Source of the DNA: Deltaproteobacteria bacterium
GTDB taxonomy: Bacteria > UBA10199 > JACPAL01 > JACOUP01
DNA length: 64,000 nucleotides
Assembly (NCBI GenBank): GCA_016177765.1
Contig: JACOUP010000008.1
Location: 836,864-900,863, forward strand
Reading direction: 5' to 3'
The notes under the pieces: generated by a model
The model's input: only the letters and a program-made list of their open reading frames with translations
Databases searched by the model: none
Told to the model about the DNA's origin: nothing
Made by a program: the position numbers and the translations under genes
Part shown: positions 1-64,000 of the stretch, one piece after another
How positions within the stretch are numbered: position 1 is the first letter of the stretch
Layout: each line of letters opens with the position of its first letter

Positions 1-69
1 AGCCAGGCTGGCTGAATTTCCGGGAAAAACGCATCCCCTCCCCAACGGTTTGGAGGGATTTCGCCCCTT

Positions 70-84
70 GGGTGGCACACCCTT
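70..84. repeat. 15-nt palindromic-core mini-repeat unit GGGTGGCACACCCTT, flanked by partial units (ccctt upstream, gg downstream)
   Basis: Direct reading. Same GGGTG-NNN-CACCC-TT architecture as at 1897, 2396, 17553 and 52968. Confidence 0.6.
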
Positions 85-507
85 GGAGGACCCCCCCTTT
101 CCCGACAGTTCCAGCGACTTCTTCTCTTTTTACTTGAACGGCTGGCTTCATGACCCCCCCTTTAAAAACACTCTATATTGTATGCTTAAGCATATACAAC
201 CACAAGATATAGTGTGTCAAGAAACCGGTTCCCTCTTGGCAGATCGGGCTCGCGGCAAAGCCGCAACTGGTCCATTTTTGCCTCAATTTTGGGAAAAATT
301 TTGGGGTCTTGTGTCAATTTTGTCTCGGTGGAAAAGGAATTTAGCTAGAAGGCCTGCCGCCTTATCCCGATGTCCACCCCGCTCTTTGATATTGACAAAC
401 CGATGATCTTGTCAAAGAAAGGAAGCAACCCCCGTTGCCAGGTGCCGATAATAGGCCCGTTCCTCAAGATAAATAGATATTTAAGGAGGATTTTCCGCGT
501 GAGATCA

Positions 508-1119
508 ATGAAGACCGTTTTTGCATCCCTCCTTCTTTTGTTGACCCCTCTGGCGATAGCCCAGGAGTCAGCGCGACAGCCGAGCTTTGGGGGGATCAGG
601 GCCTTGGCCCTGAAAGACCCATTTTTGCTGTTTGAACTGGAACAGGGGAGAGAAAATAGCGCCCGGCATTTTGAGGGGGATGGGCACCTTCACCTCGTCA
701 ACCCGAAAAATCATGAAGAGCTGGATATCCGCTACCGGGATGAGAATGGCCGCTATGATCTGGCGAAGATTGCGGAGATCCGTCACCTCCTCCGGTGCCG
801 CCTGACCGGGACGGAGGCCGAAATCCCGCTGGCGCTGATCGAACTGGTCGACCGGATCCAGGATCATTTTCGTGCGAGTGAGGTCCACGTCCTTTCGGGC
901 TACCGGAGTCCGACCTTAAATGAGAGTCTCTGGAGGCGTGGCCGCCGGGTGGCCCGCCATAGTCTTCATATGCAGGGGATGGCGATGGATATCCAACTCC
1001 CCGGTGTCCCAGCCCGCCGACTCCGAGACTACGCCAAGAGCCTTCAAAGCGGCGGCGTTGGTTACTACCCACAGAGACACTTTGTCCATGTGGATGTTGG
1101 CCCTGTCCGTTATTGGTAA
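508..1119 (+). CDS. DUF882 / peptidase M15-like protein (YcbK/MepK-like murein endopeptidase family), secreted
   Basis: Signal peptide MKTVFASLLLLLTPLAIAQ. C-terminal region GYRSPTLNE...HSLHMQGMAMD...HFVHVDV is typical of the DUF882 zinc peptidase family. AGGAGG lies upstream; an in-frame GTG at 499 is an alternative start. Confidence 0.7.
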   Translation: MKTVFASLLLLLTPLAIAQESARQPSFGGIRALALKDPFLLFELEQGRENSARHFEGDGHLHLVNPKNHEELDIRYRDENGRYDLAKIAEIRHLLRCRLTGTEAEIPLALIELVDRIQDHFRASEVHVLSGYRSPTLNESLWRRGRRVARHSLHMQGMAMDIQLPGVPARRLRDYAKSLQSGGVGYYPQRHFVHVDVGPVRYW

Positions 1120-1120
1120 T

Positions 1121-2020
1121 CTATAAAAGAAGTTCTTCGAGGGGGATTTCTACCTTCTTCGCGGGGGTCAATGTAGGGCCCAACTTCTCCATATTGATAT
1201 CCCTTGAGTCGATCCCCAGGGAGAGGAGTTTCTCCAAAATCATGGGGAATAACGGGGGCCTTCGGCCATAGATGTCCGGATAGACTACCAGGGAATCATC
1301 CACCACACGGACAGGGTCGTAGATCACCTCCACAGGGACAGGCTTGGCCAGTCTGGTGACAAAGGTCTGTGTCCTGTTTCGCGAGTAGAGATCCAGGTAG
1401 GAGGCCTCTTTTTTTTCCGAGAAATGGGTTTGCAGGAACCAGGCGAGCTCGATCACATCCTTCTTTTTCATCCGGACACAGCCGTGGGAGGCGGCCTGCC
1501 CGATGAACTGCTCCTTGTTGGTGCCATGCAGGAGGAGCGATTCGCCGAGCGGCATCTTGGCCGGTCCGAGCGGGTTGTTTGGACCCGGCGGTGTCGGTTT
1601 TTCCCCGGCGGCCCAAGGGCTATCCGGGGGGAGCCACCAGGGGTTCCAGACAATGGTGTCAATTTCCCGACTGCCGGTAGGGGTTTTGTAACCGACGGTC
1701 CCGACGGAGATCGGGTAATCCTTGATCCCCCCCTCCCCGTCATCGAAATGAAGCCTTCCGGCAGGGATGTTGATCACAATCCTGACCGGAGGGGCAGCGT
1801 TGGGATCTTTTACCAAGAGGGGGGAGAAGAGTTGCTCCGAATCGAGGAGGTTCCACCCCTCCCGCTCCTCGAAAAGCCCCTGTTCATAGTAATTCGCCAA
1901 GGGTGGTTCACCCAAGGGTGGTTCACCCAAGACCCCTCCGGTAAAAAGCGGCCCCGGCAAGAAAAAGAGGGGGGCCAATAGGACGAGTCGTCCCAAATTA
2001 GTGAGTCTAATTATACCCAT
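1121..2020 (-). CDS. L,D-transpeptidase (YkuD domain)
   Basis: Catalytic motif HGT...SHGCVRM. N-terminal signal peptide. Carries the GEPPLGEPPL insertion encoded by the 15-nt repeat. Confidence 0.8.
   Translation of the reverse strand: MGIIRLTNLGRLVLLAPLFFLPGPLFTGGVLGEPPLGEPPLANYYEQGLFEEREGWNLLDSEQLFSPLLVKDPNAAPPVRIVINIPAGRLHFDDGEGGIKDYPISVGTVGYKTPTGSREIDTIVWNPWWLPPDSPWAAGEKPTPPGPNNPLGPAKMPLGESLLLHGTNKEQFIGQAASHGCVRMKKKDVIELAWFLQTHFSEKKEASYLDLYSRNRTQTFVTRLAKPVPVEVIYDPVRVVDDSLVVYPDIYGRRPPLFPMILEKLLSLGIDSRDINMEKLGPTLTPAKKVEIPLEELLL
1897..1931. repeat. Two tandem 15-nt units (GGGTGGTTCACCCAA, plus-strand reading) in-frame inside the L,D-transpeptidase gene
   Basis: Direct reading. Encodes GEPPLGEPPL just after the predicted signal peptide. 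Confidence 0.7.
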
Positions 2021-2116
2021 ATATCTCTCATTATGATTGTACCATAAATGGGGAGGCTAGAAACCCTAAATTCTTGACACCATTTTTAAACAGAGTTAGA
2101 TCGGCAGATCTTTTTT

Positions 2117-2314
2117 ATGGATAGGGAGATTGACCTGAAGGAACTGGAGCGGGCTTGTGGCAAGAGGGTGGAGGTGATCGCCTTTTCCCTTTCCTACACC
2201 GGTCTCTTGAAGGGGGTCGATTGGGAGAAGGGGACGATCCAGGTGGTGGATCGGGAGGACAAGGCGGTTTTGGAGATCGAACGGATTACCTCTTTTAAGA
2301 TTCTGGAGGGGTGA
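2117..2314 (+). CDS. small hypothetical protein
   Basis: 65-aa ORF whose stop overlaps the start of the next ORF (ATGA). No recognisable motif. Confidence 0.35.
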   Translation: MDREIDLKELERACGKRVEVIAFSLSYTGLLKGVDWEKGTIQVVDREDKAVLEIERITSFKILEG

Positions 2315-2685
2315 GGATGATGAGAAAACTCTTTTTTTGGGGCCTGTTTTTCCTTCTCTCTCGGGCGGCCTACGGTTTGCCTGTCGAAGAAAAAACACCC
2401 TTGGGTGAATCACCCTTTCGTGTCGTGATCTCCAGGATTTCCGATTATGGTCTTTTCAGGGAAATCCGGCAGAAGATCCGGCAGTCGGCGACCAATGTAA
2501 AAATGGTCCCGGTTTCTGAGACACCGCAGTTGATTGAATTTGAAGTGACTTCTACCGGAAAACCTGCTGATCTAGTGGCAACACTCCAGTCCAGCCTGGC
2601 CGACAGAGTTACCGTGGAGTTGAAAAATCTCCCTCGGGTGGATCACCCTTCGGGCATTCAGGAAATAACAATCAGCCCGAAGTAG
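2311..2685 (+). CDS. hypothetical secreted protein
   Basis: N-terminal signal peptide (MRMMRKLFFWGLFFLLSRAAYG). Contains one copy of the 15-nt repeat. Confidence 0.45.
   Translation: MRMMRKLFFWGLFFLLSRAAYGLPVEEKTPLGESPFRVVISRISDYGLFREIRQKIRQSATNVKMVPVSETPQLIEFEVTSTGKPADLVATLQSSLADRVTVELKNLPRVDHPSGIQEITISPK
2396..2417. repeat. 15-nt mini-repeat unit (exact GGGTGAATCACCCTT) with a partial flanking unit
   Basis: Direct reading. In-frame in the 2311..2685 ORF, encoding PLGESP. Confidence 0.65.
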
Positions 2686-2693
2686 TAAAAATG

Positions 2694-2767
2694 CGCGCCT
2701 GGCGTGATTCGAACACGCGACCCCTTGCTTCGTAGGCAAGTGCTCTAATCCACTGAGCTACAGGCGC
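2694..2767 (-). tRNA. tRNA-Arg (anticodon ACG)
   Basis: The reverse complement folds as a cloverleaf: acceptor GCGCCTG/CAGGCGC, D arm GCTC...GAGC, anticodon stem CTTGC/GCAAG with loop CTACGAA, T arm GCGTG-TTCGAAT-CACGC, discriminator G. CCA is not encoded. Confidence 0.85.
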
Positions 2768-2843
2768 TTGTTGAGCAGCGGTCGCGTAGGCGGCCGGTGC
2801 GATTACGAGCGCTTGTCCCTAGTTTGGGGACAGGTGCTTTGCG

Positions 2844-2874
2844 CAAAAAGACCCGGCTAGGAATAGCCGGGTCT
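2844..2874 (-). terminator. rho-independent terminator downstream of atpE
   Basis: Hairpin gacccggc-taggaata-gccgggtc followed by a T-run on the minus strand (AAAAA before it on the plus strand). Confidence 0.6.
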
Positions 2875-2897
2875 TCTCTCAAAGTCAAACAGGACTA

Positions 2898-3227
2898 CTA
2901 GATCTTGCCTTGTAGCAAGAACGCAATAACCAGGGCGTAGATGACCAGTGACTCGATCAGCGCCAGGGCAATGATCATCGACGTCTGCACCTTGGCCGCG
3001 GCACCGGGATTGCGGGCAATCCCTTCCAGAGCCGCTGCGGCGGCACGCGACTGACCCAAGGCACCGCCGAAGGCGGCGATGGCGATGCCAAAACCGGCGG
3101 CAATCGCCAGGGCTGATTTTAAACTGCCTCCGTCAGCAACGGCAGCCTCATGTTCTGCGGCAAACGCTACGGCTGTGATCAGAAAACTCCCTACTGATGT
3201 TGTGAGAGCAATCAAAAACCGTTTCAT
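2898..3227 (-). CDS. atpE: ATP synthase F0 subunit c
   Basis: GIARNPGAA...ALALIESL motif, two TM helices, 109 aa. Confidence 0.9.
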   Translation of the reverse strand: MKRFLIALTTSVGSFLITAVAFAAEHEAAVADGGSLKSALAIAAGFGIAIAAFGGALGQSRAAAAALEGIARNPGAAAKVQTSMIIALALIESLVIYALVIAFLLQGKI

Positions 3228-3250
3228 GACTTTCCTCCTTTCTTTAAAAT

Positions 3251-3952
3251 TTAGTGATGTTCCTCATGGGCGGTGGCCAAGCCAACGTAGATGATCGACA
3301 GGAGGCTGAAGACAAACGCCTGAATGAAGGCCACGAAAACCGCGAGGGCCATAAAAACGACAGGGAGCAAAAAGGGGACCAGATGGGAAAAGATCCCCAA
3401 GACAAGATGATCCCCCGTGATATTACCAAAGAGACGCAGTGACAGGGAAACAGGCCTGACCAGGTGGCCGATCATCTCGATCACAAACATCAACGGGGCG
3501 AGCCAGACGATTGGCCCCATAAAGTGCCTCATGTAATTTTTAAACCCGTGGGCCCGGATTCCCTGGTAATTATAATAGAGAAACACCGTGATCGCGCAGG
3601 CCAGGTTGGTATTAATGTTGTCCGTCGGGGGGAGAAAGCCGGGGATGACCGACAGGAGATTGCACAAGAAAATATAGATGAAGAGGGTGCCGATCAGGGG
3701 AAAATATTTTGGGGCTTGAGACCCCATGACCCCTTCCATCAGTGAGAGGATATTTTCGACAGCCACCTCGTAGAGGTTGACCAGACTCAGCCCTCCTTCC
3801 GGCACCAGCCTCTTTTCAACCTGTCTTAATTTCCCGGAGACCAGAAAGGCGGTGATGAGAATAACCAACACCACCAATCCGGCCGAGAACATATGGATGT
3901 TGTGGTGACCAATCGCCGATGAAATCAGGGAAAACCAGGTAAAATCATGCAT
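3251..3952 (-). CDS. atpB: ATP synthase F0 subunit a
   Basis: LSLRLFGN motif, polytopic membrane protein. Confidence 0.9.
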   Translation of the reverse strand: MHDFTWFSLISSAIGHHNIHMFSAGLVVLVILITAFLVSGKLRQVEKRLVPEGGLSLVNLYEVAVENILSLMEGVMGSQAPKYFPLIGTLFIYIFLCNLLSVIPGFLPPTDNINTNLACAITVFLYYNYQGIRAHGFKNYMRHFMGPIVWLAPLMFVIEMIGHLVRPVSLSLRLFGNITGDHLVLGIFSHLVPFLLPVVFMALAVFVAFIQAFVFSLLSIIYVGLATAHEEHH

Positions 3953-4307
3953 GAAGTATATCCTTAACAGCTATGAGGAGGGCGGCTATAAAGATGTTGG
4001 AAAGCCCCACCAAAAGCGGGACTGCCGTAACATGGGTCTTGAGAAGAATCAAGCCGATAATCACGAAAACGAAGAGGAATTTCAGGATAAAGGTGACCAC
4101 CAGCCGCCTCTTTCCTGCTGTTGAGAGCCCCAAAAGACTACGGACGATCTGCCGGATCAAAAAATAATTGGCCAAACCAACAAAGACTCCAATTGTCAGA
4201 CTGACAACGGTCTCCACCGATCGGGTCCAGAGGCTTCCAAGGATCATGAGGCCACTGACACCAATCAGGAGGCGACCGAGTCCTATTTCTTTCGGTTGTT
4301 CTTCCAT
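3945..4307 (-). CDS. ATP synthase protein I-like membrane protein
   Basis: Small hydrophobic protein immediately upstream of atpB; operon position. Confidence 0.5.
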   Translation of the reverse strand: MEEQPKEIGLGRLLIGVSGLMILGSLWTRSVETVVSLTIGVFVGLANYFLIRQIVRSLLGLSTAGKRRLVVTFILKFLFVFVIIGLILLKTHVTAVPLLVGLSNIFIAALLIAVKDILHA

Positions 4308-4519
4308 GTCAAGAGACGGATCAGGTTGTAGAAGCCGCCGATCGAACCGATCAGCAGACCGGTCAGGGTGAGCCAGGGGGAACTACCCCATTTTTTATCG
4401 AAGTAGGCCCCGATCATCAAACCGGCAACGACCGTGATGGCAAGCTGAAAACCAACTGCGCCGTAAATACCAAAGGCGATAAGAGAAGAGTCTGGTTTTT
4501 TTTTGTCATTAAGGGCCAT
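4283..4519 (-). CDS. AtpZ/AtpI family protein
   Basis: 78-aa two-TM protein preceding atpI-atpB-atpE; resembles the AtpZ family. Confidence 0.55.
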   Translation of the reverse strand: MALNDKKKPDSSLIAFGIYGAVGFQLAITVVAGLMIGAYFDKKWGSSPWLTLTGLLIGSIGGFYNLIRLLTWKNNRKK

Positions 4520-5571
4520 CAGAGAATTCGTCCCATGACGGGGGCGAGGGTTTTAAGTTTACTCATCAACTCTTCGAAACGGGCAAACGTCAAGGATTGT
4601 CCCCCATCGGAGAGCGCCTCTTCAGGGCAGGGGTGGACCTCCACCATTACCCCATCGGCCCCTGCGGCGATGCCGGCCATCGCCATCGGGATGACATAAG
4701 CCCAATGACCTGTCCCGTGGGAAGGATCGACGATCACCGGGAGGTGTGTTTCCTTCCGGAGGACCGGGATGGCATTCAGGTCGAGGGTATTGCGCGTCGC
4801 TGTTTCGAAAGTCCGGATCCCTCGTTCGCAAAGAATGACATTCGGGTTGCCGCCGGTGATGATATATTCGGCGGAGAGGAGCCATTCCTTGATGGTGGTG
4901 GACATCCCCCGTTTGAGGAAGACCGGTTTTTCACACCCCCCCAGTTCTTTAAGGAGGGAAAAGTTTTGGACATTCCTCGCCCCAACCTGCAGGATATCGG
5001 CATATTTAGCGACCAACGACACATCTTTTTGATTGAGGACCTCCGTAATGACCGGGAGCCCGGTTTCCTCACGGGCCTTGGCCAGCAGTTTTAACCCCTT
5101 TTCCTCCAACCCCTGAAAGTCATAGGGAGAGGTCCTCGGTTTGAAGGCCCCCCCGCGGAGGATCTGGCCCCCCATCTTTTTGATGGCCCGGGCGGTTTCC
5201 AAAATCTGCCTTTCACTCTCGACGGAACAGGGACCGGCCATCACACAGATCCCCTTGCCGCCGATCCGGGCCTCCCCTACCTTGATAACCGTTTTTTCTT
5301 TTTTGATCTCGCTCGAGGCGAGCTTGTACGGCTTGGAAATCGGCACCACTGCCTCCACCCCCTCAAAACTCTGGAGGTCCAGGAGGTCAGTTTTTTTCTT
5401 GTCATGCCCGACCGCCGCAACGACATTTCGCTCCTCGCCATGGATGATATGCGGCTTGAAACCGAGCTCTTCGACCTTTTTAACAACGGCGTCCAGCGAC
5501 TCCTTGCCGGCGCCGATTTTCATGACGATGATCACAATCTCTCTTTCTTCTGTTGATAAGCTCCTTGTCAA
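4519..5571 (-). CDS. 3-deoxy-7-phosphoheptulonate (DAHP) synthase, class I-beta with N-terminal regulatory domain
   Basis: KDO8P/DAHP synthase core (GPCSVES...VIVDPSHG...) preceded by an ~80-aa ferredoxin-like/ACT-like domain. Confidence 0.8.
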
Positions 5572-5583
5572 GCGGCAAATCCC

Positions 5584-5880
5584 GTGTTAATCGGAGGATT
5601 GATGAAACTCAAAAAAGAACAGATCCACAGGATTGCCGCGTTGGTGACACGACGCCTGAAGGAAAAGGGGGTTGTCTTCAAGGTTTCTGAGGAAAAGATC
5701 CTGGCCAAGGCCGATGCGGTGGTCCTGAAAAACATGGATGAGGAAGAGGCGATTGACCAGCAGGTCCGGAAATATCTGGAGAAGTACCAGACCGAAATCA
5801 GCCGGGGACAGGTTGATCCCCAAAAAATGTTTTTGATGATCAAGAAACAGATCGCCAAAGAAAAGAATTTTATCCTGTAG
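5584..5880 (+). CDS. DUF507 family protein
   Basis: Charged ~98-aa protein resembling DUF507; a paralog sits directly downstream. Confidence 0.45.
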
Positions 5881-5913
5881 GGGCGAGGTGACCTCGCCCT
5901 TACGTAAGACACG

Positions 5914-6186
5914 ATGCACTTTTCCGAAGACAGATTAACGCATCTCGCCCATCTGATCCATGATGGCCTCTACAAGGATGACCTGGTTGACTATCCCGAT
6001 GAGGACAAGGCCTTGAGAGAAATCAAGAAGGTGTTGATGGAGTATCTCCACCTGGATGAAGCGATCGACGAGACTGTCCGGGCCAAGATTACCTCTCAGC
6101 GACGAGGGATCGCTGAAGGGAGCCGTGAGTGGGAGATCCTCTACAAGAAGTATTTTGAGGAAGAACTGAATAAAAAAAGGTTTTAA
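5914..6186 (+). CDS. DUF507 family protein (paralog)
   Basis: Similar size and charge pattern to the preceding ORF; tandem arrangement. Confidence 0.45.
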   Translation: MHFSEDRLTHLAHLIHDGLYKDDLVDYPDEDKALREIKKVLMEYLHLDEAIDETVRAKITSQRRGIAEGSREWEILYKKYFEEELNKKRF

Positions 6187-7379
6187 TCCTGCTCCACGGC
6201 GCTTCCGGAATTAAAGGTGAGATTATCAGCGGTGAATTCTGTGGTTCCGCCCATGCCGTAGGAAGCCCCATAGATGGCTAGGAAGAGATTGCCGGAGAGA
6301 TTGGGCTGAGTGATGTTATTGCCGATCTGGGTAAATGAAGATTGCCCCTCCGCCTTTCGGAAGCAACTAAAAGTTGTCCCGCTCCGGACGACCCTCAAGG
6401 TGATGCTGGTCGAGACGGTAAGGTTAATGGATCCAGCCATGGCAACTTCAGTGAGGGCGCAGGAACTCCCTCCCTGGGCGGCAAGGGTACCACTGGTGTA
6501 GGTTGTTGTGGAACAACCGGTGGCGACCTGCCCGCAGAGGAGGAGATTGCTTGTTCCCTCACCCATTGTTGGGGCCACACCGATGCCGACGATGGTAGTT
6601 GTTGCTTCCAGAAACATCGAAGTAAAGGTAATCTCGGCACTGAAATCACCGGAAACCTCCTTGGCGAGCGAGGGGACCGTGTTGAAGCCGTTTTCCACAC
6701 TTATGAAATCGGTGGAGTGGTCCAGCTTGACACGCTCACTGGCCAGGGTGATCGCTGCTCCGGAGCTACCGCCGGCGGCATTCTTCTGGTTGGAGCTATT
6801 GCTGAAGACAAAACAGTTCGCCAGCGTTTCTGCATTGCTAAAATCATCGGAACTGCCGCAACCACTGGTCATGGTATAGGCAAGATTTTCCGCCAAAGGG
6901 TTCCCTGTGGCATCCTTGACGCCGTCCGACCCTCCGACAACCGTCAAGGTACAGGAACGTCGCTGGGAGATGTTGGCATCGGGGTCAAAGGTGAATTCGT
7001 TGTCGGCAATCCCATCCGAGTCGGTAGAGGCGGCGACCTTACCAGTCACGGCGGTTCCGTTGCAGGAGAGGGTGACGGTGTTTGTAGAGAGCGAAGTGGT
7101 GTCCATCGCCTCGGTGAATGTGAACAAAAAGGAGGAACTAACCCTGACCGTGGAGCCGGTGCTGGCCAGGGTGTTACCGGAGGAATCCTTGAGGGTAGAA
7201 AGGGTTGGTGCGGTAGCATCTTTTTCTGGGGAGGTACTCCCGTCCTCCGAATCTTCGGTTGAACCACCACACCCCCAAAAACCAAACGGGAGGAACCAAA
7301 GACCAAACGAGAAGAAAAGGAGACCTACGAGAAGCCACCGGCCAGCAATAGTCTTGATTTGCCGAAGAGAAGAAAACAC
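6183..7379 (-). CDS. Ser/Thr/Gly-rich lipoprotein
   Basis: Signal peptide with lipobox-like ...GCGGS. Low-complexity S/T/G-rich beta-type sequence. Confidence 0.55.
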   Translation of the reverse strand: MFSSLRQIKTIAGRWLLVGLLFFSFGLWFLPFGFWGCGGSTEDSEDGSTSPEKDATAPTLSTLKDSSGNTLASTGSTVRVSSSFLFTFTEAMDTTSLSTNTVTLSCNGTAVTGKVAASTDSDGIADNEFTFDPDANISQRRSCTLTVVGGSDGVKDATGNPLAENLAYTMTSGCGSSDDFSNAETLANCFVFSNSSNQKNAAGGSSGAAITLASERVKLDHSTDFISVENGFNTVPSLAKEVSGDFSAEITFTSMFLEATTTIVGIGVAPTMGEGTSNLLLCGQVATGCSTTTYTSGTLAAQGGSSCALTEVAMAGSINLTVSTSITLRVVRSGTTFSCFRKAEGQSSFTQIGNNITQPNLSGNLFLAIYGASYGMGGTTEFTADNLTFNSGSAVEQD

Positions 7380-7443
7380 ATACCTTATTCTACGCCCTTT
7401 CCAGGATCAGGGCCAGTATTTTTATGGAATGGTACATCGGCCG

Positions 7444-8726
7444 CTAGAGTGCCTGAAAGGCCTTTTCTGCGCTGTCCAGTGTCTTGCTGATTTCCCATTC
7501 AGAGTGACTGATGGAGACAAACGCCGCCTCAAACGGGGAGGGGGGGAGGTAGACCCCTTGATCTAACATAGCATGGAAAAATCTTGAAAACTTTTGGGTA
7601 TCACTTCTTCGAACCTCCTCAGCATTGGTGATTGGTCCTGCGGAAAAGAAAATGGTAAACATGGAGCCAGCCCGTTCCACGGTAACCGGGATTCCATATC
7701 GGCTGGCTGCTTCTTTGAATCCTTTGGTCAGTATTTGGGTCTTTTGACTGAGGGACTCATAAGGGTTGAGTTTTTTCAGCGCCTCCAGTGTGGCAATCCC
7801 GGCGGCCATGGCGATCGGGTTTCCCGAAAGAGTTCCTGCCTGGTAGACCGGCCCTTCGGGGGCGACGAGTTGCATAATTTCTTTTTTGCCGCCGTAGGCC
7901 CCAACCGGAAAACCACCGCCGATAATCTTTCCTAATGTTGTCAGATCCGGCCGGATATTATAGAGCTGTTGAACTCCGCCGAAGGCCACGCGGAAACCGG
8001 TCATCACCTCGTCAAAAATGAGAAGGTTTTTCTCGCGGTCGCAGAGTTCCCGGAGTTTTTTCAAAAAATCGAGGCGGGGGAGGATGACTCCCATGTTGCC
8101 GACAATCGGTTCGATAATAACCGCCGCAATCGCCCCAGGATTTTTTTGAAAGAGTTCTTCAACCCCCGCGATGTCGTTGTAACGGGCGATCAATGTGTTT
8201 TGCACAAACTCTTCCGGTACACCGGCGCTGTTGGGAATCCCCAGTGTTGCGGCACCGGAACCGGCCTTGACCAGAAGGGTGTCCGCATGGCCATGGTAAC
8301 AACCGTCAAACTTGATTATTTTTTTTCTCTTGGTGAAGGCGCGGGCGACACGCAAGGCCCCCATCACCGCCTCCGTTCCGGAATTAACAAAACGGATTTT
8401 CTGTATTGAGGGAAAGGCTTCTTGAACCAAAGTGGCGAGGGTTATTTCCGATTCTGTGGGAGTTCCAAAACTAGTCCCCCGTTTGAGCGCCTGTTTTACT
8501 TTTTTAATCACGAAGGGGTGATTATGCCCGAGAATCATCGGCCCCCAACTGCCGACATAATCGATATATCGGTTGCCATCGGTATCCCAGAGATGGGGGC
8601 CTTTGGCCTTTTTGATAAAGAGTGGCGTTCCGCCGACCCCTTTAAAAGCACGGACGGGACTGGAGACCCCGCCGGGCATCAGTTGAGTTGCCTGTGAAAA
8701 GAGCCGTTCGGATTCTGTTGTTCTCA
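7444..8726 (-). CDS. hemL: glutamate-1-semialdehyde 2,1-aminomutase
   Basis: LMPGGVSSPVRAF, YIDYVGSWGP and the class III aminotransferase core. The ORF extends to 8817, but conserved N-terminal spacing suggests a GTG start near 8726. Confidence 0.9.
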
Positions 8727-8810
8727 CAGGACCCGTTCCTATAAATGATCGCACCCTATTGTCAACGATGTTGACAAACAATGCTGGTAGGCGATAGAGA
8801 CGCCTGAAGT

Positions 8811-9578
8811 ATGACACTCACTGGTGTTCCGTGGAAACCCAAAAGACCTGAGGTGACTGCAGAGATCAAGACGTCACTTTCCAACCAGAAAGGGGCGATG
8901 CCCTCCTTTTTGATGGTGGTGACCTCCTTCGTGTTGGGGATCTTTATTGCCGGTCTTGTGGTCCTGGCTTACAACGGGTTCCAGCACCTGTTGGCGGGCT
9001 ACCAGCAGAAACTGGAAGAGAGCAGTCGGTCGCTGGGAGAACTGACCTCGCAAACCTCTGAAATTCTCCAGCAGGTCAACGTGGCACTGGAGGAAAACCA
9101 GAGAAAGATTGAAGAGCTGGAACAACTGAAGTCGGAAATGGTGAAAACGCCGGAGCCGAAACCGGTGGAACAACCGAAGAAAGTTAACATTGAAAAGCCA
9201 AAAAATGTTGAGGCCTCTCTTTCCAAGATCTCCAAAGGAGTGGTTTTACCCAAGGATCCCCTTGATGAAGAGGTGGAACGGTTGACCTCCCATGGCATGC
9301 CGGAAGATTACGGACGCCGGAGCCGACTGATTGAACTTTATAAAAGGAAGGCGGAGAGGAACCCGACCGATGCCCATTCCCTCCTGATGGTCGGCCGTCT
9401 CTCCCAGCAGGTTGGGGATTACGCCCAGGCGACCCGTTATCTGGAGAAGGTCCTAGAGAAGAGTGGTGATAATCAGGAAGTCGTCGCCCGTCTGGCCGAT
9501 ATTTATAATGATTGGAAGATGCCTGAAAAGGCGGAGTATTATAAGCAGAAGCTAGCAGGTAGGGATATTAAAGACTGA
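8811..9578 (+). CDS. membrane-anchored coiled-coil/TPR-like protein
   Basis: N-terminal TM helix, coiled-coil segment, C-terminal TPR-like helices. Confidence 0.5.
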   Translation: MTLTGVPWKPKRPEVTAEIKTSLSNQKGAMPSFLMVVTSFVLGIFIAGLVVLAYNGFQHLLAGYQQKLEESSRSLGELTSQTSEILQQVNVALEENQRKIEELEQLKSEMVKTPEPKPVEQPKKVNIEKPKNVEASLSKISKGVVLPKDPLDEEVERLTSHGMPEDYGRRSRLIELYKRKAERNPTDAHSLLMVGRLSQQVGDYAQATRYLEKVLEKSGDNQEVVARLADIYNDWKMPEKAEYYKQKLAGRDIKD

Positions 9579-10296
9579 TTCCTCCGTCTAGCGGCAGAAT
9601 CGCACCGGTCGCAAAATCAAGTTCAATCAGTGCCAAGATAGCTTTTACGAAATCGTCGGCTGAGCCAATGCGACGAAGGGGGACGTTTTTGACATAACGT
9701 TTCTTGGAAAGTTCCTGTTTTTCTTCAGGCCAGAGAAGAAGACCGGGGGCGATGGCATTAACCTGAATCTCCGGGGCCAGTTCAAGGGCGAGCGTTTTGG
9801 TCAAAGAGGCAATGGCTGCCTTGGTAACCACGTAGGGAAGGTAATTTTTATAGGTTCGAAAAACAGTACGATCGGCAATGTTGATAATCTTTCCCTCTTT
9901 TCTTTTTTTCATTCCAGGCGCAACCAAATAGCTGAGCCAAAAGGGGGCCAGGAGGTGGGTCCTATAATTTTTTTCCCAATCCTTTTCCGTAATTTTTTCA
10001 AAAGGAGTTCTTTCAAAGATAGAGGCATTATTGACGAGGATGCTAATTCCTCCCAGTTTTTTTTCAACGGCACGAACCATTTTTTCTAGAGAACTTTTCT
10101 GGGAAAGGTCGGCTTGAAAGATTTCAACGGTGCCTCCTTTCCGACGGATGAGAGATGCCGTCTCTTGGGCTTCCTTAAAAGAAGAACGATAGTGTAGCGC
10201 CACTTTGGCTCCTGCTCTCGCCAAGGCGATGGTGAGTTCGCGCCCCAGCCTTCGAGCCCCCCCTGTCACAAGAACAATTTTATCTTGAACATCCAT
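9568..10296 (-). CDS. SDR family oxidoreductase (possibly pteridine reductase-like)
   Basis: TGGARRLG Rossmann motif and YxxxK active site. Divergent from queC-queD. Confidence 0.75.
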   Translation of the reverse strand: MDVQDKIVLVTGGARRLGRELTIALARAGAKVALHYRSSFKEAQETASLIRRKGGTVEIFQADLSQKSSLEKMVRAVEKKLGGISILVNNASIFERTPFEKITEKDWEKNYRTHLLAPFWLSYLVAPGMKKRKEGKIINIADRTVFRTYKNYLPYVVTKAAIASLTKTLALELAPEIQVNAIAPGLLLWPEEKQELSKKRYVKNVPLRRIGSADDFVKAILALIELDFATGAILPLDGGISL

Positions 10297-10342
10297 TCTC
10301 TCTCAGGCTATAGAGGGGAGCGGCCGAAAAATCAAAAGGAAA

Positions 10343-11092
10343 ATGAAGGCAGCAACTCCACTGATGGCACGGGTTTTATCGAAGGCGCTCAAACGGCAGC
10401 GGCCCAACACTGTTATTGTCATGGCAAGCGGCGGCTTGGATAGCGCCGTACTCGTTGCTGAGTTGGCGGCGAAGGGGAAAACGGTTTATCCTGTTTGTGT
10501 CAGAACCTGTGTTTCGTTCGAAAAGGCCCAGTTTCAGGCCCTGCAAAATTTTTTAAGACACCTTCCTTATAAGAATATTAAACCGTTGACCCAGTTACGG
10601 CTACCTGTCTCGACAATTCTTCCCTCAACCCACTGGGCCTTGTCCGGCTGGAGAGTGCCTCTGGCCAAAAGTTCTGATGAATCGGTCTACCTGCCGGGTT
10701 GGAATCTGTTACTCGTCCCTCCCGTTTTAGTCTTTGCGGCCCGGGAGGGGATCCCGTTGGTGATGCTGGGGCATCTTGCCAACAACCCCTATCCGGATAG
10801 TCAAAACTCTTTTTTTGAACAACTGGAACGTCTGGCCTCTATCGCCTTCCTCCGTAAAATCGGTATCCGACGTCCTTTCGCCCATTTGACAAAAGAAGCT
10901 GTTATCAGGCGGGGCCAGCATTTTCCTTTAGGCCTAACACTCAGTTGCATCCAACCGCGGAAAGGCAAACACTGTGGTGGTTGCAATCGGTGCGAAGAAC
11001 GACACCGCTATTTCCTCAAGGCGGGCATTCCCGATCCAACTATCTATGCCAGGCTCAAAGGACTGTTGACGATTCAGGGGAAGGTACGGTAG
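10343..11092 (+). CDS. queC: 7-cyano-7-deazaguanine synthase
   Basis: SGGLDS PP-loop and C-terminal CGGCNRC zinc motif; the C-terminal ...AGIPDPTIYA parallels the QueC family ending. Confidence 0.8.
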   Translation: MKAATPLMARVLSKALKRQRPNTVIVMASGGLDSAVLVAELAAKGKTVYPVCVRTCVSFEKAQFQALQNFLRHLPYKNIKPLTQLRLPVSTILPSTHWALSGWRVPLAKSSDESVYLPGWNLLLVPPVLVFAAREGIPLVMLGHLANNPYPDSQNSFFEQLERLASIAFLRKIGIRRPFAHLTKEAVIRRGQHFPLGLTLSCIQPRKGKHCGGCNRCEERHRYFLKAGIPDPTIYARLKGLLTIQGKVR

Positions 11093-11102
11093 AAAAACCT
11101 TC

Positions 11103-11510
11103 ATGTACAGGGTCACCAAAGAGATCCATTTTTGCTACGGGCACCGTTTGATGAACTACAACGGGCCCTGTATGCACCCCCACGGGCATAATGCGAAGGT
11201 CGATATCGAGCTTGAAAGCGAGACACTGGATAAACGGCACATCCTCTACGAGTTTGGTGACCTGAAGGAGATTGTCAAAGGATGGATTGACCGGGAACTG
11301 GATCACAAAATGCTCCTACACAAGGATGATCCTTTAGTCCCAGCCCTTAAAAAACTGGATGAACCGGTCTATCTTTTTGATACGAATCCGACCGCAGAGG
11401 CGATTGCGAAACTAATTTACGACCAGGCCAAGTCTCAAGGGTTGCCTGTGGCCGAAATCCGCGTTTGGGAGACGCACACCTCCTTCGCTGCTTATCGAGG
11501 GAAGCCTTGA
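11103..11510 (+). CDS. queD: 6-carboxy-5,6,7,8-tetrahydropterin synthase
   Basis: CxxxHGH motif (CMHPHGH) of the 6-pyruvoyl-tetrahydropterin synthase family. Confidence 0.85.
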   Translation: MYRVTKEIHFCYGHRLMNYNGPCMHPHGHNAKVDIELESETLDKRHILYEFGDLKEIVKGWIDRELDHKMLLHKDDPLVPALKKLDEPVYLFDTNPTAEAIAKLIYDQAKSQGLPVAEIRVWETHTSFAAYRGKP

Positions 11511-12244
11511 TGCCCAAACTCCTTGTCCTCCAACATGCCTCCGCGGAAGGGTTAGGGACCCTTGAATCGGAGTTGAAGGAGAAAAAATTTGAGTTGGATG
11601 TCCGGCACCTTTACAAGGGAGACCCCCTTCCGGGGGAGGAGGAGTTTTTCAAAAATTACGTCGGGATTGTTTCAATGGGGGGGCCGATGAGCGTCAATGA
11701 CCAGAAAAGGCACCCCTTTCTTGCCAACGAGGAAAAATTGATCGTCGCGGCACTGGAACGAAAGAGGCCGATCCTGGGAATCTGTCTTGGCGCCCAGATG
11801 CTTGCCAGGGCTTGTGGGATGAAGGTCTACAAAGGGCCCAAAAAAGAAATCGGCTGGCATGAAGTGCACCTGGATGATTGGTTTGCCAAGAGAAACCCGC
11901 TCTTTTTCCAATTGAAAGAGCCATTGGTTGTTTTTCAGTGGCATCAAGAGACCTTTGATGTCCCTGTCGAAGGGTATCGCCTGGCAAAATCCGAACATTA
12001 TCCCTGTCAGGCTTTTTGTTTTAACGGGAACGCTCATGGGCTCCAGTTTCATCCAGAGATGACCGAGGCGATGATCCGGACCTGGGTGGGTGAGTCGCAC
12101 GGAGAGTTGACTCCCACCGAGGTGGAGCGGATTTTGGAAGAGACACCGGTTCATCTTTCCAGTTTGCAAAAGATGGCCAGGAAGATTGTGACAGGATTTG
12201 CCTCGATCTGCCGTGATTCCAATACCCAAGCGAGTGGCCTTTAA
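11509..12244 (+). CDS. class I glutamine amidotransferase-like protein
   Basis: GATase1 fold with catalytic Cys in ILGICLGAQ. The start overlaps the queD stop (TGATG). Confidence 0.75.
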
Positions 12245-13283
12245 TATTTCCAAAAAATTACTGGAATGGTTTGACCGATCCCAGCGGGTTCTCCCATGGC
12301 GCGCCAATAAGGATCCTTACCGGATCTGGATTTCTGAAATCATGCTCCAGCAGACAACCGTCAAGACGGTATTGCCGTACTATGAGCGCTTCTTGCAAAA
12401 ATTTCCGACCTTGCTGGTCTTGGCGAAGAGTCCATTGGACAAGGTCCTCACCGCCTGGTCCGGTCTTGGTTATTATTCCAGGGCGAGGAATCTGCACAAG
12501 GCGGCCGGTATCCTTGTGAAAAAGTATCGGGGGAAATTTCCAAAGGGTACGGAGGGGCTGCAGAAACTTCCGGGGATCGGTCGTTACACCGCCGGTGCCA
12601 TCGCCTCAATCGCCTTCGATGAAAAAGTTCCGGTTCTGGATGGGAATCTGGTTCGGGTCTTGACCCGCTTCTTTGCCCTCCGCGGGGATCCACGAAAAAC
12701 GCCGCTTTTGGAAGAATTATGGACCAGGGCGAGCTCTCTCCTGCCGCAGGAACGGTGTGGTGATCACAACCAGTCCCTCATGGAACTGGGGGCGACCGTT
12801 TGTCTCCCGAAGGAGCCGCTCTGTCTTTTTTGCCCTCTTCAATCCTTTTGTGAAGCGAGAAGGTTGGGAATCGAAGCAGAACTTCCTGAAAAAAAATGGA
12901 AAACTGTTTATGTAAAACGGTATCGTTTGGTAGCCTTGATCGAAAAGCAGGGAAAATTTCTTCTAGCCCAAAGGCCTCAAAAAAAACGGATGGGAGGGTT
13001 GTGGGAGTTTCCTAATTTTGATCTTAAAAATGAGGAGATCCCCGGTTCGCTCTCCACAATCACCGAAAAGGTTTTAGGGATCCGGATCCGGAACACCGTT
13101 CTGATGGGCAAGGTTTCCCATGCCATTATGAACGAACGGTTCGTAGTTCCGGTCGTAAAGGGAGAGGTTCAAGGCGGGACGCCCCAGAAAAACATTTATA
13201 CCGATTTTCGCTGGATCGCCCCCGGGCAACTGGCCAACTACCCCTCCTCTTCCATTAATCGAAAGGTATTGGGGTTGTTATAA
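12234..13283 (+). CDS. mutY: A/G-specific adenine DNA glycosylase
   Basis: HhH-GPD core (LPWR...YxxWISEIMLQQT) and a C-terminal NUDIX-like domain. The start is uncertain (GTG at 12234 or ATG at 12198). Confidence 0.8.
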   Translation: MAFNISKKLLEWFDRSQRVLPWRANKDPYRIWISEIMLQQTTVKTVLPYYERFLQKFPTLLVLAKSPLDKVLTAWSGLGYYSRARNLHKAAGILVKKYRGKFPKGTEGLQKLPGIGRYTAGAIASIAFDEKVPVLDGNLVRVLTRFFALRGDPRKTPLLEELWTRASSLLPQERCGDHNQSLMELGATVCLPKEPLCLFCPLQSFCEARRLGIEAELPEKKWKTVYVKRYRLVALIEKQGKFLLAQRPQKKRMGGLWEFPNFDLKNEEIPGSLSTITEKVLGIRIRNTVLMGKVSHAIMNERFVVPVVKGEVQGGTPQKNIYTDFRWIAPGQLANYPSSSINRKVLGLL

Positions 13284-14540
13284 AACAGTCTCACCTCGTC
13301 GGATCTTGCCAACCAAAACCTCTTCTTCAAAAAACTGGATCAATTTGTCTTTTTGTCTCCGGGCATCTTCGTAACCCAGTTCGAACAATTCCTTGAGATA
13401 GGCCGGGTCAAAGAGGAGGTAGGAGAGCAGATCGGATTCGGTTTCCTGACCCGCTTGCGTGGCCTTGAAAAACATCCGGTGCCAGAGGGCCAGCTCCATC
13501 TTGAAGCCGTTTCTTCTGACAAAGTCGGCCGCCATTGAACCGATATCGGCCGATGGGTAGAGCGTCAGCTCTTCGATCTTTCGGATTCCCCGGCGGGGGA
13601 TATGTTTCAGAATGTCATCCTGGGCGATCGCCTTGTTCAATTCCTCCAAGTATTGGGGGCCGTACAATTTTGTTGACCAGTCGATGATCCGGTTCATCCT
13701 CTTCATCATCGTCAGGTCGTATTCAAGATGGTCCAGAAAAATGGAGTTAAAAACCTTGCCGACAATATGCCCGAGTGAAGGGGGAACCGCTTTTTTTACC
13801 GGTTTTTGTTGGAGCGGAGAATAGCGAAGCGCGATGATCAGCACCTTTTCTGCCCCCAGGGCGACGGCCGGCGAGATCGGCGTTGTTTGCCGGAGACCCC
13901 CATCACAATAATAGGCCCCATCGACCTCGATCGGCGGAAAAAGAATCGGGATAGCGGCCGAGGCCATCGCATGGGTCTCGGTGATTGTTGTTTTCACCGC
14001 ATCCGGTGTCCCGATGTACGCCAGGGGAGAGGTTTTTTCTAAAAAAATAACCAGTTGGCCGGTCCGGATGTCGGTTGTGGAAAGGGCCAGGGCCCCGAGG
14101 ACCCCTTTTTTCATATTTTGCGGGATATTTTGCCAGGGGATCTCACGACCCAGAAACTCATGGAGGGGAGAAGTATCTTGCAACGATTTGTAAAAGGTGA
14201 AAGGGACCGCTTCATCACGACGCCGTTCCTTGATCCATCCCAACAGGTCATGTTTGATGGTCTGGAGGAGCGCCTTGCCAATAGAGAGGGCCCCCGTCTT
14301 GTAGATACGGGAAGGGGAGAGTGTTTCCCAGAGCCGACGGATCTCGCGTCCCTGTAATTGGGGATCATCGGCTGTCGCCGCCAGGAAACAGGCATTGATC
14401 GCGCCGACACTGGTGCCGGTGATAATGTCGAAACGGATATCTTTTTGGGGGAGTGCCGTTCGGATGAAGTGGACAACGCCCGCCTCGTAGGCGCCACGGG
14501 CACCGCCACCGGACAAGACGAGACCGATCAGAGGCTTCAT
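13278..14540 (-). CDS. patatin-like phospholipase
   Basis: GGGARG oxyanion motif and GTSVG (GxSxG) nucleophile elbow. Confidence 0.8.
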   Translation of the reverse strand: MKPLIGLVLSGGGARGAYEAGVVHFIRTALPQKDIRFDIITGTSVGAINACFLAATADDPQLQGREIRRLWETLSPSRIYKTGALSIGKALLQTIKHDLLGWIKERRRDEAVPFTFYKSLQDTSPLHEFLGREIPWQNIPQNMKKGVLGALALSTTDIRTGQLVIFLEKTSPLAYIGTPDAVKTTITETHAMASAAIPILFPPIEVDGAYYCDGGLRQTTPISPAVALGAEKVLIIALRYSPLQQKPVKKAVPPSLGHIVGKVFNSIFLDHLEYDLTMMKRMNRIIDWSTKLYGPQYLEELNKAIAQDDILKHIPRRGIRKIEELTLYPSADIGSMAADFVRRNGFKMELALWHRMFFKATQAGQETESDLLSYLLFDPAYLKELFELGYEDARRQKDKLIQFFEEEVLVGKIRRGETVL

Positions 14541-14553
14541 CCTGCTGATTATA

Positions 14554-15027
14554 TCAGATTAAACCGGACTTTTTCAGATGTTTTTCAATGAGGGAGACCG
14601 CTTCCGCAGGGGTTCTGCATTGAATGACACCAGGGATTTGCCAGGTTTCCAGCCCAACGACTAATTTCTTAAAGGCGAGGGAATGACCGATCTCGGAGAG
14701 CGTTCCGGGACCGCCGCCGATCGCGATCAGGGTATCAGAGGCCTGGGCGATAATGGCGTTCCGGGCATACCCCATGTTGGTGGCAATCGGAATAGTGACA
14801 TAACGGTTGGCTTCAGAAGCCTTCCCCCGCGGGAGAATCCCGACAACGACCCCCCCTTTTTCAGAGGCCCCGCGAGAGACCGCTTCCATCACCCCTTCGA
14901 GTCCCCCGCAGATGACGATCCACCCGTTGGAAGCGACCCGCTGGCCGACCTCAAGGGCATAACTCAGGTCATTATTTTTCGGTTTGGAGGCCCCGATGAT
15001 GCCGATCAATGGTTTTCTGGAACCCAT
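14554..15027 (-). CDS. TIGR00725/LOG-like Rossmann-fold protein
   Basis: GGxxGxMEA and PGGxGTLxE motifs of the SLOG/LOG superfamily. Confidence 0.6.
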   Translation of the reverse strand: MGSRKPLIGIIGASKPKNNDLSYALEVGQRVASNGWIVICGGLEGVMEAVSRGASEKGGVVVGILPRGKASEANRYVTIPIATNMGYARNAIIAQASDTLIAIGGGPGTLSEIGHSLAFKKLVVGLETWQIPGVIQCRTPAEAVSLIEKHLKKSGLI

Positions 15028-15088
15028 GACTCTCCTTTTAAGGTAAAAAAGGCTTTTCTTGCAAACTGTTTTTTACTAAGTTGGTTTT

Positions 15089-16822
15089 ATGCTGAGTCTT
15101 CCGCTTCTGGCCGGGGCGGTTATCATTTTTCTTTTTGTCGGTTACACCTTGTACGGCCGGTTTGTCGCGCGCCAGTACGCCCTGAATGATGCTACACCGA
15201 CACCGGCCCACCTCCAGAATGACGGTGTTGATTTTGTACCGACAAAAAAGTTTTATCTTTTAGGGCAGCATTTTAGCGCCATTGCCGCCGCCGGACCGAT
15301 TGCCGGGCCGATCCTTGCCTGCCAGCAGTTTGGTTGGCTCCCCTGTCTGTTGTGGATCGTCATCGGCGTTGTTTTCATCGGGGCGGTCCACGATTTTTCG
15401 TCACTGGTGGTGAGTATCCGTCATGGAGGCCACTCCATCGCCGAGATTGTCAAGCAGAACATCGGCAAGAGGGCCTGGCTGGCGATGATGATTTTTTTAT
15501 GGATTGCCCTCATCTATGTCATTATCGCCTTCACCGACATCACCGCGGGCACCTTTGTCGGCCGGGTGGAGGAGTTGGAAGGGGTTCAGGTCGGTTTCGA
15601 AAGGGGAGGGGCGGTGGCGGCGGCCAGCACGATGTATCTTCTGCTGGCGATCCTCATGGGGGTGGTCCAGAAGAGGTGGAATCCCCCCCTCTGGCTCTTG
15701 ACGGTCGTCTTTGTCCCGGCCACCCTGTCGGTGGTCTGGTTTGGGACCCAGATTTCTACCTGGCTCCTCTTTTCCCAGCAGACCTGGGGACTGATCATCC
15801 TTGTCTATTGTTTTATTGCGTCTCTCCTTCCGGTCTGGATGCTCCTGCAACCGCGCGGCTATTTGGGTGGTTTCATCCTTTATATGGCGCTGATTCTAGG
15901 GGTGATCGGGATCTTCTTTGGCGGTTATGAGATCCAGCAGGAATCGTTCAAGACCTGGTCTGCCCCGGGGTTGACGGGATCTCTCTTTCCCTTTCTTTTT
16001 GTCACCATTGCCTGCGGGGCCTGCTCCGGTTTCCATGGACTCGTTTGTTCCGGAACAACCTCCAAGCAGATTGCCAGGGAATCGGACTGCAAACCGGTCG
16101 GTTATGGGGGGATGTTGCTTGAGGGGTTTGTTGCGGTGATCGCCCTGGCAACCATTATGATCATGGCGCCGGGGGATGTGAAAGGTTCTCCCGGTGCGAT
16201 TTATGGGGCCGGTCTCGGTCAGTTCCTGACTCTATTGATCGGTAAGGAAAATCTACTGTTTGCCATTACCTTCGGGGCGATGGCGTTCTCAACTTTTGTC
16301 TTCGACACACTGGATGTCACGACCCGTTTGGGGCGCTACATTCTGCAGGAGCTTTTCGGTCGAACCGGTCAGACCGGTCGGACTGACCGGTTAACGGGGG
16401 CACTGGCGACACTGGCGACGGTTGGGGTCCCGGCCCTCTTTATTATGAATGCCCAGGAGGGGGGATGGAAACTCTTCTGGATTCTTTTTGGAACTTCCAA
16501 CCAACTACTCGCCTCCCTGACCCTTCTGGCGATTACCGTCTGGCTCCACCGGGTCGGCAAGCGATACTGGTTCACCCTGATTCCGATGGTTTTTGTGATG
16601 ATCATCACCTTCTGGTCTCTCTTGAAACAGATCGATGTCGCCTACCAGCAGGTTCTGGTTCGTGAGGCAACGGCTGGGGTCCTCCCTATCATCAACGGGG
16701 TGGTGGCACTCCTCCTCTTGTTTTTGGCCCTCGGGGTGACGGTGGAATCGGTCCTTGTCTTCAGGCGCGTAAATTTTGCTGAAAATCTTTCGGTTGGTCG
16801 GTTTCCCCAACAGCCGCGGTAA
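15089..16822 (+). CDS. cstA: carbon starvation protein A
   Basis: CstA N-terminal signature (FVPTKKFYLLGQHFSAIAAAGPIAGPILA); polytopic membrane protein. Confidence 0.85.
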   Translation: MLSLPLLAGAVIIFLFVGYTLYGRFVARQYALNDATPTPAHLQNDGVDFVPTKKFYLLGQHFSAIAAAGPIAGPILACQQFGWLPCLLWIVIGVVFIGAVHDFSSLVVSIRHGGHSIAEIVKQNIGKRAWLAMMIFLWIALIYVIIAFTDITAGTFVGRVEELEGVQVGFERGGAVAAASTMYLLLAILMGVVQKRWNPPLWLLTVVFVPATLSVVWFGTQISTWLLFSQQTWGLIILVYCFIASLLPVWMLLQPRGYLGGFILYMALILGVIGIFFGGYEIQQESFKTWSAPGLTGSLFPFLFVTIACGACSGFHGLVCSGTTSKQIARESDCKPVGYGGMLLEGFVAVIALATIMIMAPGDVKGSPGAIYGAGLGQFLTLLIGKENLLFAITFGAMAFSTFVFDTLDVTTRLGRYILQELFGRTGQTGRTDRLTGALATLATVGVPALFIMNAQEGGWKLFWILFGTSNQLLASLTLLAITVWLHRVGKRYWFTLIPMVFVMIITFWSLLKQIDVAYQQVLVREATAGVLPIINGVVALLLLFLALGVTVESVLVFRRVNFAENLSVGRFPQQPR

Positions 16823-19800
16823 GATTCTGGATCTGTTTTAGGTTTTTTGGTGAAACCTTCCAGAAGAGGGGGAGGAATCGGTTCCATTTTTTTAAAATCC
16901 GTTCGGCATGAGGGCTTTGGGTGAATTCGAAATGTTTCAGGACAAGTTGGTGCAGTTTGTCGGCATCCTCGGTGTTTTCCAGGCGCGAGAGTTCAATCAG
17001 TTCCTGATTGTAACGGGATTCGAAACTCTTCAGCTCGTCAAAGAGGTAGACTTCCCCTCCGGTCATGCCGGCCCCGAAATTCTGGCCAACCTCCCCAAGA
17101 ACGACCACAACCCCACCCGTCATATATTCACAACCATGATCACCCACCCCCTCAACGACGGCCACGGCCCCGGAGTTTCTGACGCAGAAACGCTCCCCCG
17201 CCTGTCCCGAGGCGAAGAGGGAACCACCGGTTGCCCCGTAAAGGACGGTATTCCCCATAATCACGTTTTCGTGGGAGGCGTATCGGGCCTTCGGGTGCGG
17301 CCGGATCACAATCTCGCCGCCGGTCATCCCTTTGCCGACGTAGTCATTTGCCTGACCGATCAGGATCCACCGGAGACCGGGGACGGCAAAGGCCCCAAAG
17401 CTTTGACCGGCAGTTCCCTTAAAGGAACATTCCAGCAAAATGCCATCGGGCAGGCCTTTGTCTCCATATCGTTTAGCGACCTCTCCGGCAACGCGGGCCC
17501 CGACGGTCCGGTGGATATTACGGATCGGGTACGAGAGCTTGACGGAACGTCTGGGTGACACACCCTTGGGTGGATCACCCTTGGGTGAATCACCCTTGCC
17601 TTCAATGGCGGCCCGCCCATCCTGCAGGATCTTCTGATCGAGCGACGGTTCTATTGGGAAATTATTGCGGGGGGTATTTCTCTTTTTGGCCCTTTTCCCT
17701 TCAGGGTCGATATCGGTCAGGATTGGCGACAGATCGAGGTGCTTGATCTTGTCCTGTTCGACCCGTTTTTTTGGTTGGAGGAGATCGACCCGGCCGATAA
17801 CCTCATCCAGAGACCGAAAACCCAAAGAGGCGAGAATCTCGCGAACCTCGCCAGCCACACCGTTCATAAAATGGATAATCCGTTCCGGCGTACCGACATA
17901 TTTTTTTCGTAACTGTTCATCATGGGTGGTAACCCCCACGGGACAGGTGTTGAGGTGACACTGGCGGGCCATCACGCACCCCTCAGCGATCAACGGGGCG
18001 GTACCGAAACCGTATTCCTCGGCCCCCAGGAGGGCGGCCACAACGACATCCCGTCCGGTCTTCATCCCGCCATCGACACGGAGCAGTACCTTTCCACGCA
18101 GGTCATTCATCACGAGTGTTTGCTGGGCCTCGGCAAGCCCCAGTTCCCAGGCGGAACCGGCGTTTTTGATGGAAGAGGCGGGAGAGGCCCCGGTCCCCCC
18201 CTCATGTCCGGAAATCAGAATGACGTCGGCGTGGGCCTTGGCGACGCCAGCCGCAATGGTGCCGACCCCGTTTTCAGAGACCAGCTTGACCCCGATACGG
18301 GCCTCGGGACTAACCTGTTTGAGATCGTAGATCAACTGTTTCAAATCTTCGATCGAATAGATGTCATGGTGCGGTGGCGGGGAGATCAGCGTTACCCCCG
18401 GTTGGGCGTGCCGGACGCGGGCGATTTCATCGGAGACCTTGTGCCCGGGGAGTTGTCCCCCCTCGCCCGGTTTGGACCCCTGCGCCATCTTAATTTCGAG
18501 TTCTTTGGCATTGAGGAGGTATTCGGTCGTGACCCCAAAGCGGGCCGAGGCGACCTGTTTGATCGCGCTGTTTGCGGAATCTCCATTCGGCAACGGTTTG
18601 TAACGGGCCGGGTCTTCACCCCCTTCACCACTCCCGCTTTTGGCTCCAATCCGGTTCATCGCGATCGCCAGGTCGCGGTGGGCCTCGATCGAAAGGGCTC
18701 CATAGGAGATCGAAGAAGTGGTAAACCTCTTTCGGATCTCTTCGACCGGTTCCACCTCTTCTAAAGGAATCGGTTCTCTGATCTTAAATTCGAGGAGGTC
18801 ACGAAGGGTGGTAGGGGGTCTTTCATGGACCAGATTGGCGTATTTTTTATAATCCTCATAGACTCCGCTTTTGGCGGAGGCATGAATCGCCTTGACCACG
18901 TCAGGATTGAAGGCATGGTACTCCTCGCCCCTGCGAAAACGATAATAACCGCCGAGTGAAAGGACAATGTCAGAAGAAAAAGCCTGATTGTGCCAAGTCA
19001 AAGTGTCACGTGCGATCTCTTCCAGACCGATCCCTCCGACCCTGGAGGGGGTTCCAGTAAAGTATCGGTTTATAACCGATCGCTGTAAGCCGATCGCTTC
19101 AAAAATTTGGGCCGACCGGTAGGAGCTGATTGTAGAGATCCCCATCTTGGAGATGATTTTCAAAAGTCCTGTTTCCACCGCTTTTTGAAATCGCCGCTGG
19201 GCCGTTGCCAGGTCGAGATTGGGTAAAAACCCCCTTTCAATTTCATGGGTGAGTGTTTCATAGGCGAGGTACGGGTAGATTGCCGCCGTCCCGTAACCGA
19301 TCAGACAGCCAAAATGATGGATGTCACGGGCATCGCCGGTTTCAGTGACCAACGTTGCAATCATCCTTTGCCCTTCGCGGATCAGGTGATGATGAACCGC
19401 CGACACGGCGAGAAGCATCGGGATCGGGGCCCTTCGTTCATCAGCGTCACGATCTGAAATGATGAGAATCCTTTTTCCTTCTTCAATGGCGTGGGAGGCA
19501 GCGCCACAGAGGTCGAAGAGGGTTTCTTCCAACCCCTCCGGGCCGTCTGAAACAGGAAAGAGGGCCTGCAAGGTGACCGACTCAAACCCGGTCTCCTTTC
19601 GATTTTTTAATTCCTCGAACTGGTGGGGCAGAAGGATTGGGGAAGAAAGTTTCAGGCGCCGGGCATGTTCCGGTGTCTCGGCAAAAATATTTTTGCGCGG
19701 GGCGAGGTAGGTGTTGAGGCTCATCACCATCGCCTCGCGGATCGGATCGATTGCCGGGTTAGTCACTTGGGCAAAGAGTTGTTTGAAATAGCTGTAGAGC

Positions 19801-21326
19801 AGGCGCGGTCGACCGGAAAGGACCGCGAGAGGAGTGTCATCCCCCATAGAGAAGACCGGGTCCTTCGCCTCCATGGCCATCGCCCGGACCACCAATTGAA
19901 TCTCTTCTTCCGAGTAACCAAACATCTTCTGCCGGCGGGTCAGGGGATCGGCCGGTTCTTTTTTTGGGGGAGCTGAGGTCTCCTCGTTCGATTTGAGTAC
20001 GAGGAGATTTTCCTCAAGCCATTGACGGTATGGTTTGAAGGAAGAGAGCTGTTTTTTGATCTCTTCATTGGTGAGCAGTTTCCCCCTGACGGTATCCACG
20101 GCGATCATCTTTCCGGGTCCCAACCTTCCCTTCTTGATAATCCGGCGTTCATCCAGTTCAATCGTACCGACCTCGGAACCCATAATGATCAGATTGTCAT
20201 CGGTGACGATGTAGCGGGCCGGGCGGAGTCCATTTCGGTCAAGGAGGGCTCCGACGATCTGGCCGTCGGAGAAGGCGATGGCGGCAGGGCCGTCCCAGGC
20301 CTCAGTAAAGAGGGCGTGGTATTCATAAAAGGCCCTCAGGTCCGGATCCATCTCTGTCTTGTTTTCCCAGGCCTCGGGGATCAACATGGCTGCGGTATGG
20401 AGGATGTTGCGTCCCCCCATGATCAGTGTTTCCAGGGCATTGTCGAAAGAGGCGGAATCACTCCCCCTGGGCTGGATGATCGGCCGGAGTGTTTTTGGGG
20501 TCTTGGACCATTCAAAAACAGAGAGCTCCGGTTCACGGGCCTTCATCCAGTTTCGGTTTCCGGCGATGGTGTTAATCTCTCCATTATGGGCGCAGTACCG
20601 GAACGGTTGGGCCAGCGCCCAGGTCGGAAAGGTATTTGTCGAAAACCGCTGGTGGTAGAGGACAAGGGCGGTTTCGAAGTCAGGGTTTTTGAGGTCCAGA
20701 TAAAATTCGGCAAGCTGAGGGGCGATGCAAAGGGCCTTGTAGATGATGACGCGGGAAGAGAAAGAGGGGATGTAAAAATCGTCGATTGACAGTTCCAGAA
20801 CGTGGGCCTCAATCTCCTTGCGGATGGTGAAAAGGACCTGTTCAAAGCTGGCTTTGGGAACGGGACCTGAACGGCCGATCAGGATCTGTTCAATCGCCGG
20901 CTGGACTTTTGCCGCTTTTTCTCCAAGCGCCTCCGGGTTCGTCGGGACCGGTCGCCAACCAAAGAGGGTGAGTTGGTATTTTCCAACAATCTCCTCGATG
21001 ATTTGCCGGCACCTCTCACGGGTCAGGTCATTTCGGGGAAAAAAGATCATCCCGATTGCCAGATCTTCGTCATCCGGAGACTCGTAACCGAGACGTTTGA
21101 CTTCTCTCTTAAAAATCTTGGTCGGGATCTGGGCCAGGATTCCAGCGCCATCCCCCGTCTTGCCATCGGAAGAGACTGCCCCACGGTGGGTGAGATTAGT
21201 GACCGCCGTCAGCCCTTTTTCCAGGATGTCGTGGCTCTTGTACCCCAGGATGTTGGCGACAAACCCGGTCCCGCACGAATCATGCTGGGCGGCGGGATCG
21301 AAAAGGCCGGTAGGGGCGGGGATCAT
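16761..21326 (-). CDS. gltB: glutamate synthase large subunit
   Basis: N-terminal amidotransferase CGTGF, FMN/TIM-barrel and GXGXG domains. 1521 aa. Confidence 0.95.
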   Translation of the reverse strand: MIPAPTGLFDPAAQHDSCGTGFVANILGYKSHDILEKGLTAVTNLTHRGAVSSDGKTGDGAGILAQIPTKIFKREVKRLGYESPDDEDLAIGMIFFPRNDLTRERCRQIIEEIVGKYQLTLFGWRPVPTNPEALGEKAAKVQPAIEQILIGRSGPVPKASFEQVLFTIRKEIEAHVLELSIDDFYIPSFSSRVIIYKALCIAPQLAEFYLDLKNPDFETALVLYHQRFSTNTFPTWALAQPFRYCAHNGEINTIAGNRNWMKAREPELSVFEWSKTPKTLRPIIQPRGSDSASFDNALETLIMGGRNILHTAAMLIPEAWENKTEMDPDLRAFYEYHALFTEAWDGPAAIAFSDGQIVGALLDRNGLRPARYIVTDDNLIIMGSEVGTIELDERRIIKKGRLGPGKMIAVDTVRGKLLTNEEIKKQLSSFKPYRQWLEENLLVLKSNEETSAPPKKEPADPLTRRQKMFGYSEEEIQLVVRAMAMEAKDPVFSMGDDTPLAVLSGRPRLLYSYFKQLFAQVTNPAIDPIREAMVMSLNTYLAPRKNIFAETPEHARRLKLSSPILLPHQFEELKNRKETGFESVTLQALFPVSDGPEGLEETLFDLCGAASHAIEEGKRILIISDRDADERRAPIPMLLAVSAVHHHLIREGQRMIATLVTETGDARDIHHFGCLIGYGTAAIYPYLAYETLTHEIERGFLPNLDLATAQRRFQKAVETGLLKIISKMGISTISSYRSAQIFEAIGLQRSVINRYFTGTPSRVGGIGLEEIARDTLTWHNQAFSSDIVLSLGGYYRFRRGEEYHAFNPDVVKAIHASAKSGVYEDYKKYANLVHERPPTTLRDLLEFKIREPIPLEEVEPVEEIRKRFTTSSISYGALSIEAHRDLAIAMNRIGAKSGSGEGGEDPARYKPLPNGDSANSAIKQVASARFGVTTEYLLNAKELEIKMAQGSKPGEGGQLPGHKVSDEIARVRHAQPGVTLISPPPHHDIYSIEDLKQLIYDLKQVSPEARIGVKLVSENGVGTIAAGVAKAHADVILISGHEGGTGASPASSIKNAGSAWELGLAEAQQTLVMNDLRGKVLLRVDGGMKTGRDVVVAALLGAEEYGFGTAPLIAEGCVMARQCHLNTCPVGVTTHDEQLRKKYVGTPERIIHFMNGVAGEVREILASLGFRSLDEVIGRVDLLQPKKRVEQDKIKHLDLSPILTDIDPEGKRAKKRNTPRNNFPIEPSLDQKILQDGRAAIEGKGDSPKGDPPKGVSPRRSVKLSYPIRNIHRTVGARVAGEVAKRYGDKGLPDGILLECSFKGTAGQSFGAFAVPGLRWILIGQANDYVGKGMTGGEIVIRPHPKARYASHENVIMGNTVLYGATGGSLFASGQAGERFCVRNSGAVAVVEGVGDHGCEYMTGGVVVVLGEVGQNFGAGMTGGEVYLFDELKSFESRYNQELIELSRLENTEDADKLHQLVLKHFEFTQSPHAERILKKWNRFLPLFWKVSPKNLKQIQNLTAAVGETDQPKDFQQNLRA
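17553..17597. repeat. Three tandem 15-nt units (GGGTGACACACCCTT, GGGTGGATCACCCTT, GGGTGAATCACCCTT) in-frame inside gltB
   Basis: Direct reading. On the gltB strand they encode KGDSPKGDPPKGVS, placed ahead of the GXGXG domain. Confidence 0.75.
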
Positions 21327-21748
21327 GCCTTCTTGCGGTTTTTCTTCCAGGCCTTTCTATCCTGTTTGAGGGTGGAAGAGGCCTCGTCAAACTTTTTTTC
21401 CTTCTCCTTCACCTCTTCCCTAAAGGTTTTCTGGAAATTTTTGAAGGTTTCCTCGAGGTTTTCATAGGTGACATTGAACTTTTCGCAGATGGAGCCCCAG
21501 TCCTGATGGTTGGTCACCCTTTCGTTGTAAATCACAAACAGTGGTTTGGCCGTCAGCTGGTGCATCGCCTTGGCAATCAACTCGTCAGAAGGGTTTTCCC
21601 ATTTAAAGGTGCTGTGACCAACCGCCTTGGCCCCCCCTCCGGAGAAAATCTTTGGATAACCGGCGGGGTGCCCGGTTTTGCCTTTGGCAAAGAGGGTCGG
21701 CGAGAAACTCAAGGCAACGACGACTGCAGAAAGGACAACCGCTTTCAT
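21323..21748 (-). CDS. hypothetical secreted protein
   Basis: Start at MKAVVLS, preceded by AGGAGG. Signal peptide; Lys-rich C-terminus. Confidence 0.5.
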   Translation of the reverse strand: MKAVVLSAVVVALSFSPTLFAKGKTGHPAGYPKIFSGGGAKAVGHSTFKWENPSDELIAKAMHQLTAKPLFVIYNERVTNHQDWGSICEKFNVTYENLEETFKNFQKTFREEVKEKEKKFDEASSTLKQDRKAWKKNRKKA

Positions 21749-21764
21749 TTTTACCTCCTTAAAA

Positions 21765-22475
21765 TTACTTTTTAACATGCAGGCCACATTCTTTTGTTTC
21801 CGGGTTTTCCCACCACCATCGTCCTGCCCGTTCATCTTCTCCCGGTTTTACCGCCCGGGTACAGGGGGCACAGCCGATTGAGGGGTACCCTTTGTCATGC
21901 AGGATATTGTACGGCACGCCGTTTTTCTTGATATATTGCCAGACCTGCTCGCTCGTCCACTCCGCCAGCGGGTTGATCTTGTAAATATTGTTATGGGCGC
22001 TGTCGATCTCCACCTTGGGGACCGCTGTTCGGGTAACCGACTGTTGACGGCGCAGGCCGGTAATCCAGGCATCGACAGTGGCCAGCGCCCGATTGAGCGG
22101 CTCCACCTTTCTGACGCCACAGCACTCCTTGCGGTTTTCAATCGAGTCATAAAAAAGATTCATCCCCTTGGCCCGGACCATCTTTTCAACCGCCGTTGTG
22201 TTGGGGAACATCACCTCGATGGTGATATTGTACTTGTCGCGGATCTTGTCCATCACGTCGTAGGTCTCAGGGTTCAGACGGCCTGTCTCCAGACAGAAGA
22301 TTCGAGCCCTGGGGTCAATCTTCACCATCATATCGACCAGGGCGACATCCTCCGCCCCAAAGCTACAGGCGAGCGCCACCTTGTCCCCAAACTTTTTCAG
22401 GGCCCAGGCAAGAACCTCCTCGGCGGTTTTTCCCTCAAAATCGTCTAATTTTTCGGCAAGTTGAATCTTAGTCAT
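21765..22475 (-). CDS. cysH: phosphoadenylyl-/adenylyl-sulfate reductase (thioredoxin-dependent, Fe-S type)
   Basis: PAPS reductase fold with CCGVRK and ECGLH cysteine motifs. Confidence 0.85.
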   Translation of the reverse strand: MTKIQLAEKLDDFEGKTAEEVLAWALKKFGDKVALACSFGAEDVALVDMMVKIDPRARIFCLETGRLNPETYDVMDKIRDKYNITIEVMFPNTTAVEKMVRAKGMNLFYDSIENRKECCGVRKVEPLNRALATVDAWITGLRRQQSVTRTAVPKVEIDSAHNNIYKINPLAEWTSEQVWQYIKKNGVPYNILHDKGYPSIGCAPCTRAVKPGEDERAGRWWWENPETKECGLHVKK

Positions 22476-22532
22476 GGTCTGTTTCCCTTTCGTCGGATAG
22501 GGGAGAAGCCTAAAACAAACGGGGAAGGTCTG

Positions 22533-23090
22533 TCAACCCTCCCACTTGATGGAACAGCCGATCGGGTGGGATTCCGGTATCGAAACCGGTTTTCCGGTGA
22601 GCATTTCGTCCAAGGCTTGGCGCAAGAATTGTTTCGTGACCTTTTCGGGTTCTTCATAGTTGTCATCTAATCTTCCATGAAAGCGCAAAAGCCGCTTTTC
22701 ATCAAAGGCATAAATTTCCGGCGTGCAGGCGGCATCATAGGCCTTGGCCGTTTTTTGTGTCTCATCACGGAGGTAGGGGAAGTTGTATCTTTTCTCTTTG
22801 GTCCGGATCACCATGTTCTCAAAATTATCTTCCGGGTAGTTTTTGGTCTCGTTCGCGTTAATCGCAACCAATTGCACCCCTTTGGTGGTATAATCTCGTT
22901 GTACCGCGATAATCCTTTCCTCATACGCCTGAACGTAGGGGCAATGATTGCAGGTAAACATCACCACGAGGATTTTTTTGTCTTTGAAGGAGGCGAGGGA
23001 ATAAGTTTTGTCATCGACACCGGGGAGTGAAAAATCGGGGGCCGAATCCCCAAACTTGAGTTTGCAAGGATTTTTGGTGATTAACGCCAT
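22533..23090 (-). CDS. thioredoxin-like thiol-disulfide oxidoreductase
   Basis: CNHCPY active-site motif in a thioredoxin fold. Confidence 0.7.
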   Translation of the reverse strand: MALITKNPCKLKFGDSAPDFSLPGVDDKTYSLASFKDKKILVVMFTCNHCPYVQAYEERIIAVQRDYTTKGVQLVAINANETKNYPEDNFENMVIRTKEKRYNFPYLRDETQKTAKAYDAACTPEIYAFDEKRLLRFHGRLDDNYEEPEKVTKQFLRQALDEMLTGKPVSIPESHPIGCSIKWEG

Positions 23091-23095
23091 AAGAG

Positions 23096-23323
23096 TCAGG
23101 ATGATAAACTATTTAAAAAATTCTGGAGCTTGTCTTTAATCCCCGCTTCTTGGGTAATCCAGGCGGGACCGTGGTAGAGTTCTTTAATTTTCAAGACGAG
23201 GCGATCGTACTCCCCGTCGATCTCTTTTAAATCAAAATCGGTAAGGAGGGGCCACTCGGTCTTTACAAAGCGTTGGACGCTTTCCCAATCGGTTTGGAGA
23301 CGGTTCGGTGTGGTCTTGCTCAA
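23096..23323 (-). CDS. small hypothetical protein
   Basis: 75-aa ORF whose start overlaps the ferredoxin stop. Confidence 0.4.
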   Translation of the reverse strand: MSKTTPNRLQTDWESVQRFVKTEWPLLTDFDLKEIDGEYDRLVLKIKELYHGPAWITQEAGIKDKLQNFLNSLSS

Positions 23324-23640
23324 GGTTTCAGATCAGGATTAGGGTGTTTTAACTTGGGTGGATCATTGGGTGGACGGGGAGTGATAGCGGCATTATCCTT
23401 GTATTGAGGGGAATACTCCGCATTCATCTTGGCCCATTCGGGGGCCTCATCAACCGAGGCGACGATCGCCTCCACGGGACACTCCGGCAGACAGGCCCCG
23501 CAATCGATGCAGACCTCCGGGTCGATCACCATGAAGGCCTGACCTTTATAATCTCCGGGGTAGATGCAATTGACCGGACAGACATCCACACAGTCGGCGT
23601 ACCGTTCACCGAGACACTCCTGATTAATCACATACGGCAT
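23320..23640 (-). CDS. ferredoxin, dicluster 4Fe-4S type
   Basis: Two Cys clusters (CxxxxxCxxCP and CIDCGACxxECP). Confidence 0.8.
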   Translation of the reverse strand: MPYVINQECLGERYADCVDVCPVNCIYPGDYKGQAFMVIDPEVCIDCGACLPECPVEAIVASVDEAPEWAKMNAEYSPQYKDNAAITPRPPNDPPKLKHPNPDLKP

Positions 23641-23717
23641 GGGGGAAACCTCCTTTTCGTCCAGGGGACGCTATAATAGGTTAAAAAGGAAGTCAACTCA
23701 GTGGAACAGGTCTGTGA

Positions 23718-24710
23718 TTAAATCTGTCGAATTTTAATTCCGGCTTCCCGAAGGAGTTTGAGCGGCATTTCTGCGAGGGGGTAATTATGATTAAAAACGA
23801 CTTCGGTCAGACCGGAATTGATGATCATTTTACTGCAGAGCAGGCAGGGGGAAAAGGTGGTGTAAAGGGTGGCTCCCTTGATGTTGACGCCGTGATAGGC
23901 CGATTGGGTAATCGCGTTTTCTTCGGCGTGGGAGCACAGACATTCCTCCAGTTGTGAACCGGACGGTGCCAGACTGCTGCAACGGGGGCATCCCCCCTCG
24001 TTGCAGTTTTTCACGCCGCGGGGGGTGCCGTTGTAACCGGTCGCAATGATTCGTTTGTCTTTCACCAGGATCGCGGCGACTTTTCTCTTCAGGCAGTTGC
24101 TCCGGAGCGAGACCACCCTGGCAATGCTCATGAAATACTCGTCCCAATCAGGACGGGCGATCGAGGCCGAGAGATTTTGCACGATCTTGGCGATTCGCTC
24201 CTGCAATTCAACAAGGGTGCCGTCGTTTTCGATGGTCCCGTCGGCCAGTGCCGCTGTCTTGAGGAGTTGCTGGGTGTTTTCGTCCTTCCCCTCAAGTTCT
24301 GCCTTCTCCAACTGACGGAACTTGTCCAGGGTTTGAGGGTCATTTTCGCGCCCCCTCTTTTTGATCCTGTCAAAACGGATCTTCTCCGGGGCCGTGACGT
24401 TCATTAGCTTGAAATCGGGACGCTTCCTGAAGACGGCAACCTCAGCCGGATTGCGGATCGAATCAACGACGTAGTTTTTATCTGCGGAGAGCTTTTCTAA
24501 GGTTTTTTCGGCCAAGACACCCGCCCCGTGATGTCGCCGAAGCTCATTGCCGGTGGCGATGAGATTTTCTCGGGTGACCGGTTGACCCCGGCGCGTCAAC
24601 TCTTCCCGAAGGATGTCTGAAAGGGAGAGGGGCTCAAAACCGCTCTTTTTGAGGAAGTGCACAACCTCCCCCTTGCCGGCCCCATTGCGGCCGGTAAGAC
24701 CTAATATCAT
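23718..24710 (-). CDS. fusion protein: N-terminal P-loop nucleotide kinase-like domain + C-terminal dCMP deaminase domain
   Basis: N-terminus GLTGRNGAGKG (Walker A) in a nucleoside/nucleotide-kinase-like domain. C-terminus HAEENAI...PCLLCSKMI is the zinc-binding CMP/dCMP deaminase signature. Start assigned to MILGLTG (ATG at 24710). Confidence 0.7.
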   Translation of the reverse strand: MILGLTGRNGAGKGEVVHFLKKSGFEPLSLSDILREELTRRGQPVTRENLIATGNELRRHHGAGVLAEKTLEKLSADKNYVVDSIRNPAEVAVFRKRPDFKLMNVTAPEKIRFDRIKKRGRENDPQTLDKFRQLEKAELEGKDENTQQLLKTAALADGTIENDGTLVELQERIAKIVQNLSASIARPDWDEYFMSIARVVSLRSNCLKRKVAAILVKDKRIIATGYNGTPRGVKNCNEGGCPRCSSLAPSGSQLEECLCSHAEENAITQSAYHGVNIKGATLYTTFSPCLLCSKMIINSGLTEVVFNHNYPLAEMPLKLLREAGIKIRQI

Positions 24711-24888
24711 AGTGTACACAAAGATACTTCTTAAGAATAGCCCCTGTCCACTTTTTTTTAAAAGCCCACTGAAGTGCAAAAGTCATGCCTTGGACGACTC
24801 TTATCAACAAATATTTTCACTTCGTTTCTTTTTGGTTTGCAAGATGGCTGTTTTTCTATATGATGAGAACTGAAAGGCGGGAGAACCA

Positions 24889-25332
24889 ATGCAGGCGCGG
24901 CTTAGAATAGTACAGGAAGGGGAGTTTGTCGTCAAGACGGCCCCTCATCTGAATATCCGGTGTCTTCAGAGAAAGGCAGCGAGTGCCCTGCATCATATTG
25001 CCGCCAGCGGGTTCGAAGATTTTCGTTACCCCCGCGTTTGGGTACGATACTTAAGAAATATTCTGGAAAAGCTTCAGGAGGAAAATCCCCCCCCTCTCTA
25101 TGAACTGGCGGAGGTGGAGGATGATCTGGAAGCGATCGAGGCGGGGATGCTCCATATGAACATTACGACCCGGCCGGTGGAGGTCCTTTTTTTGCCGAGA
25201 TCTCTCTCTCCAGAGCTAATTAATCGTCTGGCCTGTCTCAAACAGAAGATCCAACCCCAGCCACCGGTCAGTCAAGTCCCTCTCGAAAATCGCTATAACA
25301 TGATCCCCCTCCGGCAGAGGCTGATTCGCTAG
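24889..25332 (+). CDS. hypothetical protein
   Basis: 147-aa ORF with consistent coding bias and no recognised motif. Confidence 0.4.
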   Translation: MQARLRIVQEGEFVVKTAPHLNIRCLQRKAASALHHIAASGFEDFRYPRVWVRYLRNILEKLQEENPPPLYELAEVEDDLEAIEAGMLHMNITTRPVEVLFLPRSLSPELINRLACLKQKIQPQPPVSQVPLENRYNMIPLRQRLIR

Positions 25333-25374
25333 TATTGACAAGGGGCACTTCTCCTTATTAGGTTCCTCCCCCCT

Positions 25375-26517
25375 ATGGCCCATAACCTGTATCCGTATTT
25401 TGCGGAACTCCAGAAGATCCCCTCCACCCGTAAACTCAAGCGGTCCAGAGTTTATTCCAAGGTCCGGCCGGAGCTCGAAAAACTGTTGAACTCTGTCGAC
25501 GTCGGCTTGTTTGCGAAAAATGAAGATGGGAAAACTCAAGGCCCTTACAGAGCGGTGGCCTGGAATCTGGAGAGGGGGATCCGCTACGACGGGATCGAGA
25601 AGGTTCTCAAGGAGCATCCTCTACTTAAGGGTGGGGATCTCTATTTTATCCCGGAGACCGATTGGGGGATGGCCCGTTCCCAAAACCGGCATATTGCGCG
25701 CGATCTGGCCCAGTCCCTGAGGCTCAACTATTTCTTTGCCCCGTCCTATCTCAACCTCTGCAAGGGGAGTGGCCTGGAGGCTGAGGCGGAGGGGGAGAAT
25801 ACGGTTGGTTTGCATGGGATCAGTATCCTTTCCCGTTACCCGATCAAGAATCCCCGGACGGTGGCGCTGAAAAATGCTAAGGACAAATTCAAGGGAAAGG
25901 AGAAACGACTAGGTCACAAAAGAATCCCGGTCTGTGATGTTGAATTGCCGGCAGGAACGGTGACGGTAGCTTGTGTCCATCTCGATGCCCACTCCTCGCA
26001 ACGGCAGAGGGCCTGCCAGATGAAGACGATTCTCAAGGCCTTGCGGGATAACCCTTATCCGGTATTGGTCGGCGGTGACTGGAACACCAGCACCTATAAT
26101 TCCCGGCGGGCTACTTATGCCATTGTTGGATTCTGGCGGCGCGTCTTCATGGGGACCGGTCATGTGATCAGCAATCACTACCAGCATCCGGACCACTGGT
26201 TTGAACGGAAATTATTCCGGGGTCTGGAGAAAGAGGGATTCAACTATAAAGATTTCAATCAGAATGGGGGAGGGACGATTCACTATCACGTTGACGATAT
26301 CCGGGCTTATAAAAATCTCAAGGATTGGATCCCGCAATGGTGTTTTCGTTTCATTGAATGGTCCCTGAGGGGACACAACGGGGAATGCCCGTTCAAGCTG
26401 GACTGGTTTGCGGGTAAGGGGCTAAGACCGGCCAACCCCGGGATTGTCGGAAACCTCACCCATAACGGCTACAAACTCTCCGACCACGATCCGATTGTGG
26501 TCGGTTTTACTCTATGA
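25375..26517 (+). CDS. endonuclease/exonuclease/phosphatase (EEP) family protein
   Basis: GISILSRYPI and GGDWN motifs of the EEP fold. Confidence 0.7.
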   Translation: MAHNLYPYFAELQKIPSTRKLKRSRVYSKVRPELEKLLNSVDVGLFAKNEDGKTQGPYRAVAWNLERGIRYDGIEKVLKEHPLLKGGDLYFIPETDWGMARSQNRHIARDLAQSLRLNYFFAPSYLNLCKGSGLEAEAEGENTVGLHGISILSRYPIKNPRTVALKNAKDKFKGKEKRLGHKRIPVCDVELPAGTVTVACVHLDAHSSQRQRACQMKTILKALRDNPYPVLVGGDWNTSTYNSRRATYAIVGFWRRVFMGTGHVISNHYQHPDHWFERKLFRGLEKEGFNYKDFNQNGGGTIHYHVDDIRAYKNLKDWIPQWCFRFIEWSLRGHNGECPFKLDWFAGKGLRPANPGIVGNLTHNGYKLSDHDPIVVGFTL

Positions 26518-28385
26518 AACCACTCGTTCAGAATAACAAGGTCCGCAACATCGCCATTATTGCCCATGTTGATCATGGCAAGACGACGCTGGTCGATTTC
26601 ATGCTCCGGGCCAGTGGCACCTTTCGGGAGAATCAGGCGGTGAGTGAGAGGGTCATGGATAGCATGGATCTGGAGAGGGAGCGTGGCATCACCATTGCTT
26701 CCAAAAACTGTGCCATCCACTGGAATGGGGTCAAGATCAACATCATCGATACCCCCGGCCATGCCGATTTCGGCGGCGAGGTGGAGCGTGGCCTCAAGAT
26801 GGTCGATGGGGCGATCCTGCTGGTGGATGCTTCGGAAGGACCACTGCCGCAGACCCGGTTTGTTTTAAAAAAGGCGCTCGAGGCCCACCTCAAAATTATT
26901 GTGGTGATCAACAAGATTGATCGCAAGGATGCCCGTCCTCAAGAGGTCTTGAACGAAGTCTATAGTCTGTTCATCGATCTCGATGCCGATGACAGCCAGA
27001 TCGAATTCCCTGTTCTTTATGCGATCGGTCGCGAAGGGATTGCCCAAAAAACCCTGGCGGGGAGGGGGACAAATCTGGGTCCGCTCTTCGAAACGATCTT
27101 GCAGGAGATCCCGCCTCCGAGTTATGACCCAGCCGAACCTTTCCAGATGTTGGTCACTAACCTTTCCTATTCCGATTACCTTGGCCGTCTGGCGATCGGG
27201 CGGGTCTTTAACGGCTCGGCCAAAAAGAATGACAATCTTGTCTGCCTGCCCCGGGACAACCAACCGAGACCGCTCAAAATCTCCAGCCTTCAGGTTTTTG
27301 ACGGCATCCGACTCTCTGAAACGGAAGAGGTAAACCCCGGAGATATCATCCTCCTCTCGGGCATTGAAAATGTGGAGATTGGCGATACCATCTGTACCGG
27401 CGATGCCCCCAAGGCGTTGAAGAGGATCACCGTTGACGAACCGACCGTCTCCATGAAGTTCATGATCAACACCTCCCCCTTTGCCGGCAAGGAGGGGAGC
27501 TTCGTGCAGTCGCGAAAGATCTGGGAGCGGCTCCAGAAGGAGACGCTCCATAACGTGGCACTCCGGGTGGAGGAGGGGGAAAATGCCGACAGCTTCATTG
27601 TAAAGGGGCGCGGCGAATTCCAGATGGCGATCCTGATCGAAACAATGAGGCGAGAAGGGTTTGAGATGAGCGTGAGTCGACCCAAGGTTATCCTTAAATA
27701 TGGAAATCAGCCCCAACGGGGCGTTGAGGGGGAGGCTCCAACGGCTTTGCCGGTGGAGGGGGCGACGCAAGCCCCTATAACAGAGCCGGTGGAACATTTA
27801 TTCGTCGACATCCACGAGGACTTTACCGGCATTGTGACCGAGAAACTCTCCCGACGACTGGGACGGATGATCAACATGGTCAACCATGGCACCGGCCGCG
27901 TTCGGCTGGAGTTTTCGATCCCCTCCCGCGGTTTGATCGGTTACCGGAGCGAATTTTTGACCGACACCAAGGGAACGGGGTTGATGAATTCTTATGTGCA
28001 GGGGTACGAGCCTTTCCGCGGGGAGATCAAGAGCCGGGTGACCGGTTCTTTAGTTTCCGACCGGCAGGGGGATTCGGTCGCCTATGGTCTGTTCCATCTG
28101 GAACCGCGCGGCATTCTCTTTATTGAGGCCGGTGTCCCGGTCTATGAAGGGATGATTATCGGGGAGAACAACCGGGAGCAGGACCTGAACGTGAACCCCT
28201 GTAAGGAAAAGAAACTCTCCAACATGCGGGCCGCCGGCAAGGACGAAAATATCACCTTGAGCCCCGTCCTGCCGATGACCCTGGAACGGGCGATTGAATT
28301 CATCCGGGATGACGAACAGGTCGAAGTCACCCCCAAAAACATCCGCCTTCGCAAGAATACCCTCTCGGCCACGTTTCGAAAGTAG
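26514..28385 (+). CDS. typA: translational GTPase TypA/BipA
   Basis: AHVDHGKTTL G1 motif, DTPGHADF G3 motif, EF-G-like domain organisation. 623 aa. Confidence 0.95.
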   Translation: MKPLVQNNKVRNIAIIAHVDHGKTTLVDFMLRASGTFRENQAVSERVMDSMDLERERGITIASKNCAIHWNGVKINIIDTPGHADFGGEVERGLKMVDGAILLVDASEGPLPQTRFVLKKALEAHLKIIVVINKIDRKDARPQEVLNEVYSLFIDLDADDSQIEFPVLYAIGREGIAQKTLAGRGTNLGPLFETILQEIPPPSYDPAEPFQMLVTNLSYSDYLGRLAIGRVFNGSAKKNDNLVCLPRDNQPRPLKISSLQVFDGIRLSETEEVNPGDIILLSGIENVEIGDTICTGDAPKALKRITVDEPTVSMKFMINTSPFAGKEGSFVQSRKIWERLQKETLHNVALRVEEGENADSFIVKGRGEFQMAILIETMRREGFEMSVSRPKVILKYGNQPQRGVEGEAPTALPVEGATQAPITEPVEHLFVDIHEDFTGIVTEKLSRRLGRMINMVNHGTGRVRLEFSIPSRGLIGYRSEFLTDTKGTGLMNSYVQGYEPFRGEIKSRVTGSLVSDRQGDSVAYGLFHLEPRGILFIEAGVPVYEGMIIGENNREQDLNVNPCKEKKLSNMRAAGKDENITLSPVLPMTLERAIEFIRDDEQVEVTPKNIRLRKNTLSATFRK

Positions 28386-28441
28386 GGAATTCTTGGTTGA
28401 CAATCCCTCTTCAGGGAGGTCGACAGTTAAGCTTTTAACGA

Positions 28442-29137
28442 GTGAGTTCCCCGATGACCTTTTCTTGGAACGGTTTTAGACGCGGTCTCCAGCAGACGAT
28501 CCCACTGGCCTTCAGTGTTGGCGCCTACGGTCTTTTGTTCGGGATGCTGGCCCAGAAGGCGGGGATGTCGCTGGCCGAGACGCTCCTGATGTGTTTGACC
28601 GTTTTCGCCGGTGCCTCGCAGTTGGTGGCGACCGACCTCTGGCAGTCTCCTCTCCCGGTCTTGGCGATCATCGTCACCACCTTTGTCATTAATGCCAGGC
28701 ACCTCTTGATGGGGGCGGCGTTACACCCCTGGTTCAAATCGCTCAAACCACACCAGGCGTACGGCAGTCTCTTCTTCTGTGCCGACGAGAACTGGGCCTT
28801 CTCCCTCGCCTCTTTTCAAAAGGGGGAAAAAGACTTGGCCTTTCTGGCCGGCGGGGGGTTTTCTATCTACACCTTTTGGTTTACGGCTTCGTGGATCGGG
28901 TTTACCGGCGGGCAAATTATCCCCGACCCGAGAGTCTGGGGACTCGATTTTGCCTTTACCGCCGTTTTTCTGGCGCTCCTTGTCAGCCTCTGGCAGGGAC
29001 GTGGAGATCTCTGGCCCTGGCTTGTTGCCGCGGTTGCGGCGGTCGTCACCCATCATTTTTTGCCGGGCAAGGGGTACATCCTGGTCGGGGCCTTTTTAGG
29101 AAGTCTTGTGGGGGCTTGGCGCTATGGAAATCGGTAG
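28442..29137 (+). CDS. azlC: AzlC family branched-chain amino acid exporter subunit
   Basis: AzlC-like polytopic membrane protein, followed by azlD. Confidence 0.75.
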   Translation: MSSPMTFSWNGFRRGLQQTIPLAFSVGAYGLLFGMLAQKAGMSLAETLLMCLTVFAGASQLVATDLWQSPLPVLAIIVTTFVINARHLLMGAALHPWFKSLKPHQAYGSLFFCADENWAFSLASFQKGEKDLAFLAGGGFSIYTFWFTASWIGFTGGQIIPDPRVWGLDFAFTAVFLALLVSLWQGRGDLWPWLVAAVAAVVTHHFLPGKGYILVGAFLGSLVGAWRYGNR

Positions 29138-29432
29138 AACCGCTTTCTTCACCATCCTCGGGATGGCCCTGGTGACCTATCTTTCCCGGATCGGCGGGCT
29201 TTGGTGTCTCAACCGGATGGCGATCACCCCCCGTCTGGAGGCCTGGCTCAAGGTGTTACCCGGAACAATTCTGGTTTCGATTGTGGCTCCATCGATCATC
29301 ATGGGTGGACCGGCCGAAAAACTCTCCGCCCTTCTCACCATTCTGGTCGCTTGGCGGACCCGTAATATCCTTTTGGCAATGATGATTGGTGTTGCGGCCG
29401 TTTGGTCGCTACGATATTTACTGGGCGGATGA
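29124..29432 (+). CDS. azlD: AzlD family protein
   Basis: Small ~100-aa membrane protein overlapping the azlC end. Start assigned to MEIGRTAFF. Confidence 0.65.
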
Positions 29433-30379
29433 TGAAAGCGATCCTTGCCGGTGGCTGTTTCTGGTGTGTCGAGCATGCCTTTCGGGGGTTGAAAGGGGTG
29501 ACCGAGGTTGTCTCCGGTTATATCGGCGGCCGGGCCGCCGACCCCACTTATGAAGAAGTCTCTTCGGGTAAAACCGGTCATCTGGAGGCGATTGAAGTGA
29601 CCTACGACTCTTCTCAAGTCAGCTATTTCGGGCTCCTCGATTTTTTCTGGAGACAGGTGGATCCGACCGATGCCGGCGGGCAATTTGTGGACCGCGGGAG
29701 CCAGTACCGGACTGCCATTTTTTACGAAAATGAAGAACAAAAACGGATCGCCGAGAAATCGAAAGAAGAACTGAGTCAATCGGGGCGTTACAACAAACCG
29801 ATTGTCACCGAGATCCTTCCAGCCACAATCTTTTATCCGGCTGAAAAATACCATCAGGATTATTCTCGCAAAAATCCGGTCCGCTATGCCCTTTATAGTT
29901 TACACTCCGGCCGAGAGCAGTCCCTGCTCCGCAACACCCTCAATCCGAAGCAGTATGAGGTGACCCAATGCGGCGGCACGGAACCCCCTTTCCAAAATGA
30001 ATATTGGGATAACAAAAAAGAGGGGATCTATGTCGATGTCGTTTCAGGCGAGCCGCTTTTCAGTTCCCTCGACAAGTTCGATTCCGGGACCGGATGGCCC
30101 AGCTTTACTCGCCCACTCGAACCTCAAAATATTGTTGAGAACGAAGATAACAGTTTTGGCGTGAAAAGGACCGAGGTGAAGAGCCGCAAGGCCGGCTCGC
30201 ACCTGGGTCACCTCTTCCCCGACGGCCCCACCGGCGGGACCGGCCCCGCCCCAACAGGACTTCGTTACTGCATCAACTCCGCCTCGCTTCGTTTCATCCC
30301 CAAGGAGGATTTGGATAAGGAGGGGTATGGGGAATACCTCCAGTTTTTTCCTCTGTCTACGCAGACGCTTCCTCTTTAA
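29429..30379 (+). CDS. msrAB: bifunctional peptide-methionine (S)- and (R)-S-oxide reductase MsrA/MsrB
   Basis: MsrA GCFWC motif at the N-terminus. MsrB CGWPSF-type and RYCINSASL motifs in the C-terminal half. Confidence 0.9.
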
Positions 30380-30430
30380 AATCATTTGAACCTTTACAAT
30401 CGTCCAGTTATCGTCTATTATTCGTCTAAC

Positions 30431-31459
30431 ATGTTTCAACCTAAATTCAGCGTATCCGATTTATTATTAAATAATATCAAGAAGATAGCTATCTTCACAA
30501 CAGAACTAAACCGCCAATCTTTTTCTAAAACCGTGTTAGCCAGTTTTGAAAAAAAAGCCAATGTCCTCTCTACTCATACCTCCACCAGCATCGAAGGGAA
30601 TCCGTTACCGCTGACGGAAGTCAAAAAACTTTTGAAATCAAGACCTGAAAATATTCGGGATACGGAAAGAGAAATTCTCAATTACAACCGTATACTGGAA
30701 GAAATGAACGAAAAAATAAAACGGGGTTCCATCGCAATCGACATCCCCTTCATTTGTTGTGTTCAGCAAGAAATCACCACCGGTCTTATCGAAAAATTCC
30801 GGTGTGGGAAATTACGCACGGAACCAATTTTTGTCAATGATCCGCGAAGCGGAAAAACGGTTTATTGGTCTCCGGATCATCGAGATGTTCCAAAGATGAT
30901 GGATAACCTGATCCGGTTTGTAAAAGAAAAACGGGGTCACATTGAACCTCTGATCTTGGCCGGTATTTTTCACAAGGAGCTTGTCATCATTCATCCCTTT
31001 ATGGATGGGAACGGACGTACAGCACGTCTTGTAGCCAAGGCCCTGCTTGCCGACATGGGCCTCAATACATTCAATCTTTTTAGTTTCGAAAATTATTACA
31101 ACAAAAACGTTGCCGCCTATTTTCAAAATGTTGGGATATTGGGAAATTATTATGAACTGTCAGACACTATCGATTTTACGCAATGGCTGGAATATTTTAC
31201 CGGTGGTATTATCGATGAATTGTTGCGTGTCAAAAAAGAACTAGAGACGGAACTGGCATCGCCAGAGCTTGTGTTACAATCGCATCACAAAAAATTACTC
31301 GATTTCATCAAAAAGAACGACTTCATCACTGATCGCGATTATTCAAAATTGACCCAACGGGCCAAGGCCACACGGGCACTCGATTTTAAAAAATTGTTGG
31401 AGATGGATCTCATTAAGCGCTTCGGTAAAGGAAGGCTGACGCATTATAAAATGAAATAA
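30431..31459 (+). CDS. Fic family protein
   Basis: Canonical Fic motif HPFMDGNGRTARL. The gene and its flanks are markedly AT-rich relative to their neighbours. Confidence 0.85.
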   Translation: MFQPKFSVSDLLLNNIKKIAIFTTELNRQSFSKTVLASFEKKANVLSTHTSTSIEGNPLPLTEVKKLLKSRPENIRDTEREILNYNRILEEMNEKIKRGSIAIDIPFICCVQQEITTGLIEKFRCGKLRTEPIFVNDPRSGKTVYWSPDHRDVPKMMDNLIRFVKEKRGHIEPLILAGIFHKELVIIHPFMDGNGRTARLVAKALLADMGLNTFNLFSFENYYNKNVAAYFQNVGILGNYYELSDTIDFTQWLEYFTGGIIDELLRVKKELETELASPELVLQSHHKKLLDFIKKNDFITDRDYSKLTQRAKATRALDFKKLLEMDLIKRFGKGRLTHYKMK

Positions 31460-31576
31460 ATTAATGGCTCAAAAAAACAGGACCTAGGTCAGATTCGGGA
31501 TTGACTAAAAACCATCTTCGTGTTGGGTGAGGCCGGAAGATGTGATTGAGGTACAAAAATAACGCGGGAGGAGACC

Positions 31577-32425
31577 ATGAATGGAAATGACGAGATTGCC
31601 GAGTTGCAAAACTACATAAAGGGGCTTATTCCCAAGGGAAGGAAAAAATTGACCCTGGTGGTTCTGGTTTTTGGCCTCATCGCGATAGCCAAATCAGTTA
31701 CGATTATTCCCGCAGGACACGTGGGATTAAAGGATTTCTTCGGGAATGTCTCGGATAGGACACTTTCTGCCGGATTGCACCTCGTCAATCCATTGCTCAG
31801 AATCCATAAACTTTCAATTCGGACACAAGAAGTGACAGAACAGGCCAATGTTCCCTCAAAAGAAGGTTTGAGTGTTCATTTGGATGTTTCACTCTTATCC
31901 AGCCTCAATCCCGAGAAGGCGGCCCAAGTCTACAAGACGGTCGGGCCCGACTACATTCGGGTCGTGGTTATTCCACAACTTCGATCAGTGATCCGGGGTG
32001 TGACCGCTGGCTACGAAGCAAAAGCTCTTTATACCTCAGAGCGTGAGGCGATCGCGAACGAGATGTTTTCCCATTTGCAGGGACCCCTCTTGGAGCGCGG
32101 GGTCACCGTTGAAAAAGTCCTCTTGAGGAGTGCCACATTGCCGGCTATTCTTGCGACGGCGATCGAAAAAAAGCTGGAGGCGGAACAACAATCGGAACAG
32201 ATGAAGTTCGTTCTTAATAAAGAAACGCAAGAAGCCGACCGAAAGAGGATCGAGGCCCAAGGGATCGCCGACTTTCAGAAGATCGTCACCACCGGGCTTA
32301 CCGATTTATTTCTTCGCTGGAAGGGAATTGAGGCCACATCAAAGCTCGCCGACGGTCAAAACAGCAAGCTGGTCGTCATTGGAAGCGGAAAGGACGGATT
32401 GCCGATCATCTTGGGAGGACAATAG
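31577..32425 (+). CDS. SPFH/band 7 (prohibitin-like) domain protein
   Basis: N-terminal TM anchor, then an SPFH domain and a coiled-coil region (EAEQQSEQMKF...). Confidence 0.8.
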   Translation: MNGNDEIAELQNYIKGLIPKGRKKLTLVVLVFGLIAIAKSVTIIPAGHVGLKDFFGNVSDRTLSAGLHLVNPLLRIHKLSIRTQEVTEQANVPSKEGLSVHLDVSLLSSLNPEKAAQVYKTVGPDYIRVVVIPQLRSVIRGVTAGYEAKALYTSEREAIANEMFSHLQGPLLERGVTVEKVLLRSATLPAILATAIEKKLEAEQQSEQMKFVLNKETQEADRKRIEAQGIADFQKIVTTGLTDLFLRWKGIEATSKLADGQNSKLVVIGSGKDGLPIILGGQ

Positions 32426-32554
32426 GGAGTTTGGGGTACGGCGAACTAAATTCTGAATAAAAATTCAAACTTCTTCAAGGAAAAATTGCCAAGCCGAAAG
32501 GCGTTCCAGACGGTTTCAGGATCGCTGGAATAGAGAACAAGGCCGAGTTTCATC

Positions 32555-32980
32555 CTATCCCTCCATTGATGACCTCTTGTACATCACCCCGATGATCATG
32601 CCGGCGACCAGCATGTCGATCATTGCGATGACAAACCACGCGACTGCGAGAAAGAGCGAAACCGGCCACATGATGTAGGTCCAAACCGACATCGGAATGG
32701 CGGTCAAGAGACCGATTGTCAAACCGAAGCGCAGCCCCTCGGCAAGCGGGCTTCTCTTCCCTTCATAGCCGCGGTGGAAAATATAGACGACGATGAACGA
32801 TGTGATGAGCGTTGAAAACCAGCCTAGAGGCATGAGCCGGTTCATATCTGTCATTGGCCTCCAGATTGATGCGGTTGTGGCATAGGTTTCTTTCAAGAAT
32901 AGGCCATGAAAGATTGCTTCGAGCATTGTAACGACCACCGCCACGATGACGGCTGTGAGTCCCCACCTCTTCTTATCCAT
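32555..32980 (-). CDS. hypothetical membrane protein
   Basis: Four predicted TM helices; no motif recognised. Confidence 0.5.
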   Translation of the reverse strand: MDKKRWGLTAVIVAVVVTMLEAIFHGLFLKETYATTASIWRPMTDMNRLMPLGWFSTLITSFIVVYIFHRGYEGKRSPLAEGLRFGLTIGLLTAIPMSVWTYIMWPVSLFLAVAWFVIAMIDMLVAGMIIGVMYKRSSMEG

Positions 32981-33146
32981 AAATCCTCCTGATGCCCCTC
33001 AATCGGGGCAATGATTATTTTCTCACTGAACGGTACCCAAATATGAAACGGGTTGTCCACGTTTAAAATGGGCTCTTTGAGGTTCCCGTTTTTGTATGTA
33101 CCGGTATGTATGTACCGGGTACACGCCTAAATCCCTGAAAAATAAA

Positions 33147-33331
33147 GGGGTGGGATTCGCCCTTCGCTAAAGACAGGCCAATCACGCTCAGGGCGTCAGC
33201 GCCTCACTTCCGGCGGCCGGAATTGGCCGCCTCATCCTCCCTCATTGGTCGGCGTTCGGCGCCGTTCTCATCCCACCAACAGAATTCAATAAAAAAGCCT
33301 CCACGAGGGAGGCTTTTTTTATTGATGCTCC
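33147..33331. repeat. Composite repeat copy A (units U1 + U2): tRNA 3-prime-end mimic, GC hairpin, and perfect terminator hairpin aaaaaagcctccacgagggaggcttttttt
   Basis: Near-identical to 45407..45673. U1 is 33147..33249 and U2 is 33250..33331. The terminator hairpin is at 33291..33320. Confidence 0.85.
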
Positions 33332-33340
33332 CCGTATTGG

Positions 33341-33775
33341 GTGCGAACCCGAACTGAACTCCGGCGTTATAAAACGTTTACCATTGAGTTCCATGGGGGC
33401 GTCTTTACCGGATTCCGGAACTACACCCACTACCTCGTCCGGCCTGACGAACCGATTCCCCTTCAATTGCTCCGCAAGACTCACGTCAACATAGGTCCAC
33501 CACGGCCAAAATGCCACCCTATTTCAGGCCAGCCTCTTATGTACGGCCAAACCCCCTTCGGGTTCAAGAACATCAATGGCACCCTTATAGAAGACCCCTT
33601 GGAGCAATTCATCCTCAAACAGATGCGGGAAATGCGCCAGAAGGGGTCTAGCCTCAACGAGATTGCCCGCTATTTAACGAATTCTGGGATCCCGACCAAG
33701 AATGGTGGACGGTGGCAGAGCAATACAGTGAATCAAATCTTGTCGCGTCTTAATTCTGGTTCACGATCTTTTTAA
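33341..33775 (+). pseudogene. remnant of a large serine recombinase (recombinase domain only; catalytic resolvase domain missing)
   Basis: PFGFKNINGTLIEDPLEQFILKQMREMRQKGSSLNEIARYLTNSGIPTKNGGRWQSNTVNQILS matches the serine-recombinase recombinase domain. Only 144 aa; no resolvase catalytic domain upstream. Confidence 0.6.
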
Positions 33776-33795
33776 ACCAATGCATTCCCATCGGC

Positions 33796-34452
33796 TCACT
33801 TTCTGAATCTCTTATAAATCACCGGAACAAGCGACAACAGCACGAACAAAATCGTTGAAAGGATCAGATGGAAGGTCGCCTTCTCTTTGGCTCCCGTTGC
33901 CCCGCTTAGAAGGGAGGCGGCGAAGTAGGTATAGACAAAGGTGCCGGGGATCATCCCCAAAAAAGAGGCAAGGGCGTAGTCGGTAAATCGGACCTTGGAA
34001 AGACCGGCACCGAAGTTGATTCCGTTGAAAGGGAAAAGAGGGACGAGCCTGAGATAAAAGGTCAGGCGAAAACCGTGACTCGCCGCTTGTTCATCGAACT
34101 CCTTCCATTTTCCTTTCAGAAAACGCGAGACAAAATCCCGTCCCAAGTATCGTGCCCCGAAGAAACCGGCACCGGCGGCAAGGTTCGAGGCAATCACGTT
34201 GTAGAAAAATCCGGGGATGACCCCATACAGGGCACCGATGGCTAAAGTCAGGGCCGAACCGGGAAGACCAAACAACCCCCCGATGCCATAGACAAGAATG
34301 AGAACAATCGGAATCCACCAGAGTTCATGGGCTGATTTTGTAAGGGCGATGAGATGGCTTGGAGTCAAGAGTTGCCGCAAGGGTGTAAAAAAGTAGGCGG
34401 CGAACCCGCCAACCAAGATCAACAGAAAAAGAAGTGGCTTAAAATTCTTCAT
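33796..34452 (-). CDS. TVP38/TMEM64 (DedA-like) family membrane protein
   Basis: DedA/SNARE-associated signature (GxxxGFxxxG...FPFNGINFGAG). Confidence 0.75.
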   Translation of the reverse strand: MKNFKPLLFLLILVGGFAAYFFTPLRQLLTPSHLIALTKSAHELWWIPIVLILVYGIGGLFGLPGSALTLAIGALYGVIPGFFYNVIASNLAAGAGFFGARYLGRDFVSRFLKGKWKEFDEQAASHGFRLTFYLRLVPLFPFNGINFGAGLSKVRFTDYALASFLGMIPGTFVYTYFAASLLSGATGAKEKATFHLILSTILFVLLSLVPVIYKRFRK

Positions 34453-35062
34453 CGAGATCCGAGAGTGTTTTTAAAAGTTCGACCTTGAGGCGGCTTCTGT
34501 TGGCCTTTTCAAGAGTCTTATTGAGAACCTTTTCCGTACTCCAAGGAATTCCTTCAAAAAGAAAGGGATGCGCCTTCTTCATCCCGATCAGATAATAACC
34601 CCCGTCCTTGGCCGGGCCGAGGACAAGATCGGCTTTATCCAGATGATCAAAGGCATCGCACAAGAGTGATCGGTCTATCTCGACACAATCGGTGCCAATT
34701 AAGACGGTTCGGTCTGAACCATTCACTAACGATTCCTGAAAGGCCGCTGACATTCGTTGTCCCAAATCTCCATCACCTTGCGGCTTTATCTCCAAAGATG
34801 GAAACCATTGCCTGAAATCGTTTTCCTTTTGAGGAGGATCGAAACATAGAGTCCGTCGATACTCACCATTCAATGGAAGCGTCTTTTTTATGACCGTCTC
34901 GATCATTTCCCGATAGCGAAGGGCCGCCTCGACTGCGCCCACGGTTCGGGCCAATCGGGTCTTCACTTTCCCTGCCTCTGGGTACTTCGCAAAGATGAGG
35001 AGACGGTTGTTCAACAACAGTTTCCTTTCTGAGGCATCTCTCCGACCACTTTCAATCCGCAA
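34439..35062 (-). CDS. TIGR04282/DUF2064 family protein (arsenosugar-cluster associated)
   Basis: LLIFAKYPEAGKVKTRL N-terminal motif of DUF2064. The true start is probably a TTG near 35020. Confidence 0.7.
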   Translation of the reverse strand: MRIESGRRDASERKLLLNNRLLIFAKYPEAGKVKTRLARTVGAVEAALRYREMIETVIKKTLPLNGEYRRTLCFDPPQKENDFRQWFPSLEIKPQGDGDLGQRMSAAFQESLVNGSDRTVLIGTDCVEIDRSLLCDAFDHLDKADLVLGPAKDGGYYLIGMKKAHPFLFEGIPWSTEKVLNKTLEKANRSRLKVELLKTLSDLDEEF

Positions 35063-36057
35063 TCAAAAAGCCCATAGTGGGTAGAGAGATCGCCGGTCAC
35101 GTTGAAGTGTGAGGCATACCGTGTCTGTTGAAGCATCGCGGCGGTATTGCTACAAACCGGAACCGGTCGTCCTTTTTCAAAGAGGTGATGGTCATCCAGA
35201 AAGAAGGCATGAGGTGATTCCGGAATTGTTCCCAAGTAGGTAGCGATCTGTCCGTAATCCTCACATCGGTCTTCGAGTTTCATTTTGAATGCCCGGATCG
35301 TCGTCGACCAGAAGTCGATCATCCCCGCCTTTGCCTCCACCCCCGGATTTTTCAACTCAATCCGGGAACGGGAGGCAACACGATAATCGTGGCATCCAAC
35401 CTCAAGAAGAAGACGGCGAAAGTCTTCGAGGTAAAGGGCACCACCGAGGCACTCACCCAAGAGGACTGGATCTTCCGACAATTCCTTCGGCATCCGGCGA
35501 CCGGTAAAAATATCAGAAAAGTAAAGCTCTCCGCCTGGCTTCAAGACACGAAAGATTTCGGAGAAGACCCGACGCTTATCGGATGAGAGATTGATGACGC
35601 AGTTCGAGACAATCAGATCGACGGAGTTATTTTTGATCCCAAGCGATTCAAGATCCTCGATGTATCCCTTTAAGAAACGGATGTTCGATTGTGAGTAGCC
35701 AAACTGCCTCATCTGGTAGGGGAGATGTCGTCTTGCCACTTCCAGTTGTTCGTCGGTCATATCGACGCCGATGACCTGACCTTCCGGACCGACCAACTTG
35801 GAAAGGATGTAGGAATCGCGTCCGGTGCCGCACCCAAGGTCCAGGACCGTCAGCCCTTTCAAGACCGATGGGATCGGAGAGCCACAGCCATAACATTTTT
35901 CGATAATCTCCGGGTGAATCATCTTCACAATTTTACGGAGATGGGACGGAAAACTATTGGTGCCGCAACAGGCGTTGGTCTTGAGGTCTTTTTTTCCCGT
36001 CAGGACCTTCCCGTAATAATTTTTAACTTCTTCTTTTGGATTCATTATCTGTGACAT
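35011..36057 (-). CDS. arsM: arsenite S-adenosylmethionine methyltransferase
   Basis: SAM-binding VLDLGCGTG, the ArsM-typical SNCVINLS motif, and conserved cysteines (N-terminal CC, C-terminal CC). Confidence 0.8.
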   Translation of the reverse strand: MSQIMNPKEEVKNYYGKVLTGKKDLKTNACCGTNSFPSHLRKIVKMIHPEIIEKCYGCGSPIPSVLKGLTVLDLGCGTGRDSYILSKLVGPEGQVIGVDMTDEQLEVARRHLPYQMRQFGYSQSNIRFLKGYIEDLESLGIKNNSVDLIVSNCVINLSSDKRRVFSEIFRVLKPGGELYFSDIFTGRRMPKELSEDPVLLGECLGGALYLEDFRRLLLEVGCHDYRVASRSRIELKNPGVEAKAGMIDFWSTTIRAFKMKLEDRCEDYGQIATYLGTIPESPHAFFLDDHHLFEKGRPVPVCSNTAAMLQQTRYASHFNVTGDLSTHYGLFDCGLKVVGEMPQKGNCC

Positions 36058-36075
36058 GCGAATTTCCTCCCTTTC

Positions 36076-37032
36076 TTAAATCAGTGAACCGGAACAGGAG
36101 CTTCCAGCACCTGCGGTACAACCGTAACAGTGATTCGCAAACTGAATCGGGTCGGATGCCAGTTCATCAAATGACTCGATCTCCCAAATCGTTCTTCTTT
36201 TTCCTCCAAGTGGAATCTCAAGCATCTGATTAAAATCACAATCGTAGATTTTGCCATCCCAGCTTATGGAAACGAGGTTGCGACACATCACATGACCGGC
36301 CGCCTCTTGGTTGAAATGGGTCACCAGAAGGTCGGTGTATTGATCCAACTCACCTCGACGTTCCAAATAATCGTGAAATCTCTTGATCGGCATGTTGGTG
36401 ATCGTGAGCAGGTGATTAAATTCGATGTCGAAGAGTTCTTTCAGTTCCTTTTTGTAATCGTCCTCCAACTCCGATTGAGGTGGTGGTAGGAAAGGACCGA
36501 CCGGATTGTAAACAAGATCAAGGAGAAGACCGGTTCCCTCTTTTCCATATCCCAACTCATTCAGGAGCCGAAGCGCCCGGATACTTTTATCAAAGACCCC
36601 GTGGCCCCGTTGGGCCTCGACGTTTTCTTTAGAGTAACACGGAAGTGATGCGACGATCTGAACACGATGTTCCTTGAGGAAACCCGGAGTCTCCTCCTGG
36701 CCCTTTTGAAAAAGAACCGTCAGATTACAGCGATCAATCACCTCGCGTCCGAGGTTTCTCGATTCCTCAACCAGAAAACAAAAGTTCGGATTGAGTTCCG
36801 GCGCCCCGCCGGTCAGATCAACCGTCCGAATCGTGGGTGACTTCTTCAAAAGTTCCATGAGCCGTTCGGCGATCTTTCGCTCCATGATCTCGGTCCGCTT
36901 CGGCCCCGCCTCTACATGGCAATGAAGACAGGCGAGATCACACAGCTTGCCGACATTGATCTGCAAAATCTCAAGCGGCTTCCGTCTGATTTCGAGCCGG
37001 TTCTTTTTTAATATCTCCATGAACGGGATCAT
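36076..37032 (-). CDS. arsS: arsenosugar biosynthesis radical SAM protein ArsS-like
   Basis: CxxxCxxC radical-SAM motif (CDLACLHC) and a C-terminal cysteine cluster CYGCTAGAGSSCSG. Confidence 0.75.
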   Translation of the reverse strand: MIPFMEILKKNRLEIRRKPLEILQINVGKLCDLACLHCHVEAGPKRTEIMERKIAERLMELLKKSPTIRTVDLTGGAPELNPNFCFLVEESRNLGREVIDRCNLTVLFQKGQEETPGFLKEHRVQIVASLPCYSKENVEAQRGHGVFDKSIRALRLLNELGYGKEGTGLLLDLVYNPVGPFLPPPQSELEDDYKKELKELFDIEFNHLLTITNMPIKRFHDYLERRGELDQYTDLLVTHFNQEAAGHVMCRNLVSISWDGKIYDCDFNQMLEIPLGGKRRTIWEIESFDELASDPIQFANHCYGCTAGAGSSCSGSLI

Positions 37033-37660
37033 GAAAAACCCTCCGTCTAAAATTGACAATTATTTCCAACGAAACCCCCAGTCGCCAGAAAATCATCGTG
37101 AGCCAATTGACCAGCGTTGTCTTGAGATAACCGTGTCGTTCCCATCTCCTGCTACTTGTCACTGCTTTCTTCGGGTAGAAACAAAGAGGGCCTAAGGTCT
37201 TCATCTTTTGAATGAGCAGGACATCCTCCAAAAGTGGTGCCTCCGGGTAACCCCCCAACTTTTTAAAATGGGCCTTGCGAATGAAAATCGCCTGATCGCC
37301 GTAGGGGAGTTGAAAAATTCTTTCGCGAAGCCGAACACCAAACTCGATCAGACAACTCTTGAAACCATTTTGGTCCAACGCGAATCGAAAGGCCCCGCCT
37401 ACGAGTTCCGGCCTTTGATTCATGACTTGGGCAAGTTCGATAAGATCATCCGGATTCACTTTTGTGTCGGCATGAAGAAAAACGAGCAAGTCTCCTTTTG
37501 CCTTCGCCGCACCCACATTCATCTGATAGGCACGATTGGCGATTCCTGTCTTTTCCGCATCAATAACGATGACCTCCAATTGAGAATCTTTCTCAAGTTC
37601 GGAAAGATTTCGCTTGAGATGAACGCCGTCGTTCAAAGAAGGAATGATGACGCTGATCAT
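36971..37660 (-). CDS. family 2 glycosyltransferase (TIGR04283-like, arsenosugar-cluster associated)
   Basis: GT2 N-terminus (ISVIIPSLN...DAEKT). Positioned upstream of arsS/arsM. Confidence 0.7.
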   Translation of the reverse strand: MISVIIPSLNDGVHLKRNLSELEKDSQLEVIVIDAEKTGIANRAYQMNVGAAKAKGDLLVFLHADTKVNPDDLIELAQVMNQRPELVGGAFRFALDQNGFKSCLIEFGVRLRERIFQLPYGDQAIFIRKAHFKKLGGYPEAPLLEDVLLIQKMKTLGPLCFYPKKAVTSSRRWERHGYLKTTLVNWLTMIFWRLGVSLEIIVNFRRRVFHDPVHGDIKKEPARNQTEAA

Positions 37661-39084
37661 TCGAACCTCCATTGGAAAAATCTTTTCAGCCATTTTTGTG
37701 TTCGAGGAGAAAGTCGGGATCGCTGATAGGTGTCGGCGATCCGTTTGGAGATTTCGGCGAGTGTCGGATAGATGTGAATCATCGAGGCGACTTTTTTCAG
37801 TCCGATCCTTTGGTGCATCGCCAACGCAAGTTCGTGCAGGAGATCCCCGGCATGAGAACCGACGATGGTTACACCCAACAACTGGTCCGATCCCTTCTCG
37901 GTCAACACCTTGATGAATCCCTCATCCTCACGGTCACAGACGGCGCGATCCAAATCCTTGAAGGAATAAGAATAAATGTCATGGTGGAGACCCTTTTCCT
38001 TGGCTTCTTTTTCGTTCAAGCCAACTCGCGCCACCTCCGGATCGGTGAAGGTGCACCAGGGGACAACACGGTAGTCGATCTTCGATTTTCCGGGAAAGAG
38101 TGCATTTCTTAGGATCAGTCGAGCCTGAAAATCGGCGGTGTGGGTGAATTGATAAGGACCGACGACATCGCCACAGGCATAGATATGTTTGGAGGAAGTT
38201 CGGAGAGTGTCGTCCACCTCGATCCCTTTTTTTGAGAATTTTATTCCCGCCTTCTCCAAGTCAAGGTTGTTCACGTTTGGGGCACGACCGACGGCGACTA
38301 GAATTTTGTCGAACGGGATTCGTTTTTCCTTTTGGCCTTCTTGTACGGTCAGCTCAAAAGATTCACCCGATTTAATTTCAACCGCCTTGTGTCCCGTCAA
38401 GACCTCAATCCCTTCACGTTCAAATCTCTCCTTGATGAGAGCAGAAACCTCCACATCCTCCCGGATAAGAAGGGAGTCCAACATTTCAACGACAGTAACC
38501 TTCGATCCCAATCGGGTGAAGACCTGTGTCAGTTCGGCACCAATCGGGCCTCCGCCGAGGACGACAAGCCGCTTTGGAACTTCCGTAAGCCCCCAGATAT
38601 TATCGCTGGTCAGGATCGGCACTTCTTGAATCCCCTTGATCGGTGGCACAAAGGGGGAGGCTCCGGTAGCAATGACAAATCGTTTTGCCGACAGGGTGAC
38701 GGTTCCATCGGTGATCTCGTAGGGGGAGATGAATCGAAAGGAACCAAAGTGAAGAGCAACACCGAGTCCACGGAACCGGTCGGGTGAATCATGCGGCTCC
38801 AATTTTTCCTGCACCGACCGAACCGATTTCATGATTTGGGAAAGATTGATTTCCGGATTGAGATCGGAAAGGCCAAACCGATTCCCCGTCCTCGCATCAT
38901 ATAAAAGCTTCGCCGTTCGGATGATCGCCTTCGATGGGACACAACCGGTATTGAGGCAATCGCCGCCCATCTTCTGTTTCTCGACTAAGGCGACCTTTAC
39001 TCCCAACCCTGCCGCACCGGCCGCCGACACGAGGCCACCCGATCCGGCGCCGATGACAATCAAGTGGTATTTTCTCAGGTTCAT
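37657..39084 (-). CDS. FAD-dependent pyridine nucleotide-disulfide oxidoreductase (dihydrolipoyl dehydrogenase/MerA-like core, no NmerA and no C-terminal Cys pair)
   Basis: GAGSGG FAD motif, redox-active GDCLNTGCVPSK disulfide, and a dimerisation domain. Confidence 0.8.
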   Translation of the reverse strand: MNLRKYHLIVIGAGSGGLVSAAGAAGLGVKVALVEKQKMGGDCLNTGCVPSKAIIRTAKLLYDARTGNRFGLSDLNPEINLSQIMKSVRSVQEKLEPHDSPDRFRGLGVALHFGSFRFISPYEITDGTVTLSAKRFVIATGASPFVPPIKGIQEVPILTSDNIWGLTEVPKRLVVLGGGPIGAELTQVFTRLGSKVTVVEMLDSLLIREDVEVSALIKERFEREGIEVLTGHKAVEIKSGESFELTVQEGQKEKRIPFDKILVAVGRAPNVNNLDLEKAGIKFSKKGIEVDDTLRTSSKHIYACGDVVGPYQFTHTADFQARLILRNALFPGKSKIDYRVVPWCTFTDPEVARVGLNEKEAKEKGLHHDIYSYSFKDLDRAVCDREDEGFIKVLTEKGSDQLLGVTIVGSHAGDLLHELALAMHQRIGLKKVASMIHIYPTLAEISKRIADTYQRSRLSPRTQKWLKRFFQWRFE

Positions 39085-39110
39085 GGAAGCCTCTTCAATT
39101 CATGAATTCT

Positions 39111-39545
39111 TTATGAATTGCAAGAGCTACAACTCGCCGCTGTAGGTGTCGCGTAAACAACCCCCACCACCGCGCCATAAACGAGGTGACCGATCAGACT
39201 TCCCATGGCCGGAGCCACGGCACCGGAGAAGAATCCCATCCCCATCATCGGCATCACGACAATCTGGGCCATGAGCCAAGGGGCAATCCCGTACAAGGCA
39301 CCACGGATGATTGCCGGTCCGGGAAGTCTGTCACTAAAAAAGGTATACCCAAAGGCGAGAACCGTCCCGATCATAAAGTGGGCGACCCAACCGAGTGTCA
39401 CCGATCCCCCCATGACCCCGGCCAACATCCCCGCAATATCCATCTTCGGTAACCCCATCATCGGGGCGCCGAAGGTGGCAACGATGGTGATTGCCACCGT
39501 CCCCAGAATCCCTGCCAGAATCCCCTTCTTAATGTTGATCTTCAT
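39111..39545 (-). CDS. hypothetical membrane protein with C-terminal Cys cluster
   Basis: Start assigned to MKINIKKG with a Shine-Dalgarno upstream. Four TM helices; C-terminal CSSCNS. Confidence 0.45.
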   Translation of the reverse strand: MKINIKKGILAGILGTVAITIVATFGAPMMGLPKMDIAGMLAGVMGGSVTLGWVAHFMIGTVLAFGYTFFSDRLPGPAIIRGALYGIAPWLMAQIVVMPMMGMGFFSGAVAPAMGSLIGHLVYGAVVGVVYATPTAASCSSCNS

Positions 39546-39654
39546 AAGTCCCCCTTTTGTTTGGTTTCTATACGTTTTGATGCCGGGGACAGGAAAAAGT
39601 CTTGAGAGATTTTGTCTTCCCATTCCTTGAGATTATGCTAGATTTGCAACCCTT

Positions 39655-40278
39655 GTGGAAAGTCTTCCAAAATCCCAAGATGTTTCCCCCGTTGCCGCAT
39701 CTAACACCAGTGAGAAGGATTTGATTCGGGGCCTCCGCGAGAAGGCCGATTGGGCCTTTCGCGAATTGATCTCTCGCTGGTCGGATAAACTGTACCGGCT
39801 TTCACTCCGGTTCTTGAGACGCCCGGAGGAGGCCCAGGAGATCGTTCAGGAGGTGTGCTTGAAGGTGGTGGAAAAGATTGACACATTTGAAGGTTCCTCT
39901 TCATTATATACTTGGCTCTATCGGGTCACCGTGAACGAGTCGTTGATGAGGCTTCGGCCCGATAAAGGGAAGAAAACCGTTTCGTGGGAGGATGTCTTGC
40001 CAAAATATGAGAATGGCATCCACACGCAGGAGTTTTCGGATTGGGCAAAACTCCCGGACGAGAGGTTTGCCGAAAAAGAGATACAAGAGTTTGTCCAGTC
40101 GGCCATTGAACTCCTGCCCGATGATCTCAAAACCGCCTATCTCTTGAAGGATGTCGAGCAACTGCCGGAGGATGAGGTCTGCAAGGTTTTAGAGCTCACC
40201 AAACCAGCCATGAAAAACAGGGTTCACCGTGCCCGGCTATTCTTGAGAAAAAAGATTGAGGCGAAGTATGTCCGTTAA
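39655..40278 (+). CDS. RNA polymerase sigma-70 factor, ECF subfamily
   Basis: Region 2 (LYTWLYRVTVNESLMRLR) and region 4 motifs. Confidence 0.8.
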   Translation: MESLPKSQDVSPVAASNTSEKDLIRGLREKADWAFRELISRWSDKLYRLSLRFLRRPEEAQEIVQEVCLKVVEKIDTFEGSSSLYTWLYRVTVNESLMRLRPDKGKKTVSWEDVLPKYENGIHTQEFSDWAKLPDERFAEKEIQEFVQSAIELLPDDLKTAYLLKDVEQLPEDEVCKVLELTKPAMKNRVHRARLFLRKKIEAKYVR

Positions 40279-40555
40279 GCACAAAATGATCCGGGCCATG
40301 TTTGGCCTCATGGGACTCCCGACCTGTGAGGAGGTGGAACAGTTCGCCTACGACTTTTTGGAGGAGGCTTTGGATTCATCGACAATGAAGGCGGTGGGGC
40401 GACACCTCAGGGCGTGTAAGAATTGCCAGCGGTTCATCGCGGCCTATCGCAAGACGGCCGCGTTGGGGAAAATGTTTGAGAAACCGCAACTCGATCCGGA
40501 ATTCAAAGAGAGTCTCTTTGAGTTTCTGGTTCAAAAGGCAGGAGGAAGGGTATGA
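40256..40555 (+). CDS. zinc-finger (zf-HC2) anti-sigma factor
   Basis: C..H...C..C pattern (PTCEE...HLRACKNCQRF). Overlaps the sigma factor stop. Confidence 0.6.
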   Translation: MRRSMSVKHKMIRAMFGLMGLPTCEEVEQFAYDFLEEALDSSTMKAVGRHLRACKNCQRFIAAYRKTAALGKMFEKPQLDPEFKESLFEFLVQKAGGRV

Positions 40556-41175
40556 AAGAGATTTTGATTCCGCTCGGTGTCAGTTTTCTCTCCGGGATGA
40601 TCTTGGGACTGGAACGGGAGATGTCGCACAAACCGGCCGGACTCCGCACCCAGGTCCTTGTGAGCCTGGGGACGACCCTCTTTATTATTTCGGGGCAGTT
40701 GTTTGGCGGAGAGGTCATCCGACTTGCCGCCAATGTGTTGACCGGGTTGGGGTTCTTGGGGGCCGGTGTCATCTGGCAACAGAAGGGAAATGTTCGGGGA
40801 CTCACAACGGCGGCACTCATCTGGGTTAATGGAAGCCTTGGCGTTGCCATCGGATTTCAACAATACGTCTTGGCCGGTGCAGGAGTTCTTCTCACTCTCA
40901 TTGCCCTGCGGCTGTTGGGATTTGTCGAAGAAAAAATTAAGAGCAAGTGTCGGGTTTTCCGTTACGAGGTTGTCACAAAAGAGAATGAAAAAGTCTTGGA
41001 GACGATCCATGAAGCCTTGAATCGTTGTCATTTTCAGGAAGATCCACTCACCTTTGAAAAAGGGGCTGATGCAGTCACGGTTCGTTTTGCCTTTTGCAAC
41101 CCGCCGTTACGGCATCAGGAGTTTGTCGAAAAACTTCGCAAGATGACTGATGTCCTCGGGGTCAAAACCGAATGA
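40552..41175 (+). CDS. MgtC/SapB family protein
   Basis: GLEREMSHKPAGLRT signature of the MgtC family. Confidence 0.8.
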   Translation: MKEILIPLGVSFLSGMILGLEREMSHKPAGLRTQVLVSLGTTLFIISGQLFGGEVIRLAANVLTGLGFLGAGVIWQQKGNVRGLTTAALIWVNGSLGVAIGFQQYVLAGAGVLLTLIALRLLGFVEEKIKSKCRVFRYEVVTKENEKVLETIHEALNRCHFQEDPLTFEKGADAVTVRFAFCNPPLRHQEFVEKLRKMTDVLGVKTE

Positions 41176-41798
41176 CCGATGAGAATCACCGTCTACGATT
41201 AAAATACCAATGGACCTCATGGGTCTATGACCTCCTCGATTATCCGTGGGAGCGGCAATACCGAAAGTGGCGGCCGGAGATCTTGAAAGACGTTAACGGC
41301 CGGGTTTTGGAGGCCGGAGTCGGAACAGGACACAACCTGCGTCACTATTCTTCGTCCGTAAACCTCACTGCCATTGACTTAAGTTCGGGGATGCTTGGTC
41401 AGGCGCGAAAACGGGCAAGACAGGTCCGATGCAGAGTGGACCTCCAAGAGGCCGATGCCACAAACTTGAACCGATTCACCGATGGAATTTTTGATTGGTA
41501 CGTCTCGACTTTCATGTTCTGCGTAATGCCCGACCGCTTGCAACCTATTGCCCTGAAAGAGATGGCGCGAATTCTTAAACCGGGGGGGAGGTTCCGCCTG
41601 ATTGAGATCCTTTATTCCAAAGACCGCGCCCTACGACTCCGCCAGAAAATCCTCGCTCCGTTTGTCGAGTTTGTCTATGGGGCACGGTTCGATCGAAAAA
41701 CCTTGGATCATCTTCGCGCGTTTCCATCGCTCAAGGTAACTCGCACGACCTATTTGAAGGCGGATACCTATCTCTTGATTGAAGGGGAAAAAATTTAA
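41172..41798 (+). CDS. class I SAM-dependent methyltransferase
   Basis: [10 protein letters not shown] motif I and post-I acidic residue. Confidence 0.75.
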
Positions 41799-43837
41799 GG
41801 ATTATATTTTTCAAAATCGTTGATGAGCTTTTTGGCTTCTTCCAAGCTCGTTGTCGGGCGCTTGCAGATATTATTCTCGCAGACGTAGATCGTTGGTTGA
41901 TCGTTCTGCATTGTTTTGCCTTGCAGGATCGCGGGGTATTTTGAATCACCGAGAGGGGCAGCCTCCCCCATTGCCAAGACCTTGTTGGGGATAAAAGATT
42001 CAAAAAAGAATTTTCTGATTTCCAGCATTGTTGGATCATCCAGCCTTCCGACGACGGCCACCTCTTTGGACCGATCGAGGTGATAATCAATAGCTGTCAT
42101 CAGCATGGAATACCCGGCGGGGTATGAGGCGGCAATGCCCGACACGGCGTTCAAAAGTTCCCCCAATCTCTTTTGATACCCTTGATCGAGGGTCAGATCA
42201 TGAAGTTTTAAGAGATTGAGGACCGAAACGGAATTTCCGGATGGGGTGACACCATCATCAAATTCTTTCTTACGAACCAGAAGTGATTTTTCTTCCGCCT
42301 CGGCCAGGTAATAGCCGCCATTCTTTTGATCCCAAAAGAGTTTATCCTGCTGGGATTGAAGATCGACTGCCCACCCAATCCATTGCGGGTCAAAGTCGCT
42401 TTCATACAGGGTGAGAAGACCATGGATGAGAAAAGAATAGTCGTTGACCGTTCCGGAATAGCGGCTCTCGCCATCGCGGTATCTCCGTAAAAGTTTTCCG
42501 TCCTGATATAGCTTTTGCCGGATGAAGGCGGCCGACTTCCGGGCGGCATCGAGATAACGAGCCTCTCCCAAGACCTGGTATCCCTTTGCCATGGCGGCAA
42601 TCATCAACCCGTTCCAGGAAGTCAGGATCTTGTCGTCCTTGTGCAACGGCGGGGCTTTAGATCGTTCTTCCTTGCTGAGACGATAATAATCTCCCTCTTT
42701 TCCGACCTCACCGGCATCTTGTGCAGAGTAAAATCCCCCTTCGGGGTGGGTCATCTCCCTCAAGACATAATCAAGGGATTGTGTGACAACCTCGGCATAC
42801 CTTTGCTTTTTGGTGATTTGGTATGCTTCGAGATATGTCCAAACGAGGAGCGCATTGTCGTAGAGCATTTTTTCATAGTGGGGTTCATTCCAGTCTTTAT
42901 CTGTTGCATAGCGATGAAACCCGCCTCCAATGTCGTCATAGATACCTCCACGGGCCATCGCATCAAGGGTTTGCGTCACCATGGCAAGGGCCTTGGGGCT
43001 GCCCGTCCTGCGATGGATTCTCAAGAGAAGTGAAAGCTCCATGCTGTGTGGAAACTTCGGTGCACCTCCGAAACCACCGTTTGTTTTGTCGAAGTTTTTC
43101 TCCAACTGTTGAAACGTCTTTTGGAGAGTGCGGGTATCCGCATTTGCCGTGCCGGAGACTTCGCTTTCTTTTTGAAGAAACTCGGTGATTTTGGTCCCCG
43201 ACTCCAGAATCTTTTCCGGATTCTTTTGCCATGAGTCCTGAATTTGAGAGAGAAGTTGAAGGAATTGTGGACGCCAGAAGAACGTTCCGCCAAAAAACGG
43301 TTTCAAATCGGGAGTCAGAAAAATAGAGAGCGGCCAGCCGCCGCGGCCGGTCATCCCGACGACCGCATCCATGTAGATTTGATCGACATCCGGGTGTTCC
43401 TCCCGATCCACTTTAATACTGATAAAATCTTTATTGAGGATTTCCGCAACATCCTCTCTTTCAAACGAATCTTTCTCCATCATGTGGCACCAGTAGCAGG
43501 TCGAATAACCGATGGAGAGAAAGATGATCTTGTTTTCCTCCCGTGCCGCTCGAAAGGCTTCATCGCCCCACGGGAACCAATGAACAGGATTGTCTTTGTG
43601 CTGGAGAAGGTAGGGACTTTTTTCTTCGCCGAGGCGGTTGTATTTTTTGATGGAGGTTTTGCCTTGATTAGGGTTGACGGACTCGACGCGGGAAGAAAAA
43701 TAATCTCCCTTCCAGAAGGCAATGGCCCCCAGTATCAGTACGCCATCCCTCCTGACCTGCTCGTGAAGATCGTCCGGGAGAAATTCATTGAGAAGACCCC
43801 AACGCTGACGCTCCTCCAAAGGTATCCCAGCGATCAA
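41795..43837 (-). CDS. thioredoxin domain-containing protein YyaL (DUF255 + six-hairpin glycosidase-like domain)
   Basis: SPYLLQH...WFPW...[11 protein letters not shown] thioredoxin-like N-terminus, then a long alpha/alpha-toroid region. Confidence 0.8.
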
Positions 43838-44003
43838 GAAAACGAATACGTCAGTACCATCGCCCTTCTCGACGTTCCGGAGTCAGAGGTCAGAGAGATG
43901 CTCAAAGACCAACCTCAATTCCTCGCCCACTTCCTCGATTGCCGAATCCATGCAAGAGAGGTGCTGGAAGGAAAACTCGCCGACCTAAAAACACACCTTC
44001 GGG

Positions 44004-44273
44004 TCAGTTGAGCTTGGAGGTCTTGAACCCCGTCTTGTTCGCTTCCTGAATGATCTGGTCAGCGGTCGCGGGTGATCCGTACTTGCAAATCCCCTCTCCC
44101 TTTTCCCGATCAATCGTGATCTCCTTGCAGAGTGATGAGAGTTGCTTCTTGACCTTCGCCTCGCACATCCCGCAGGTCATCCCCTCGATCTTCATCTTGA
44201 GAGTCTGTGGTTCCGCCGCTGACAGCAGTCCCGGCAGAAGTAATGCCATGACGACAGTGATGATTTGTTTCAT
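44004..44273 (-). CDS. merP: periplasmic heavy-metal-binding protein MerP-like
   Basis: Signal peptide then an HMA domain with GMTCGMC. Start at MKQIIT, preceded by GGAGG. Confidence 0.7.
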   Translation of the reverse strand: MKQIITVVMALLLPGLLSAAEPQTLKMKIEGMTCGMCEAKVKKQLSSLCKEITIDREKGEGICKYGSPATADQIIQEANKTGFKTSKLN

Positions 44274-44563
44274 TTTGTTCCTCCTTGGATTTCTTTGACT
44301 GCCTTTGCAATATCTCCCAAACAGCAACTCTTCTTTGGATTGACAGCTTCGCACCGACAGTTACCGGCTTTTATTTGCGCCCTTAAAAAATCCGGTATTG
44401 TTGTCTTTCCGGTTTTTTTGATCTCCTGCTCGATATCCTGCCTAAAAATATGAAAACAGTAACAGATCGGCGATGAATCATACCTCTCTTTCACAGGAGA
44501 TGCCGGGGCTTGGGCTGTCTCCTTGTCGCTGACTTCACACTCTCCGTCAGAACAGTTTCCCAT
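44270..44563 (-). CDS. Cys-rich BFD-like [2Fe-2S]-binding domain protein (tentative)
   Basis: ICYC...CRC...SCC cysteine pattern with spacing reminiscent of BFD-like domains. Sits between merT and merP. Confidence 0.4.
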   Translation of the reverse strand: MGNCSDGECEVSDKETAQAPASPVKERYDSSPICYCFHIFRQDIEQEIKKTGKTTIPDFLRAQIKAGNCRCEAVNPKKSCCLGDIAKAVKEIQGGTK

Positions 44564-44573
44564 AGTTGGCTCC

Positions 44574-44918
44574 TTAAGATGCAATCAAATGCGGTCCGAT
44601 CAAAAAGATCGCCGCCAATGCCGTTGAGATCCACAAGAGAATCTTCGTCCATTTCTGACTCGTCGGGTTGCAGAGCTTGGCATCCTCGCCTGCCTTGCCG
44701 GCAGGCAGGCAAACCGCCTGTTTCCTTCCATAAACCAGGTAAAAGGCGGTCCCCAATAAGAGGATGGTCAGGATCGTAAAATACTTCTGATAGGGGACCA
44801 GGGCCGAGGCAAAACCAACAGTTCCGGTCAGTCCCAACAAAAGAAGCGGCAAGGCACAACAGGAACCGAAAAGGGCGGTCGCACTCGCCCCAACGGCGGT
44901 GATTCGTGAGAGTTGCAT
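44574..44918 (-). CDS. merT: mercuric ion transporter MerT
   Basis: Three TM helices with the GSCCALPLL vicinal Cys pair in TM1 and a second Cys pair (C..C) in the cytoplasmic loop. Confidence 0.7.
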   Translation of the reverse strand: MQLSRITAVGASATALFGSCCALPLLLLGLTGTVGFASALVPYQKYFTILTILLLGTAFYLVYGRKQAVCLPAGKAGEDAKLCNPTSQKWTKILLWISTALAAIFLIGPHLIAS

Positions 44919-45349
44919 CAGTTCTTTCCCCCTCTCTTTCGACGACCTGCCGACTCGATAATCTCACAAATGCAGGTCGTTTTACTCTTGCGAACCCTTT
45001 TCCAATTTCTAAGAAGACCCCCGATTGTTTTCTTCAACCGACCCATCTCCTTCATCTTTTGATGCAGGGTCGAGATTTTCGTCTCAAGGAGTTCCACCAC
45101 ATGTTCGCAGGGCTTTCCTTTAAGCCTCTTTGCCTCGATCACCTTCTTGATTTCATCAAGGGTCAATCCAAGCCCCTGTGCCGTCTTGATGAATCGGATA
45201 ATATCAATTGTTTCCTGCGGATAGAGACGGTAGCGAGAGGAAGACCTCGGAGCCACAGGGACGAGACGCTCCTTTTCATAGTACCGGACCGTCCACGGAT
45301 CGACACCACACTGTTTTGCCAACTCGCCAATAAACAACCCCGAATGCAT
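44918..45349 (-). CDS. merR: MerR family transcriptional regulator
   Basis: N-terminal HTH (IGELAKQCGVDPWTVRYYE), coiled-coil, and C-terminal cysteines. Its stop abuts the merT start. Confidence 0.8.
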   Translation of the reverse strand: MHSGLFIGELAKQCGVDPWTVRYYEKERLVPVAPRSSSRYRLYPQETIDIIRFIKTAQGLGLTLDEIKKVIEAKRLKGKPCEHVVELLETKISTLHQKMKEMGRLKKTIGGLLRNWKRVRKSKTTCICEIIESAGRRKRGGKN

Positions 45350-45406
45350 AGAGGCATTATAAACCTTTGAGTCGACTCTAAGGTCAAATTGTTTTTTTAC
45401 GGCATC

Positions 45407-45695
45407 CGGCGTTCGGCGCCGTTCTCATCCCACCAACAGAATTCAATAAAAAAGCCTCCACGAGGGAGGCTTTTTTTATTGATGCTCCGGGGGTGGGATT
45501 CGCCCTTCGCTAAAGACAGGCCAATCACGCTCAGGGCGTCAGCGCCTCACTTCCGGCGGCCGGAATTGGCCGCCTCATCCTCCCTCATCGGTCGGCGTTC
45601 GGCGCCGTTCTCATCCCACCAACAGAATTCAATAAAAAAGCCTCCACGAGGGAGGCTTTTTTATTGATGCTCCGGGGGTGGGATTCGAACCCACG
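45407..45695. repeat. Composite repeat copy B (U2-U1-U2), ending in a tRNA 3-prime-end-like fragment (T-arm GTGGG-TTCGAAT-CCCAC + acceptor half, minus-strand sense)
   Basis: U2 at 45407..45488, U1 at 45489..45592, U2 at 45593..45673, tRNA-like 3-prime fragment at ~45670..45694. No D or anticodon arm follows. Confidence 0.85.
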
Positions 45696-45797
45696 ACCAA
45701 GTGATTACAGGTTCCCCATCACTTTCATGATGGCCTGGACTATCTCTTTACCCTCTTTTAGAGGGTAGTGGGCGCTCGAGGGGAGATTATTCTTTCG

Positions 45798-46232
45798 TCA
45801 CTCCCTAGTCTCTGCACCTTCCTCCCACTTTTGAGGTTGGGAAGCTTGGCTCAGGATTGCCGTGTCCCTTAGCTGGGATTTAGGGTTCCCTGAGTTCACC
45901 CACTTTTCGACCACGGTCACCCGTGGAAGCTGCATTGAGGCATGGGTTTCACGGTGACAATTCGCACAGAGCATCACACATTTATCCAATTCCTTTTGGA
46001 CACGTTGCCAACTTCGCGAATGACCATACTGCGAAATGGCAAAATCCTTTTGGAGAGGATCTAAATGGTGAAACTCCAAGGCCTCCAGGCATTTCATGTA
46101 ACCGCAAAGGTTACATTGGCCGCCTTTGTAGTCGATTGCCATTTGACGGACTTTCTTTCTCCGTTTAGCAACCGCCTTAATATTCGCTTCTCGGCGGTCC
46201 TGATACCTTCTTGTCTCCCGTCTAGCCACCAT
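45798..46232 (-). CDS. HNH endonuclease family protein
   Basis: CNLCGY...HHLDP...CANCH HNH/zinc-finger motif. Confidence 0.75.
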   Translation of the reverse strand: MVARRETRRYQDRREANIKAVAKRRKKVRQMAIDYKGGQCNLCGYMKCLEALEFHHLDPLQKDFAISQYGHSRSWQRVQKELDKCVMLCANCHRETHASMQLPRVTVVEKWVNSGNPKSQLRDTAILSQASQPQKWEEGAETRE

Positions 46233-46418
46233 ACCTCCTTTCTACAGTCACCTACTCTGCCGCTGAGCTACCCCGGAAAAAATAGGATGCCGACCTGGTT
46301 TCCTAACAGATGTCCAGAGACGGTTCAAGTGGAGAATTTCAAAGCGTTTTTAGTGTTCCCTCTAGTCTTCCTACCCAAAAAGTGATAGATTGGGCAAAAT
46401 CTAAAAAAAGGGGGGGGT

Positions 46419-46913
46419 ATGTTTTCCAAAGAATCGTTGGCCATTCTTGTTTCCGTCATCGGGTTCGGTTTGTGGCTCGGGTGCGGTGGGGACAGCAGTA
46501 CGAGCAAGACAGATACTCCTACAAAAACCAGTTGCGATGGCACGGTGGAGACGGCGTTGGTTGGCAATTGGCGGATTTTGACGGAGACCAAATATTATAC
46601 GAATAGCCTTCCCCCCTCCACGGTCACCCCTCCCAGCACGTTGGTGGTGCTGGATGCCGACGGTGGCTGGACCTTCGGCTCCTCGAGTGGCACCTGGTGT
46701 GTCGCCTCGATTGTCGCCAGTGACTGGACCACCTGGGCCATCGCGGATTATGGAGCCAAGCGGAAATTGATTTTAACCAACTGGAATGACACGACGGAAC
46801 AGGGACCGATCGATGAACCGACCGGTGCCATCGATAACCTCTGGATCATCTACAGCGATACCGGCGATAGCGGCCCCGGCACGATCTGGATGAAATTGGG
46901 GGCGAGTGGTTGA
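46419..46913 (+). CDS. hypothetical lipoprotein
   Basis: Signal peptide with lipobox LGCGG. Confidence 0.5.
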   Translation: MFSKESLAILVSVIGFGLWLGCGGDSSTSKTDTPTKTSCDGTVETALVGNWRILTETKYYTNSLPPSTVTPPSTLVVLDADGGWTFGSSSGTWCVASIVASDWTTWAIADYGAKRKLILTNWNDTTEQGPIDEPTGAIDNLWIIYSDTGDSGPGTIWMKLGASG

Positions 46914-46991
46914 AAATAACCCTTTAAAACCTGATAAATACCCCGCAACGATCCTTGAGGACAGACGATAAGTCTCGTCAATCGAGGATTT

Positions 46992-48641
46992 ATGGGGCTA
47001 ACACAAAGTGATGCTTTAGGCCTTAGGGATACGCTGACCAGTCTTTGGAATCGCGCCCGTCGGGAACAATATTCCCAAGTCCCAACGTCGGAGCAGATGA
47101 CTAGGGCCGAACAGGCATTGGATTGGCTCGCGGCCGGAGAGAGTGACAGGCTCGCCGAGGACGCAAAGGCCCAAGAGGCGTTGCGGGTGGTCCTCTCTTT
47201 TGGCGGGCGGTACCTCCATTTTTCGCGGGAGGCCAGCTTTGCCAACCTCCTTGCTGAGGCATGGACCGTTTTAAGGAGAATCGTTGAGGGAGGGAGTCCG
47301 CCGGCCGCTGGCAAGGCGGCGCCAACGCAACCTTTTAGTCCCTCTCTTTTTTCTGCAAGCCCCTTTCCCCCATTGCTCCGGGCAGACGGCTTTGAGAAGA
47401 CCTTTGAAGGGTCTCTCGATCAGGTTCGTCAGGCCTTGAGGGGATCACCCGAGGGGGGCAGGATTTTTACACCCCAGGAGGCCGACCTTGTCAGTCGGGA
47501 TATAGAAACCCTCCAGCGAATCATAACCGATGAAATAGTCCCGCGGTTTGGCATCTATCTCTCACCGAGATACAGCGTAGTCGTTCTTTCCAGACAGGGG
47601 GCGCCGTATGCCTGGATCATCCGGCACCGGCCGACAGGGCATGTGGTGACCAGCCGGTTTTCTGACCAACGGAGACCTTCTCTCATTTTTCCTTTTTCCC
47701 GGAAAGAGGTGATGCTCCGTTTTGACCGGCAAACCGACACCCTCTTTTTAGCCGGGAGAACGGCGGCTGGGAATCCATTCTCACTGGAGGGGCGTTTTGC
47801 CCGTTCCTCGGAGGGACGGTTTATTCGGGTTCAGGGCAGGCAGAGGGATGCTGACCCCTGGATCCGAAATTTTTTTGGCATTGATGAATGGCTGCAAGAA
47901 ATGTGCGGGGCTAAGGGGGATAATGAGGGTGACCGGGTCGATTATTTTCGTGCCGGGAACGACCGGATGCTCACCCGGTGGGACCCCTCGGGACTTTTTA
48001 AAGATGCCACCGTACAGAATTGGAAGGGAGGACTCTTTGGTTTAAGTCCGGTTATTGCCAGAGATGGACGTCGTTACCATTATGACCCGGGTAAGAGGCT
48101 TTACCCTCGATGGGCCGGCATTGTCAGGGGGCCCAACCAGCGACCGATCGTCTTTGAGCAGGTCCACGACCTGGGACTCAATGTTATTCGTTACGAGATC
48201 GCCCACCCCTACCTTGTTGCCCGTCTGGAGGTTCTGGGTGTTTCGGAGGTCGAGATCATCTTCCGTTTGGTCGAGGAGGATGGCGATTCCATGCAGGTTC
48301 GGGTCGATTTAATGGGAGAAGATGTGATTTTGGAACCGGAGGGAGGCCGAGGTCGGGGAGGCCCCGGGTTCGCCCCTGTTGGTCCTTCACCATCCATCGT
48401 GCCTGGCGATCCAAATACCCCTTTTCGAACGGAAGGACTTCGGACAGTATGGGAAGGGCTGACTCCTGGGGAGAAGGCACAATTTGGGAACCTGCCGGAA
48501 GGGTCGGGTGACACACCATTGTATGAAGCACTCTTGGTCGAGAGGGTCGGTTCAGAGGCGGTTCACGGCGGGGTCCTTTTAGAACGGGGGGCGGCGGAGA
48601 GGGCGGCCCTTGGGAGTCGCCGGATGGTTTTTGAACGATGA
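46992..48641 (+). CDS. hypothetical protein (549 aa, no recognisable domain)
   Basis: Long ORF with strong GC3 bias; Arg/Gly-rich; no motif recognised by eye. Confidence 0.5.
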   Translation: MGLTQSDALGLRDTLTSLWNRARREQYSQVPTSEQMTRAEQALDWLAAGESDRLAEDAKAQEALRVVLSFGGRYLHFSREASFANLLAEAWTVLRRIVEGGSPPAAGKAAPTQPFSPSLFSASPFPPLLRADGFEKTFEGSLDQVRQALRGSPEGGRIFTPQEADLVSRDIETLQRIITDEIVPRFGIYLSPRYSVVVLSRQGAPYAWIIRHRPTGHVVTSRFSDQRRPSLIFPFSRKEVMLRFDRQTDTLFLAGRTAAGNPFSLEGRFARSSEGRFIRVQGRQRDADPWIRNFFGIDEWLQEMCGAKGDNEGDRVDYFRAGNDRMLTRWDPSGLFKDATVQNWKGGLFGLSPVIARDGRRYHYDPGKRLYPRWAGIVRGPNQRPIVFEQVHDLGLNVIRYEIAHPYLVARLEVLGVSEVEIIFRLVEEDGDSMQVRVDLMGEDVILEPEGGRGRGGPGFAPVGPSPSIVPGDPNTPFRTEGLRTVWEGLTPGEKAQFGNLPEGSGDTPLYEALLVERVGSEAVHGGVLLERGAAERAALGSRRMVFER

Positions 48642-48715
48642 GATCACCAATCTTCTTGGAGATTTTTACCCGGGGGCTAAGGCGTTTTTATGTTATTGAC
48701 ATTTATGCAGTATAA

Positions 48716-49921
48716 GTGCATATTATCCGCATGTGGATTGAGCGCTATTATGGATCCGTCTGCGAGAGGCTTGCCCGAGAATTCCCTGCCGTTTTATTGA
48801 CAGGGCCGCGGCAGGTGGGCAAGACGGCCCTATTGCGACATGACTACCCTCATTCTACCTATGTCAGTTTTGATCATCCCGCTGTGGCCCGGCAAGCCGA
48901 GTCAAATCCCAACGAGTTTTTTGCCTCTCTCAAGGAACCGGTCATCCTCGATGAAGTCCAGTACGTGCCGGAGATTTTTCGTCATCTGAAAGTGCTCATT
49001 GACCGAAACCGAAAGAACGGCCGATTCTTCCTGACCGGATCGCAAAGTTTTTCACTGATGGAAGGGGTCTCTGAAAGCTTAGCCGGCCGTTGCGGCATTG
49101 CCGAGATGCACTCCCTCTCCCTTGATGAAATCAGTCGCCATGACTCAAGTGTGTCTGATGCTCAATATATTATCCAAGGAGGCTTCCCAGAGCTCTACAA
49201 AGGTGGCATTGAGAACGTGAAGGATTGGTTTGGATCGTATCTGGCGACCTATTTAGAACGGGATGTCCGAAACGTCAGGAACGTTGGAGATCTGAGGGAT
49301 TTTGAAAGATTGTTGCGAGCCCTCGCTTCGAGAACGGCCCAGCTTCTTTCTTATTCAGATTTGGCACGTGACGTTGGCATCGCACCCAATACTGCAAAAC
49401 AGTGGATCTCCATCCTCAGAGCCTCAGGACAAATTTATCTTCTGGAACCTTACTTCGAAAGCCATGGGAAAAGGCTGATTAAATCACCCAAACTCTATCT
49501 GATGGACACGGGTCTCGCCTGTTATCTGACAGGGATTTCCTCTTGGGAAGATTTGATCCGTTCCCCATTAACCGGGGCGATCTGGGAGACGTTTATTGTT
49601 GGGGAGGTCGTTCGCTATTTTCTCGCTCGGGGCGAGAAATACCCGCTGTGGTTTTGGAGGACTGCCTATGGGGATGAGGTGGATTTGTTGATTGAACGGG
49701 GGGGGAGGTTCATTGCGATTGAAGCAAAATTTGCCGAATCACCGTCCGGAAGTGATTGGAAGGGAATCAAGGCCCTGAAAGATTTCTATGGTGAAAAACG
49801 TATTGAGAGGAGCTACCTGGCTTGTCGGACAAAACATCCCTACTTGAATTCCGATACGAACACAAAGGTGATTCCTGCCAGCTCGATCGGAAAAAGGAAG
49901 CTGGAAAAATCGAGGGAGTAA
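48716..49921 (+). CDS. AAA+ ATPase with DUF4143 C-terminal domain
   Basis: Walker A LLTGPRQVGKT, Walker B ILDEVQ, DUF4143-like C-terminal half. Confidence 0.8.
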   Translation: MHIIRMWIERYYGSVCERLAREFPAVLLTGPRQVGKTALLRHDYPHSTYVSFDHPAVARQAESNPNEFFASLKEPVILDEVQYVPEIFRHLKVLIDRNRKNGRFFLTGSQSFSLMEGVSESLAGRCGIAEMHSLSLDEISRHDSSVSDAQYIIQGGFPELYKGGIENVKDWFGSYLATYLERDVRNVRNVGDLRDFERLLRALASRTAQLLSYSDLARDVGIAPNTAKQWISILRASGQIYLLEPYFESHGKRLIKSPKLYLMDTGLACYLTGISSWEDLIRSPLTGAIWETFIVGEVVRYFLARGEKYPLWFWRTAYGDEVDLLIERGGRFIAIEAKFAESPSGSDWKGIKALKDFYGEKRIERSYLACRTKHPYLNSDTNTKVIPASSIGKRKLEKSRE

Positions 49922-49976
49922 GGGGCCATTTTTCCTCTACATGGTTTTTAAACAATGAAGGTCAAGATCTGCGGGA

Positions 49977-50978
49977 TCAAAAAAGTTTCAGAAGAAGGTA
50001 AGTCAGAGAGGCGACCATTCCTGCCGCCGGGATCGTGAGGAGCCAGGCGAGGAGGATCGAATTAACCACCCCCCACCGGACGGCGGAGAGCCTCCGGGTC
50101 GAACCGACCCCCATAATAGCGCCGGTGATGGTGTGAGTGGTGCTGACCGGGATCCCGGCGAAGGTCGCCATAAAGAGTGTTGTGGCGGCCGCTGTTTCCG
50201 CCGCAAAACCGCCGACCGGCTGTAGTTTGGTAATCTTCATCCCCATGGTTTTCACAATCCGCCACCCCCCGAACATGGTCCCCATCGCAATAGCAAGGTG
50301 GCACAGAAAAATCACCCAGAGTGGGACGTAAAATTCGCTCCCCAGATGCCCGGTGGAAAAAAGGAGGATGGCAATAATCCCCATCGTCTTCTGGGCATCG
50401 TTGCCGCCATGCCCGAGGCTGTAAAGGCTGGCGGAGAGGAGTTGCAGGCGCCGGAAGTATTTATCCACACGGGAGGGGGCGGAGCGGTAGAAAAGCCAGT
50501 TTACCAGTGTCATCACGATGAATCCGAGCAGAAGTCCCATCAACGGTGAGACAAGGATGAAGATGCAGATCTTGATCAGGCCGCTGGCGATCAGCGAACC
50601 AATCCCGGCCTTGGTGATGGCGGCGCCGACAAAACCGCCGACGAGGGCGTGGGAGCTGGAAGTAGGCAGTCCCCACCACCAGGTCAAAAGGTCCCAGACG
50701 ATCGCCCCGATCAATCCCGCAAAGATCACCGAGATGCTCATGACGGTGGGATCGACGATCCCCTTGCCGATCGTGGTGGCGACATGGACCTTGAAGACGA
50801 AAAGGGCGGCAAAATTAAAAAAGGCGGCCCAGGCAACGGCCGATCTCGGGGAAAGGACTCGCGTGGAGACAATCGTCGCCACGGAATTGGCGGCGTCGTG
50901 AAAACCGTTGATGAAGTCAAAGCCCAAGGCAACAACAATGACAAGGATGATAATCAGGAGTGAATGGGACTCAAGCAT
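49977..50978 (-). CDS. inorganic phosphate transporter, PiT family
   Basis: GFHDAANSVAT signature, repeated in the C-terminal half (GNDAQKTMG). Start assigned to MLESHSLL. Confidence 0.85.
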   Translation of the reverse strand: MLESHSLLIIILVIVVALGFDFINGFHDAANSVATIVSTRVLSPRSAVAWAAFFNFAALFVFKVHVATTIGKGIVDPTVMSISVIFAGLIGAIVWDLLTWWWGLPTSSSHALVGGFVGAAITKAGIGSLIASGLIKICIFILVSPLMGLLLGFIVMTLVNWLFYRSAPSRVDKYFRRLQLLSASLYSLGHGGNDAQKTMGIIAILLFSTGHLGSEFYVPLWVIFLCHLAIAMGTMFGGWRIVKTMGMKITKLQPVGGFAAETAAATTLFMATFAGIPVSTTHTITGAIMGVGSTRRLSAVRWGVVNSILLAWLLTIPAAGMVASLTYLLLKLF

Positions 50979-51591
50979 TCTTGAGGACGATTCCTTCAAG
51001 GACGTTCGCGACATCCTCACAACAGTCGGCGGCGCTTTCCAACGTTTCCAGGACCTCCTTTTCCTTGATCACCCTGATCGGGTCTTTTTCCTTCTCAAAG
51101 AGGTTGGAGATCGCAATCCGCATCGCCTCATCCGCTTCGTTTTCCAACCGGTTGATCTCGATGCATTGGGCCAGGATCATCTCCGGTTTCTTCATGTTTC
51201 GGAGGCGCAAGACCGCCTTGGCGACCTCTTCAACCGCTCTGACCAAGATCCGGACCACCTTTTTCATATCCTCCCCCGGTGTCGAGACCTTATAAAGGAC
51301 CATCCGGTTGGCGGCGCCGTAGATCAGGTCGAGGATATCATCCAGCTCACTGATCAACGCATGGATATCTTCCCGGTCAATCGGGGTGATGAAGGTCTTG
51401 TTGAGCATTTCAATCGTGTCGTGGGTAATCTGATCCCCCGCATGCTCCGCATCTTCTAATTTCTTTAATTTTTCAGGCAGGCGGGTGTAATCGGAAACAA
51501 AATCGGCCAGGAGACGCGCCCCGTGGATGCTGTTGTTAGCCGCCTTTTCGAAGAGGTCAAAAAAGGCGGTTGATTTGGGGAAGAGTGACAT
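50971..51591 (-). CDS. DUF47/TIGR00153 family phosphate-transport regulator-like protein
   Basis: PhoU-like helical protein immediately upstream of the PiT gene, a conserved pairing. Confidence 0.75.
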   Translation of the reverse strand: MSLFPKSTAFFDLFEKAANNSIHGARLLADFVSDYTRLPEKLKKLEDAEHAGDQITHDTIEMLNKTFITPIDREDIHALISELDDILDLIYGAANRMVLYKVSTPGEDMKKVVRILVRAVEEVAKAVLRLRNMKKPEMILAQCIEINRLENEADEAMRIAISNLFEKEKDPIRVIKEKEVLETLESAADCCEDVANVLEGIVLKNA

Positions 51592-51704
51592 GGAATTACC
51601 CCTATAATGATCGCACCTGCCCTCGTCAATGATCTTCTTCTGTTGCTTATCATCCTTCTTTTTTCTTTACGATTCATTCATCCTAACGTAAGGAGGAACA
51701 GACG

Positions 51705-52892
51705 ATGAAGACAATGCTGATCCGGTGGAGTTTGATGATCTGGTTGCTCCTCTTGGCCGTTCCCCCGCTCCATGCCGAAGAGACGGAGGGGACAAAAGAG
51801 GTGTCATCGAAGGTTGAGTATAAGGTTGGCGAGGGTTTGCAAGTCACTTCAGCCGATGGATCCCGACAGATCAATTTTCAGGAACGGGTCCAGGGGCGGT
51901 TTACCTACAATGCCTTGGACGCCGTGGCGGATACGGAGACCTTCGCGATCCAACGGGGCAAGATTCGGGTCTTTGGGTTTGTCTTTGAAAAAAGGCTCCA
52001 GTTTGGTCTCCAGATAAACCTGGCCACTCGGAACGCCGCAACCACCACAGCGGTCTGTCTGGATGCCGGCTGTACCAAGACCGCCAATGCGGTCACTGCG
52101 GAGGGTACGACCGGCCTGGCGACCCTCGAGGATTTTTTTATCGATTGGGTACCGACCGAGACCCTTGGCATCAAGTTTGGCCAGTTTGATGTTCCTTTCC
52201 TGATCCAGCAGTTGACCTCTGATGGCAAACAGCAGTTTGTGGATCGATCCCTCGCCACCGATTTTTTCAACTTCGGCAGGGATATCGGGATCTCCCTGCA
52301 TGGAAACCTCTCCGATCATTTCGGTTATGCCATCTTTGTGGTCAATGGTGAAGGGGTGAACAATCTGAACCGAAACAAGGCGGTGCTGACAGGGCTCCGT
52401 CTGGAATTCCCAATTCTTGGCAAATATTCTTATTCGGAATCGGATAGCGATGATTCTGACAAACCGAATCTGGGGGCCGGTCTCGCCTATGCCTTCAACA
52501 AATCGGCCAATGCGACACAAGGAGGGACGATTGCCGCCGGGACCAAGGCCTCCCATGCGACGATCGATTTGGGGTACAAACATAAAGGATGGTCTTTTCA
52601 GGGGGCAGGGATGTTGACCCGGACCCATGAGACGGCCGCCTTTACCAATTGGGGGTACAACGGGCAGGCCGGCTGGTTTGTGATCCCCAAAAAGTTCGAG
52701 GTTGTGGGTAAGGCCGGCGGCACCATTTTTTCAGGCGCCGTCCCTAACCAGTATGAGTATGCCTCGGGGTTTAATTATTTTATCAAAGGACATCCAATCA
52801 AGTTGCAAACCGATTACACTTTTCTTATCAATAACCGCGGGCAAGACCTCAAGGACCACCGCATTCGAACACAAATGCAGGTGACATTCTAA
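51705..52892 (+). CDS. outer-membrane porin, probably phosphate-selective (OprO/OprP-like)
   Basis: Signal peptide, beta-strand alternation, C-terminal ...QMQVTF. Located in the phosphate gene neighbourhood. Confidence 0.6.
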   Translation: MKTMLIRWSLMIWLLLLAVPPLHAEETEGTKEVSSKVEYKVGEGLQVTSADGSRQINFQERVQGRFTYNALDAVADTETFAIQRGKIRVFGFVFEKRLQFGLQINLATRNAATTTAVCLDAGCTKTANAVTAEGTTGLATLEDFFIDWVPTETLGIKFGQFDVPFLIQQLTSDGKQQFVDRSLATDFFNFGRDIGISLHGNLSDHFGYAIFVVNGEGVNNLNRNKAVLTGLRLEFPILGKYSYSESDSDDSDKPNLGAGLAYAFNKSANATQGGTIAAGTKASHATIDLGYKHKGWSFQGAGMLTRTHETAAFTNWGYNGQAGWFVIPKKFEVVGKAGGTIFSGAVPNQYEYASGFNYFIKGHPIKLQTDYTFLINNRGQDLKDHRIRTQMQVTF

Positions 52893-52908
52893 AGGACGGT
52901 TCACCCCA

Positions 52909-54492
52909 ATGAAACGTTGGTTTATCAATTTTTTCCTCCTCTTTTTCCTTCCTTCTTTGGTTTTTGCCTCACCCAAGGGTGATTCACCCAAGAGGGTCAT
53001 GGTTGTCGTCCTCGACCAGATGCGGCCGGATTATATTGAGACCTACAACCTGACGAACCTTAAAAAATTGCGAGACAATTCTCTCTCTTTCAAAAATGCC
53101 AACGTTGGCCATTTTCCCACGAATACCGTTATGAGCCATCCGGTGATCGGGACCGGGCTCTTTCCCAAGCATTACGGCTGGAGCGATGAACTGTATGAGG
53201 ACCGGGAGGGGTGGTTCGGTCCGAAGGGGGAGCGCTCGATTACCGCCGATTTTGGTCTGAAGCAGTTTCGAAAAATTTATCAAAAAAATCTCCCCCGTCC
53301 GACCGCGCTGTCTCTTTTGAAGGAAAAGTTGGGGGGGGAGGTGATTGCGATCGGTCAGAAAGATTACGCCGCGATCACGATGGGGGGATTGGATGCCGAC
53401 CGGGTCATTGTCCCTTCGGGTAAAATCAAGAAGGGAAAATGGAAGGGGTGGCGTCGGCCGGACGGACTGAACGTTCCATCCTATATTGCCAAACCGGTGG
53501 GGGGCCGGTTCTGGCTCGATTGCCGGGATGATTATGGGACGAAGGGGAGTCTCTACCCGTTGGATGGGAACCGCTATGTTCCGGGGGAGGATCCGGAGCA
53601 TTGGGGAGGGGATTTTTGGACGACCGATGTTGCCCTTGCCGTCATTGAAAAAAATCCGGAGTGGCGTGTCCTGTTGGTGACTCTGGGGGGGGTCGACAAG
53701 ATCGGTCATCTCTTTGGAGAGATGGATAACCCGGCGCAACAAAAGGCCACGGCCGATTTCCCCTACAATTTTCGTCGTGTTTTGAAAATTGCGGATGAAC
53801 AGGTGGGGCGTCTGGTGGCTGATCTGAAAAAAAGGGGGCTCTGGGAGAAGACCATTTTCATTGTGACGGCTGACCATGGCGGTCTTTCCTCCGCCAAACA
53901 TTTTTATGGCGAACGACAAAGGCCAGGACACGATGGCCACGACAATTTTTACTACGGTCCTTTTCAACGGAGTCGTGACTACAAGCCGTCTGTTTTAGCC
54001 CGGAAGTGGCTTGATGGCCGCGTCGAGAACGCCCTTCTTTCAACCGCCAACCGGATCTGGTTGAATGAAGAGGCCAAGAGGGATGTCCCGGCACAATGTC
54101 GTCATTTCAGTCAAATGCCGGCGGCTATCGCTGTTTATAGAAAAAACGGGGAAGGGGACTCTTACTTTTATGAACGTTGTTCTCCTTACCGTGGTCCCCA
54201 TCTCCCTCCTTTTTTGGATCCAGTCACCCTTCTGAATACCTCCGCCTCCGGGCAGGCGCCGGATCTTGTCGTTCAACTGGCGGACGATTCCGGTTATGCC
54301 CTCTTGGGGGATCATGGCGGTTTTCAGGAAAAGTCGATGCGGATCCCGTTTTTCCTCCATACACCGGGGATTCAACCGGCCATGAGTCATTGCCCGATCC
54401 GGTTGGTCGATCTCCTCCCCATCGTCATGACCCAAGTCGGGGTGAAGCCCCCTTCCTGGATGGATGGGAATACCGACTGCTTAAAACCATGA
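52909..54492 (+). CDS. alkaline phosphatase superfamily protein (type I phosphodiesterase/nucleotide pyrophosphatase-like)
   Basis: VLDQMRPDY near the N-terminus and a TADHGG metal-ligand motif. Signal peptide followed by the SPKGDSPK repeat insertion. Confidence 0.7.
   Translation: MKRWFINFFLLFFLPSLVFASPKGDSPKRVMVVVLDQMRPDYIETYNLTNLKKLRDNSLSFKNANVGHFPTNTVMSHPVIGTGLFPKHYGWSDELYEDREGWFGPKGERSITADFGLKQFRKIYQKNLPRPTALSLLKEKLGGEVIAIGQKDYAAITMGGLDADRVIVPSGKIKKGKWKGWRRPDGLNVPSYIAKPVGGRFWLDCRDDYGTKGSLYPLDGNRYVPGEDPEHWGGDFWTTDVALAVIEKNPEWRVLLVTLGGVDKIGHLFGEMDNPAQQKATADFPYNFRRVLKIADEQVGRLVADLKKRGLWEKTIFIVTADHGGLSSAKHFYGERQRPGHDGHDNFYYGPFQRSRDYKPSVLARKWLDGRVENALLSTANRIWLNEEAKRDVPAQCRHFSQMPAAIAVYRKNGEGDSYFYERCSPYRGPHLPPFLDPVTLLNTSASGQAPDLVVQLADDSGYALLGDHGGFQEKSMRIPFFLHTPGIQPAMSHCPIRLVDLLPIVMTQVGVKPPSWMDGNTDCLKP
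52968..52994. repeat. Two 15-nt mini-repeat units (reverse orientation; includes the exact reverse complement of GGGTGAATCACCCTT) in-frame in the alkaline-phosphatase-family gene
   Basis: Direct reading. Encodes SPKGDSPK immediately after the signal peptide. Confidence 0.7.
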
Positions 54493-55538
54493 AAAAGTGC
54501 CTCCTATTTTTTAGTTTCCTGTTTCTATCTTCCTCTTTTGCCCAAGAGAGTCGTCCAACCAGCGGGGCCAAGGCGTTTCTGCCCGATATCAGCCTGATCG
54601 GTTCCTTTGCGGGGGCTTATTTTAAGGAAGATCCCACAGGCGATCAGGGGGAGAATCCGTCACGGACCGGTTTTAATCTGCAAGGGATGGAGCTGGCCTT
54701 GCAGTCGGTCATCGACCCTTATGTGAGAGGGGATATTTTTATCCTTTTCAAAGAAGACGCGGTGGAGGTGGAAGAGGCGACGGTGACAACGCTTGCGCTT
54801 CCTTGGAACCTTCAGCTCCGTGCCGGGAAACTACTGGCAAAATTCGGACGGGAAAATACAAGACATCTGGAACAACTCAACTTTGTCGACCAGTCGTTTA
54901 CCAACCGGTATTTCTTCGGGACGGAAGGGTTCCGCGAATTGGGGGCTGAGATCTCACTCCTCTTTCCGGCCCCCTGGTTCTCGGAACTGACCTTTGAATT
55001 TCTTCAAGGGGAAAACAAGGGGAACTTCGACGGCCTCCGCAAGAGGGATTTTGCCTACTTGGGCCACTGGACCAACGGTTTTGACCTGACGGATGATCTG
55101 GCTTTGCAATCGGGGTTTTCCGCGGCCTTTGGTTTTAATGACACAGCCCAGGGTAAGTTGACCCAGATCTACGGGGCGGACCTCTACCTTCGCTGGAAAC
55201 CATCCAACCAGAGCGGCTTGAAATGGCAAACGGAGTATTTCCTCCGCCGGAGAAATGAGGTCCCTCAGGTTACAGTTGAAGGGGGGCTTTATTCCTCTCT
55301 CGTTTTACGGTTCGCCCGACGGTGGGAAAGCGGCGTCCGTTTTGATTTCATTGGTCTTCCCAAGGAGGATTTTCGGAGACGGGCCTATGCCACTGATCTC
55401 ACTTTTTTGGCCTCCGAATTCTTCAGACTCCGAGCCCAGTACAATCTTGTGGTGACCGGTGGCACGGACAAACTGGGGCATGAGGCGTTTTTACAACTGC
55501 AATTTAACATGGGGCCGCATGGAGCGCATGCATTTTGA
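54489..55538 (+). CDS. outer-membrane beta-barrel protein (porin-like)
   Basis: Start MKKCLLFFSF (ATGA overlap with the upstream gene). Signal peptide, amphipathic beta pattern, C-terminal ...HAF. Confidence 0.5.
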   Translation: MKKCLLFFSFLFLSSSFAQESRPTSGAKAFLPDISLIGSFAGAYFKEDPTGDQGENPSRTGFNLQGMELALQSVIDPYVRGDIFILFKEDAVEVEEATVTTLALPWNLQLRAGKLLAKFGRENTRHLEQLNFVDQSFTNRYFFGTEGFRELGAEISLLFPAPWFSELTFEFLQGENKGNFDGLRKRDFAYLGHWTNGFDLTDDLALQSGFSAAFGFNDTAQGKLTQIYGADLYLRWKPSNQSGLKWQTEYFLRRRNEVPQVTVEGGLYSSLVLRFARRWESGVRFDFIGLPKEDFRRRAYATDLTFLASEFFRLRAQYNLVVTGGTDKLGHEAFLQLQFNMGPHGAHAF

Positions 55539-55541
55539 TAA

Positions 55542-56435
55542 ATGAAAAAATTACTTATTTTATTCTTAGTGACTATTTCCCCTTTATCAGCAATCGCCAA
55601 ACTGAATATCGTAACGACAACGCCGGACTTGGCGGCACTCGCAAAAGAAGTCGGGGGAGATCGGGTTGCCGTGATCAGTCTCGCCCGAGGGGATCAAGAC
55701 CCACACTATCTGGAACCAAAACCAAGTTATGCTGTTAAACTGAATAGGGCCGACCTTCTGATTGCGGTCGGTCTCGATCTGGAAATCGGTTGGCTGCCGG
55801 TCCTTTTAACCCAGTCGCGTAATCCCAAAATCCAACCGGGCAGTCCGGGTTATCTGGAACCGACCTCCGGCGTCCGTATTTTGGAAATACCGCATGGCCC
55901 GATTGATCGCTCGCAAGGGGATGTCCACCCGTTGGGGAATCCCCATTACTGGCTCGATCCCCGGAACGGCCTGGTTATCGCCTCCCAGATCGCCTCCCGC
56001 CTGAAGGAGATCGATCCGGAGGGGGATTATGCCGCGCGTTTTTTCGATTTTGAAAAAAGGTTGAAGGCCCGAATAGCGGTATGGGAAAAGGAAACCGCCC
56101 CTCTTCGGGGGAAGAGAATTGTGACCCACCATAAGAGTTTTTCCTATTTTGTCGATTGGGTCGGTCTTCAGGTTGCCGGTCTTGTGGAGCCGAAGCCGGG
56201 GATCCCGCCTCCCCCTTCCCATCTTTTGAAACTGATCAATCAGGTCCGGCAGGAAAATATTTCCCTTTTGGTCACGGAAAATTATTATGATCCGAAACCG
56301 TCCCGTGAAATCGGCCAAAAGACCGGTGCGAAGGTCCTCATCCTTCCTACCTCGGTGGGGGGAGAGGCGGGGGTTGGGACCTATGAGGCGCTTTTTGACC
56401 GTCTGATCCGGAAACTCAAGGAGGGGCTCCCATGA
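55542..56435 (+). CDS. znuA: metal ABC transporter substrate-binding protein (ZnuA/TroA-like)
   Basis: Cluster A-I SBP features (LNIVTTTPDLAALAKEVGGD, His/Asp metal ligands). Confidence 0.8.
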   Translation: MKKLLILFLVTISPLSAIAKLNIVTTTPDLAALAKEVGGDRVAVISLARGDQDPHYLEPKPSYAVKLNRADLLIAVGLDLEIGWLPVLLTQSRNPKIQPGSPGYLEPTSGVRILEIPHGPIDRSQGDVHPLGNPHYWLDPRNGLVIASQIASRLKEIDPEGDYAARFFDFEKRLKARIAVWEKETAPLRGKRIVTHHKSFSYFVDWVGLQVAGLVEPKPGIPPPPSHLLKLINQVRQENISLLVTENYYDPKPSREIGQKTGAKVLILPTSVGGEAGVGTYEALFDRLIRKLKEGLP

Positions 56436-57250
56436 CCGCGGTTGAATTTCTGCTCCCCTCTTTTATCGCCTGCCTCATCCTGACCGGCATCCATGCCTAC
56501 CTCGGCATCCATGTAATCAGCCGGGGGGTTATTTTTATTGATATCGCCCTGGCGCAGATTGCCGCTTTGGGAATGACGGTCGCCCTCCTGTTCGGTTTTG
56601 CCCCGGAGAGTCAGATAGCCTACGGGATCGGTCTTGTCTTTACCTTTGCCGCCTCCCTCTTTTTTGCCTTTTTTCGGGAAAAACGGATCCCGCAGGAGGC
56701 GGTGATCGGTGTTGCCTTTGCGGTCAGTTCGGCACTGGCACTTTTGGTCGCCGATCGACTTCCCCACGGTTCAGAGCATTTAAAATTCATCCTGACCGGG
56801 AATATCCTCTGGGTTGGTTGGCACCAGATTGCGAAGACGGCGGTGATCTACGCGGCGCTCGGATTTTTGCATTACCGGTTCCGCCGGTCCTTCTTGCTGG
56901 TTTCCACCGATCCGGAGGAGGCCCAAAGAAAGGGACTCCGGCTCTGGTTCTGGGACCTCCTCTTTTATCTCTCCTTTGGTTTGGTCATTACCAGTTCGGT
57001 CCAGATCGGCGGGATTCTGCTCGTCTTCTCCTTTTTGATCGTACCGGCCCTGATCGGCTTTCTCTTTTATCCGGACCTGCGTCGGAGACTTTTGCTCGGC
57101 TGGTTGGTGGGTGGACTGACAAGCCTTGCCGGGATCACCACTTCCTATCTGGCTGACTGGCCCACGGGCGCCGTGATTGTCGCCTTTTTTGGCCTTTCGC
57201 TCTTTTTGGGGATCACGGTCCGTCGTCTCCAACGCGGTCCAGTCGCATAA
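56432..57250 (+). CDS. znuB: metal ABC transporter permease (ZnuB-like)
   Basis: ZnuB-type permease with 8 TM helices; translationally coupled to znuA. Confidence 0.8.
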   Translation: MTAVEFLLPSFIACLILTGIHAYLGIHVISRGVIFIDIALAQIAALGMTVALLFGFAPESQIAYGIGLVFTFAASLFFAFFREKRIPQEAVIGVAFAVSSALALLVADRLPHGSEHLKFILTGNILWVGWHQIAKTAVIYAALGFLHYRFRRSFLLVSTDPEEAQRKGLRLWFWDLLFYLSFGLVITSSVQIGGILLVFSFLIVPALIGFLFYPDLRRRLLLGWLVGGLTSLAGITTSYLADWPTGAVIVAFFGLSLFLGITVRRLQRGPVA

Positions 57251-57473
57251 TACCGGGTTTCATTCAACCCGGGTGGGGCAAAAAAAACCTGTCTGTTAAA
57301 AGTCTTGCAGGACCTCCAAATCCTTTTAATCGGGCTGTGGGGGAGTCAGAAAAACCCCACCTTCTTAATTTCCATTTTTTGATTCCTCAATAAAATCAAG
57401 ACTCGAAAGGGGTGGCACCCGATATGCAGCCCATCCATGGGGAAGGGGTGCGGTTGATTCATGGGGGGTCGGC

Positions 57474-60400
57474 ATGAAACCTGTTCCGTTCAAATCTTCG
57501 AGGGTCGTCCTCTTCTTGTCAGTCCTCTTTTTATCCATGGCTTCGTGGGGGACGGTTCAAGCTTATTCCTACTGCTGGTCTTCCGGAACCGGTAACGGCA
57601 ATACCTGGCTTTCCGGGACGATCACGGCGGGGGGGGTCGGCATCAAGGATGCCAGCGTCTGCCTGAATCCGGAGACCTGGTTTAGCGGTTATTACTATGC
57701 CTACGAGTGTGCCTGTACTGACAGCCAGGGGAATTACTCCTTTAAAAAGGAGACCGATCCAGCCTCCTCCTGCTACTACAGCTATTATGACTATTGGAGT
57801 GGGAAGACGAATCGGTATTGCAGTTGGAAGAATGCCAGTTGCTCTAAATACTGCATCGAGAATGACAACAATGGCTGGTATGTCGGGCAGACCTTTGCGA
57901 CGGAACGTTACAAGGTTACCGCAACACCGCCATGGAGTTCTTCCATGGCCGACAGGTATGGGAGTTGCACAACTACGGGCGTCACGATCAATTTTGACGG
58001 TACCACTGTAGCCGATTGTCAGCTTCCCTCAAAGAACATCATTATTCGCTTAAGGGTCGTGGATGATGATGGGCGAGCGGTCACCTATGGATTACAAGGG
58101 TATGTCAGCGGCCCCTCCTACAGCTACAAGGAGATTGATGGGGAGTTCAAGGATTACTACGTAACGCCGGGGCAGTATTGGGTTGGGGCCTACCCGACCG
58201 ATTACCGTTACTCCCGCTATTCCTGCATTTCGAACAAGACCGTGGAGGTGAAAGAGGGGGATTTGGTCAAAGAGGTCACCCTCAAGGCAAAGAGGAACTC
58301 GGCGATCCTGGCAGGGACCGTGACCGGAAGCGATGGCGCCCCGTTATCGGGGGTCTCTGTCAGCGCCGGCAATTACGATTACAGCGGTGCGGATTCCTGT
58401 TACGCCTCAGGGTGGGCGCAAACGGATCACCGCGGGAACTTTTCTTTTAGCCTTCCGTCAGGAAGCTATACACTCTGGGTCTATCCTCCTTATAACAACA
58501 ACTCTAACGCGGTGACCTATAGCAGTGCCTCCAAGGCGGTGACGCTGACGGTGAATCAGACAACCACTGAGAATATCGTTTTGGCCAAAAAGGATAGCCA
58601 AATCTGCGGGACGGTGAGGGCTGGGAACGGTAATGGGTTGCCCAAGGCCTGGGTCTCCGCCTGGACTTACGGGAATGGTGTCAATGACTGGGCGAACCGG
58701 GAAACAGATGCCTCCGGCAATTACTGCCTCAACACCTTGAAAGGAGTTACCTATAGCGTCCAAGCCTATTACTGGGATGGGTCGGGCAACGATCAATCGA
58801 TTTCCAACTGCAGTCGCGAGGCGTTGGTGTCGGTGACCTCTCCCGCCACGGGGATTGATCACACCTTTGATGTCTGGGACAGTTCGGCTACCTTTGTGAT
58901 GCTGGATGAAAATAACCAGCCGATCACCAGTGGTCTTGGCGGTGGGGGGGATATCCGTCCCAAGAACAAGACCAATAACCAGTACTGGTGTGGTTCCTGG
59001 TTCTCGTCCTCTAACGGGACGGTAACCAAGAAGCTTTCTTCAAAGACCGACTATTGTGCCAATATCTATACGTGGGGCATTCCTTCTTATGATCCGGAGA
59101 AGACGGAGCATTGTTTCAAGACCGGAGAGCCGGGTGAGAACACCCGGGTCCCCATTCAGATGGTGCCGTCTAATGCAACGATCTCCGGGGAGTATGTTGA
59201 TTCCGACGGGAACTCGATGTTCCCCAGTGTGAACTATCTCTCTGTCTACGGCACCAAAGGGAACATTTGGAGGACCTTCACTGCTGGCCCTTCTGGTTAT
59301 TCCGGCAAGGTTTCTGCCGGGAAGTGGGCGATCGGTTTCTGGCTTGACTGGAACAGCGGGTGGGTTTCCCAGCCGCCTGGTTCGAAGACCGCCCTCCAGA
59401 TCGGCTCGGCGGAGACCAAGACCTATGACCTGATCTTTTACAAGGTTGGTTATATCAAGGTAACGGTGAAGAACGACCTGGACGAACCGATGAAGTGGGT
59501 CTGGGTGGATGCCAACCCTTATTCCGCCGGGGATGAGGGGGGGAATGAGGAGAAACGGTGTTACTGGAACAACGGCTGTTATACCAACAGCAACGGTGAG
59601 TGTACCGCCTATGTCGGGGCGGCTACCAAGGGGACCACCTACTTCCTCCGTGCCTTCCGCCCCTGGAGCGAGATGAACAACGAGAAATTAACCCTCCCGG
59701 AGGAGGTTGTTGTCAAGGTGTTCCCCGGCGAAACGGTGGAGGCCAAGACGCTTATATTCCGGGTGATGGACAGCGAGGTCAAGGTAAAGGCGGCGGCCGG
59801 CAAGGAGGCGGTAACCAACACACAGACCTTCCAGGCGTTGACGAGTCCGATACTGAACTCCGAGAGTCTGTCGAACGATATCTGCAAGAATGCGATGATT
59901 TCTTGTTACTCCGATCTCGGCGGTTATGCCGAGGCGACGACCAACGAGTCTTGTGAAACCTCGGTTCCCTGCACCAGCGGCGACAAGTGGTATTGCGTTG
60001 CGCTCAATCAGGTGGGGGGGAATGCCTACATTTCTGAGTATGGTGAGATCACCTGTGTTCCTCCTGCTGACTCCGGGGAAAAGACGAAGGAGGTCTTCTT
60101 TAAACTGAACGCTGCAGCTACGATACCGGATGCCGTTAACCAGACTTGGGATTGTGGGACTGATAATGCCCTGACCCTCTCCGACAAGTTCTCTGTAGCC
60201 TTTCCCGCCAGCTCACTGGGGAACAAAGGGGCCAATTGTTCCTGCACAGTGCAACCGACCACAATGCTTCCGTACCAGGCGGCCAAGCGCCCCTCTTCCT
60301 TCTATGGTTATGACGTTACTTGCAAGGATGCGTCGGGGGCCCCGATTACCCAGTTTAATGCTGACATCACCCTCTGTATGCCGGTCAATGACGAGCAGTT

Positions 60401-60770
60401 AAATCTCCTCAGCCTGACAACAGGCGATGTCCGAATGGCCTATCGCGACAGGTCCACTGATTCCTATATCAACCTGACCAGTGTGACGCTGGATAAAGAA
60501 AACAGGCTCGCCTGCGGCAAGACGAATCACTTAACCGAATTTGTCCTGATCGGGAATGGGACGCGGGCCGGTGTCGATGGTGACAACGAAAACTCCATTG
60601 AGGAAAGCTACCGGACCGAGGAACCGGCTACCGGGGATGGAGGAGGGGGTTGCGGTTGTTATGTGGGGAATGAGAAATACCCCTTCCTGGATGACCGACT
60701 GATCTGGCTCGTCGCCCTGATCCTCTTCGGCGGCCGCCGGCGCCTGAAGGCCTTTCTCCAGAGGTTCTAG
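57474..60770 (+). CDS. giant Cys-rich secreted protein with carboxypeptidase-regulatory-like (CarbopepD_reg) repeats and a C-terminal TM + RRR anchor-like tail
   Basis: Signal peptide. Recurring GTVTxxDGAPLxGVxVS...TDxxGNYxF...GxYTL domain pattern. C-terminus GGGGCGCY...LIWLVALILFGGRRRLKAFLQRF. Confidence 0.7.
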   Translation: MKPVPFKSSRVVLFLSVLFLSMASWGTVQAYSYCWSSGTGNGNTWLSGTITAGGVGIKDASVCLNPETWFSGYYYAYECACTDSQGNYSFKKETDPASSCYYSYYDYWSGKTNRYCSWKNASCSKYCIENDNNGWYVGQTFATERYKVTATPPWSSSMADRYGSCTTTGVTINFDGTTVADCQLPSKNIIIRLRVVDDDGRAVTYGLQGYVSGPSYSYKEIDGEFKDYYVTPGQYWVGAYPTDYRYSRYSCISNKTVEVKEGDLVKEVTLKAKRNSAILAGTVTGSDGAPLSGVSVSAGNYDYSGADSCYASGWAQTDHRGNFSFSLPSGSYTLWVYPPYNNNSNAVTYSSASKAVTLTVNQTTTENIVLAKKDSQICGTVRAGNGNGLPKAWVSAWTYGNGVNDWANRETDASGNYCLNTLKGVTYSVQAYYWDGSGNDQSISNCSREALVSVTSPATGIDHTFDVWDSSATFVMLDENNQPITSGLGGGGDIRPKNKTNNQYWCGSWFSSSNGTVTKKLSSKTDYCANIYTWGIPSYDPEKTEHCFKTGEPGENTRVPIQMVPSNATISGEYVDSDGNSMFPSVNYLSVYGTKGNIWRTFTAGPSGYSGKVSAGKWAIGFWLDWNSGWVSQPPGSKTALQIGSAETKTYDLIFYKVGYIKVTVKNDLDEPMKWVWVDANPYSAGDEGGNEEKRCYWNNGCYTNSNGECTAYVGAATKGTTYFLRAFRPWSEMNNEKLTLPEEVVVKVFPGETVEAKTLIFRVMDSEVKVKAAAGKEAVTNTQTFQALTSPILNSESLSNDICKNAMISCYSDLGGYAEATTNESCETSVPCTSGDKWYCVALNQVGGNAYISEYGEITCVPPADSGEKTKEVFFKLNAAATIPDAVNQTWDCGTDNALTLSDKFSVAFPASSLGNKGANCSCTVQPTTMLPYQAAKRPSSFYGYDVTCKDASGAPITQFNADITLCMPVNDEQLNLLSLTTGDVRMAYRDRSTDSYINLTSVTLDKENRLACGKTNHLTEFVLIGNGTRAGVDGDNENSIEESYRTEEPATGDGGGGCGCYVGNEKYPFLDDRLIWLVALILFGGRRRLKAFLQRF

Positions 60771-60858
60771 ATCCCTTTGACGCACTGCGCAGGCAACCTA
60801 TTGTTTTCATTTGTCTTTTCCTAAAAAATCACTACAATGGGCCTCGAAAGGGGGGGGT

Positions 60859-61128
60859 ATGGGAAAACTTTTTGAGCCGGTGCATGATCTGATCAGTAGT
60901 CTCTATGATCTGTTGCATGATGCGGCAGATAAGGTCTGGAGCCTGGCCAAGCCAATCGCCATGATCGGACTTCTGTTCGATCTGTTGACCGGCAAGCTGG
61001 GCTGGATCGGTAGCATCCTCGACTTCTACAAGCAGTTTTTGGGGCATACGTCGGGGACAAGCTGGCTGGTGCTGGTCATTCTCGGTTTGTTGGTGCTCTC
61101 CTGTTCGTCAGCCTGCACCAAGAAGTAA
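60859..61128 (+). CDS. small hypothetical membrane protein
   Basis: Start MGKLFEPV with a G-rich Shine-Dalgarno. One or two TM helices. Confidence 0.4.
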   Translation: MGKLFEPVHDLISSLYDLLHDAADKVWSLAKPIAMIGLLFDLLTGKLGWIGSILDFYKQFLGHTSGTSWLVLVILGLLVLSCSSACTKK

Positions 61129-61167
61129 GGGTAATTTACCCAGCCGGGGTCTTTCGTCAGTTTGATG

Positions 61168-61207
61168 GGGGCGGTCCGCCTTAAGGCGGACCGCCTCTTA
61201 TTTTTTC
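61168..61207. terminator. strong bidirectional rho-independent terminator
   Basis: Perfect hairpin ggcggtccgcc-ttaa-ggcggaccgcc followed by tcttattttttc. Sits between convergent genes. Confidence 0.7.
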
Positions 61208-61476
61208 TTGATCCAGCGAAAATAAATCACCAAAAAAGTCACCCCGGAAAAGAAGAGAAGGTTTAGCGTTCCGAACAAGCGGAAGAGCGGGTCTGGAGAG
61301 GCGAGCGCCGCCGGTTCCATCAGGAGGAGACAGGTGAAAACCCCCAGGAGCCAGATCAGGCTCAAATCATCGGCCGATTTTCGCCGGAGGATCCGGATCA
61401 TGAGGGGGAAGTTAAAAAAAGGAAGGATGATCGAACTGATCAATCCCAAGTAATAAACCCAAGGGAACTGTTTCAT
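61198..61476 (-). CDS. PQ-loop/SemiSWEET-like 3-TM membrane protein (tentative)
   Basis: 92-aa 3-TM protein with a PQ-loop-like segment FPLMIRILRRKSADDLSL. Confidence 0.45.
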   Translation of the reverse strand: MKQFPWVYYLGLISSIILPFFNFPLMIRILRRKSADDLSLIWLLGVFTCLLLMEPAALASPDPLFRLFGTLNLLFFSGVTFLVIYFRWIKKK

Positions 61477-61511
61477 GAAAGAGTGCTACCCAACAGATTT
61501 TTGACTCAAAC

Positions 61512-62555
61512 TCAAGAGTTTTTGGCAAAGTTCGGTTTTATCTTCAGGGAAACCTTGACCAAAGCCAGCAAGATGGGGACTTCCACCAAAGGACCGATGA
61601 CCGCCGCAAACGCGGCCCCGTGGTTAATCCCAAAGGTGGCAACAGCGACGGCAATGGCTAGTTCAAAATTATTCGAAGCTGCGGTCAATGATAAGGTGGC
61701 CGTTTGTGGGTAATCGGCTCCTGTTCCGCGACTTAAGGTAAACGAAACAAAAAACATGATCAGAAAGTAGGCCGTTAGCGGAAGGGCAATCAGGGCGACG
61801 TCATAGGGAAGTTCGAGAATCTTTTCCCCCTTAAGAGAGAACATAAGAACGATCGTAAAGAGCAACGCGATCAAAGTGATGGGGCTAATTTTTGGAATAA
61901 ACGTCTCGCGGTACCATGAATCCCCTTTGAATTGTCTCAGAAGGATTCTTGTCACGAGCCCCGCGAAAAATGGAATGCCAAGATAAATGCCGACCGACTT
62001 GGCGATCTCCGCCATGGTGATATGAACCTCAATGGTGGAAAGTCCAAACCAGCCCGGCAGGATGGTGATGAAAAACCAGGCGTAAATGGGGAAGAAAATA
62101 ATTTGAAAGATCGAATTGAAGGCGACAAGCCCCGCACAATACTCAGTGTTCCCTCCCGCCAGTTCGTTCCAGACAATAACCATGGCGATACATCGGGCAA
62201 GCCCGATCAGGATCAATCCGGTCATGTATTCCGGGTGATTTCGAAGGAACAAAAGGGCGAGCGCGAACATCAATGCCGGGCCAAGAATCCAATTTTGGAA
62301 GAGGGATAGTCCAAGGACCTTTTTATTTTTAAAAACCGTGCCGAGCTCTTCGTATTTTACTTTAGCGAGGGGAGGATACATCATCAGGATGAGGCCGACG
62401 GCAATGGGGATCGAGGTGGTGCCGATACTCATCCCCTTGAGGGTGGGCACGACCCAGGGCGCCAGAGAACCGAGGAAAACTCCTCCAGCCATGGCGAGGA
62501 AGATCCAGAGGGTCAGGTAACGATCGAGGAGCGAGAGTTTGCCTTTTATCCCCAT
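61512..62555 (-). CDS. acr3: arsenite efflux transporter, ACR3 family
   Basis: ACR3 hallmarks [13 protein letters not shown] and [13 protein letters not shown]; 10 TM helices. Confidence 0.9.
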
Positions 62556-63556
62556 GCCAACTCCTGAAGAAGACTGATCTGTTCCTTGATTGATTGCAAA
62601 AAAACCTCCCAGTAGCGTCGCTCCGTGTAGTAGGGGAAGGCGCGTTGAAAGGTTGGTTCTTCGTACCGTTGGCCGATCCAGGCGGCATGCCGGATCATCC
62701 GGAGGGTGCGGAGCGGTTCGGCGAGCGTCAATGTGGCGCGGTCGAACTCTCGGAAAATTTCGTACCCTTCAAAAAACGCCTCTTGTTGTTCCTGTTTTTC
62801 CGCATCACTGCCGTTAAAGAGCATCCAGATATCCTGCACCGGTGGGGCGACCACCATGTCATCGAAATCGAGCAGGTATGGCCCCTCCATGAGTGAGGTT
62901 CCCTGGCTCCAGAGAATATTGCCCGGGTGACAGTCGCCGTGGAGCGGGATCGTTTTGAGATTTTTGCCGAAGTGCGGGGCGACTAGTTCAAGCGCCTGGA
63001 GCAGGTGTTGTTCGATCAGTTCTTTTAAATCGGTCGGCAGAAAGGTCTGGGTCAGGATGAATGAAAGGCTATCGTGCCCGTAGGTCTGCGGCGTCAAGTG
63101 AAGGCGATGGTTTGAGACAAAATGTTCGGCGACATTGTGCATCCGGGCGAGCGTTCGGCCGAGCCAGCGGCGGTCGTCGTTGGTGATCTCGGCATGTTCG
63201 CGCCCGCGAAATTTAGGGAACAGGGTATAAAATATTTTTCCGGAGTCGGTATCGGTTTGTGCCAGCGTTGTTATTGCAGGAAACTGTTTTTTGAGGGGCA
63301 GGGGACCTACGACCGGGATCTCCGCCTCGGCCAAGGTTTTTACGAACCGGTGTTCTTCGGCGATTGCCTCCGCCGACCAGCGGCCGGGGCGGTAATATTT
63401 AGCGATGACCGCACCGGGCGTCTCTTCCGTTTCAACCCCCACTTCGTAGACCCGGTTTTCATAACTGTTCAGCGGAAAAAGGAGCCCGGTTGGCCGAAAC
63501 CCCTGAAGGGCAACCGTCTGAAAAATTGCCTCGGGCAAAAGGTGATCAAAACGCAT
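62546..63556 (-). CDS. srkA: stress-response Ser/Thr kinase SrkA (YihE)-like
   Basis: LNSYENRVY motif and the aminoglycoside-phosphotransferase-like kinase fold ([11 protein letters not shown]). Confidence 0.75.
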
Positions 63557-63665
63557 GACGAGCCTTCTACCTTATTTATTTCCGGATGGGGAGGGGATTT
63601 TGGGTGAATGGGTCAGAGGAAATCCCCTTGTCAGATCGGGTCGGATCGCTTATCCTTTCGGGTCT

Positions 63666-64000
63666 GGGGGCGAACTGGCTTCGACGGAAGGAGTGACGCC
63701 TTACCCGGCATGCCGAGGTTGCTGGTTCCTCGTAAAAAACTGGCAAACAAAAGTAGACGCAACTCTACCTATGGCCGCTTAATTGCAGCCACGTCTCTCG
63801 AGTCTTCTCCCGCGGGGTTTGAGAGACGCCAACAGCGGGATCGCGAGTCTTGGTCGCCTCTTTTGAGACTCGTTAAACAATAAAGGGGCATGTCCCAGAA
63901 AATCCGGCCCGTGGGAGTTTCTGGGAGTCCTAAAACGCGGAACTAAGCATGTAGTTCGGGGAGGTTGATCCCTTTCGGACGCGGGTTCAATTCCCGCCGC
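63666..64000 (+). ncRNA. ssrA: tmRNA (ssrA), truncated at the window end
   Basis: 5-prime GGGGGCGAACTGGCTTCGACGG (tRNA-like acceptor/D). GCATGCCGAGG...CCTCGTAAAAAA pseudoknot region as in E. coli ssrA. Tag ORF ending ...LPMAA-TAA at 63780..63782. 3-prime CTAAGCATGTAG...GGACGCGGGTTCAATTCCCGCCGC T-arm. The last ~8 nt (CTCCACCA) lie beyond the window. Confidence 0.85.

Follow-up and report, generated by a model that had tools for sequence, protein, structure and literature searches.

A lineage-restricted family of 15-nt palindromic DNA repeats inserted into bacterial genes and spacers

A short palindromic sequence recurs in unrelated genes of the stretch of DNA analyzed here (64 kb, referred to as the window), and the question arises whether it is a peptide shared by the encoded proteins, a site recognized by some protein, or a DNA repeat that has been copied from place to place. 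The initial annotation had likened it to an intragenic REP- or minisatellite-like repeat, and the comparisons described below support this likeness. We consider the chances to be about even that the sequence represents a family of very small insertional DNA repeats, limited to one lineage, that has been copied to unlinked chromosomal sites, its genome-wide spread being extrapolated from 74 kb.

Structure and distribution of the repeat unit

The unit is composed of a 13-nt palindrome, GGGTG-RAY-CACCC, followed by TT, and has a total length of 15 nt; the family is denoted by the patterns GGGTGNNNCACCC(TT) and GGGCGNNNCGCCC. Nine exact matches to GGGTGNNNCACCC were revealed at six loci of the window (starts at 70, 1901, 1916, 2403, 2636, 17553, 17568, 17583 and 52977), whereas dinucleotide-preserving shuffles of the window gave 0.05 on average and never more than 2. 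The suspected enrichment of GGGTG-NNN-CACCC is therefore real. Moreover, it was the only enriched palindrome of the 5-N3-5 type in the window and 9.6 kb of its left flank, the runner-up being poly-T with three copies. The features are listed in Table 1.

Table 1. Repeat units and the genes that contain them (positions in the window)
Position	Strand	Feature	Remarks
55–99	+	Perfect unit GGGTGGCACACCCTT at 70–84 with in-register degenerate units at 55–69 and 85–99	Probable 5' leader of a class II ribonucleotide reductase gene
1121–2020	-	L,D-transpeptidase gene (YkuD domain)	Contains the two-unit array
1897–1931	-	Two identical units, AAGGGTGGTTCACCC x2 on the + strand (1899–1928), in a perfect period-15 run	Encode LGEPPLGEPPL
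2320–2685	+	Small secreted protein, no Pfam hit	Contains two separate units
2396–2417	+	One unit GGGTGAATCACCCTT at 2403–2417, preceded by CACCCTT (2396–2402)	Encodes ..TPLGESPF..
2636–2650	+	One unit GGGTGGATCACCCTT, other codon phase (R-V-D-H-P)	Near the C-terminus of the small secreted protein
16761–21326	-	gltB, glutamate synthase large subunit gene	Contains the three-unit array
17553–17597	-	Three tandem units, loops ACA, GAT and AAT on the + strand	Encode KGDSPKGDPPKGVSP
52909–54492	+	Alkaline phosphatase/phosphodiesterase family gene	Contains one unit
52975–52989	+	One unit AAGGGTGATTCACCC	Encodes K-G-D-S-P, directly behind the signal peptide

Five of these loci had been named before and do carry the motif, and the sixth, at 2636–2650, had been overlooked. 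The exact 15-mer GGGTGAATCACCCTT was found at the three places where it had been reported, 2403–2417, 17583–17597 and, reverse-complemented, 52975–52989. Two units had been counted at 52968–52994, where there is only one full unit; the left partial copy, TCACCCAAG, is most simply read as ancestral Ser-Pro-Lys codons, because orthologues have A/L-P-K-R-V at this place. The unit at 70–84, previously assigned to an ORF, is probably non-coding. The ribonucleotide reductase gene, recognized by its Pfam domains, runs leftwards off the window, and its likely start (Met-Arg-Phe-Ser-Arg-Lys-Phe, with GGAGG before it) leaves the unit 35–50 nt upstream; otherwise the unit would belong to a dubious N-terminal extension of the enzyme. 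The other five of the six loci are located inside ORFs.

Both arms and the TT are constant in all nine units, while the 3-nt centre occurs in six variants. AAT is the commonest centre and always has the same orientation relative to the TT, across several organisms; this polarity argues that the TT belongs to the unit. The left flanks have 1–7 nt in common with the 3' end of the unit. Units are either solitary or arranged in direct head-to-tail order with a period of 15, and inverted doublets were not observed. TRF detected two period-15 arrays, at 1897–1931 (2.3 copies, 100% match) and 17552–17598 (3.1 copies). Four loci lie within 2.7 kb, with long gaps beyond in the window. When one mismatch was allowed, 13 matches including the nine exact ones were obtained against 3.1 expected, the one-mismatch copies being at chance level, and no halo of decayed units was visible except for in-register neighbours at 55–99 and 2388–2402.

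A single unit is predicted to fold as DNA into a 5-bp stem with a 3-nt loop (-3.9 kcal/mol), and the three-unit array into a structure of -15.5 kcal/mol. Covariation is too weak to establish a selected hairpin: the 25 units from eight loci contain just one type of compensated pair, and equally high scores were reached in 44 of 500 shuffles. A variant of the form GGGCG...CGCCC, in which the dyad is kept via a double change, was found at three loci; one variant, GGGCGAATCGCCCTT, is intergenic (L046, position 5816). An Rfam scan of the window revealed only a tRNA, a tmRNA and a group I intron, with no match at any motif site. A full-text literature search for the core sequences returned unrelated matches only, and viral contigs scanned for a 1.5-unit pattern gave zero matches, with no sign of phage origin.

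Insertions relative to orthologues and occurrence in relatives

In gltB, comparison with homologues revealed an exact insertion of 45 nt (15 residues) in the linker that joins the Glu_synthase (FMN) domain to the C-terminal GXGXG domain. It is absent from all 39 of the 39 closest homologues, including those with 70% and 67% identity, and from the GltB structures in the PDB. The phosphatase contains an exact 15-nt insertion after a pre-existing Ser-Pro-Lys, where orthologues with 52–54% identity read A-P-K-R-V, L-P-K-R-V or G-T-K-R-V. Similarly, the small secreted protein carries an exact 15-nt (5-residue) insertion at 2636, and its homologues P0363, P0364 and P0366 all read ..KNL-----PSG.. at this position. 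The other unit of this protein sits just behind its signal peptide, where the N-termini of homologues are too variable to prove an insertion. In the L,D-transpeptidase, the encoded LGEPPLGEPPL directly follows the signal peptide (the NCBI protein, P0243, starts eight codons later), and homologues with a comparable N-terminus pass from the signal peptide almost directly to an F/Y-x-E...W segment. The closest relatives of this protein have just 46–49% identity and divergent N-termini, and an insertion of 10 residues is plausible. Thus, lineage-specific insertion, which the initial annotation had proposed to check, is supported by these alignments for gltB, the phosphatase and the small protein (at 2636), and is only plausible for the L,D-transpeptidase. 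The surviving copies directly follow signal peptides or lie in a linker between domains, a C-terminal tail or 5' leaders.

The ancestral sites of gltB, the phosphatase and the small protein have TT or AA exactly at the insertion point. If the inserted segment is read as 13 nt plus a duplicated TT or AA, the ancestral E-G-K|R, S-P-K|R-V and N-L-P|S-G are restored with at most one substitution each. More generally, the TT...TT (or AA...AA) around the 13-nt palindrome is compatible with a duplicated 2-bp target in 10 of about 15 arrays.

The repeat is restricted to a lineage. In the related MAG E14_metabat.bin.352, two units occupy the non-coding dnaN-gyrB spacer, between the dnaN stop and the gyrB ATG, and are absent from this spacer in a relative whose gyrB has 82% amino acid identity to that of E14. 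Two extra, unascertained sites were found in 14.7 kb of the same MAG. Zero copies were detected in 91 kb from four related, more distant MAGs. The 15-mers with loops AAT and AAC were found in E14 and also in unrelated-looking metagenome contigs. The host of the repeat is an uncultivated groundwater bacterium, along with one relative. No empty-site/filled-site polymorphism was seen within species.

Phase-type variation in copy number had also been proposed, and the protein records lend it no support. Only one length variant each was found for the gltB, phosphatase and small-protein sequences over 5, 7 and 2 assemblies/contigs, respectively, in a collection of 15 billion proteins; the two small-protein records differ only in the called start codon. 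Indirect signs of length heterogeneity come from the L,D-transpeptidase array alone (1897–1931), which is a break point of k=31 Logan assemblies in at least four runs. The right break is located exactly where simulation predicts it if a version with at least three units coexists, and the left break is 1 nt off.

Alternative readings of the palindrome

It might be supposed that the palindrome is a functional site of dyad symmetry, bound by a dimer of some nucleoid, regulatory, restriction-modification or uptake-related protein, kept by selection and tolerated in ORFs. Perfectly conserved 5-nt arms around a free 3-nt spacer are the usual signature of such sites, the strict invariance of the arms could reflect selection, the GGGCG...CGCCC variant retains the dyad by its double change at three loci, and two copies lie in 5' leaders/spacers beside ribosome-binding sites. 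Nevertheless, we consider this improbable. A binding site leaves unexplained the exact 15-nt insertions in the GltB linker and behind signal peptides, as well as the head-to-tail arrays with fixed TT and the local clustering; relatives with the same genes lack the repeat entirely, and the covariation test was not significant. The initial annotation had also suggested an uptake-type or recognition sequence, for which nothing positive was seen in the 74 kb examined. DNA uptake sequences occur at a very high and fairly even density, about one per kb. The repeat falls far below it with six loci per 64 kb, and it is unevenly spread, many units being in tandem and four of the loci lying within 2.7 kb.

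Two terminal inverted repeats and a 2-bp target duplication would be expected to leave behind the arrangement TT-[5 nt]-[variable 3 nt]-[5 nt inverted]-TT. Accordingly, the units could be excision footprints of an unseen cut-and-paste transposon with outermost termini GGGTG...CACCC that duplicates TT/AA, the centre being the repair junction. The confinement of variability to the centre and the TT/AA of the ancestral sites agree with this explanation, and the centre itself argues against it: it is non-random, with AAT dominant and in one orientation to the TT in several organisms. Furthermore, the tandem arrays would require repeated insertion and excision at one spot, and footprint-leaving excision is unusual in bacteria. 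No transposon with such termini, no IS with ends matching the unit and no transposase beyond an IS200-type gene and a serine-recombinase fragment was found in 74 kb. The footprint origin thus appears still less probable than a binding site.

To our mind it is very unlikely that selection acts on the peptide, i.e., that the units encode a flexible G-[DE]-[SP]-P-[KL] linker or tag and their DNA identity is a by-product of recent duplication. The four loci in the common codon phase, xxG GGT GAN NCA CCC, do yield similar hydrophilic, Pro/Gly-rich pentapeptides (K/L-G-D/E-S/P-P). Three hosts are exported and have the motif right behind the signal peptide, and K-G-D-x-P repeats with different codons occur in the unrelated high-GC contigs L025 and L030. 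However, GltB is cytoplasmic, the closest orthologues function without the motif, and this reading is largely refuted by the out-of-phase copy at 2636 and by the copies outside coding sequence (those of E14 and probably the one at position 70). The peptide reads KGDSP, LGEPP or RVDHP according to strand and phase. It had been stated before that the peptides differ by strand and frame, which is correct for the strand; the four peptides then listed share one phase, and the difference in frame appears only with the copy at 2636.

Codon usage points in the same direction. GGT accounts for 21% of Gly codons in the window, CCC for 29% of Pro and TCA for 12% of Ser, and every in-phase unit uses these non-preferred codons, while other G-x-x-P tetrapeptides of the window have mixed codons. 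The arms are constant even at third codon positions, and the residues encoded by the centre vary (D/E/V, S/P). Together with the precise insertions relative to orthologues, the two strands, the at least two codon phases and the non-coding copies, these invariant codons support the earlier proposal that the conserved entity is DNA and not a protein motif.

Finally, the repeat is not an artefact of assembly or sequencing, nor is chance tandem duplication at each locus independently a serious contender. All data do come from metagenome assemblies, and one array is a point at which contigs break. Nevertheless, the NCBI MAG and independent Logan assemblies from 5–7 different runs carry identical sequences, reading frames are intact in conserved genes, and the chance expectation is 0.05. 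Independent local duplication, moreover, cannot account for one 15-mer shared by loci that are not linked and by a second species.

Possible mode of spread and relation to known repeats

Returning to the insertional repeat family, we would most readily see in it a miniature, REP-like selfish repeat with TT/AA as its insertion site. Each event would lengthen a TT (or AA) site, in most cases one with a CCTT|GG-like context, by exactly 15 nt and would recreate the target at the insertion's own 3' end. Because the target is recreated, further units could join alongside, by re-insertion or slippage, giving period-15 arrays. Since each event would comprise 13 nt plus the repeated TT/AA, the reading frame would be kept, and intragenic copies would not be automatically lethal because 15 is a multiple of three and two of the three phases per strand are free of stops. 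Purifying selection would then leave copies only at permissive positions (the start of the mature part of exported proteins, a linker joining two domains, the C-terminal tail of a protein, a 5' leader or an intergenic spacer), where they would add a short flexible pentapeptide or have no effect. We regard the repeat as selfish or neutral DNA.

The family as such, its definition at the level of DNA, the exact insertions, their permissive positions and the restriction to a lineage are shown by the data above, while the manner of copying is inferred. Here we favour a trans-acting enzyme that would recognize the single-stranded hairpin and, like the enzymes of IS200/IS605 and REP/RAYT systems, insert it in a strand-polar manner on the 3' side of a short target. 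Almost equally likely is template switching without any enzyme, started by the short homology with the junction between units. A stronger version would be that the 13-nt palindrome with its TT is truly mobile and represents the smallest transposable DNA described, a single-stranded hairpin moved by a trans-acting enzyme of HUH/Y1 or another type, strand-specifically 3' of a self-regenerated TT/CTT target. We consider this version unlikely, if less so than any of the rival readings above; to our knowledge, elements known to be transposed are all much bigger than 15 nt.

The only candidate mobilizing enzyme seen is an IS200-type Y1 transposase gene (L046, 6212–6682), which lies within a local cluster of copies, 0.4–5.6 kb from five loci; if the variant is included, five of seven loci are less than 6 kb from it. 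The transposase scores 79 bits with the IS200 model and 25 bits with the RAYT model (cut-off 80). The gene is flanked by its own hairpins, unrelated to the 15-nt unit. The flanking hairpin had zero further matches in the window at up to three mismatches, so it does not form a second repeat family here. A tblastn search with the transposase against all fetched loci found only its own locus, and no Y1 gene was present at the E14 loci. Pfam annotation of the region 27–46 kb revealed no transposase, only the serine-recombinase fragment (33341–33775).

Several known systems resemble this repeat in part. The SDRs of heterocystous cyanobacteria ("very small mobile repeated elements") are about 21–27 nt long, cyanobacterial and mainly intergenic. 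Like the 15-nt unit, they are very short dispersed repeats, and their presence or absence in otherwise conserved orthologous sequence points to mobility without an obvious encoded enzyme; the two are presumably unrelated in sequence. Intragenic minisatellites and contingency loci share with our repeat the period-15 in-frame arrays, in which slippage could change the linker length, but ordinary intragenic tandem repeats are local and locus-specific, whereas the 15-nt unit occurs at unlinked loci and in another species.

REP/REPIN sequences are short hairpin-forming palindromic repeats that are dispersed, lineage-specific, sometimes tandem and located near a Y1-family transposase gene (PMC3116915). 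The 15-nt unit is also palindromic, dispersed, lineage-specific and clustered near a Y1 gene. In contrast to it, REP/REPINs are extragenic, about 20–40 nt long and typically form inverted doublets beside a single-copy RAYT, while our units are 15 nt long, mostly intragenic and head-to-tail, and the Y1 gene scores as an ordinary IS200 with unrelated hairpins. Rickettsia palindromic elements (RPEs) are found in frame in unrelated housekeeping genes at fold-compatible positions (PMC10969869), as is the 15-nt unit in the unrelated genes for GltB, the phosphatase and the small protein. However, RPEs are about 100–150 bp long, have a family-specific conserved peptide and are known only in Rickettsia, whereas the 15-nt unit is tenfold shorter, occurs in various phases and strands and is found outside genes as well. 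MITEs are non-autonomous, have inverted-repeat symmetry and sometimes form in-frame fusions (PMC10969869). The symmetry of the 15-nt unit and its possible 2-bp target duplication recall them, but MITEs measure about 50–500 bp and have terminal inverted repeats derived from a parent IS, while even one typical terminal repeat is longer than our whole unit, for which no parent is known.

If the repeat family is confirmed genome-wide, the size floor of dispersed insertional repeats in bacteria would fall to 15 nt. It would also be a frame-neutral selfish element able to settle in conserved housekeeping genes such as gltB through its length and stop-free phases, a natural counterpart of laboratory pentapeptide-scanning mutagenesis that flags permissive protein sites and makes new linker peptides. 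With one hairpin and a dinucleotide, it may provide a simple substrate for studying the copying of REP-like sequences. The repeat is relevant to MAG annotation and assembly because contigs break at one of the arrays, and it bears on the interpretation of lineage-specific "low-complexity" inserts in orthologue alignments. Should the unit prove truly mobile, its in-frame arrays would have remodelled linkers and N-termini of essential proteins in several uncultivated lineages.

The repeat unit, its sites and their surroundings

Nine exact matches to the pattern GGGTGNNNCACCC were revealed in the 64-kb window, while dinucleotide-preserving shuffles gave a mean of 0.05 and a maximum of two. The unit, GGGTG-NNN-CACCC-TT, is a 13-nt palindrome followed by TT. 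Among all 5-N3-5 palindromes in the window and 9.6 kb of its left flank, GGGTG/CACCC ranked first with nine copies and was the sole enriched one; the next, poly-T, had three. Thus, the repeat described in the initial annotation is real. Its period-15 arrays were recognized by Tandem Repeats Finder at 1897–1931 (2.3 copies, 100% match) and 17552–17598 (3.1 copies).

Once the nine units are oriented alike, no variation is seen at the 10 arm positions or in the TT; the centre is AAT in three, AAC and GAT in two each, and ACA and GCA in one each. With at most one mismatch, 13 sites were found against 3.1 expected, that is, only four beyond the exact ones; since these four are about as many as chance would give, the family is sharply defined. 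A one-mismatch unit, GGGTGACACACCATT (CACCA for CACCC), lies in an ORF in the usual codon phase (G-D-T-P-L) and shares its ACA centre with the first gltB unit; it could be a decaying copy or a chance match.

All copies in the window occupy structurally permissive positions (see the table). The five sites listed initially were all found again, but the second unit of the small secreted protein had been missed, and the two units counted at 52968–52994 proved to be one full unit. The gltB units fall between the Glu_synthase domain (residues 804–1170) and the GXGXG domain (1267–1454). The gene call of the class II ribonucleotide reductase begins at an upstream ATG. However, the conserved N-terminus of this protein starts from an internal Met (MRFSRKF...) with GGAGG in front of it. 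The first Pfam domain lies 30 residues past this Met; therefore, the unit at 70–84 is probably located in the 5' leader.

Location of repeat units and neighbouring features (window coordinates unless a locus is named)
Feature	Position	Strand	Remarks
Three units in gltB	gene 16761–21326	-	encode KGDSPKGDPPKGVSP
Two units in L,D-transpeptidase gene	gene 1121–2020	-	encode LGEPPLGEPPL, directly behind signal peptide
Small secreted protein, first unit	gene 2320–2685	+	..PLGESPF.., behind signal peptide
Small secreted protein, second unit	2636–2650	+	other codon phase, R-V-D-H-P, 11 residues before C-terminus
One unit in alkaline-phosphatase-family gene	gene 52909–54492	+	encodes KGDSP, directly behind signal peptide
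Unit upstream of class II ribonucleotide reductase gene	70–84		gene runs leftwards off the window
One-mismatch unit	48506–48520		inside ORF 46992–48641
Intergenic variant unit	L046 (contig of left flank) 5816–5830		about 3.8 kb left of window
Y1 (HUH) transposase gene	L046 6212–6682	-	156 residues; ~3 kb to the left of the window
Hairpins flanking Y1 gene	L046 6215–6238 and 6819–6841		direct copies
GGGTGAAGCACCCTT array	L008 685–727		3 copies
GGGTGAAGCACCCTT array	L016 562–604		3 copies
GGGTGAAGCACCCTT array	L020 5209–5281		5 copies
Two AT-rich palindromic boxes	~165–225		upstream of class II ribonucleotide reductase gene
Group I intron with putative tRNA halves	45655–46290	-	Rfam RF00028, 86.8 bits, 45716–46007
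tmRNA gene	63666–64000		Rfam RF00023, 173.5 bits; cut by window end
Recombinase-like ORF	33341–33775		adjoins Fic-domain gene 30386–31459

Several other features should be mentioned. The AT-rich boxes, ACACTCTATATTGTAT and CACAAGATATAGTGTG, are putative NrdR boxes by their resemblance to the consensus. A tRNA gene seems to be interrupted by the group I intron. A sequence like a 5' half, CCGGGGTAGCTCAGCGG..., is found at about 46240–46275, and the 3' half, which includes T-arm and acceptor (GGTCGTGGGTTCGAATCCCACCCCCGGAGCA), at about 45655–45700. This putative tRNA was not called by ARAGORN. An ORF between and overlapping the halves (45798–46232) has an HNH-like Cys/His pattern and no Pfam match. 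Logan contigs end at the tmRNA gene, as does the window. The recombinase-like ORF is short, has only a partial match to the serine 'Recombinase' Pfam profile (positions 5–50 of 102) and is probably a gene fragment.

DNA-level nature and copy number of the units

Five lines of evidence identify the repeat as a DNA-level element, as proposed initially: its precise insertions, different readings, non-coding copies, codons and pattern of variation. When the 40 best GltB homologues are aligned, 15 extra residues are present in the window protein only. The flanks of the insertion (..AIEGK / RSVKLSYPIRNIHR..) are conserved, and this holds for the relatives with 70% and 67% identity too; the segment is likewise missing from solved structures of GltB. 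Phosphatase orthologues (52–54% identity) have A-P-K-R-V, L-P-K-R-V or G-T-K-R-V in place of S-P-K-[G-D-S-P-K]-R-V in the window protein, and the small protein reads ..KNLPRVDHPSG.. against ..KNL-----PSG.. in three homologues. These alignments bear out the suggestion that the units are lineage-specific insertions.

The units are read as K-G-D-S-P on one strand, as L-G-E-S/P-P on the other and as R-V-D-H-P in a second phase. The four peptides listed in the initial annotation do differ by strand, but they share one codon phase with respect to the palindrome. In the window, GGT accounts for 21% of Gly, CCC for 29% of Pro and TCA for 12% of Ser codons; all three are used by every in-phase unit, at four independent loci. 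For GGT and CCC alone the chance of this is about (0.21 x 0.29)^4, roughly 1e-5, and the remaining G-x-x-P tetrapeptides of the window have mixed codons. Variation is confined to the centre (D/E/V and S/P changes), and the third-position bases of the arms are constant. On this DNA-level evidence a peptide repeat family was rejected; an ordinary locus-specific minisatellite was likewise rejected as the identity of the unit.

The initial interpretation is supported in part. The phase-type copy-number variation that it suggested found no counterpart among the recorded variants in 90%-identity clusters: GltB and the phosphatase are represented by one sequence each (on 5 and 7 contigs), and the small protein by two records differing solely in the called start codon. 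The one indirect sign of heterogeneity concerns the two-unit L,D-transpeptidase array: Logan contigs of at least four runs stop at 1925 or start at 1902, within it, and no complete gene for this protein was found in the assemblies with these breaks. A k=31 graph is not expected to break at a perfect 35-nt period-15 run alone. In a simulation, breaks fall at 1926 and 1902 when at least three copies of this unit coexist in another version, be it an allele or a different locus, and at 1916 and 1912 for a one-unit allele. The right break matches the prediction for at least three copies and the left one is 1 nt off, which is only suggestive of a longer array coexisting in the samples.

An unrelated 'Pseudomonadota' MAG carries a similar unit, GGGTGAAGCACCCTT, with 3 vs 5 copies at one locus between assemblies. 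A further single unit of this type is located 1 kb off, in a protein tail (..PPKGVPPKG..).

Distribution among relatives and metagenomes

The source, a 'Deltaproteobacteria bacterium' MAG from groundwater, is uncultivated and has proteins identical to MBI1909818, MBI1909858 and MBI1909799; the organism is also present in Logan assemblies of runs SRR12113383-431. In a related MAG, E14_metabat.bin.352 (E14), the 50 nt that separate the dnaN stop codon from the gyrB ATG contain two units. These are absent from the spacer of GCA_016180845.1, a relative of the window organism; GyrB of this relative and GyrB of E14 share 82% identity. It should be mentioned that the 3' end of the E14 array (L013 1692–1740) provides an AAGGAG ribosome-binding site 6 nt before the ATG, and that the insertion may have rebuilt or replaced the gyrB translation signal. 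The intergenic variant in the left flank of the window, GGGCGAATCGCCCTT, has complementary T>C and A>G changes that leave the palindrome intact; it also occurs within arrays of metagenome loci L019/L028 and L021.

A scan of one genome per species (596 Gb) with the 1.5-unit pattern CACCCTTGGGTGNNNCACCCTT gave only eight matches, estimated to be near the chance number. E14 was matched on two contigs, each with a further, independently placed unit. The metagenome scan with this pattern gave 18 loci. The 15-mers of the window recur unchanged in several of them (L019/L028, L021, L023, L032; GC 0.44–0.47), at permissive positions such as a CheA-like linker and the tail of a peptide deformylase. Further metagenome matches were rejected as family members: they are due to chance or to high-GC protein repeats of the K-G-D-x-P type, which are clearly unrelated. 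No unit was found in 91 kb from four related MAGs (GltB at 67–70% or phosphatase at 52–54% identity), where about 8–9 loci are expected at the window density; thus, the family is restricted to particular lineages.

Insertion sites and possible modes of spread

Reading each insertion as the 13-nt palindrome plus a repeated TT/AA restores the orthologous ancestral sequence at three loci. The ancestral sites would be GGC AA^A CGT in gltB (E-G-K-R, as in the 70% relative, with one later A>G needed), CCC AA^G AGG in the phosphatase gene (S-P-K-R-V, no further change) and CCT^TCG in the small-protein gene (L-P-S-G, with one T>C that yields Arg instead of Trp). The 3' end of the unit (..CCCTT) shares 1–7 nt with the left flank and the right flank often starts with GG(G), so the targets resemble the junction between units. 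Each insertion regenerates its target, which accounts for the period-15 arrays. The centre is polar (AAT, never ATT, with TT placed 3'), so the copied entity is probably the whole 15-mer and not the palindrome alone.

A selfish or neutral insertional repeat acting at the DNA level, whose copies are filtered by selection to permissive sites, has in our estimate an even chance of being the correct reading; we are much more certain of the DNA-level nature than of how the unit spreads. The insertion anatomy fits two routes. A single-stranded hairpin could be inserted strand-specifically 3' of a short target, which is the logic of IS200/IS605 and REP/RAYT systems (PMC3116915). Alternatively, enzyme-free template switching or annealing could be seeded by short homology to the inter-unit junction. 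Each unit folds with -3.9 kcal/mol, and odd-numbered arrays form a long nested hairpin (-15.5 kcal/mol) that could stall replication.

The Y1 transposase gene is a candidate for the first route: of the seven motif loci in 74 kb, five are less than 6 kb away from it (binomial ~0.002, in a post hoc test). Its product was recognized by the IS200 model but not by that of RAYT, and it resembles TnpA of ISDra2 and IS608. The gene is flanked by its own imperfect hairpin GCCGCCGAATTTATTCGGTCGGC, GCC(G/A)(C/G)C(G/A)GAATTTATT(C/T)GGTCGGC, which is unrelated to the unit and not repeated in the window, and a search of the E14 loci with the transposase revealed no Y1 gene. The IS200-type match, the separate hairpins and the absence from E14 loci weigh against mobilisation of the units by this enzyme. 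Genome-wide dispersal would be an extrapolation from the 74 kb covered, and the mechanism is a proposed one.

No Rfam family matches the unit, and no description of its sequence was found in a literature search. Cyanobacterial 'small dispersed repeats' are similar to it. In its workings the unit would be most like REP/REPIN sequences and Rickettsia palindromic elements. Unlike REP/REPIN, it is not extragenic and does not occur as inverted doublets, and no RAYT is proven for it; unlike MITEs, it is far under their size and has no parent IS in the 74 kb. With Rickettsia palindromic elements it shares in-frame insertion into genes that are unrelated (PMC10969869), but it is ten-fold shorter and encodes no conserved peptide. 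We therefore file it among dispersed palindromic insertional repeats. Colonisation of conserved genes by a palindromic unit of 15 nt that is neutral to the reading frame would be uncommon.

Follow-up and report, generated by a model that had tools for sequence, protein, structure and literature searches.

A recombinase-less genomic island beside an intron-split tRNA-Asn(GUU) gene, with probable ties to a family of large-serine-recombinase elements

In the 64-kb stretch of DNA analysed here (the window), the segment 33147–45674, about 12.5 kb long, carries accessory genes, many of them related to arsenic or metals, between direct repeats. The arsenosugar-type cluster (33796–37693, minus strand) comprises a VTT-domain protein, a TIGR04282 glycosyltransferase (DUF2064), an ArsM-like protein, the radical SAM protein ArsS and a TIGR04283 glycosyltransferase. 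Its predicted identity as an arsenosugar biosynthesis cluster is carried by ArsS (444.6 bits against TIGR04167, cutoff 300) and both glycosyltransferases (TIGR04282, 203.9, cutoff 134; TIGR04283, 189.5, cutoff 182), all above curated cutoffs; the ArsM-like methyltransferase scores under its own (187.9 versus 263). An FAD-dependent pyridine nucleotide-disulfide oxidoreductase and a DUF6789 membrane protein occupy 37657–39623 (minus strand). We rejected MerA as an identity for the oxidoreductase, whose score falls short of the MerA cutoff and whose sequence shows a single CxxxxC but lacks the C-terminal Cys pair. Beyond these lie an ECF sigma factor, a zf-HC2 anti-sigma factor, an MgtC-family protein and a class I methyltransferase (39655–41798, plus strand), then a YyaL/DUF255 thioredoxin-domain protein (41795–43837, minus strand). 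The last block (44004–45349, minus strand) encodes a MerR-family regulator, a MerT-like protein, a 104-aa Cys-rich protein and a MerP-like HMA protein. MerR reaches 94.7 where 150.85 is required; MerT and MerP likewise fall below NCBIfam cutoffs. With no MerA, and none of MerR, MerT and MerP above curated cutoffs, a mer (mercury resistance) operon was rejected; on these profile scores the operon is best called mer-like. An earlier sequence-only reading of this DNA had listed much the same cargo, and its calls hold for ArsS, the glycosyltransferases, the ECF sigma/anti-sigma pair, MgtC, the methyltransferase and YyaL, while ArsM, MerR, MerT and MerP stay below cutoffs. There is no integrase or recombinase of any kind among the annotated island ORFs.

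The composition of the island is atypical, and the shift is moderate. Tetranucleotide distances run from 190 to 256 in the island versus 122–193 in other 4-kb windows, and GC is 0.49–0.52 inside versus 0.52–0.55 outside, lower by about 0.03. One outlier among those other windows is the Fic-containing one at 30–34 kb (distance 228).

The right-hand side of the segment abuts a tRNA gene on the minus strand. Its 3′ exon (45670–45707, ending at discriminator G73 at 45670) and 5′ exon (46244–46277) are separated by a 536-nt group I intron (45708–46243, minus strand; Rfam RF00028, 86.8 bits), inserted between anticodon-loop positions 35 and 36 in accordance with the U|...G| splice rule. The predicted splicing, 34 nt to 38 nt, is the sole exon join that fits the U|/G| rule and gives Asn(GUU), and the spliced gene folds as a 72-nt tRNA-Asn(GUU). 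Inside the intron, starting 11 nt past the 5′ splice site, lies a 144-aa HNH homing-endonuclease-like ORF (45798–46232, minus strand). It matches PF01844 below the cutoff (E = 0.0055, 17.3 bits versus 21.4), with the motifs HHLDP and CANCH visible; several of its 5,784 homologues are named HNH endonuclease. Splice sites are conserved in seven loci, relatives' introns score 73–102 bits against RF00028, the 3′ exon is identical in L102, L105, L106 and L108 (handles denote related loci), and the tRNA stems co-vary among relatives through compensatory changes. The split gene, with and without the ORF, is conserved in several genera-level relatives within the UBA10199-like 'Deltaproteobacteria' MAG lineage. 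The tRNA-Asn(GUU) gene is intact, and its fold and stem co-variation point to a preserved function. What had been described as a tRNA 3′-end fragment is instead the 3′ exon of this gene, which ARAGORN did not find in the window. Group I introns at position 35/36 of tRNA-Asn(GUU), with HNH genes, were described by Nakagawa et al. (2026; PMC13011429) as enriched in Patescibacteria and rare elsewhere. They share tRNA, insertion position and endonuclease family with the intron described here, and like the window gene they are missed by standard tRNA finders (PMC13011429); unlike the Patescibacteria-enriched examples, this one belongs to the UBA10199-like lineage.

The direct composite repeat noted in the sequence-only reading is confirmed. 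Repeat D1 spans 173 nt (33147–33319 = 45490–45662, 99% identical), and an 82-nt block, X (equivalent to U2), recurs at 100% identity (33250–33331 = 45407–45488) with a third copy at 45593–45674 that has one T fewer within a T-run. The right-hand side consequently reads U2-U1-U2 with a period of 185/186. All remaining repeat families of the window are at most 50 nt long and 60–83% identical, which places the 173-nt and 82-nt repeats far beyond chance. The left composite repeat (U1+U2, 33147–33331) reads X-Y-c′ on the tRNA-sense (minus) strand. Here c′ (33147–33159, minus strand) is a 13-nt copy of the tRNA-Asn 3′ end, CGAATCCCACCCC on that strand, equal to 45675–45687; its identity with the tRNA 3′ end stops at 33146, and c′ is the outer boundary of the inserted segment. 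The spacer Y (33160–33241) has no significant similarity to tRNA-downstream DNA of relatives. X contains a palindromic, terminator-type hairpin with a 17-bp stem (33286–33325), with more copies at about 45443–45482 and 45629–45667; the copy at 45667–45629 heads the list of terminator-like sites, its stem of 17 pairs being the longest. Preceding the left hairpin, a candidate degenerate tRNA-Asn 3′-exon-like sequence (33242–33285, plus strand, oriented as the small ORF described below) is tentative in the window (alignment score 24, p about 0.04); its equivalent is clear in L109 (score 52 versus a null maximum of 32) and reaches p = 0.002 in L111.

A GGAGC core marks the distal junction (33327–33331, minus strand) and recurs at 45484–45488 and at the tRNA end (45669–45673). 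X starts at the same nucleotide after the tRNA ...GGAGC at three of three window junctions. Between the tRNA and an inner right copy of X (X′, 45407–45488), which directly abuts the cargo, sits a full 186-bp unit, c-Y-X (45489–45674), made of the last 19 nt of the tRNA, spacer Y and terminator block X. The c element reproduces the tRNA 3′ end over 19 nt, the 19-nt copy occupying 45484–45502; each repeat unit begins with the last 13–19 nt of the tRNA. The X′ breakpoint (45406/45407) falls inside the exon-like part of X, and a Logan contig, L017, matches 44441–45436 across it at 100% identity. Read in the tRNA sense, the order is tRNA | X-Y-c | X′-cargo-small ORF-c″ | X-Y-c′ | flank. The bracketing repeats are thus not a simple attL/attR pair; they are a tandem array of the 186-bp unit.

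The distal end of the cargo carries two further features. The first, c″, is a half-site of about 20 nt (the 'P arm'; 33332–33350, minus strand) that weakly resembles the tRNA 3′ end; its motif, GCTCC CC(G/A)NA(T/A)TGGGT.(C/A)GAA, is shared by the window with L109/L110, L111 and L114–L117. The second is a 144-aa gene (33341–33775, plus strand; MBI1909834.1) matching the first half of the Recombinase domain (PF07508 profile positions 5–50 of 102). A full large serine recombinase (LSR) with Resolvase, Recombinase and Zn-ribbon domains is absent from the window, where this partial match is the only one. The small gene has 11 short homologues, a dN/dS of 0.06–0.27 and a 116-aa block without indels in five copies. 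These values show a conserved gene under purifying selection, not a pseudogene or debris, in place of the serine-recombinase remnant proposed before. Residues 66–130 of its product align with residues 168–232 of the L104 LSR, a profile-level similarity at 22% identity; BLASTP of the 144-aa protein against the L104 and L108 LSRs gave no match, and fold support for the Recombinase-domain relation is weak. In L109/L110, L111 and L112/L113 it is accompanied by c″ and separated by 2–5.5 kb from a tRNA-Asn of opposite orientation, the cargo differing from one to the next; in all, the c″/small-ORF module is the boundary of differing cargo next to tRNA-Asn in four genomes besides this one. Outside the module the neighbouring genes are unrelated in every genome, so it is not a stable chromosomal flank; it is also duplicated within arrays. 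The 144-aa gene and c″ together make up the conserved end ('P end') of an LSR element family.

Related loci place LSR elements at the same tRNA. L105 and L108, from a sister lineage, share 4,654 nt at 100.000% identity, up to and including the tRNA ...CCCCCGGAGC, and part ways there. Past the tRNA, L105 continues into a native hairpin and a GIY-YIG-like gene (judged from its translation), whereas in L108 a hairpin follows, together with an LSR ORF that crosses the junction and runs on into the tRNA in antisense. The two loci prove to be a clean occupied/empty pair at tRNA-Asn for the sister lineage, and the junction nucleotide in the window is that of this pair. For the species of the window, searches of metagenomes and the nearest public genomes found neither an empty site nor a second occupied state, and the nearest public genomes share no synteny with the region. 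The C-terminal part of the L108 LSR is present, and L104/L107 carry a complete LSR, with Resolvase, Recombinase and Zn-ribbon domains, placed in the same way. In L104 and L108 the LSR ORF crosses the recombination junction, so that its last 13–25 codons change between the integrated and the excised form. A tblastn search of the window with the L104 and L108 LSRs matched only the tRNA antisense. The connection between the window and these elements comes from L114–L117, where homology to the window begins exactly at the core (33325) and the roughly 105 nt upstream of the core are about 93% identical to the LSR end of L108. This junction, found in other metagenomes, reads as attP-type, joining both element ends. 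Because the similarity between the 144-aa protein and the LSRs is at profile level only, the window and L108-type elements are linked via the L114 junction and not directly.

We consider it probable that 33147–45674 is a recombinase-less, likely decayed member of this LSR-element family, lying in a tandem array of att scars at tRNA-Asn(GUU). In kind it is a common genomic island; its details are unusual. Elements of the family would insert right after the last encoded nucleotides (...GGAGC|) of the intact, intron-split gene. The tRNA-distal end of the island would be the P end, with c″ and a 144-aa gene akin to the DNA-binding first half of an LSR recombinase domain; at the tRNA-proximal end, the LSR gene that runs antisense into the tRNA in intact relatives would have been lost. 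The cargo may have arrived by LSR attP × attB recombination, with loss of the LSR gene following, and the repeat units would be scars of att sites, their number raised either by repeated use of restored cores or by unequal homologous recombination. Precedents exist for tandem arrays that grew as restored cores were used again (Mageeney et al. 2020, PMC7192596). For the island to be lost or moved today would take RecA recombination across its perfect 82–185-nt repeats, or an LSR acting in trans, and the small protein is predicted to be a possible accessory factor that binds an att half-site. An integrated, immobilised element had already been suggested from the sequence; foreign cargo at a tRNA gene, a link to serine recombination and the lack of a recombinase agree with that suggestion, and two of the four signature features it invoked were misread.

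The GGAGC core at every junction, the conserved P arm c″ and the attP-type junction in L114 fit LSR insertion, yet the X copies flanking the cargo match at 100%, an identity that LSR attP × attB exchange does not predict. The two arms do differ in L109 and in the L105/L108 pair, unlike the X copies of the window; later duplication, gene conversion or RecA-mediated insertion must be assumed to account for the identity. The same observation would fit if this island had involved no site-specific integration at all, the interval from tRNA-Asn to the small ORF being an islet swapped by RecA via conserved flanks, with DNA entering by transformation or conjugation and the 186-bp repeats formed by local tandem duplication of native tRNA-downstream sequence. 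Repeats of 82–185 nt at 99–100% identity suit RecA better than LSR exchange, the small ORF behaves as a conserved gene, and in all five loci with cargo (window, L109, L111, L112 and L114) the stretch from small ORF to tRNA lacks an LSR. We nonetheless hold such a homologous-recombination hot spot to be unlikely: the junction nucleotide is the very one at which LSR elements sit in L108 and L104, the c″/small-ORF module is fused to an LSR end in L114–L117 as well as being duplicated within arrays, and its changing outer neighbours show that it is no stable flank. A classical tyrosine-integrase tRNA island that lost its integrase would have its usual att core in the 19 nt of identity that extend from the T-loop as far as the 3′ end. 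This identity block, CGAATCCCACCCCCGGAGC, does start in the T-loop, reportedly a typical sublocation for tyrosine integrases (Williams 2002). In a mycobacterial survey, moreover, the listed tRNA/tmRNA-overlapping attB (16/29 sites) all belong to tyrosine integrases, the six serine-integrase systems accounting for none of them (PMC10654092). This origin is improbable all the same, since neither the island nor any of the roughly 15 related loci covered here has a tyrosine integrase, the recombinases abutting this tRNA-Asn in those loci are LSRs only, and the distal end carries an LSR-domain gene. An integron cassette array was rejected: there is no IntI or tyrosine recombinase in the island or related loci, and what bounds the cargo is a protein-coding module of about 520 nt in place of attC sites.

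Metagenome assemblies bear on whether the arrangement is physical. In Logan assemblies from the source population, island genes occur in 0–1 contigs versus 9–12 for flank genes of similar size, about ten-fold fewer. The k=31 contigs all stop k-1 nt into U1 or X, which puts the order of repeat units beyond the reach of these graphs; they fit the window order, or an empty site plus a separate circle, equally. An assembler could therefore have threaded cargo from a separate circular or minority molecule sharing the repeats into a chromosome that reads flank-U1-X-tRNA. We give this path artefact very little weight. The window belongs to a 1.36-Mb contig, each of its unique junctions recurs at 100% identity in independent samples, and the coverage difference would be just as well accounted for by a population with occupied sites alongside empty ones, in which case the segment is still a mobile island.

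A bolder and rather doubtful reading is that the module of recombinase-end hairpin, GGAGC core, c″ and small recombinase-domain-only gene is the portable attachment unit of a serine-recombinase cassette system at tRNA-Asn. If so, recombinase-less cargo such as the ars/mer block could be captured, stacked and exchanged in trans by the LSRs of autonomous relatives, and the small protein would bind the half-site, controlling direction or blocking further integration. Such a system would be functionally integron-like, yet built on serine recombination and a tRNA gene.

Among known systems, SCC/SCCmec elements use Ccr large serine recombinases and insert at the 3′ end of rlmH. The proposed family would resemble them in LSR-type insertion at the extreme 3′ end of a housekeeping gene that is kept, in short core repeats at the boundaries, in resistance cargo and in tandem arrays that include recombinase-less members needing recombinases in trans. 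The SCC target is a protein gene and the target here a tRNA gene; the boundary repeats span 82–185 nt here versus about 18 nt in SCC. Unlike SCC, the recombinase ORF of the relatives reads through the junction into the tRNA antisense, and one end carries a conserved small gene with a recombinase domain only. Integrase genes of the SSV1 type overlap their own attachment site, a possible analogue of the junction-crossing recombinase ORF in L104 and L108; those are tyrosine integrases split by integration, whereas only the last 13–25 LSR codons are affected in L104 and L108. Islands at tRNA genes and tandem IGE arrays (Islander/TIGER; PMC7192596) share with the present locus the location at a tRNA 3′ end, a 3′ segment repeated distally, an architecture of restored-core re-use, atypical composition and accessory cargo. 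Such islands normally use tyrosine integrases (PMC10654092), whereas the recombinases associated with this locus are LSRs and the island itself has none; and, unlike in tandem IGE arrays, the middle boundary here is an attP-like or duplicated junction and not a simple core repeat.

The island (33147–45674), an ars/mer-like cargo block held between repeat copies, lies beside a minus-strand tRNA-Asn(GUU) gene that is split by a group I intron. ARAGORN detected no tRNA at the island-end site, and Rfam places a group I intron there (45716–46007, minus strand, 86.8 bits), abutting the tRNA-like end; the matching tRNA 5′ half, TCCGGGGTAGCTCAGCGGCAGAGTAGGTGACTGT, lies at 46277–46244. Of all possible exon joins, a single one puts U ahead of the 5′ splice site and G at the final base of the intron, as group I introns require, and it yields a canonical 72-nt tRNA-Asn(GUU) with U1–A72 and G73. 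The intron is 536 nt long (46243–45708, minus strand), interrupts the anticodon loop between positions 35 and 36, and contains a 144-aa HNH-type ORF beginning 11 nt past the splice site. What a sequence-only reading had called a tRNA 3′-end fragment is actually the 3′ exon of this gene, a lesson for annotation: an island-side 'tRNA fragment' can be an exon of an intron-split gene overlooked by standard tRNA finders. Assignment as a tmRNA 3′ end was rejected, since Rfam puts tmRNA at 63666–64000 (plus strand, a gene truncated by the window end) and the group I intron at the site. Four Logan contigs start at 46250, k−1 nt inside a repeat node beginning at the tRNA 5′ end; the tRNA-Asn 5′ part thus has two or more contexts in these metagenomes, the second being either another gene copy or a strain variant.

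The same split tRNA-Asn is found in an NCBI MAG (L099), in Logan data (L100, L101) and in JGI and ENA metagenomes (L102, L104/L107, L105, L106, L108, L109 and L112/L113), the JGI contigs having been retrieved by the intron/3′-exon junction pattern. Where fully present, the intron scores 73–102 bits, and splice sites are identical in form in the seven loci extracted. The tRNA stems carry compensatory changes among related loci, both in the anticodon stem (GGTGA/TCACT versus GGGGA/TCCCT) and in the T stem (GTGGG/CCCAC versus GCGGG/CCCGC, GCTGG/CCAGC and GTAGG/CCTAC). Conservation extends, with and without the ORF, over about ten related loci; ORF-less versions of about 250 nt occur in L102 and L104. 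A group I intron type in tRNA-Asn(GUU), some with HNH genes, has been described mostly from Patescibacteria and rarely elsewhere (PMC13011429); the window intron belongs to this type and is a newly found member. L107 also holds a 23S rRNA match (1792–5452) of 3,661 nt against a 2,925-nt model, which suggests that its 23S gene carries an insertion or intron.

A repeat search of the window recovers a direct repeat of 173 nt (33147–33319 and 45490–45662, 99% identity) and an 82-nt block, X, at 33250–33331 and 45407–45488 (100% identity), with a third X copy (45593–45674) whose T-run is one T shorter. The right side runs X–U1–X, U1 being the other repeat part, with a period of 185/186. Remaining repeats in the window are short (≤50 nt) and 60–83% identical, excluding chance for the 173-nt and 82-nt matches; the composite direct repeat first noticed from the sequence alone stands, with its 99% match and three X copies. 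A REP-like short interspersed palindromic repeat, GGGTG-N3-CACCC(T/A)(T/A)GG, lies at 65–94, 1897–1931, 2631–2660, 17535–17599 and 48488–48537, in both orientations.

Read on the tRNA-sense (minus) strand, the three junctions have GGGTTCGAATCCCACCCCC on the tRNA side, GAAGGGCGAATCCCACCCCC on the side of the spacer Y and CGGGTTCGCACCCAATACGG on the cargo side, each followed directly by GGAGCA and X. These three junctions give the minus-strand layout tRNA / X-Y-c / X′-cargo-small ORF-c″ / X-Y-c′ / flank, where X′ is the inner right copy of X, c is a 19-nt sequence shared with the tRNA 3′ end, c′ repeats 13 nt of that end at the outer boundary (33147–33159) and c″ is a 20-nt motif that has diverged. 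Block X includes a palindromic terminator with a 17-bp stem, first among the terminator-like sites listed for the region, and its opposite strand holds a weak tRNA-3′-exon-like stretch (p about 0.04). Y has no robust similarity to tRNA-downstream DNA of nine relatives, and an exact 24-mer of it is absent from JGI metagenomes. Palindromes at 33095–33128 (GTATGTACCGGTAT, GTATGTACCGGGTAC), in the flank immediately outside c′, resemble the native hairpin that L105 and L106 have after their unoccupied tRNA-Asn; they may represent the terminator that the tRNA had ancestrally.

Two related contigs, L105 (JGI Ga0209515_10000307) and L108 (OBEQ010001178.1), share 4,654 nt at 100.000% identity, up to and including the tRNA ...CCCCCGGAGC, and then diverge completely. 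Past the tRNA, L105 has the native hairpin and a gene that is GIY-YIG-like by its translation; L108 has a different hairpin, then the ORF of a large serine recombinase (LSR) on the opposite strand. In L104/L107 the LSR is complete, with Resolvase, Recombinase and Zn-ribbon domains, and is arranged in the same manner. L105 and L108 are a natural empty/occupied pair for an LSR element and, with L104/L107, mark this tRNA-Asn 3′ end as a proven LSR-element insertion point. X in the window begins at exactly the nucleotide where L105 and L108 diverge. Both LSR ORFs (L104 1214–2725 and L108 4–846, stored orientation) extend across the attachment junction into the tRNA 3′ exon antisense (...MLRGWDSNPRP... 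in L108), so each must have different C-terminal codons when integrated and when excised. ORF translations of the DNA downstream of the tRNA in L099 revealed no recognisable integrase.

The 144-aa small ORF of the island (33341–33775, plus strand) matches the first half alone of Pfam Recombinase. Previously taken for a serine-recombinase remnant, it is a gene: a 116-aa block is free of indels in five copies, where pN is 0.08–0.23 against a pS of 0.51–0.94, and dN/dS is 0.06–0.27 where dS is unsaturated. All 11 of its database relatives are short proteins (68–144 aa), and IMG/VR has none. Residues 66–130 align with residues 168–232 of the L104 LSR by profile comparison only, BLASTP against the L104 and L108 LSRs giving no match. 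An AlphaFold model is of low confidence (pLDDT 59.7), with LSRs as top fold matches at E 0.56 or worse; a PDB sequence search returned nothing useful. The start codon lies within c″, behind the terminator, and no sigma-70-like promoter was found for the gene.

In three further loci (L109/L110, L111 and L112/L113), the small-ORF gene lies 2–5.5 kb from a tRNA-Asn of opposite orientation, with no LSR between them and with differing cargo (AAA ATPase and S8 peptidase, hydrolases, or decarboxylase). On the same strand before the gene, L109 and L111 have a pseudo-tRNA-Asn, a palindromic terminator, GCTCC and c″, whose conserved motif is CC(G/A)NA(T/A)TGGGT.(C/A)GAA; L112/L113 have neither the motif nor a hairpin. 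We rejected c″ as a mere diverged tRNA 3′ end because it is conserved across genomes with differing tRNA-Asn sequences, which makes it element-specific. L111 additionally carries a chimeric ORF (1736–2035), an N-terminal fragment of RidA (Ribonuc_L-PSP) fused to the PFGY...NTINVIL block of the small-ORF family, which is a second, rearranged boundary module in one array.

The loci L114–L117 link the two kinds of end. Their homology to the window starts exactly at the core, GGAGC (33325), and the roughly 105 nt upstream of it are about 93% identical to the LSR end of L108. This is an attP-type junction, joining both element ends; L114 has the unit twice. The small ORF and c″ thus make up the family's conserved 'P end', the LSR and its hairpin the 'P′ end'.

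Within the island, ArsS (TIGR04167) scores 444.6 bits against a cutoff of 300, and two arsenosugar-associated glycosyltransferase families (TIGR04282 and TIGR04283) exceed curated cutoffs. The island also encodes an ECF sigma factor and a zf-HC2 anti-sigma factor, as well as MgtC, a methyltransferase and YyaL/DUF255. The cargo proposed from sequence alone is thus largely borne out, the MerR-, MerT- and MerP-like proteins being present at scores below curated cutoffs. With one CxxxxC and no C-terminal Cys pair, the 475-aa oxidoreductase is not MerA. A related MAG protein, MBI2067116.1, falls in the 90%-identity cluster of the island ArsM. An ACR3 arsenite efflux gene (61512–62555, minus strand) lies outside the island, as does a patatin-like phospholipase (13278–14540, minus strand) weakly similar to CBASS/anti-phage lipases. 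Composition moderately supports a foreign origin: the island deviates in tetranucleotide usage (distances of 190–256 versus 122–193 in other windows), with the exception that the Fic-containing 30–34 kb outside it also reaches 228. The Fic-domain gene (30386–31459, GC 0.44–0.45), just outside the left repeat, may be older foreign DNA.

The window belongs to a 1.36-Mb contig of an NCBI MAG labelled 'Deltaproteobacteria bacterium' (locus tags HYS22_). No empty site was found in reference genomes. TypA, which supplied the taxonomic placement, is 84%, 77% and 76% identical to that of three uncultured 'Deltaproteobacteria'/UBA10199-type MAGs, with no synteny near it in these. Two genes that lie immediately upstream of the tRNA (46419–48641) and encode 164 and 549 aa are orphans, restricted to this organism among 5.8 billion proteins; the 549-aa protein likewise lacks any relative among 185,579 species genomes. 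In Logan assemblies of SRR12113383-431 this organism is present at 100% identity. Two flank genes (141 and 164 aa) are found on 12 and 9 Logan contigs, the island's 143-aa MerR and 218-aa VTT protein on one each and YyaL on none, counts that fit, but do not prove, carriage of the island by only a minority of the cells.

The locus fits a recombinase-less, decayed member of an LSR element family at the tRNA-Asn 3′ end, which would sit within a tandem array of att-derived units; tandem arrays arise through the core being restored at both element ends (PMC7192596). The sequence-only reading, an integrated element, was right in outline, with foreign cargo at a tRNA; two corrections concern the 'fragment' and the 'remnant'. 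X is 100% identical across the cargo's two sides, whereas arms differ in L109 and in the L105/L108 pair, and such identity is not predicted by LSR exchange. This requires the assumption that duplication, gene conversion or RecA-mediated insertion of a circle bearing X followed later, or the assembler may have picked one of several graph-compatible paths.

That a homologous-recombination hot spot alone made the locus is unlikely. Genomic islands at tRNA genes are routine and almost always made by tyrosine integrases. A classical island of that kind, its integrase lost, is a distinctly improbable source here. Logan k=31 contigs all end k−1 nt into a repeat copy, leaving the repeats unbridged, and an assembly-path artefact, the least probable of the three, we consider very doubtful. 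Each explains the exact coincidence of junctions and the L114 junction less well than insertion by an LSR element does.

The locus and its relatives indicate an LSR element family in an uncultured groundwater lineage, whose target is the extreme end of a tRNA-Asn gene that a mobile intron interrupts. Genome engineering prizes LSRs as tools; if confirmed, the family would supply new LSR/att pairs whose natural target is defined, and a model for the persistence and spread of recombinase-less metal/arsenic cargo. As a feature, the island is of an ordinary kind. What sets the element family apart from the usual tRNA-gene island is its use of LSRs rather than tyrosine integrases, its intron-split tRNA target, its recombinase-domain-only accessory gene and its stacked arrays.

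Follow-up and report, generated by a model that had tools for sequence, protein, structure and literature searches.

A six-gene ArsM–ArsS operon in a deltaproteobacterial genome as a candidate arsenosugar-type pathway

We identified, in a 64-kb stretch of DNA from an uncultured ‘Deltaproteobacteria’ metagenome-assembled genome (MAG) (the window), a tightly packed minus-strand operon of six genes at 33796-39084 that probably turns arsenite into an arsenosugar-type organoarsenical linked to ribose. In order, the genes encode an FAD disulfide oxidoreductase, a GT2 transferase (TIGR04283), the radical SAM protein ArsS, the methyltransferase ArsM, a DUF2064 protein (TIGR04282) and a DedA/VTT membrane protein (Table 1). 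Judged from sequence, the core enzymes ArsM and ArsS should carry arsenite to the adenosyl-arsenic precursor of arsenosugars, both steps having strong homology to enzymes characterized in other organisms. For the two transferases, the oxidoreductase and the DedA protein, we infer roles only from conserved gene neighborhood and fold.

Table 1 Features of the operon and its upstream flank (positions in the window).
Feature	Coordinates	Strand	Length	Description
ECF sigma factor and zf-HC2 (HxxxCxxC) anti-sigma factor	39655..40555	+		Pfam Sigma70_r2/r4_2, zf-HC2; divergent transcription
DUF6789 membrane protein	39111..39545	-		Pfam DUF6789 E 6e-15; 26 nt upstream of the oxidoreductase gene, co-directional
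FAD-dependent pyridine nucleotide-disulfide oxidoreductase	37657..39084	-	475 aa	Pfam Pyr_redox_2, Pyr_redox_dim; first of the six-gene block
GT2-like transferase (TIGR04283)	36971..37660	-	229 aa	GT-A fold
ArsS	36076..37032	-	318 aa	Radical SAM and Cys-rich DUF3641 C-terminal domain
ArsM	35011..36057	-	348 aa	As(III) S-adenosylmethionine methyltransferase
DUF2064 protein (TIGR04282)	34439..35014	-	191 aa	CofC/MobA-like nucleotide-diphospho-sugar transferase fold
DedA/TVP38-type VTT-domain membrane protein	33796..34452	-	218 aa	Pfam VTT_dom E 1.7e-25; last of the block

Coupled, co-directional genes extend from 39084 (or possibly from 39545) to 33796. Between 39084 and 33796, intergenic gaps measure at most 26 nt, start and stop codons overlap as ATGA and TTGA, and Shine-Dalgarno sequences are present. 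The GT2 gene starts with an ATG at 37660, preceded by GGAGG and overlapping the oxidoreductase stop codon as ATGA, and these two genes are translationally coupled. The DUF2064 and DedA genes share 14 nt. An earlier note on this DNA had described a four-gene set at 34439-37660, and all four ORFs were found there on the minus strand; its extent proved too narrow, as the flanking oxidoreductase and DedA genes also belong to the block. Its description of the genes as overlapping holds for GT2/ArsS (62 nt) and ArsM/DUF2064 (4 nt) but not for ArsS and ArsM, which are separated by 18 nt. Profile searches placed the radical SAM protein and both transferases in exactly the families that the note had named rather than in unrelated ones, and every motif it had quoted was located.

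Upstream, the DUF6789 gene may be a first gene of the operon that is specific to this lineage: it is kept at the same position in the related locus L082 and was missing from 80 other ArsS loci. The divergent ECF sigma and anti-sigma pair, identically arranged in L082, is a candidate regulator; a divergent ECF sigma gene lies within 3 kb of ArsS in four of the 80 loci.

ArsS, which has an ATG start with GGAGG upstream, scored 444.6 bits against TIGR04167, an equivalog-type model with a cutoff of 300 (E 1.6e-133), and matched the Pfam families Radical_SAM and DUF3641 (the latter at E 5e-56). The protein is an all-Cys form without selenocysteine, and its C terminus carries HCYGCTAGAGSSCSG. Cysteines of the CX3CX2C motif (C31/C35/C38) and five C-terminal cysteines (C250/C265/C302/C305/C313) are invariant in 23 homologs. 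It is 100% identical to the NCBI protein P0001 (318 aa) from a ‘Deltaproteobacteria bacterium’ MAG, already named ArsS.

ArsM aligned over residues 8-334 with crystallized methyltransferases (PDB 5evj, E 3e-99; 4fs8/4kw7, E 3e-94) and is, on this alignment, clearly a full-length homolog of them. All four conserved cysteines of CmArsM have counterparts (C30, C58, C153 and C203), and the protein contains SNCVINLS, NACC near its start and GNCC at its end. This agrees with the ArsM identity given in the earlier note, but the protein stayed below every curated NCBIfam ArsM cutoff (187.9 versus 263; 114 versus 400 for the cyanobacterial ‘arsenosugar ArsM’ or ‘AsSugarArsM’), including that of the arsinothricin ArsM model (167 versus 500). 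Its sequence places it in a CmArsM/CrArsM-like clade, other than that of the cyanobacterial model.

Both remaining members of the four-gene set are GT-A-fold proteins. The DUF2064 protein exceeded the TIGR04282 cutoff (203.9 versus 134, E 1.9e-60) over profile positions 1-185 of 189 and matched Pfam DUF2064 and PDB 3cgx, a ‘putative nucleotide-diphospho-sugar transferase’ (E 1e-31). Its preferred start is the TTG at 35014, overlapping the ArsM stop codon as TTGA; a longer ORF reaching 35062 probably reflects a wrong start. The GT2 protein passed TIGR04283 narrowly (189.5 versus 182, E 5.8e-56), with only profile positions 58-217 covered. About 20-25 N-terminal residues present in other family members, the ‘DGGSxD...’ segment of the nucleotide-binding region, are missing; in an alignment this deletion is common to L082 and a second related locus, L083, and represents the lineage’s shorter version. 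H63 and D65 of its ‘FLHAD’ motif are invariant. The product (229 aa) is the same as the NCBI protein P0121, labeled only ‘glycosyltransferase family 2 protein’, and its AF2 model (pLDDT 89.6) has a GT-A fold with only generic GT2 neighbors in the PDB. NCBIfam names three of the four families at 34439-37660 ‘arsenosugar biosynthesis’; for TIGR04282 and TIGR04283, these names are comparative-genomics inferences, and the literature searched held no biochemical tests of either transferase. Classical GT2 enzymes use nucleotide-sugar donors. How such donor use would fit an adenine exchange on the adenosyl-arsenic precursor is not obvious, which counts against the arsenosugar reading. Counted on the same side were the GT2 deletion with its narrow pass, the sub-cutoff ArsM scores and the window’s gene content, in which the queries used detected no classical ars resistance genes.

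The six-gene order is kept in two relatives whose ArsS proteins are 86% and 81% identical to ours and whose flanking genes differ; one of them carries an aquaglyceroporin gene and an ArsC-type phosphatase gene 4 kb downstream. In L082 and L083, the DedA counterparts share 89-90% identity with ours and lie in synteny. For a wider view, we counted genes within 8 kb of ArsS at 80 loci from other species. An ArsM-like methyltransferase occurred in 24, GT2 in 23, DUF2064 in 22, the oxidoreductase in 18 (41-52% identity) and VTT in 12, and VTT adjoined an FAD oxidoreductase in 11 of these 12, while six unrelated genes from the window occurred near ArsS in none. The partners are not obligatory neighbors, since 28 of the 80 loci hold none of the five. 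Because the ArsM partners of ArsS fall into at least two clades, the association points to functional coupling of ArsM and ArsS rather than shared ancestry.

On these grounds, we propose the following route. As(III) would be bound by the conserved cysteines of ArsM and methylated twice with SAM to DMAs(III). ArsS would then reductively cleave a second SAM and transfer its 5'-deoxyadenosyl group to DMAs(III), yielding 5'-deoxy-5'-dimethylarsinoyl-adenosine (DDMAA). Both GT-A-fold proteins would process DDMAA, perhaps by activating the acceptor or by exchanging or extending the aglycone, for instance using glycerol or phosphoglycerol. Reducing power would come from the oxidoreductase, which may keep either dimethylarsenic or the cysteines of ArsM in a thiol-reduced, trivalent state. 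The DedA-type protein would move the product within the membrane or across it, either as such or linked to a lipid. Public annotation already recognizes such systems, and the locus is a good but ordinary example to which two conserved partner genes are added. Together, the six genes offer a compact set of candidates for the later reactions in making arsenosugars or arsenolipids.

Instead of a soluble arsenosugar, the product could be a membrane arsenolipid of the arsenosugar-phospholipid type, which we consider unlikely. The transferases would link the dimethylarsinoyl-riboside with a head group, either phosphoglycerol or lipid, and the lipid would be flipped by the COG0398 DedA protein, with membrane remodeling or sequestration, rather than efflux detoxification, as the function. 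Synechocystis produces arsenosugar phospholipids. The conserved block includes the DedA/VTT gene, which also accompanies ArsS at other loci, and phosphate-acquisition genes (PHO4, PhoU-like, porin O/P and phosphodiesterase) are located 11-16 kb away. DedA proteins of COG0398 have been proposed to flip phospholipids and are reported to be fused most often to a pyridine nucleotide-disulfide oxidoreductase (PMC10127716). However, the block lacks an acyltransferase or phosphatidyl-transferase, the DedA function is only putative, VTT is missing from 68 of the 80 loci, and the distant phosphate genes may be a coincidence.

It is more doubtful still that ArsM alone acts on arsenic, in detoxification by methylation or volatilization, while the ArsS-family enzyme and the transferases use another substrate, such as an unrelated glycoconjugate or a compound of sulfur, selenium or antimony. 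On this view, the name ‘arsenosugar’ would stretch the results from one cyanobacterium too far. TIGR04282 and TIGR04283 were formerly called ‘rSAM/selenodomain-associated transferase 1 and 2’, a naming that JGI retains, the NCBIfam name indicates selenoproteins among ArsS members, our ArsS is only ~50-60% identical to homologs from other phyla, and the literature searched held no experimental data on non-cyanobacterial members. Against this, ArsS scores far above an equivalog-type cutoff, and, if ArsS did not use the ArsM product, its occurrence beside ArsM-type genes of different clades would be difficult to account for. Where members contain selenocysteine, it is a variant of a catalytic residue and no proof of a selenium substrate.

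The oxidoreductase carries a redox-active CxxxxC (C43/C48) and scored 582 against NF004991 (cutoff 620). MerA TIGR02053 was among its top matches (392), solved MerA structures matched it at E 7e-77, and MerR-family, MerT-like and HMA genes, syntenic in L082, lie 7 kb away at 44004-45349. That it is a MerA-like Hg(II) reductase in a mercury or heavy-metal resistance island is nevertheless highly implausible: it falls below the MerA cutoff of 454, dihydrolipoyl dehydrogenases score equally or higher, it and all 21 ArsS-linked homologs lack the C-terminal Cys pair and N-terminal HMA domain, it accompanies ArsS and DedA in phyla without mer genes nearby, and four opposite-strand genes and one 680-aa gene separate the block from the mer-like genes. 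We therefore ruled out MerA on its missing Cys pair and score. The mercury genes of the earlier note found little backing, as the mer-like matches are weak (MerT, 28.1 versus a Pfam gathering score of 32.9) and neither MerA nor MerB was found near them. Its island found none: the region has housekeeping flanks, no flanking repeats and a recombinase fragment as its sole mobile-element trace.

For the preferred arsenosugar-type pathway, the closest known counterpart is arsM-arsS of Synechocystis sp. PCC 6803, where an ArsM-type methyltransferase and a TIGR04167 radical SAM/DUF3641 protein are likewise encoded side by side and co-directionally. SsArsM and SsArsS perform the first steps of arsenosugar synthesis from co-transcribed genes (PMC8552651; 10.1101/2022.09.23.509062), with DMAs(III) adenosylated to DDMAA by ArsS (PMC13598754; PMC12159101), and the same chemistry, As(III) to DMAs(III) to DDMAA, is expected here (PMC8552651; 10.1101/2022.09.23.509062; PMC13598754). 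In contrast to Synechocystis, arsS precedes arsM, ArsM is CmArsM/CrArsM-like, the operon also holds two transferases, the oxidoreductase and DedA, and the host is presumably non-photosynthetic. The earlier note had called the set best documented in cyanobacteria; this applies to ArsM and ArsS but not to the transferases, for which we found no testing paper and whose genes, in the one cyanobacterial locus compared, form a pair elsewhere in the genome.

Both transferases adjoin ArsS, the association that defines TIGR04282 and TIGR04283, although the GT2 protein is N-terminally shorter than other TIGR04283 members. ArsM resembles CmArsM (Cyanidioschyzon, 4fs8) and CrArsM (Chlamydomonas, 5evj) in its C-terminal domain, cysteines and SAM-binding motif; those have been investigated as enzymes that methylate and detoxify on their own, whereas ours is embedded in an ArsS operon. 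The arsinothricin genes arsQML of Burkholderia gladioli also combine an ArsM-type methyltransferase with a C-As bond-forming radical SAM enzyme (PMC8552651; 10.1101/2024.02.01.577332), but ArsL is a different, non-canonical enzyme that transfers a 3-amino-3-carboxypropyl group, and ArsL and ArsQ are absent here. Lastly, the DedA and oxidoreductase genes belong to the same two families as known COG0398 DedA/TVP38-oxidoreductase pairs, for which the literature searched made no mention of a link to ArsS; VTT and then oxidoreductase stand adjacent in 11 of the 80 ArsS loci, whereas here the two genes lie apart, one on either side of the four arsenic genes.

The candidate arsenic pathway in the window proved to be a unit of six genes on the minus strand (Table). 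The earlier note had proposed a four-gene arsenosugar cluster at 34439-37660. This interval exactly brackets the middle four genes, all four exist, and every motif quoted for them (CYGCTAGAGSSCSG, VINLS and the terminal Cys pairs) was recovered, but the extent was too narrow. The gene boundaries resemble those within an operon. The stop codon of the oxidoreductase gene and the GT2 start codon overlap in ATGA, with GGAGG located 5 nt upstream; arsS is preceded by a GGAGG of its own and shares 62 nt with the end of the GT2 gene; an 18-nt gap separates the arsS stop from the arsM start; the ArsM stop and DUF2064 start overlap in TTGA; and the DUF2064 and VTT genes overlap by 14 nt. A promoter and terminator scan returned counts at the level expected by chance; a single promoter-like site upstream of the DUF6789 gene is accordingly not taken as evidence.

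Table. Operon genes and neighboring features in window numbering.
Feature	Position	Strand	Length	Remarks
Pyridine nucleotide-disulfide oxidoreductase	37657-39084	minus	475 aa	
GT2-like protein	36971-37660	minus	229 aa	
ArsS, radical SAM/DUF3641 protein	36076-37032	minus	318 aa	
ArsM, SAM methyltransferase	35011-36057	minus	348 aa	
DUF2064 protein	34439-35014	minus	191 aa	
VTT/DedA membrane protein	33796-34452	minus	218 aa	
DUF6789 membrane protein	39111-39545	minus		26 nt upstream of oxidoreductase gene, co-directional; ends CSSCNS
Divergent unit: ECF sigma, zf-HC2 anti-sigma, MgtC, small SAM methyltransferase	39655-41798	plus		adjoins the operon in related locus L082 too
ORF with 46-residue match to serine 'Recombinase' domain	33341-33775	plus		directly downstream of operon
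Metal-handling gene string: MerR-family regulator, MerT-like, BFD-like Cys-rich and HMA (MerP/CopZ-like) proteins	44004-45349	minus		
Phosphate-acquisition cluster: PHO4/PitA-type transporter, PhoU-like DUF47, phosphate-selective porin O/P, type I phosphodiesterase	49977-54492			

The family assignment of the key gene was confirmed with the NCBIfam model TIGR04167, named ‘arsenosugar biosynthesis radical SAM (seleno)protein ArsS’, which the protein matched at 444.6 bits (cutoff 300) over profile positions 2-303 of 303. Pfam matches comprised Radical_SAM and DUF3641 (PF12345, E 5e-56), and the CX3CX2C cysteines C31, C35 and C38 as well as the C-terminal C250, C265, C302, C305 and C313 were invariant in 23 homologues. 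Searching the PDB with the ArsS sequence yielded weak radical SAM core matches only. Since an NCBI protein encoded on a 1.36-Mb contig of a ‘Deltaproteobacteria bacterium’ MAG that is 100% identical to the window protein is already named ArsS, this part of the finding is present in public annotation.

Assignment of the adjacent methyltransferase was less straightforward. The protein combines a class I SAM methyltransferase fold (Methyltransf_31, E 5e-34) with the ArsM C-terminal domain and aligned over residues 8-334 with ArsM structures in the PDB (5evj, E 3e-99; 4fs8 and 4kw7, E 3e-94). Its residues C30, C58, C153 and C203 align with the conserved C44, C72, C174 and C224 of CmArsM. Scores nevertheless fell below every curated NCBIfam cutoff: 187.9 versus 263 for the generic ArsM model NF008823, 167.2 versus 500 for NF040538 and 114 versus 400 for NF038099, the cyanobacterial ‘arsenosugar ArsM’ model. 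Because ArsS-adjacent methyltransferases in 10 other loci likewise missed all NCBIfam ArsM cutoffs, these models are narrow. The proposed ArsM identity, although missed by the profiles, was therefore accepted on the basis of full-length homology to crystallized algal ArsMs and the four aligned cysteines, and the protein is assigned to a clade outside the models. ArsS-adjacent ArsM genes elsewhere belong mostly to another clade that is closest to NF040538 (320-370 bits). ArsS-ArsM coupling has therefore arisen more than once, which supports a substrate-product relationship between both enzymes.

Both transferases belong to the families suggested in the earlier note. The DUF2064 protein matched TIGR04282 clearly (203.9, cutoff 134; profile positions 1-185 of 189) and PF09837 (E 3e-36); its only PDB match was the structural-genomics entry 3cgx, a ‘putative nucleotide-diphospho-sugar transferase’. 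The GT2-like protein passed the TIGR04283 threshold marginally (189.5, cutoff 182), and its alignment covered profile positions 58-217 of 221 rather than the full length. The alignment revealed a deletion of ~20-25 residues in the N-terminal nucleotide-binding region (DGGSxD...GRA), a segment present in other TIGR04283 members and missing also from the counterparts in the related loci L082 (7330-7962) and L083 (7342-8004), conserved at 58-82% identity. The motifs GRAxQMN, FLHAD, GDQ, ED and TSxR are invariant and retained, with H63 and D65 of the acidic ‘HAD’ motif invariant in 42 sequences. We also noted a low-confidence 20-aa C-terminal tail in the window protein, coinciding with the 62-nt arsS overlap. 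An AlphaFold2 model built with 42 homologues (pLDDT 89.6) predicted a GT-A fold, and Foldseek returned GT2 matches (best E 5.6e-9). In the PDB, a sequence search with the GT2 protein gave no match and the fold search retrieved generic GT2 neighbors only, at TM ~0.55 (WrtF, TarS/TarP, BcsA and PcManGT), so that no substrate, donor or acceptor can be inferred from them. Pfam assigned the protein to Glycos_transf_2, and the identical NCBI protein is named ‘glycosyltransferase family 2 protein’ only. NCBI currently names both TIGR04282 and TIGR04283 ‘arsenosugar biosynthesis glycosyltransferase’; our literature search found no experimental paper on either family, and the support for a putative arsenosugar role consists of their co-occurrence with ArsS (22 and 23 of 80 loci, respectively). 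The cyanobacterium Myxacorys almedinensis carries DUF2064 and TIGR04283 genes side by side (locus L084, 9330-10693), surrounded by unrelated genes (NDH-1 subunits, SLH protein), and neither ArsS nor ArsM occurs within 10 kb at this one locus.

The six-gene order is identical in two relatives, GCA_016180845.1 and GCA_016180855.1 (ArsS 86% and 81% identical, respectively), with 58-90% identity to the window per protein and different flanking genes on at least one side. A few kilobases from the operon, these relatives encode an aquaglyceroporin (MIP) and an ArsC-type low-molecular-weight phosphatase (L083, 15439-16571; L082, 1-149); using these two proteins as queries, we found no classical ars genes in the window. 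More broadly, one scan of a genome collection gave at least 600 species-level ArsS matches. We sampled 80 ArsS loci from different species, spanning Myxococcota, Bdellovibrionota, Gammaproteobacteria, Planctomycetota, Acidobacteriota, Nitrospirota, Bacteroidota and others, and searched with the window proteins for partners within ~8 kb of ArsS. An ArsM-like methyltransferase was present at 24 of the 80 loci, GT2 at 23, DUF2064 at 22, the oxidoreductase at 18 and VTT at 12, nearly all on the ArsS strand, while six control genes (DUF6789, MgtC, the second methyltransferase, DUF255, SPFH and a 141-aa membrane protein) were found at none of the 80. All five partners occurred together only at L007 (1/80), indicating that such full consolidation is uncommon.

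The two outer genes recur as a unit of their own. In other lineages, a VTT/DedA gene is directly followed by an oxidoreductase gene of the same subfamily, and this pair often abuts ArsS, as in unrelated phyla at loci L007-L011, L014, L015, L029, L030, L033, L071 and L077. The window lineage differs in that the two genes stand apart, one at either end of the four ‘arsenic’ genes. DedA proteins of COG0398 have been proposed to act as phospholipid flippases and, when fused to another protein, are most often joined to an oxidoreductase of exactly this type (PMC10127716).

The earlier note had placed the cluster on an island alongside mercury genes. The oxidoreductase carries the redox-active CxxxxC and scored 392 against the MerA model TIGR02053; this value is below the cutoff of 454, and dihydrolipoyl dehydrogenases are equally similar. 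The protein is devoid of the N-terminal metal-binding domain of MerA, and its C terminus (...KRFFQWRFE) has no Cys. A C-terminal Cys pair was also absent from all 21 ArsS-linked homologues, and those of the VTT-oxidoreductase pairs end instead in a basic, aromatic tail (for example, ...RTRLTP...W). The MerA reading was rejected because the oxidoreductase lacks the C-terminal Cys pair, scores below the cutoff and accompanies ArsS and DedA at loci devoid of mer genes. The metal-handling string, which encodes a subthreshold MerT-like protein (28.1 versus a Pfam gathering score of 32.9) and a BFD-like protein of 104 aa, is syntenic in L082; neither MerA nor MerB was found in its neighborhood, and it therefore does not constitute a mer operon. 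Between it and the arsenic operon lie the divergent ECF sigma unit and a gene for a 680-aa DUF255 protein.

A genomic island is likewise not supported: flanking repeats were not detected around the operon region, the nearest tRNA is at 2693, and mobile elements are represented only by the recombinase fragment, probably a pseudogene remnant, with no intact integrase. GC content (0.48-0.50) is slightly lower than, but near, the window average (~0.52), and the wider context is chromosomal housekeeping (upstream: glutamate synthase, BipA, PAPS reductase and MsrAB).

Of the genes closer to the operon, DUF6789 is conserved in L082 but occurs at none of the other 80 ArsS loci. The divergently encoded anti-sigma factor contains an HxxxCxxC motif (HLRACKNC) and could in principle sense arsenite as a thiol-reactive (ZAS-type) regulator; a divergent ECF sigma gene lies within 3 kb of ArsS at four of the 80 other loci. 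Given that arsenate mimics phosphate, the phosphate-acquisition cluster at a distance of 11-16 kb may be relevant to the operon; alternatively, its location may be coincidental.

Taken together, the arsenosugar-type interpretation was right in substance, the mercury island excepted, and the following sequence of events appears most likely. ArsM would convert As(III) to DMAs(III), which ArsS would adenosylate to 5'-deoxy-5'-dimethylarsinoyl-adenosine (DDMAA). The two GT-A-fold proteins may then act after adenosylation, with the oxidoreductase and DedA protein providing redox support and membrane handling. The first two predicted steps are supported by strong homology to characterized enzymes; the last two are suggested by the conserved neighborhood only. 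A further-reaching proposal, which we consider unlikely, is that the widespread pair of a COG0398 DedA/TVP38 membrane protein and a FAD disulfide oxidoreductase is integral to the ArsS pathway in many phyla. In the window lineage, a non-photosynthetic groundwater bacterium, this pair would have been incorporated into one six-gene operon that specifies every step from arsenite to an arsenosugar lipid associated with the membrane. Confirmation of this proposal would point to candidate enzymes for the steps after DDMAA and place this DedA subfamily in a substrate context for the first time.

Arsenic in seaweed and much seafood occurs mainly as arsenosugars and arsenolipids. To our knowledge, experimental demonstration is limited to the first two arsenosugar steps, those of ArsM and ArsS. 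As curated annotation already recognizes the family set, the window adds no new principle. Modestly interesting additions are the recurrent link of DedA and oxidoreductase to ArsS and the operon itself as a test bed: compact, translationally coupled and conserved in relatives, it could be expressed in one piece to probe the later steps toward arsenosugars and arsenosugar lipids. Adenosylation of DMAs(III) to DDMAA is attributed to ArsS, and the biochemistry described is that of the Synechocystis enzyme only (PMC13598754; PMC12159101). In Synechocystis, SsArsS is reported to act together with SsArsM at the start of arsenosugar formation, and arsS and arsM are described as co-transcribed (PMC8552651; 10.1101/2022.09.23.509062). 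Beside this cyanobacterial system, ArsS modules are common well beyond cyanobacteria, and the DedA-oxidoreductase pair travels along with them.

Follow-up and report, generated by a model that had tools for sequence, protein, structure and literature searches.

A composite repeat at an intron-split tRNA-Asn(GUU) gene of a Deltaproteobacteria bacterium as the probable att-type scars of stacked integrative elements

The composite repeat at positions 45407 to 45695 of a 64,000-nucleotide stretch of DNA (hereafter the window), from the metagenome-assembled genome (MAG) of a Deltaproteobacteria bacterium, probably consists of att-type scars left by integrative elements that are stacked at the 3' end of a tRNA-Asn(GUU) gene. 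The stack consists of a 12-kb arsenic/mercury island and a cargo-less 185-bp remnant at the tRNA-Asn 3' end and is a familiar kind of event. Decayed and stacked tRNA-anchored islands are a known kind of structure; what is unusual is a small family of them in which a gene for half a recombinase domain abuts the junction and an integrase is absent. A sequence-only reading had described the repeat as a composite of a tRNA 3'-end mimic, a GC hairpin and a perfect bidirectional terminator, and the composite structure is real, with its elements at or near the places where they had been reported.

Organization of the repeat

The basic unit is 185 bp long, is made up of two parts, U1 and U2, and occurs in two copies (33147-33331 and 45489-45673), with a third, lone U2 at 45407-45488. 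U1 is 103 nt long and starts GGGG(G)TGGGATTCG; its copies at 33147-33249 (U1a) and 45489/45490-45592 (U1c) show a one-base difference, a T at 33246 against a C at 45589, and this is the one mismatch between the U1a body, or element arm (33160-33249), and the U1c body (45503-45592). The hairpin GGCGGCC-GGAATT-GGCCGCC is present in both U1 copies, at 33212-33231 and 45555-45574, as had been claimed. U2a (33250-33331) and U2b (45407-45488) are 100 % identical 82-nt copies, both with T7, and U2c (45593-45673) is 81 nt long, with T6 where U2a and U2b have T7. U2b brackets the cargo island on the tRNA side, and U2c is the trailer and terminator that actually serves the tRNA gene. The perfect bidirectional terminator, AAAAAAGCCTCC-ACGAG-GGAGGCTTTTTT, does occur three times, at 33291-33319, 45448-45476 and 45634-45662, and it is the tRNA gene's own terminator. 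Even with up to 4 substitutions allowed, U1, U2 and the terminator have no additional copies in the 64-kb window, and chance falls far short of explaining repeats of 82-173 nt that are 99-100 % identical.

On the plus strand, the left part of the arrangement reads from the flank into GGGGTGGGATTCG, U1a and U2a, and then through the 12,075-bp island, which begins CCGTATTGGGTGCGAACCC and ends ACGGCATC, into U2b; to the right of U2b follow (CTCC)GGGGGTGGGATTCG, U1c and U2c, and then GGGGGTGGGATTCGAACCC of the tRNA. Read on the minus strand, in the sense of the tRNA, the order is tRNA, U2c (trailer and terminator), U1c, an 18-nt displaced tRNA fragment and U2b, followed distally by the 12-kb cargo island, the small gene, GGAGC, U2a, U1a, a 13-nt displaced tRNA fragment and the chromosomal flank.

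Short-read contigs from the same population (Logan; SRR121133xx-134xx) were fetched via exact flanking and island proteins. At three borders (left flank/U1, island/U2a and MerR/U2b) these contigs stop about 30 nt into the repeat; at the border with the tRNA they do so within 11-18 nt. Such breaks at each border between unique and repeated sequence are expected of an assembler with k=31 and thus point to a genuine repeat; since all the contigs break inside it, the order within the 1.5 copies depends on the source assembly, as does the T6/T7 difference, which could be a homopolymer assembly error.

The tRNA-Asn gene and its group I intron

The full tRNA with a matching 3' end, which the sequence-only reading had proposed to look for, lies in place next to U2c, where the minus strand bears a complete tRNA-Asn(GUU) gene that a 536-nt group I intron splits. 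ARAGORN reported a tRNA-Arg alone in the window and missed the split gene, and when the 5' exon TCCGGGGTAGCTCAGCGGCAGAGTAGGTGACTGT (46277..46244) and the 3' exon TAATCACTTGGTCGTGGGTTCGAATCCCACCCCCGGAG (45707..45670) were spliced by hand, ARAGORN called tRNA-Asn(gtt). On the minus strand, the 5' exon (46244-46277) comprises tRNA nt 1-35 and the 3' exon (45670-45707) nt 36-73, with the intron (45708-46243; core 45716-45917) lying between anticodon nt 35 and 36. The sequence GGGGGTGGGATTCGAACCCAC at 45674-45694, correctly recognized earlier as tRNA sequence, is part of this 3' exon and not a leftover fragment.

The intron matches Rfam family RF00028 on the minus strand at 45716-46007 with 86.8 bits against a gathering score of 50, and the match adjoins the T-arm. 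Joining U35 to U36 (...CUGU / ...CCUG / UAAUC) is the sole join that yields a 7-nt anticodon loop, and the intron borders are as expected, with a U ahead of the 5' splice site and a G ahead of the 3' splice site. The intron holds an ORF of 144 aa (45798-46232), in which the Pfam HNH match is weak (E=0.0055; 17.3 bits, below the cut-off of 21.4) and HNH-like motifs are visible (CNLCG...EFHHLDP...CANCH, as in CxxC...HH...CxxCH). The same 3' end occurs in intronless tRNA-Asn(gtt) genes of many phyla, and several such loci also have split Asn genes. A search with the tRNA 3' end reached more than 120 unrelated phyla and returned no relative of the U1-U2 unit.

Group I introns at position 35/36 of bacterial tRNA-Asn(GUU) genes, with an HNH homing endonuclease, have been described by Nakagawa et al. 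2026 (PMC13011429); they were found mostly in Patescibacteria, with 9 of 28 outside that group, and the genes that they split are overlooked by annotation tools and standard tRNA finders (PMC13011429). The intron in the window is like them in its tRNA, its site between U35 and U36, its putative HNH-type ORF, its length above 500 nt and its having been missed by standard finders, and unlike them in its host, a Deltaproteobacteria bacterium MAG and not a member of the Patescibacteria; splicing here is predicted from the sequence. As so predicted, the intron is a known class in another host, because that paper covers the tRNA-Asn, the 35/36 position, the HNH genes and the failure of annotation to find the split genes.

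Displaced tRNA fragments and the palindrome

Two pieces of the tRNA gene occur away from it, both as exact copies in the orientation of the tRNA and both breaking off in the T-loop. The distal fragment is 13 nt long (33147-33159, minus strand), and GGGGTGGGATTCG is the reverse complement of tRNA-Asn nt 57-69, that is, the 3' part of the T-loop, the 3' strand of the T-stem and 4 acceptor nt; within the window this exact 13-mer is present at 33147, 45490 and 45675 only. The middle fragment, between U2b and the U1c body, is 18 nt long (45485-45502, minus strand), and CTCCGGGGGTGGGATTCG is the reverse complement of tRNA-Asn nt 56-73, the exact 18-mer being found elsewhere in the window only in the real tRNA (45670-45687). 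The tRNA 3'-end mimic thought to open U1 is thus tRNA-like as described, and it is a displaced 13-18-nt copy of the tRNA's own segment from T-loop to discriminator, not a mimic. The distal fragment meets U1 at ...GATTCG followed by CCCTTCGC, and on its other side it is followed by TTTATTT and not by the remaining 3' end of the tRNA (CGGAG), so it is not a clean attR.

U2a contains, in order, a small hairpin at 33250-33264, the T-loop/T-stem of the tRNA as an inverted copy (33264-33277, GTTCTCATCCCACC), the terminator, and the tRNA 3' end and trailer (33322-33331, TTGATGCTCC). The latter stretch, which ends U2, consists of the last four tRNA nt (GGAG, through the discriminator) and the trailer, so the terminator belongs to the tRNA gene itself and is bidirectional. 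The inverted T-arm copy lies beyond the terminator. U2c and the tRNA T-arm together form an extended palindrome of about 95 nt (folding z -7.3), and a related locus, L152, has such a palindrome too, built from the different T-arm sequence of its own tRNA (z -5.5). Integron attC sites are imperfect palindromes, R''(RYYYAAC)...R'(GTTRRRY), with an IntI integrase nearby; an attC site was rejected here, as the palindrome ends are GTTC...GAAC, the opposite box polarity, and neither IntI nor another integrase is present.

The cargo island

The cargo island (33332-45406) is 12,075 bp long and is bracketed by the identical U2a and U2b. Its genes encode VTT/DedA, DUF2064, ArsM-like methyltransferase, ArsS radical SAM (TIGR04167, 445 bits) and GT2 proteins; a FAD disulfide oxidoreductase (MerA-like, below the cut-off), DUF6789, an ECF sigma factor, MgtC and a methyltransferase; and DUF255 thioredoxin-like, HMA, BFD-like, MerT-like and MerR proteins. 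The island thus bears an arsenosugar/arsenic-methylation cluster (ArsS, ArsM-like) together with mercury-type genes, which is of ecological interest, and the identical 82-bp direct repeats make such an island easy to lose or exchange. Its GC content of 50.3 % is close to the window average of 52.4 %.

No integrase, xis or relaxase domain was detected with Pfam in ORFs of at least 100 aa at 33332-45406, and no integrase domain within about 4 kb on either side of the island; the sole recombinase-related match among the ORFs scanned with Pfam is the 144-aa protein with half of PF07508. With no integrase of its own, the island would presumably need a recombinase provided in trans for any further movement, or it might be lost by U2 x U2 recombination. 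Proteins of the flanks were found in 12 and 9 Logan population contigs and two island proteins in 1 each, a hint that the island may be present in a minority of the population. No empty site was found, the flanking Band_7 homologues (83-91 % identity) all lying in non-syntenic contexts, and no circular junction was found; the 549-aa protein of the right flank is an orphan. Owing to the 35/36 intron, the tRNA-Asn gene and hence the island anchored to it are invisible to standard tRNA finders, and for both reasons, the hidden tRNA gene and the missing integrase, the island would escape finders that depend on tRNA calls and integrase genes.

The small gene and the conserved left junction

The left end of the island reads terminator, GCTCC and CCGTATTGGGT, followed by a small gene (33341-33775, plus strand) whose 144-aa product consists of a family-specific N-terminal region of about 70 aa and the first half of the HTH in the Pfam family Recombinase (PF07508). 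The PF07508 match is limited to positions 5-50 of the model, at residues 90-135 of the protein; the catalytic resolvase domain of serine recombinases, with its nucleophilic serine, is absent from the protein, and the N-terminal 70 aa have no Pfam, NCBIfam or PDB match. The ORF first resembled a pseudogene because of the restricted PF07508 match, but a pseudogene remnant of a large serine recombinase is ruled out by 15 homologues of the same length class (133-197 aa, 54-72 % identity) with a shared C-terminus, and by substitutions that are concentrated at third codon positions over codons 9-135, a bias that implies purifying selection on the gene. Full-length matches form one cluster among 1.84 billion representatives, against about 2,200 proteins that match the C-terminal HTH alone. 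The AlphaFold2 model of the protein (mean pLDDT 55) was too poor for a structure search, and its sequence profile had no PDB match.

A conserved island-end motif, P' (33332-33354, plus strand; CCGTATTGGGTGCGAACCCGAAC), stands directly after ...GCTCC and overlaps the start of the small gene. P' resembles a degenerate T-arm, with a significance of p ~0.01 when taken alone, and its reality rests instead on its conservation across loci. In every locus with DNA to inspect, homology starts exactly after (T)GCTCC, with CC(N)TATTGGGT(G/C); the loci with the junction are the window, L150b, L152, L153, L154/L171/L172, L155 and L173/L174, at least seven independent metagenome loci. Upstream of the junction lies a terminator-type hairpin in most loci (degenerate in L173/L174), and since these upstream terminators are unrelated in sequence between loci, homology begins exactly at the tRNA 3' end. 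Three of the loci (the window, L150 and L152) have a tRNA-Asn(GUU) gene about 4-12 kb downstream, encoded on the other strand; the distance is about 12 kb in the window and about 5 kb in L152, where the gene is intronless. L150 has two islands in tandem and then a tRNA-Asn gene with an intron at the same 35/36 join. The sequence shared at the GCTCC junction in L150 and L152 amounts to 5-8 bp. All four family islands that could be inspected lack integrase domains, and each has the small gene.

The arrangement to the left of the island recurs in L155. There, ahead of the small gene, the flank is followed by TGCTCC and 13 nt of tRNA-Asn (GATGGCCAGACTC), a piece that represents the last 18 nt of a tRNA-Asn of the L152 type and ends in the T-loop; next come CCCTTCTC... 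(CCCTTC), a U1-like stretch of about 95 nt and a UUCG hairpin, and then GTTCTCGTCTGG..AACAG, a terminator, and GGCTCC directly followed by CCGTATTGGG (P'). L155 thus has the layout of the left end of the window with its own tRNA-Asn sequence, and because the contact of a tRNA fragment with CCCTTC recurs in it, this is a second real junction type and U1 is no one-off duplication. The U1-type junction was found in two genomes only, that of the window and that of L155.

Other origins of the junction gene were considered. The tRNA-like motif at the junction is in frame with the small gene (SPYWV), and a split recombinase gene of the SSV1 kind was rejected, as upstream of the junction the reading frame closes within 2-18 codons in each of the seven contexts that were inspected, distal and tRNA-proximal alike. 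A distant relative of the small protein in L163 retains the catalytic domain; this small serine recombinase lies about 4 kb from a tRNA-Asn gene, has no GCTCC/terminator junction, and its position was taken as coincidental. A phage or satellite origin was likewise rejected, the small-protein profile having no relative in IMG/VR; six matches to the 16-nt junction motif and two hairpin matches in viral contigs amount to chance and come with neither gene nor terminator. No recombinase able to make the junctions was found in the 64-kb window, the related loci or the viral contigs.

Comparison with known systems

In tDNA islands as defined by Islander, the regenerated tDNA and the displaced fragment mark the two ends, and sites in the T-stem region are the commonest (PMC4383910). 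The arrangement described here is like such islands in that an intact, regenerated tRNA gene stands at one end, same-orientation 3' fragments that start in the T-loop stand at the other end and at the internal tandem boundary, and the element supplies a new tRNA 3' end and terminator and carries cargo. It is unlike them in that neither a tyrosine nor another integrase lies inside the island, the last 5 tRNA nt are missing from the distal fragment, and the cargo is bracketed by an 82-bp identity almost wholly downstream of the tRNA.

Att-flanked elements that have no integrase (CIMEs) and their tandem accretion are known from Streptococcus elements of the ICESt1/ICESt3 type (Pavlovic 2004; Bellanger 2011; PMC5704250). 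Here, too, the 185-bp unit and the 12-kb block each have repeats on either side, genes for integration and transfer are missing (no int, xis or relaxase domains), and the stack is tandem at the target gene's end. In contrast to CIMEs, no functional ICE or IME with the same att was found in the 64-kb window, the related loci or the viral contigs, the four inspectable family islands keep one conserved small gene at the junction, and the proximal "element" is only 185 bp long.

Shared with the Yersinia high-pathogenicity island are the tRNA-Asn target and the flanking of the island by short direct repeats derived from the tRNA 3' end. In that island, as in other asn-tRNA islands of the Enterobacteriaceae, a P4-like tyrosine integrase lies next to the tRNA gene, and it has no counterpart here. 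In SSV1-type integration of archaea, attP lies inside the integrase gene, which is split upon integration; the likeness is that a recombinase-related ORF begins exactly at the junction with the tRNA 3' end, and the differences are that the frame is closed upstream and that neither end has a catalytic domain.

Origin of the arrangement

The earlier suggestion of att-site duplication with tandem amplification, from 1.0 copy at the left and 1.5 copies at the right, was broadly right: the insertion is at the tRNA's 3' end, with one extra tandem unit. The arrangement probably arose in three steps. An element would have recombined at the T-loop/3' end of tRNA-Asn, supplying a new 3' end and terminator, displacing a tRNA fragment and leaving fragment, U1 and U2 behind. 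The 185-bp unit would then have become tandem, either by unequal exchange between the 13-18-nt repeats or through a second copy of the element that collapsed by U2 x U2 homologous recombination into a cargo-less "solo" unit. The cargo island would have entered last, in a Campbell-type event at the distal pseudo-tRNA end, to give two identical U2 copies. Insertion of the cargo into the distal unit of a pre-existing tandem fits the sequences, because U2a equals U2b, while T6 and the C at 45589 set the proximal unit apart. At 82 bp, the identity far exceeds the 5-8 bp shared at this junction in L150 and L152, so the last step may have been homologous rather than site-specific recombination. Other points also speak against att-type scars: neither an empty site nor a circular junction was found, no recombinase able to make the junctions was identified in the window, the related loci or the viral contigs, the distal fragment is not a clean attR, and the GC content of the island is close to that of the window.

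Homologous recombination alone might also account for the whole arrangement, though this is unlikely. U1-U2 would then be the native region downstream of tRNA-Asn, no site-specific recombinase would ever have acted, the tandem would have formed by slippage or unequal crossing-over, and the 12-kb block would have come from the DNA of a sibling strain through a single U2 crossover. The perfect identity of U2a and U2b over 82 bp is ideal for RecA-dependent exchange, there is no integrase, the GC content of the island is similar to that of its surroundings, and the Logan contigs (flank proteins in 12 and 9, island proteins in 1 each) suggest a minority variant; yet such a course leaves unexplained both the start of homology exactly after GCTCC in at least seven loci whose upstream terminators are unrelated, and the abutment of a T-loop-ending fragment on CCCTTC in two genomes with different tRNA-Asn sequences. 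Less probable still is that the plus strand of U1-U2 is a functional RNA, either an sRNA convergent with the tRNA or a 5' leader or attenuator of the small gene. That gene starts about 20 nt after the end of the terminator, the annotated start codon falls inside the terminator region in some homologues, and a hairpin, a UUCG-type hairpin (with different stems), the AACAG motif and the terminator are common to the window, L155 and L153. The small structured RNA entertained in the sequence-only reading nevertheless finds little in the data: on neither strand is the folding of U1 better than that of shuffled sequence (z -1.1, -1.5) and the U2 signal is that of the terminator, no match reached the gathering score in Rfam 15 and the sub-threshold leader and sRNA hits were driven by the terminator, no sigma-70-like promoter was seen in U1 or the left flank, the two or three sequences are too few for covariation, and U1-U2 also adjoins the tRNA, where there is no small gene.

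It is very unlikely that the repeat is a dispersed element of the MITE or REP type that sits here by chance, or that the 1.5-copy array is an assembly artefact. Many REP and MITE elements are likewise palindromic and terminator-like, and every short-read contig breaks inside the repeat. Within the 64 kb, however, copies occur at this one locus only, which speaks against the generic REP element that had been named as a refuting outcome and against a MITE family; exact U1 words gave 0 matches in 596 Gb of species-representative genomes and in JGI metagenomes, and the 185-bp unit is bordered by neither terminal inverted repeats nor target duplications. As to an artefact, the repeat lies within a source contig of 1.355 Mb, and the independent contig breaks at all four borders between unique and repeated sequence fit the copy contexts of the assembly.

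With the reading as stacked att-type scars preferred, the occurrence of the junction and the small gene in at least seven loci, and the lack of an integrase in the inspectable islands, point to a group of integrase-less elements. That these are tRNA-Asn-specific integrative islands of an undescribed family that never carry a canonical integrase, and that the small protein acts in site recognition or directionality or in a new mechanism, is a doubtful proposition. On that proposition the small protein would recruit a host or helper recombinase or belong to a new recombination mechanism, and if it did direct recombination at the tRNA 3' end, this would be a new kind of site-specific system. The sole gene shared by the family would then be that of the 133-150-aa protein, with its unique N-terminal domain and half of the DNA-binding domain of large serine recombinases; it starts exactly at the crossover point, GCTCC followed by CCGTATTGGGT, and the attachment region would be a long palindrome in which two tRNA 3' halves, inverted relative to each other, enclose a bidirectional terminator.

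Intron in the tRNA-Asn gene

The tRNA-Asn(GUU) gene of the window lies on the reverse strand and is divided into exons at 46244-46277 and 45670-45707 by a 536-nt group I intron (45708-46243), which is inserted between nucleotides 35 and 36 and contains an HNH-like ORF at 45798-46232. No call was made by ARAGORN for this intron-split gene. In the Rfam alignment of the intron the last 8 nt on the 3' side are missing, and the HNH-like ORF causes no proper match to the model in the 5' portion, which is misaligned over it. Four of the population short-read contigs (L009, L010, L011 and L014) end at window position 46250, in the tRNA 5' exon and 6 nt before the intron, whereas four others read through the intron. 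The ends at 46250 may represent a variant allele in the population that is intron-less or has a different anticodon stem.

Using Blastn, the two tRNA-Asn exons were found approximately 200-560 nt apart in nine other loci (L078, L049, L018, L054, L052, L053, L110, L103 and L036), and ARAGORN detected no tRNA in these loci. They belong to Patescibacteria MAGs and to several MAGs designated 'uncultured Gammaproteobacteria'; the split genes in the latter look like the same class of introns between nucleotides 35 and 36, described mostly from Patescibacteria (PMC13011429), occurring beyond that group.

Island cargo and related islands

The cargo island of the window contains a cluster at 34439-37693 encoding DUF2064, an ArsM-like methyltransferase, the arsenosugar radical SAM protein ArsS (TIGR04167, 445 bits) and GT2; the cluster shares this island with MerR, MerT and HMA genes and a MerA-like oxidoreductase scoring below the MerA cut-off. 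In the related locus L150, a tandem pair of islands followed by an intron-split tRNA-Asn gene occupies 10001-19285, and the small gene that carries half a recombinase domain stands at the start of each island (10001-10444 and 14114-14530). Among the L150 cargo genes are AbiEii/AbiEi-like and CopG-like ones as well as a pair made up of an AAA and a subtilase gene, and 69-nt direct repeats are located in the region at 13601 and 18613. In another such locus, L152, a 99-aa ORF (1736-2035) combines a RidA (L-PSP) N-terminus with the C-terminal HTH of the small gene, which is thereby present a second time (72% identity between nucleotides 1821-2026 and 676-881); the ORF is probably an older, decayed island boundary.

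AAA_14/DUF4143 ATPase genes were observed repeatedly beside the small-gene junction or close to the tRNA-Asn locus in several genomes (window 48716-49921, L171 5347-6558, L173 380-1654, L174 69-941 and L141 3561-6422).

Surroundings of the island

The 5' side of the window tRNA-Asn gene is adjoined by a 549-aa ORF (46992-48641) with no Pfam domain and, among 5.8 billion proteins, no homologue except its own fragment. Approximately 18 kb from tRNA-Asn is a tmRNA gene on the forward strand (63666-64000; RF00023, 173.5 bits), truncated by the window end; tmRNA genes, like tRNA-Asn, are classic island targets. The largest ORF of the window encodes 1521 aa (16761-21326, reverse strand). Between 30000 and 32000, GC content falls to 0.44-0.45 in a stretch that covers a gene with a Fic domain (30386-31459) and the beginning of a Band_7 gene, and these two genes are also neighbours in a related MAG (L141-L144).
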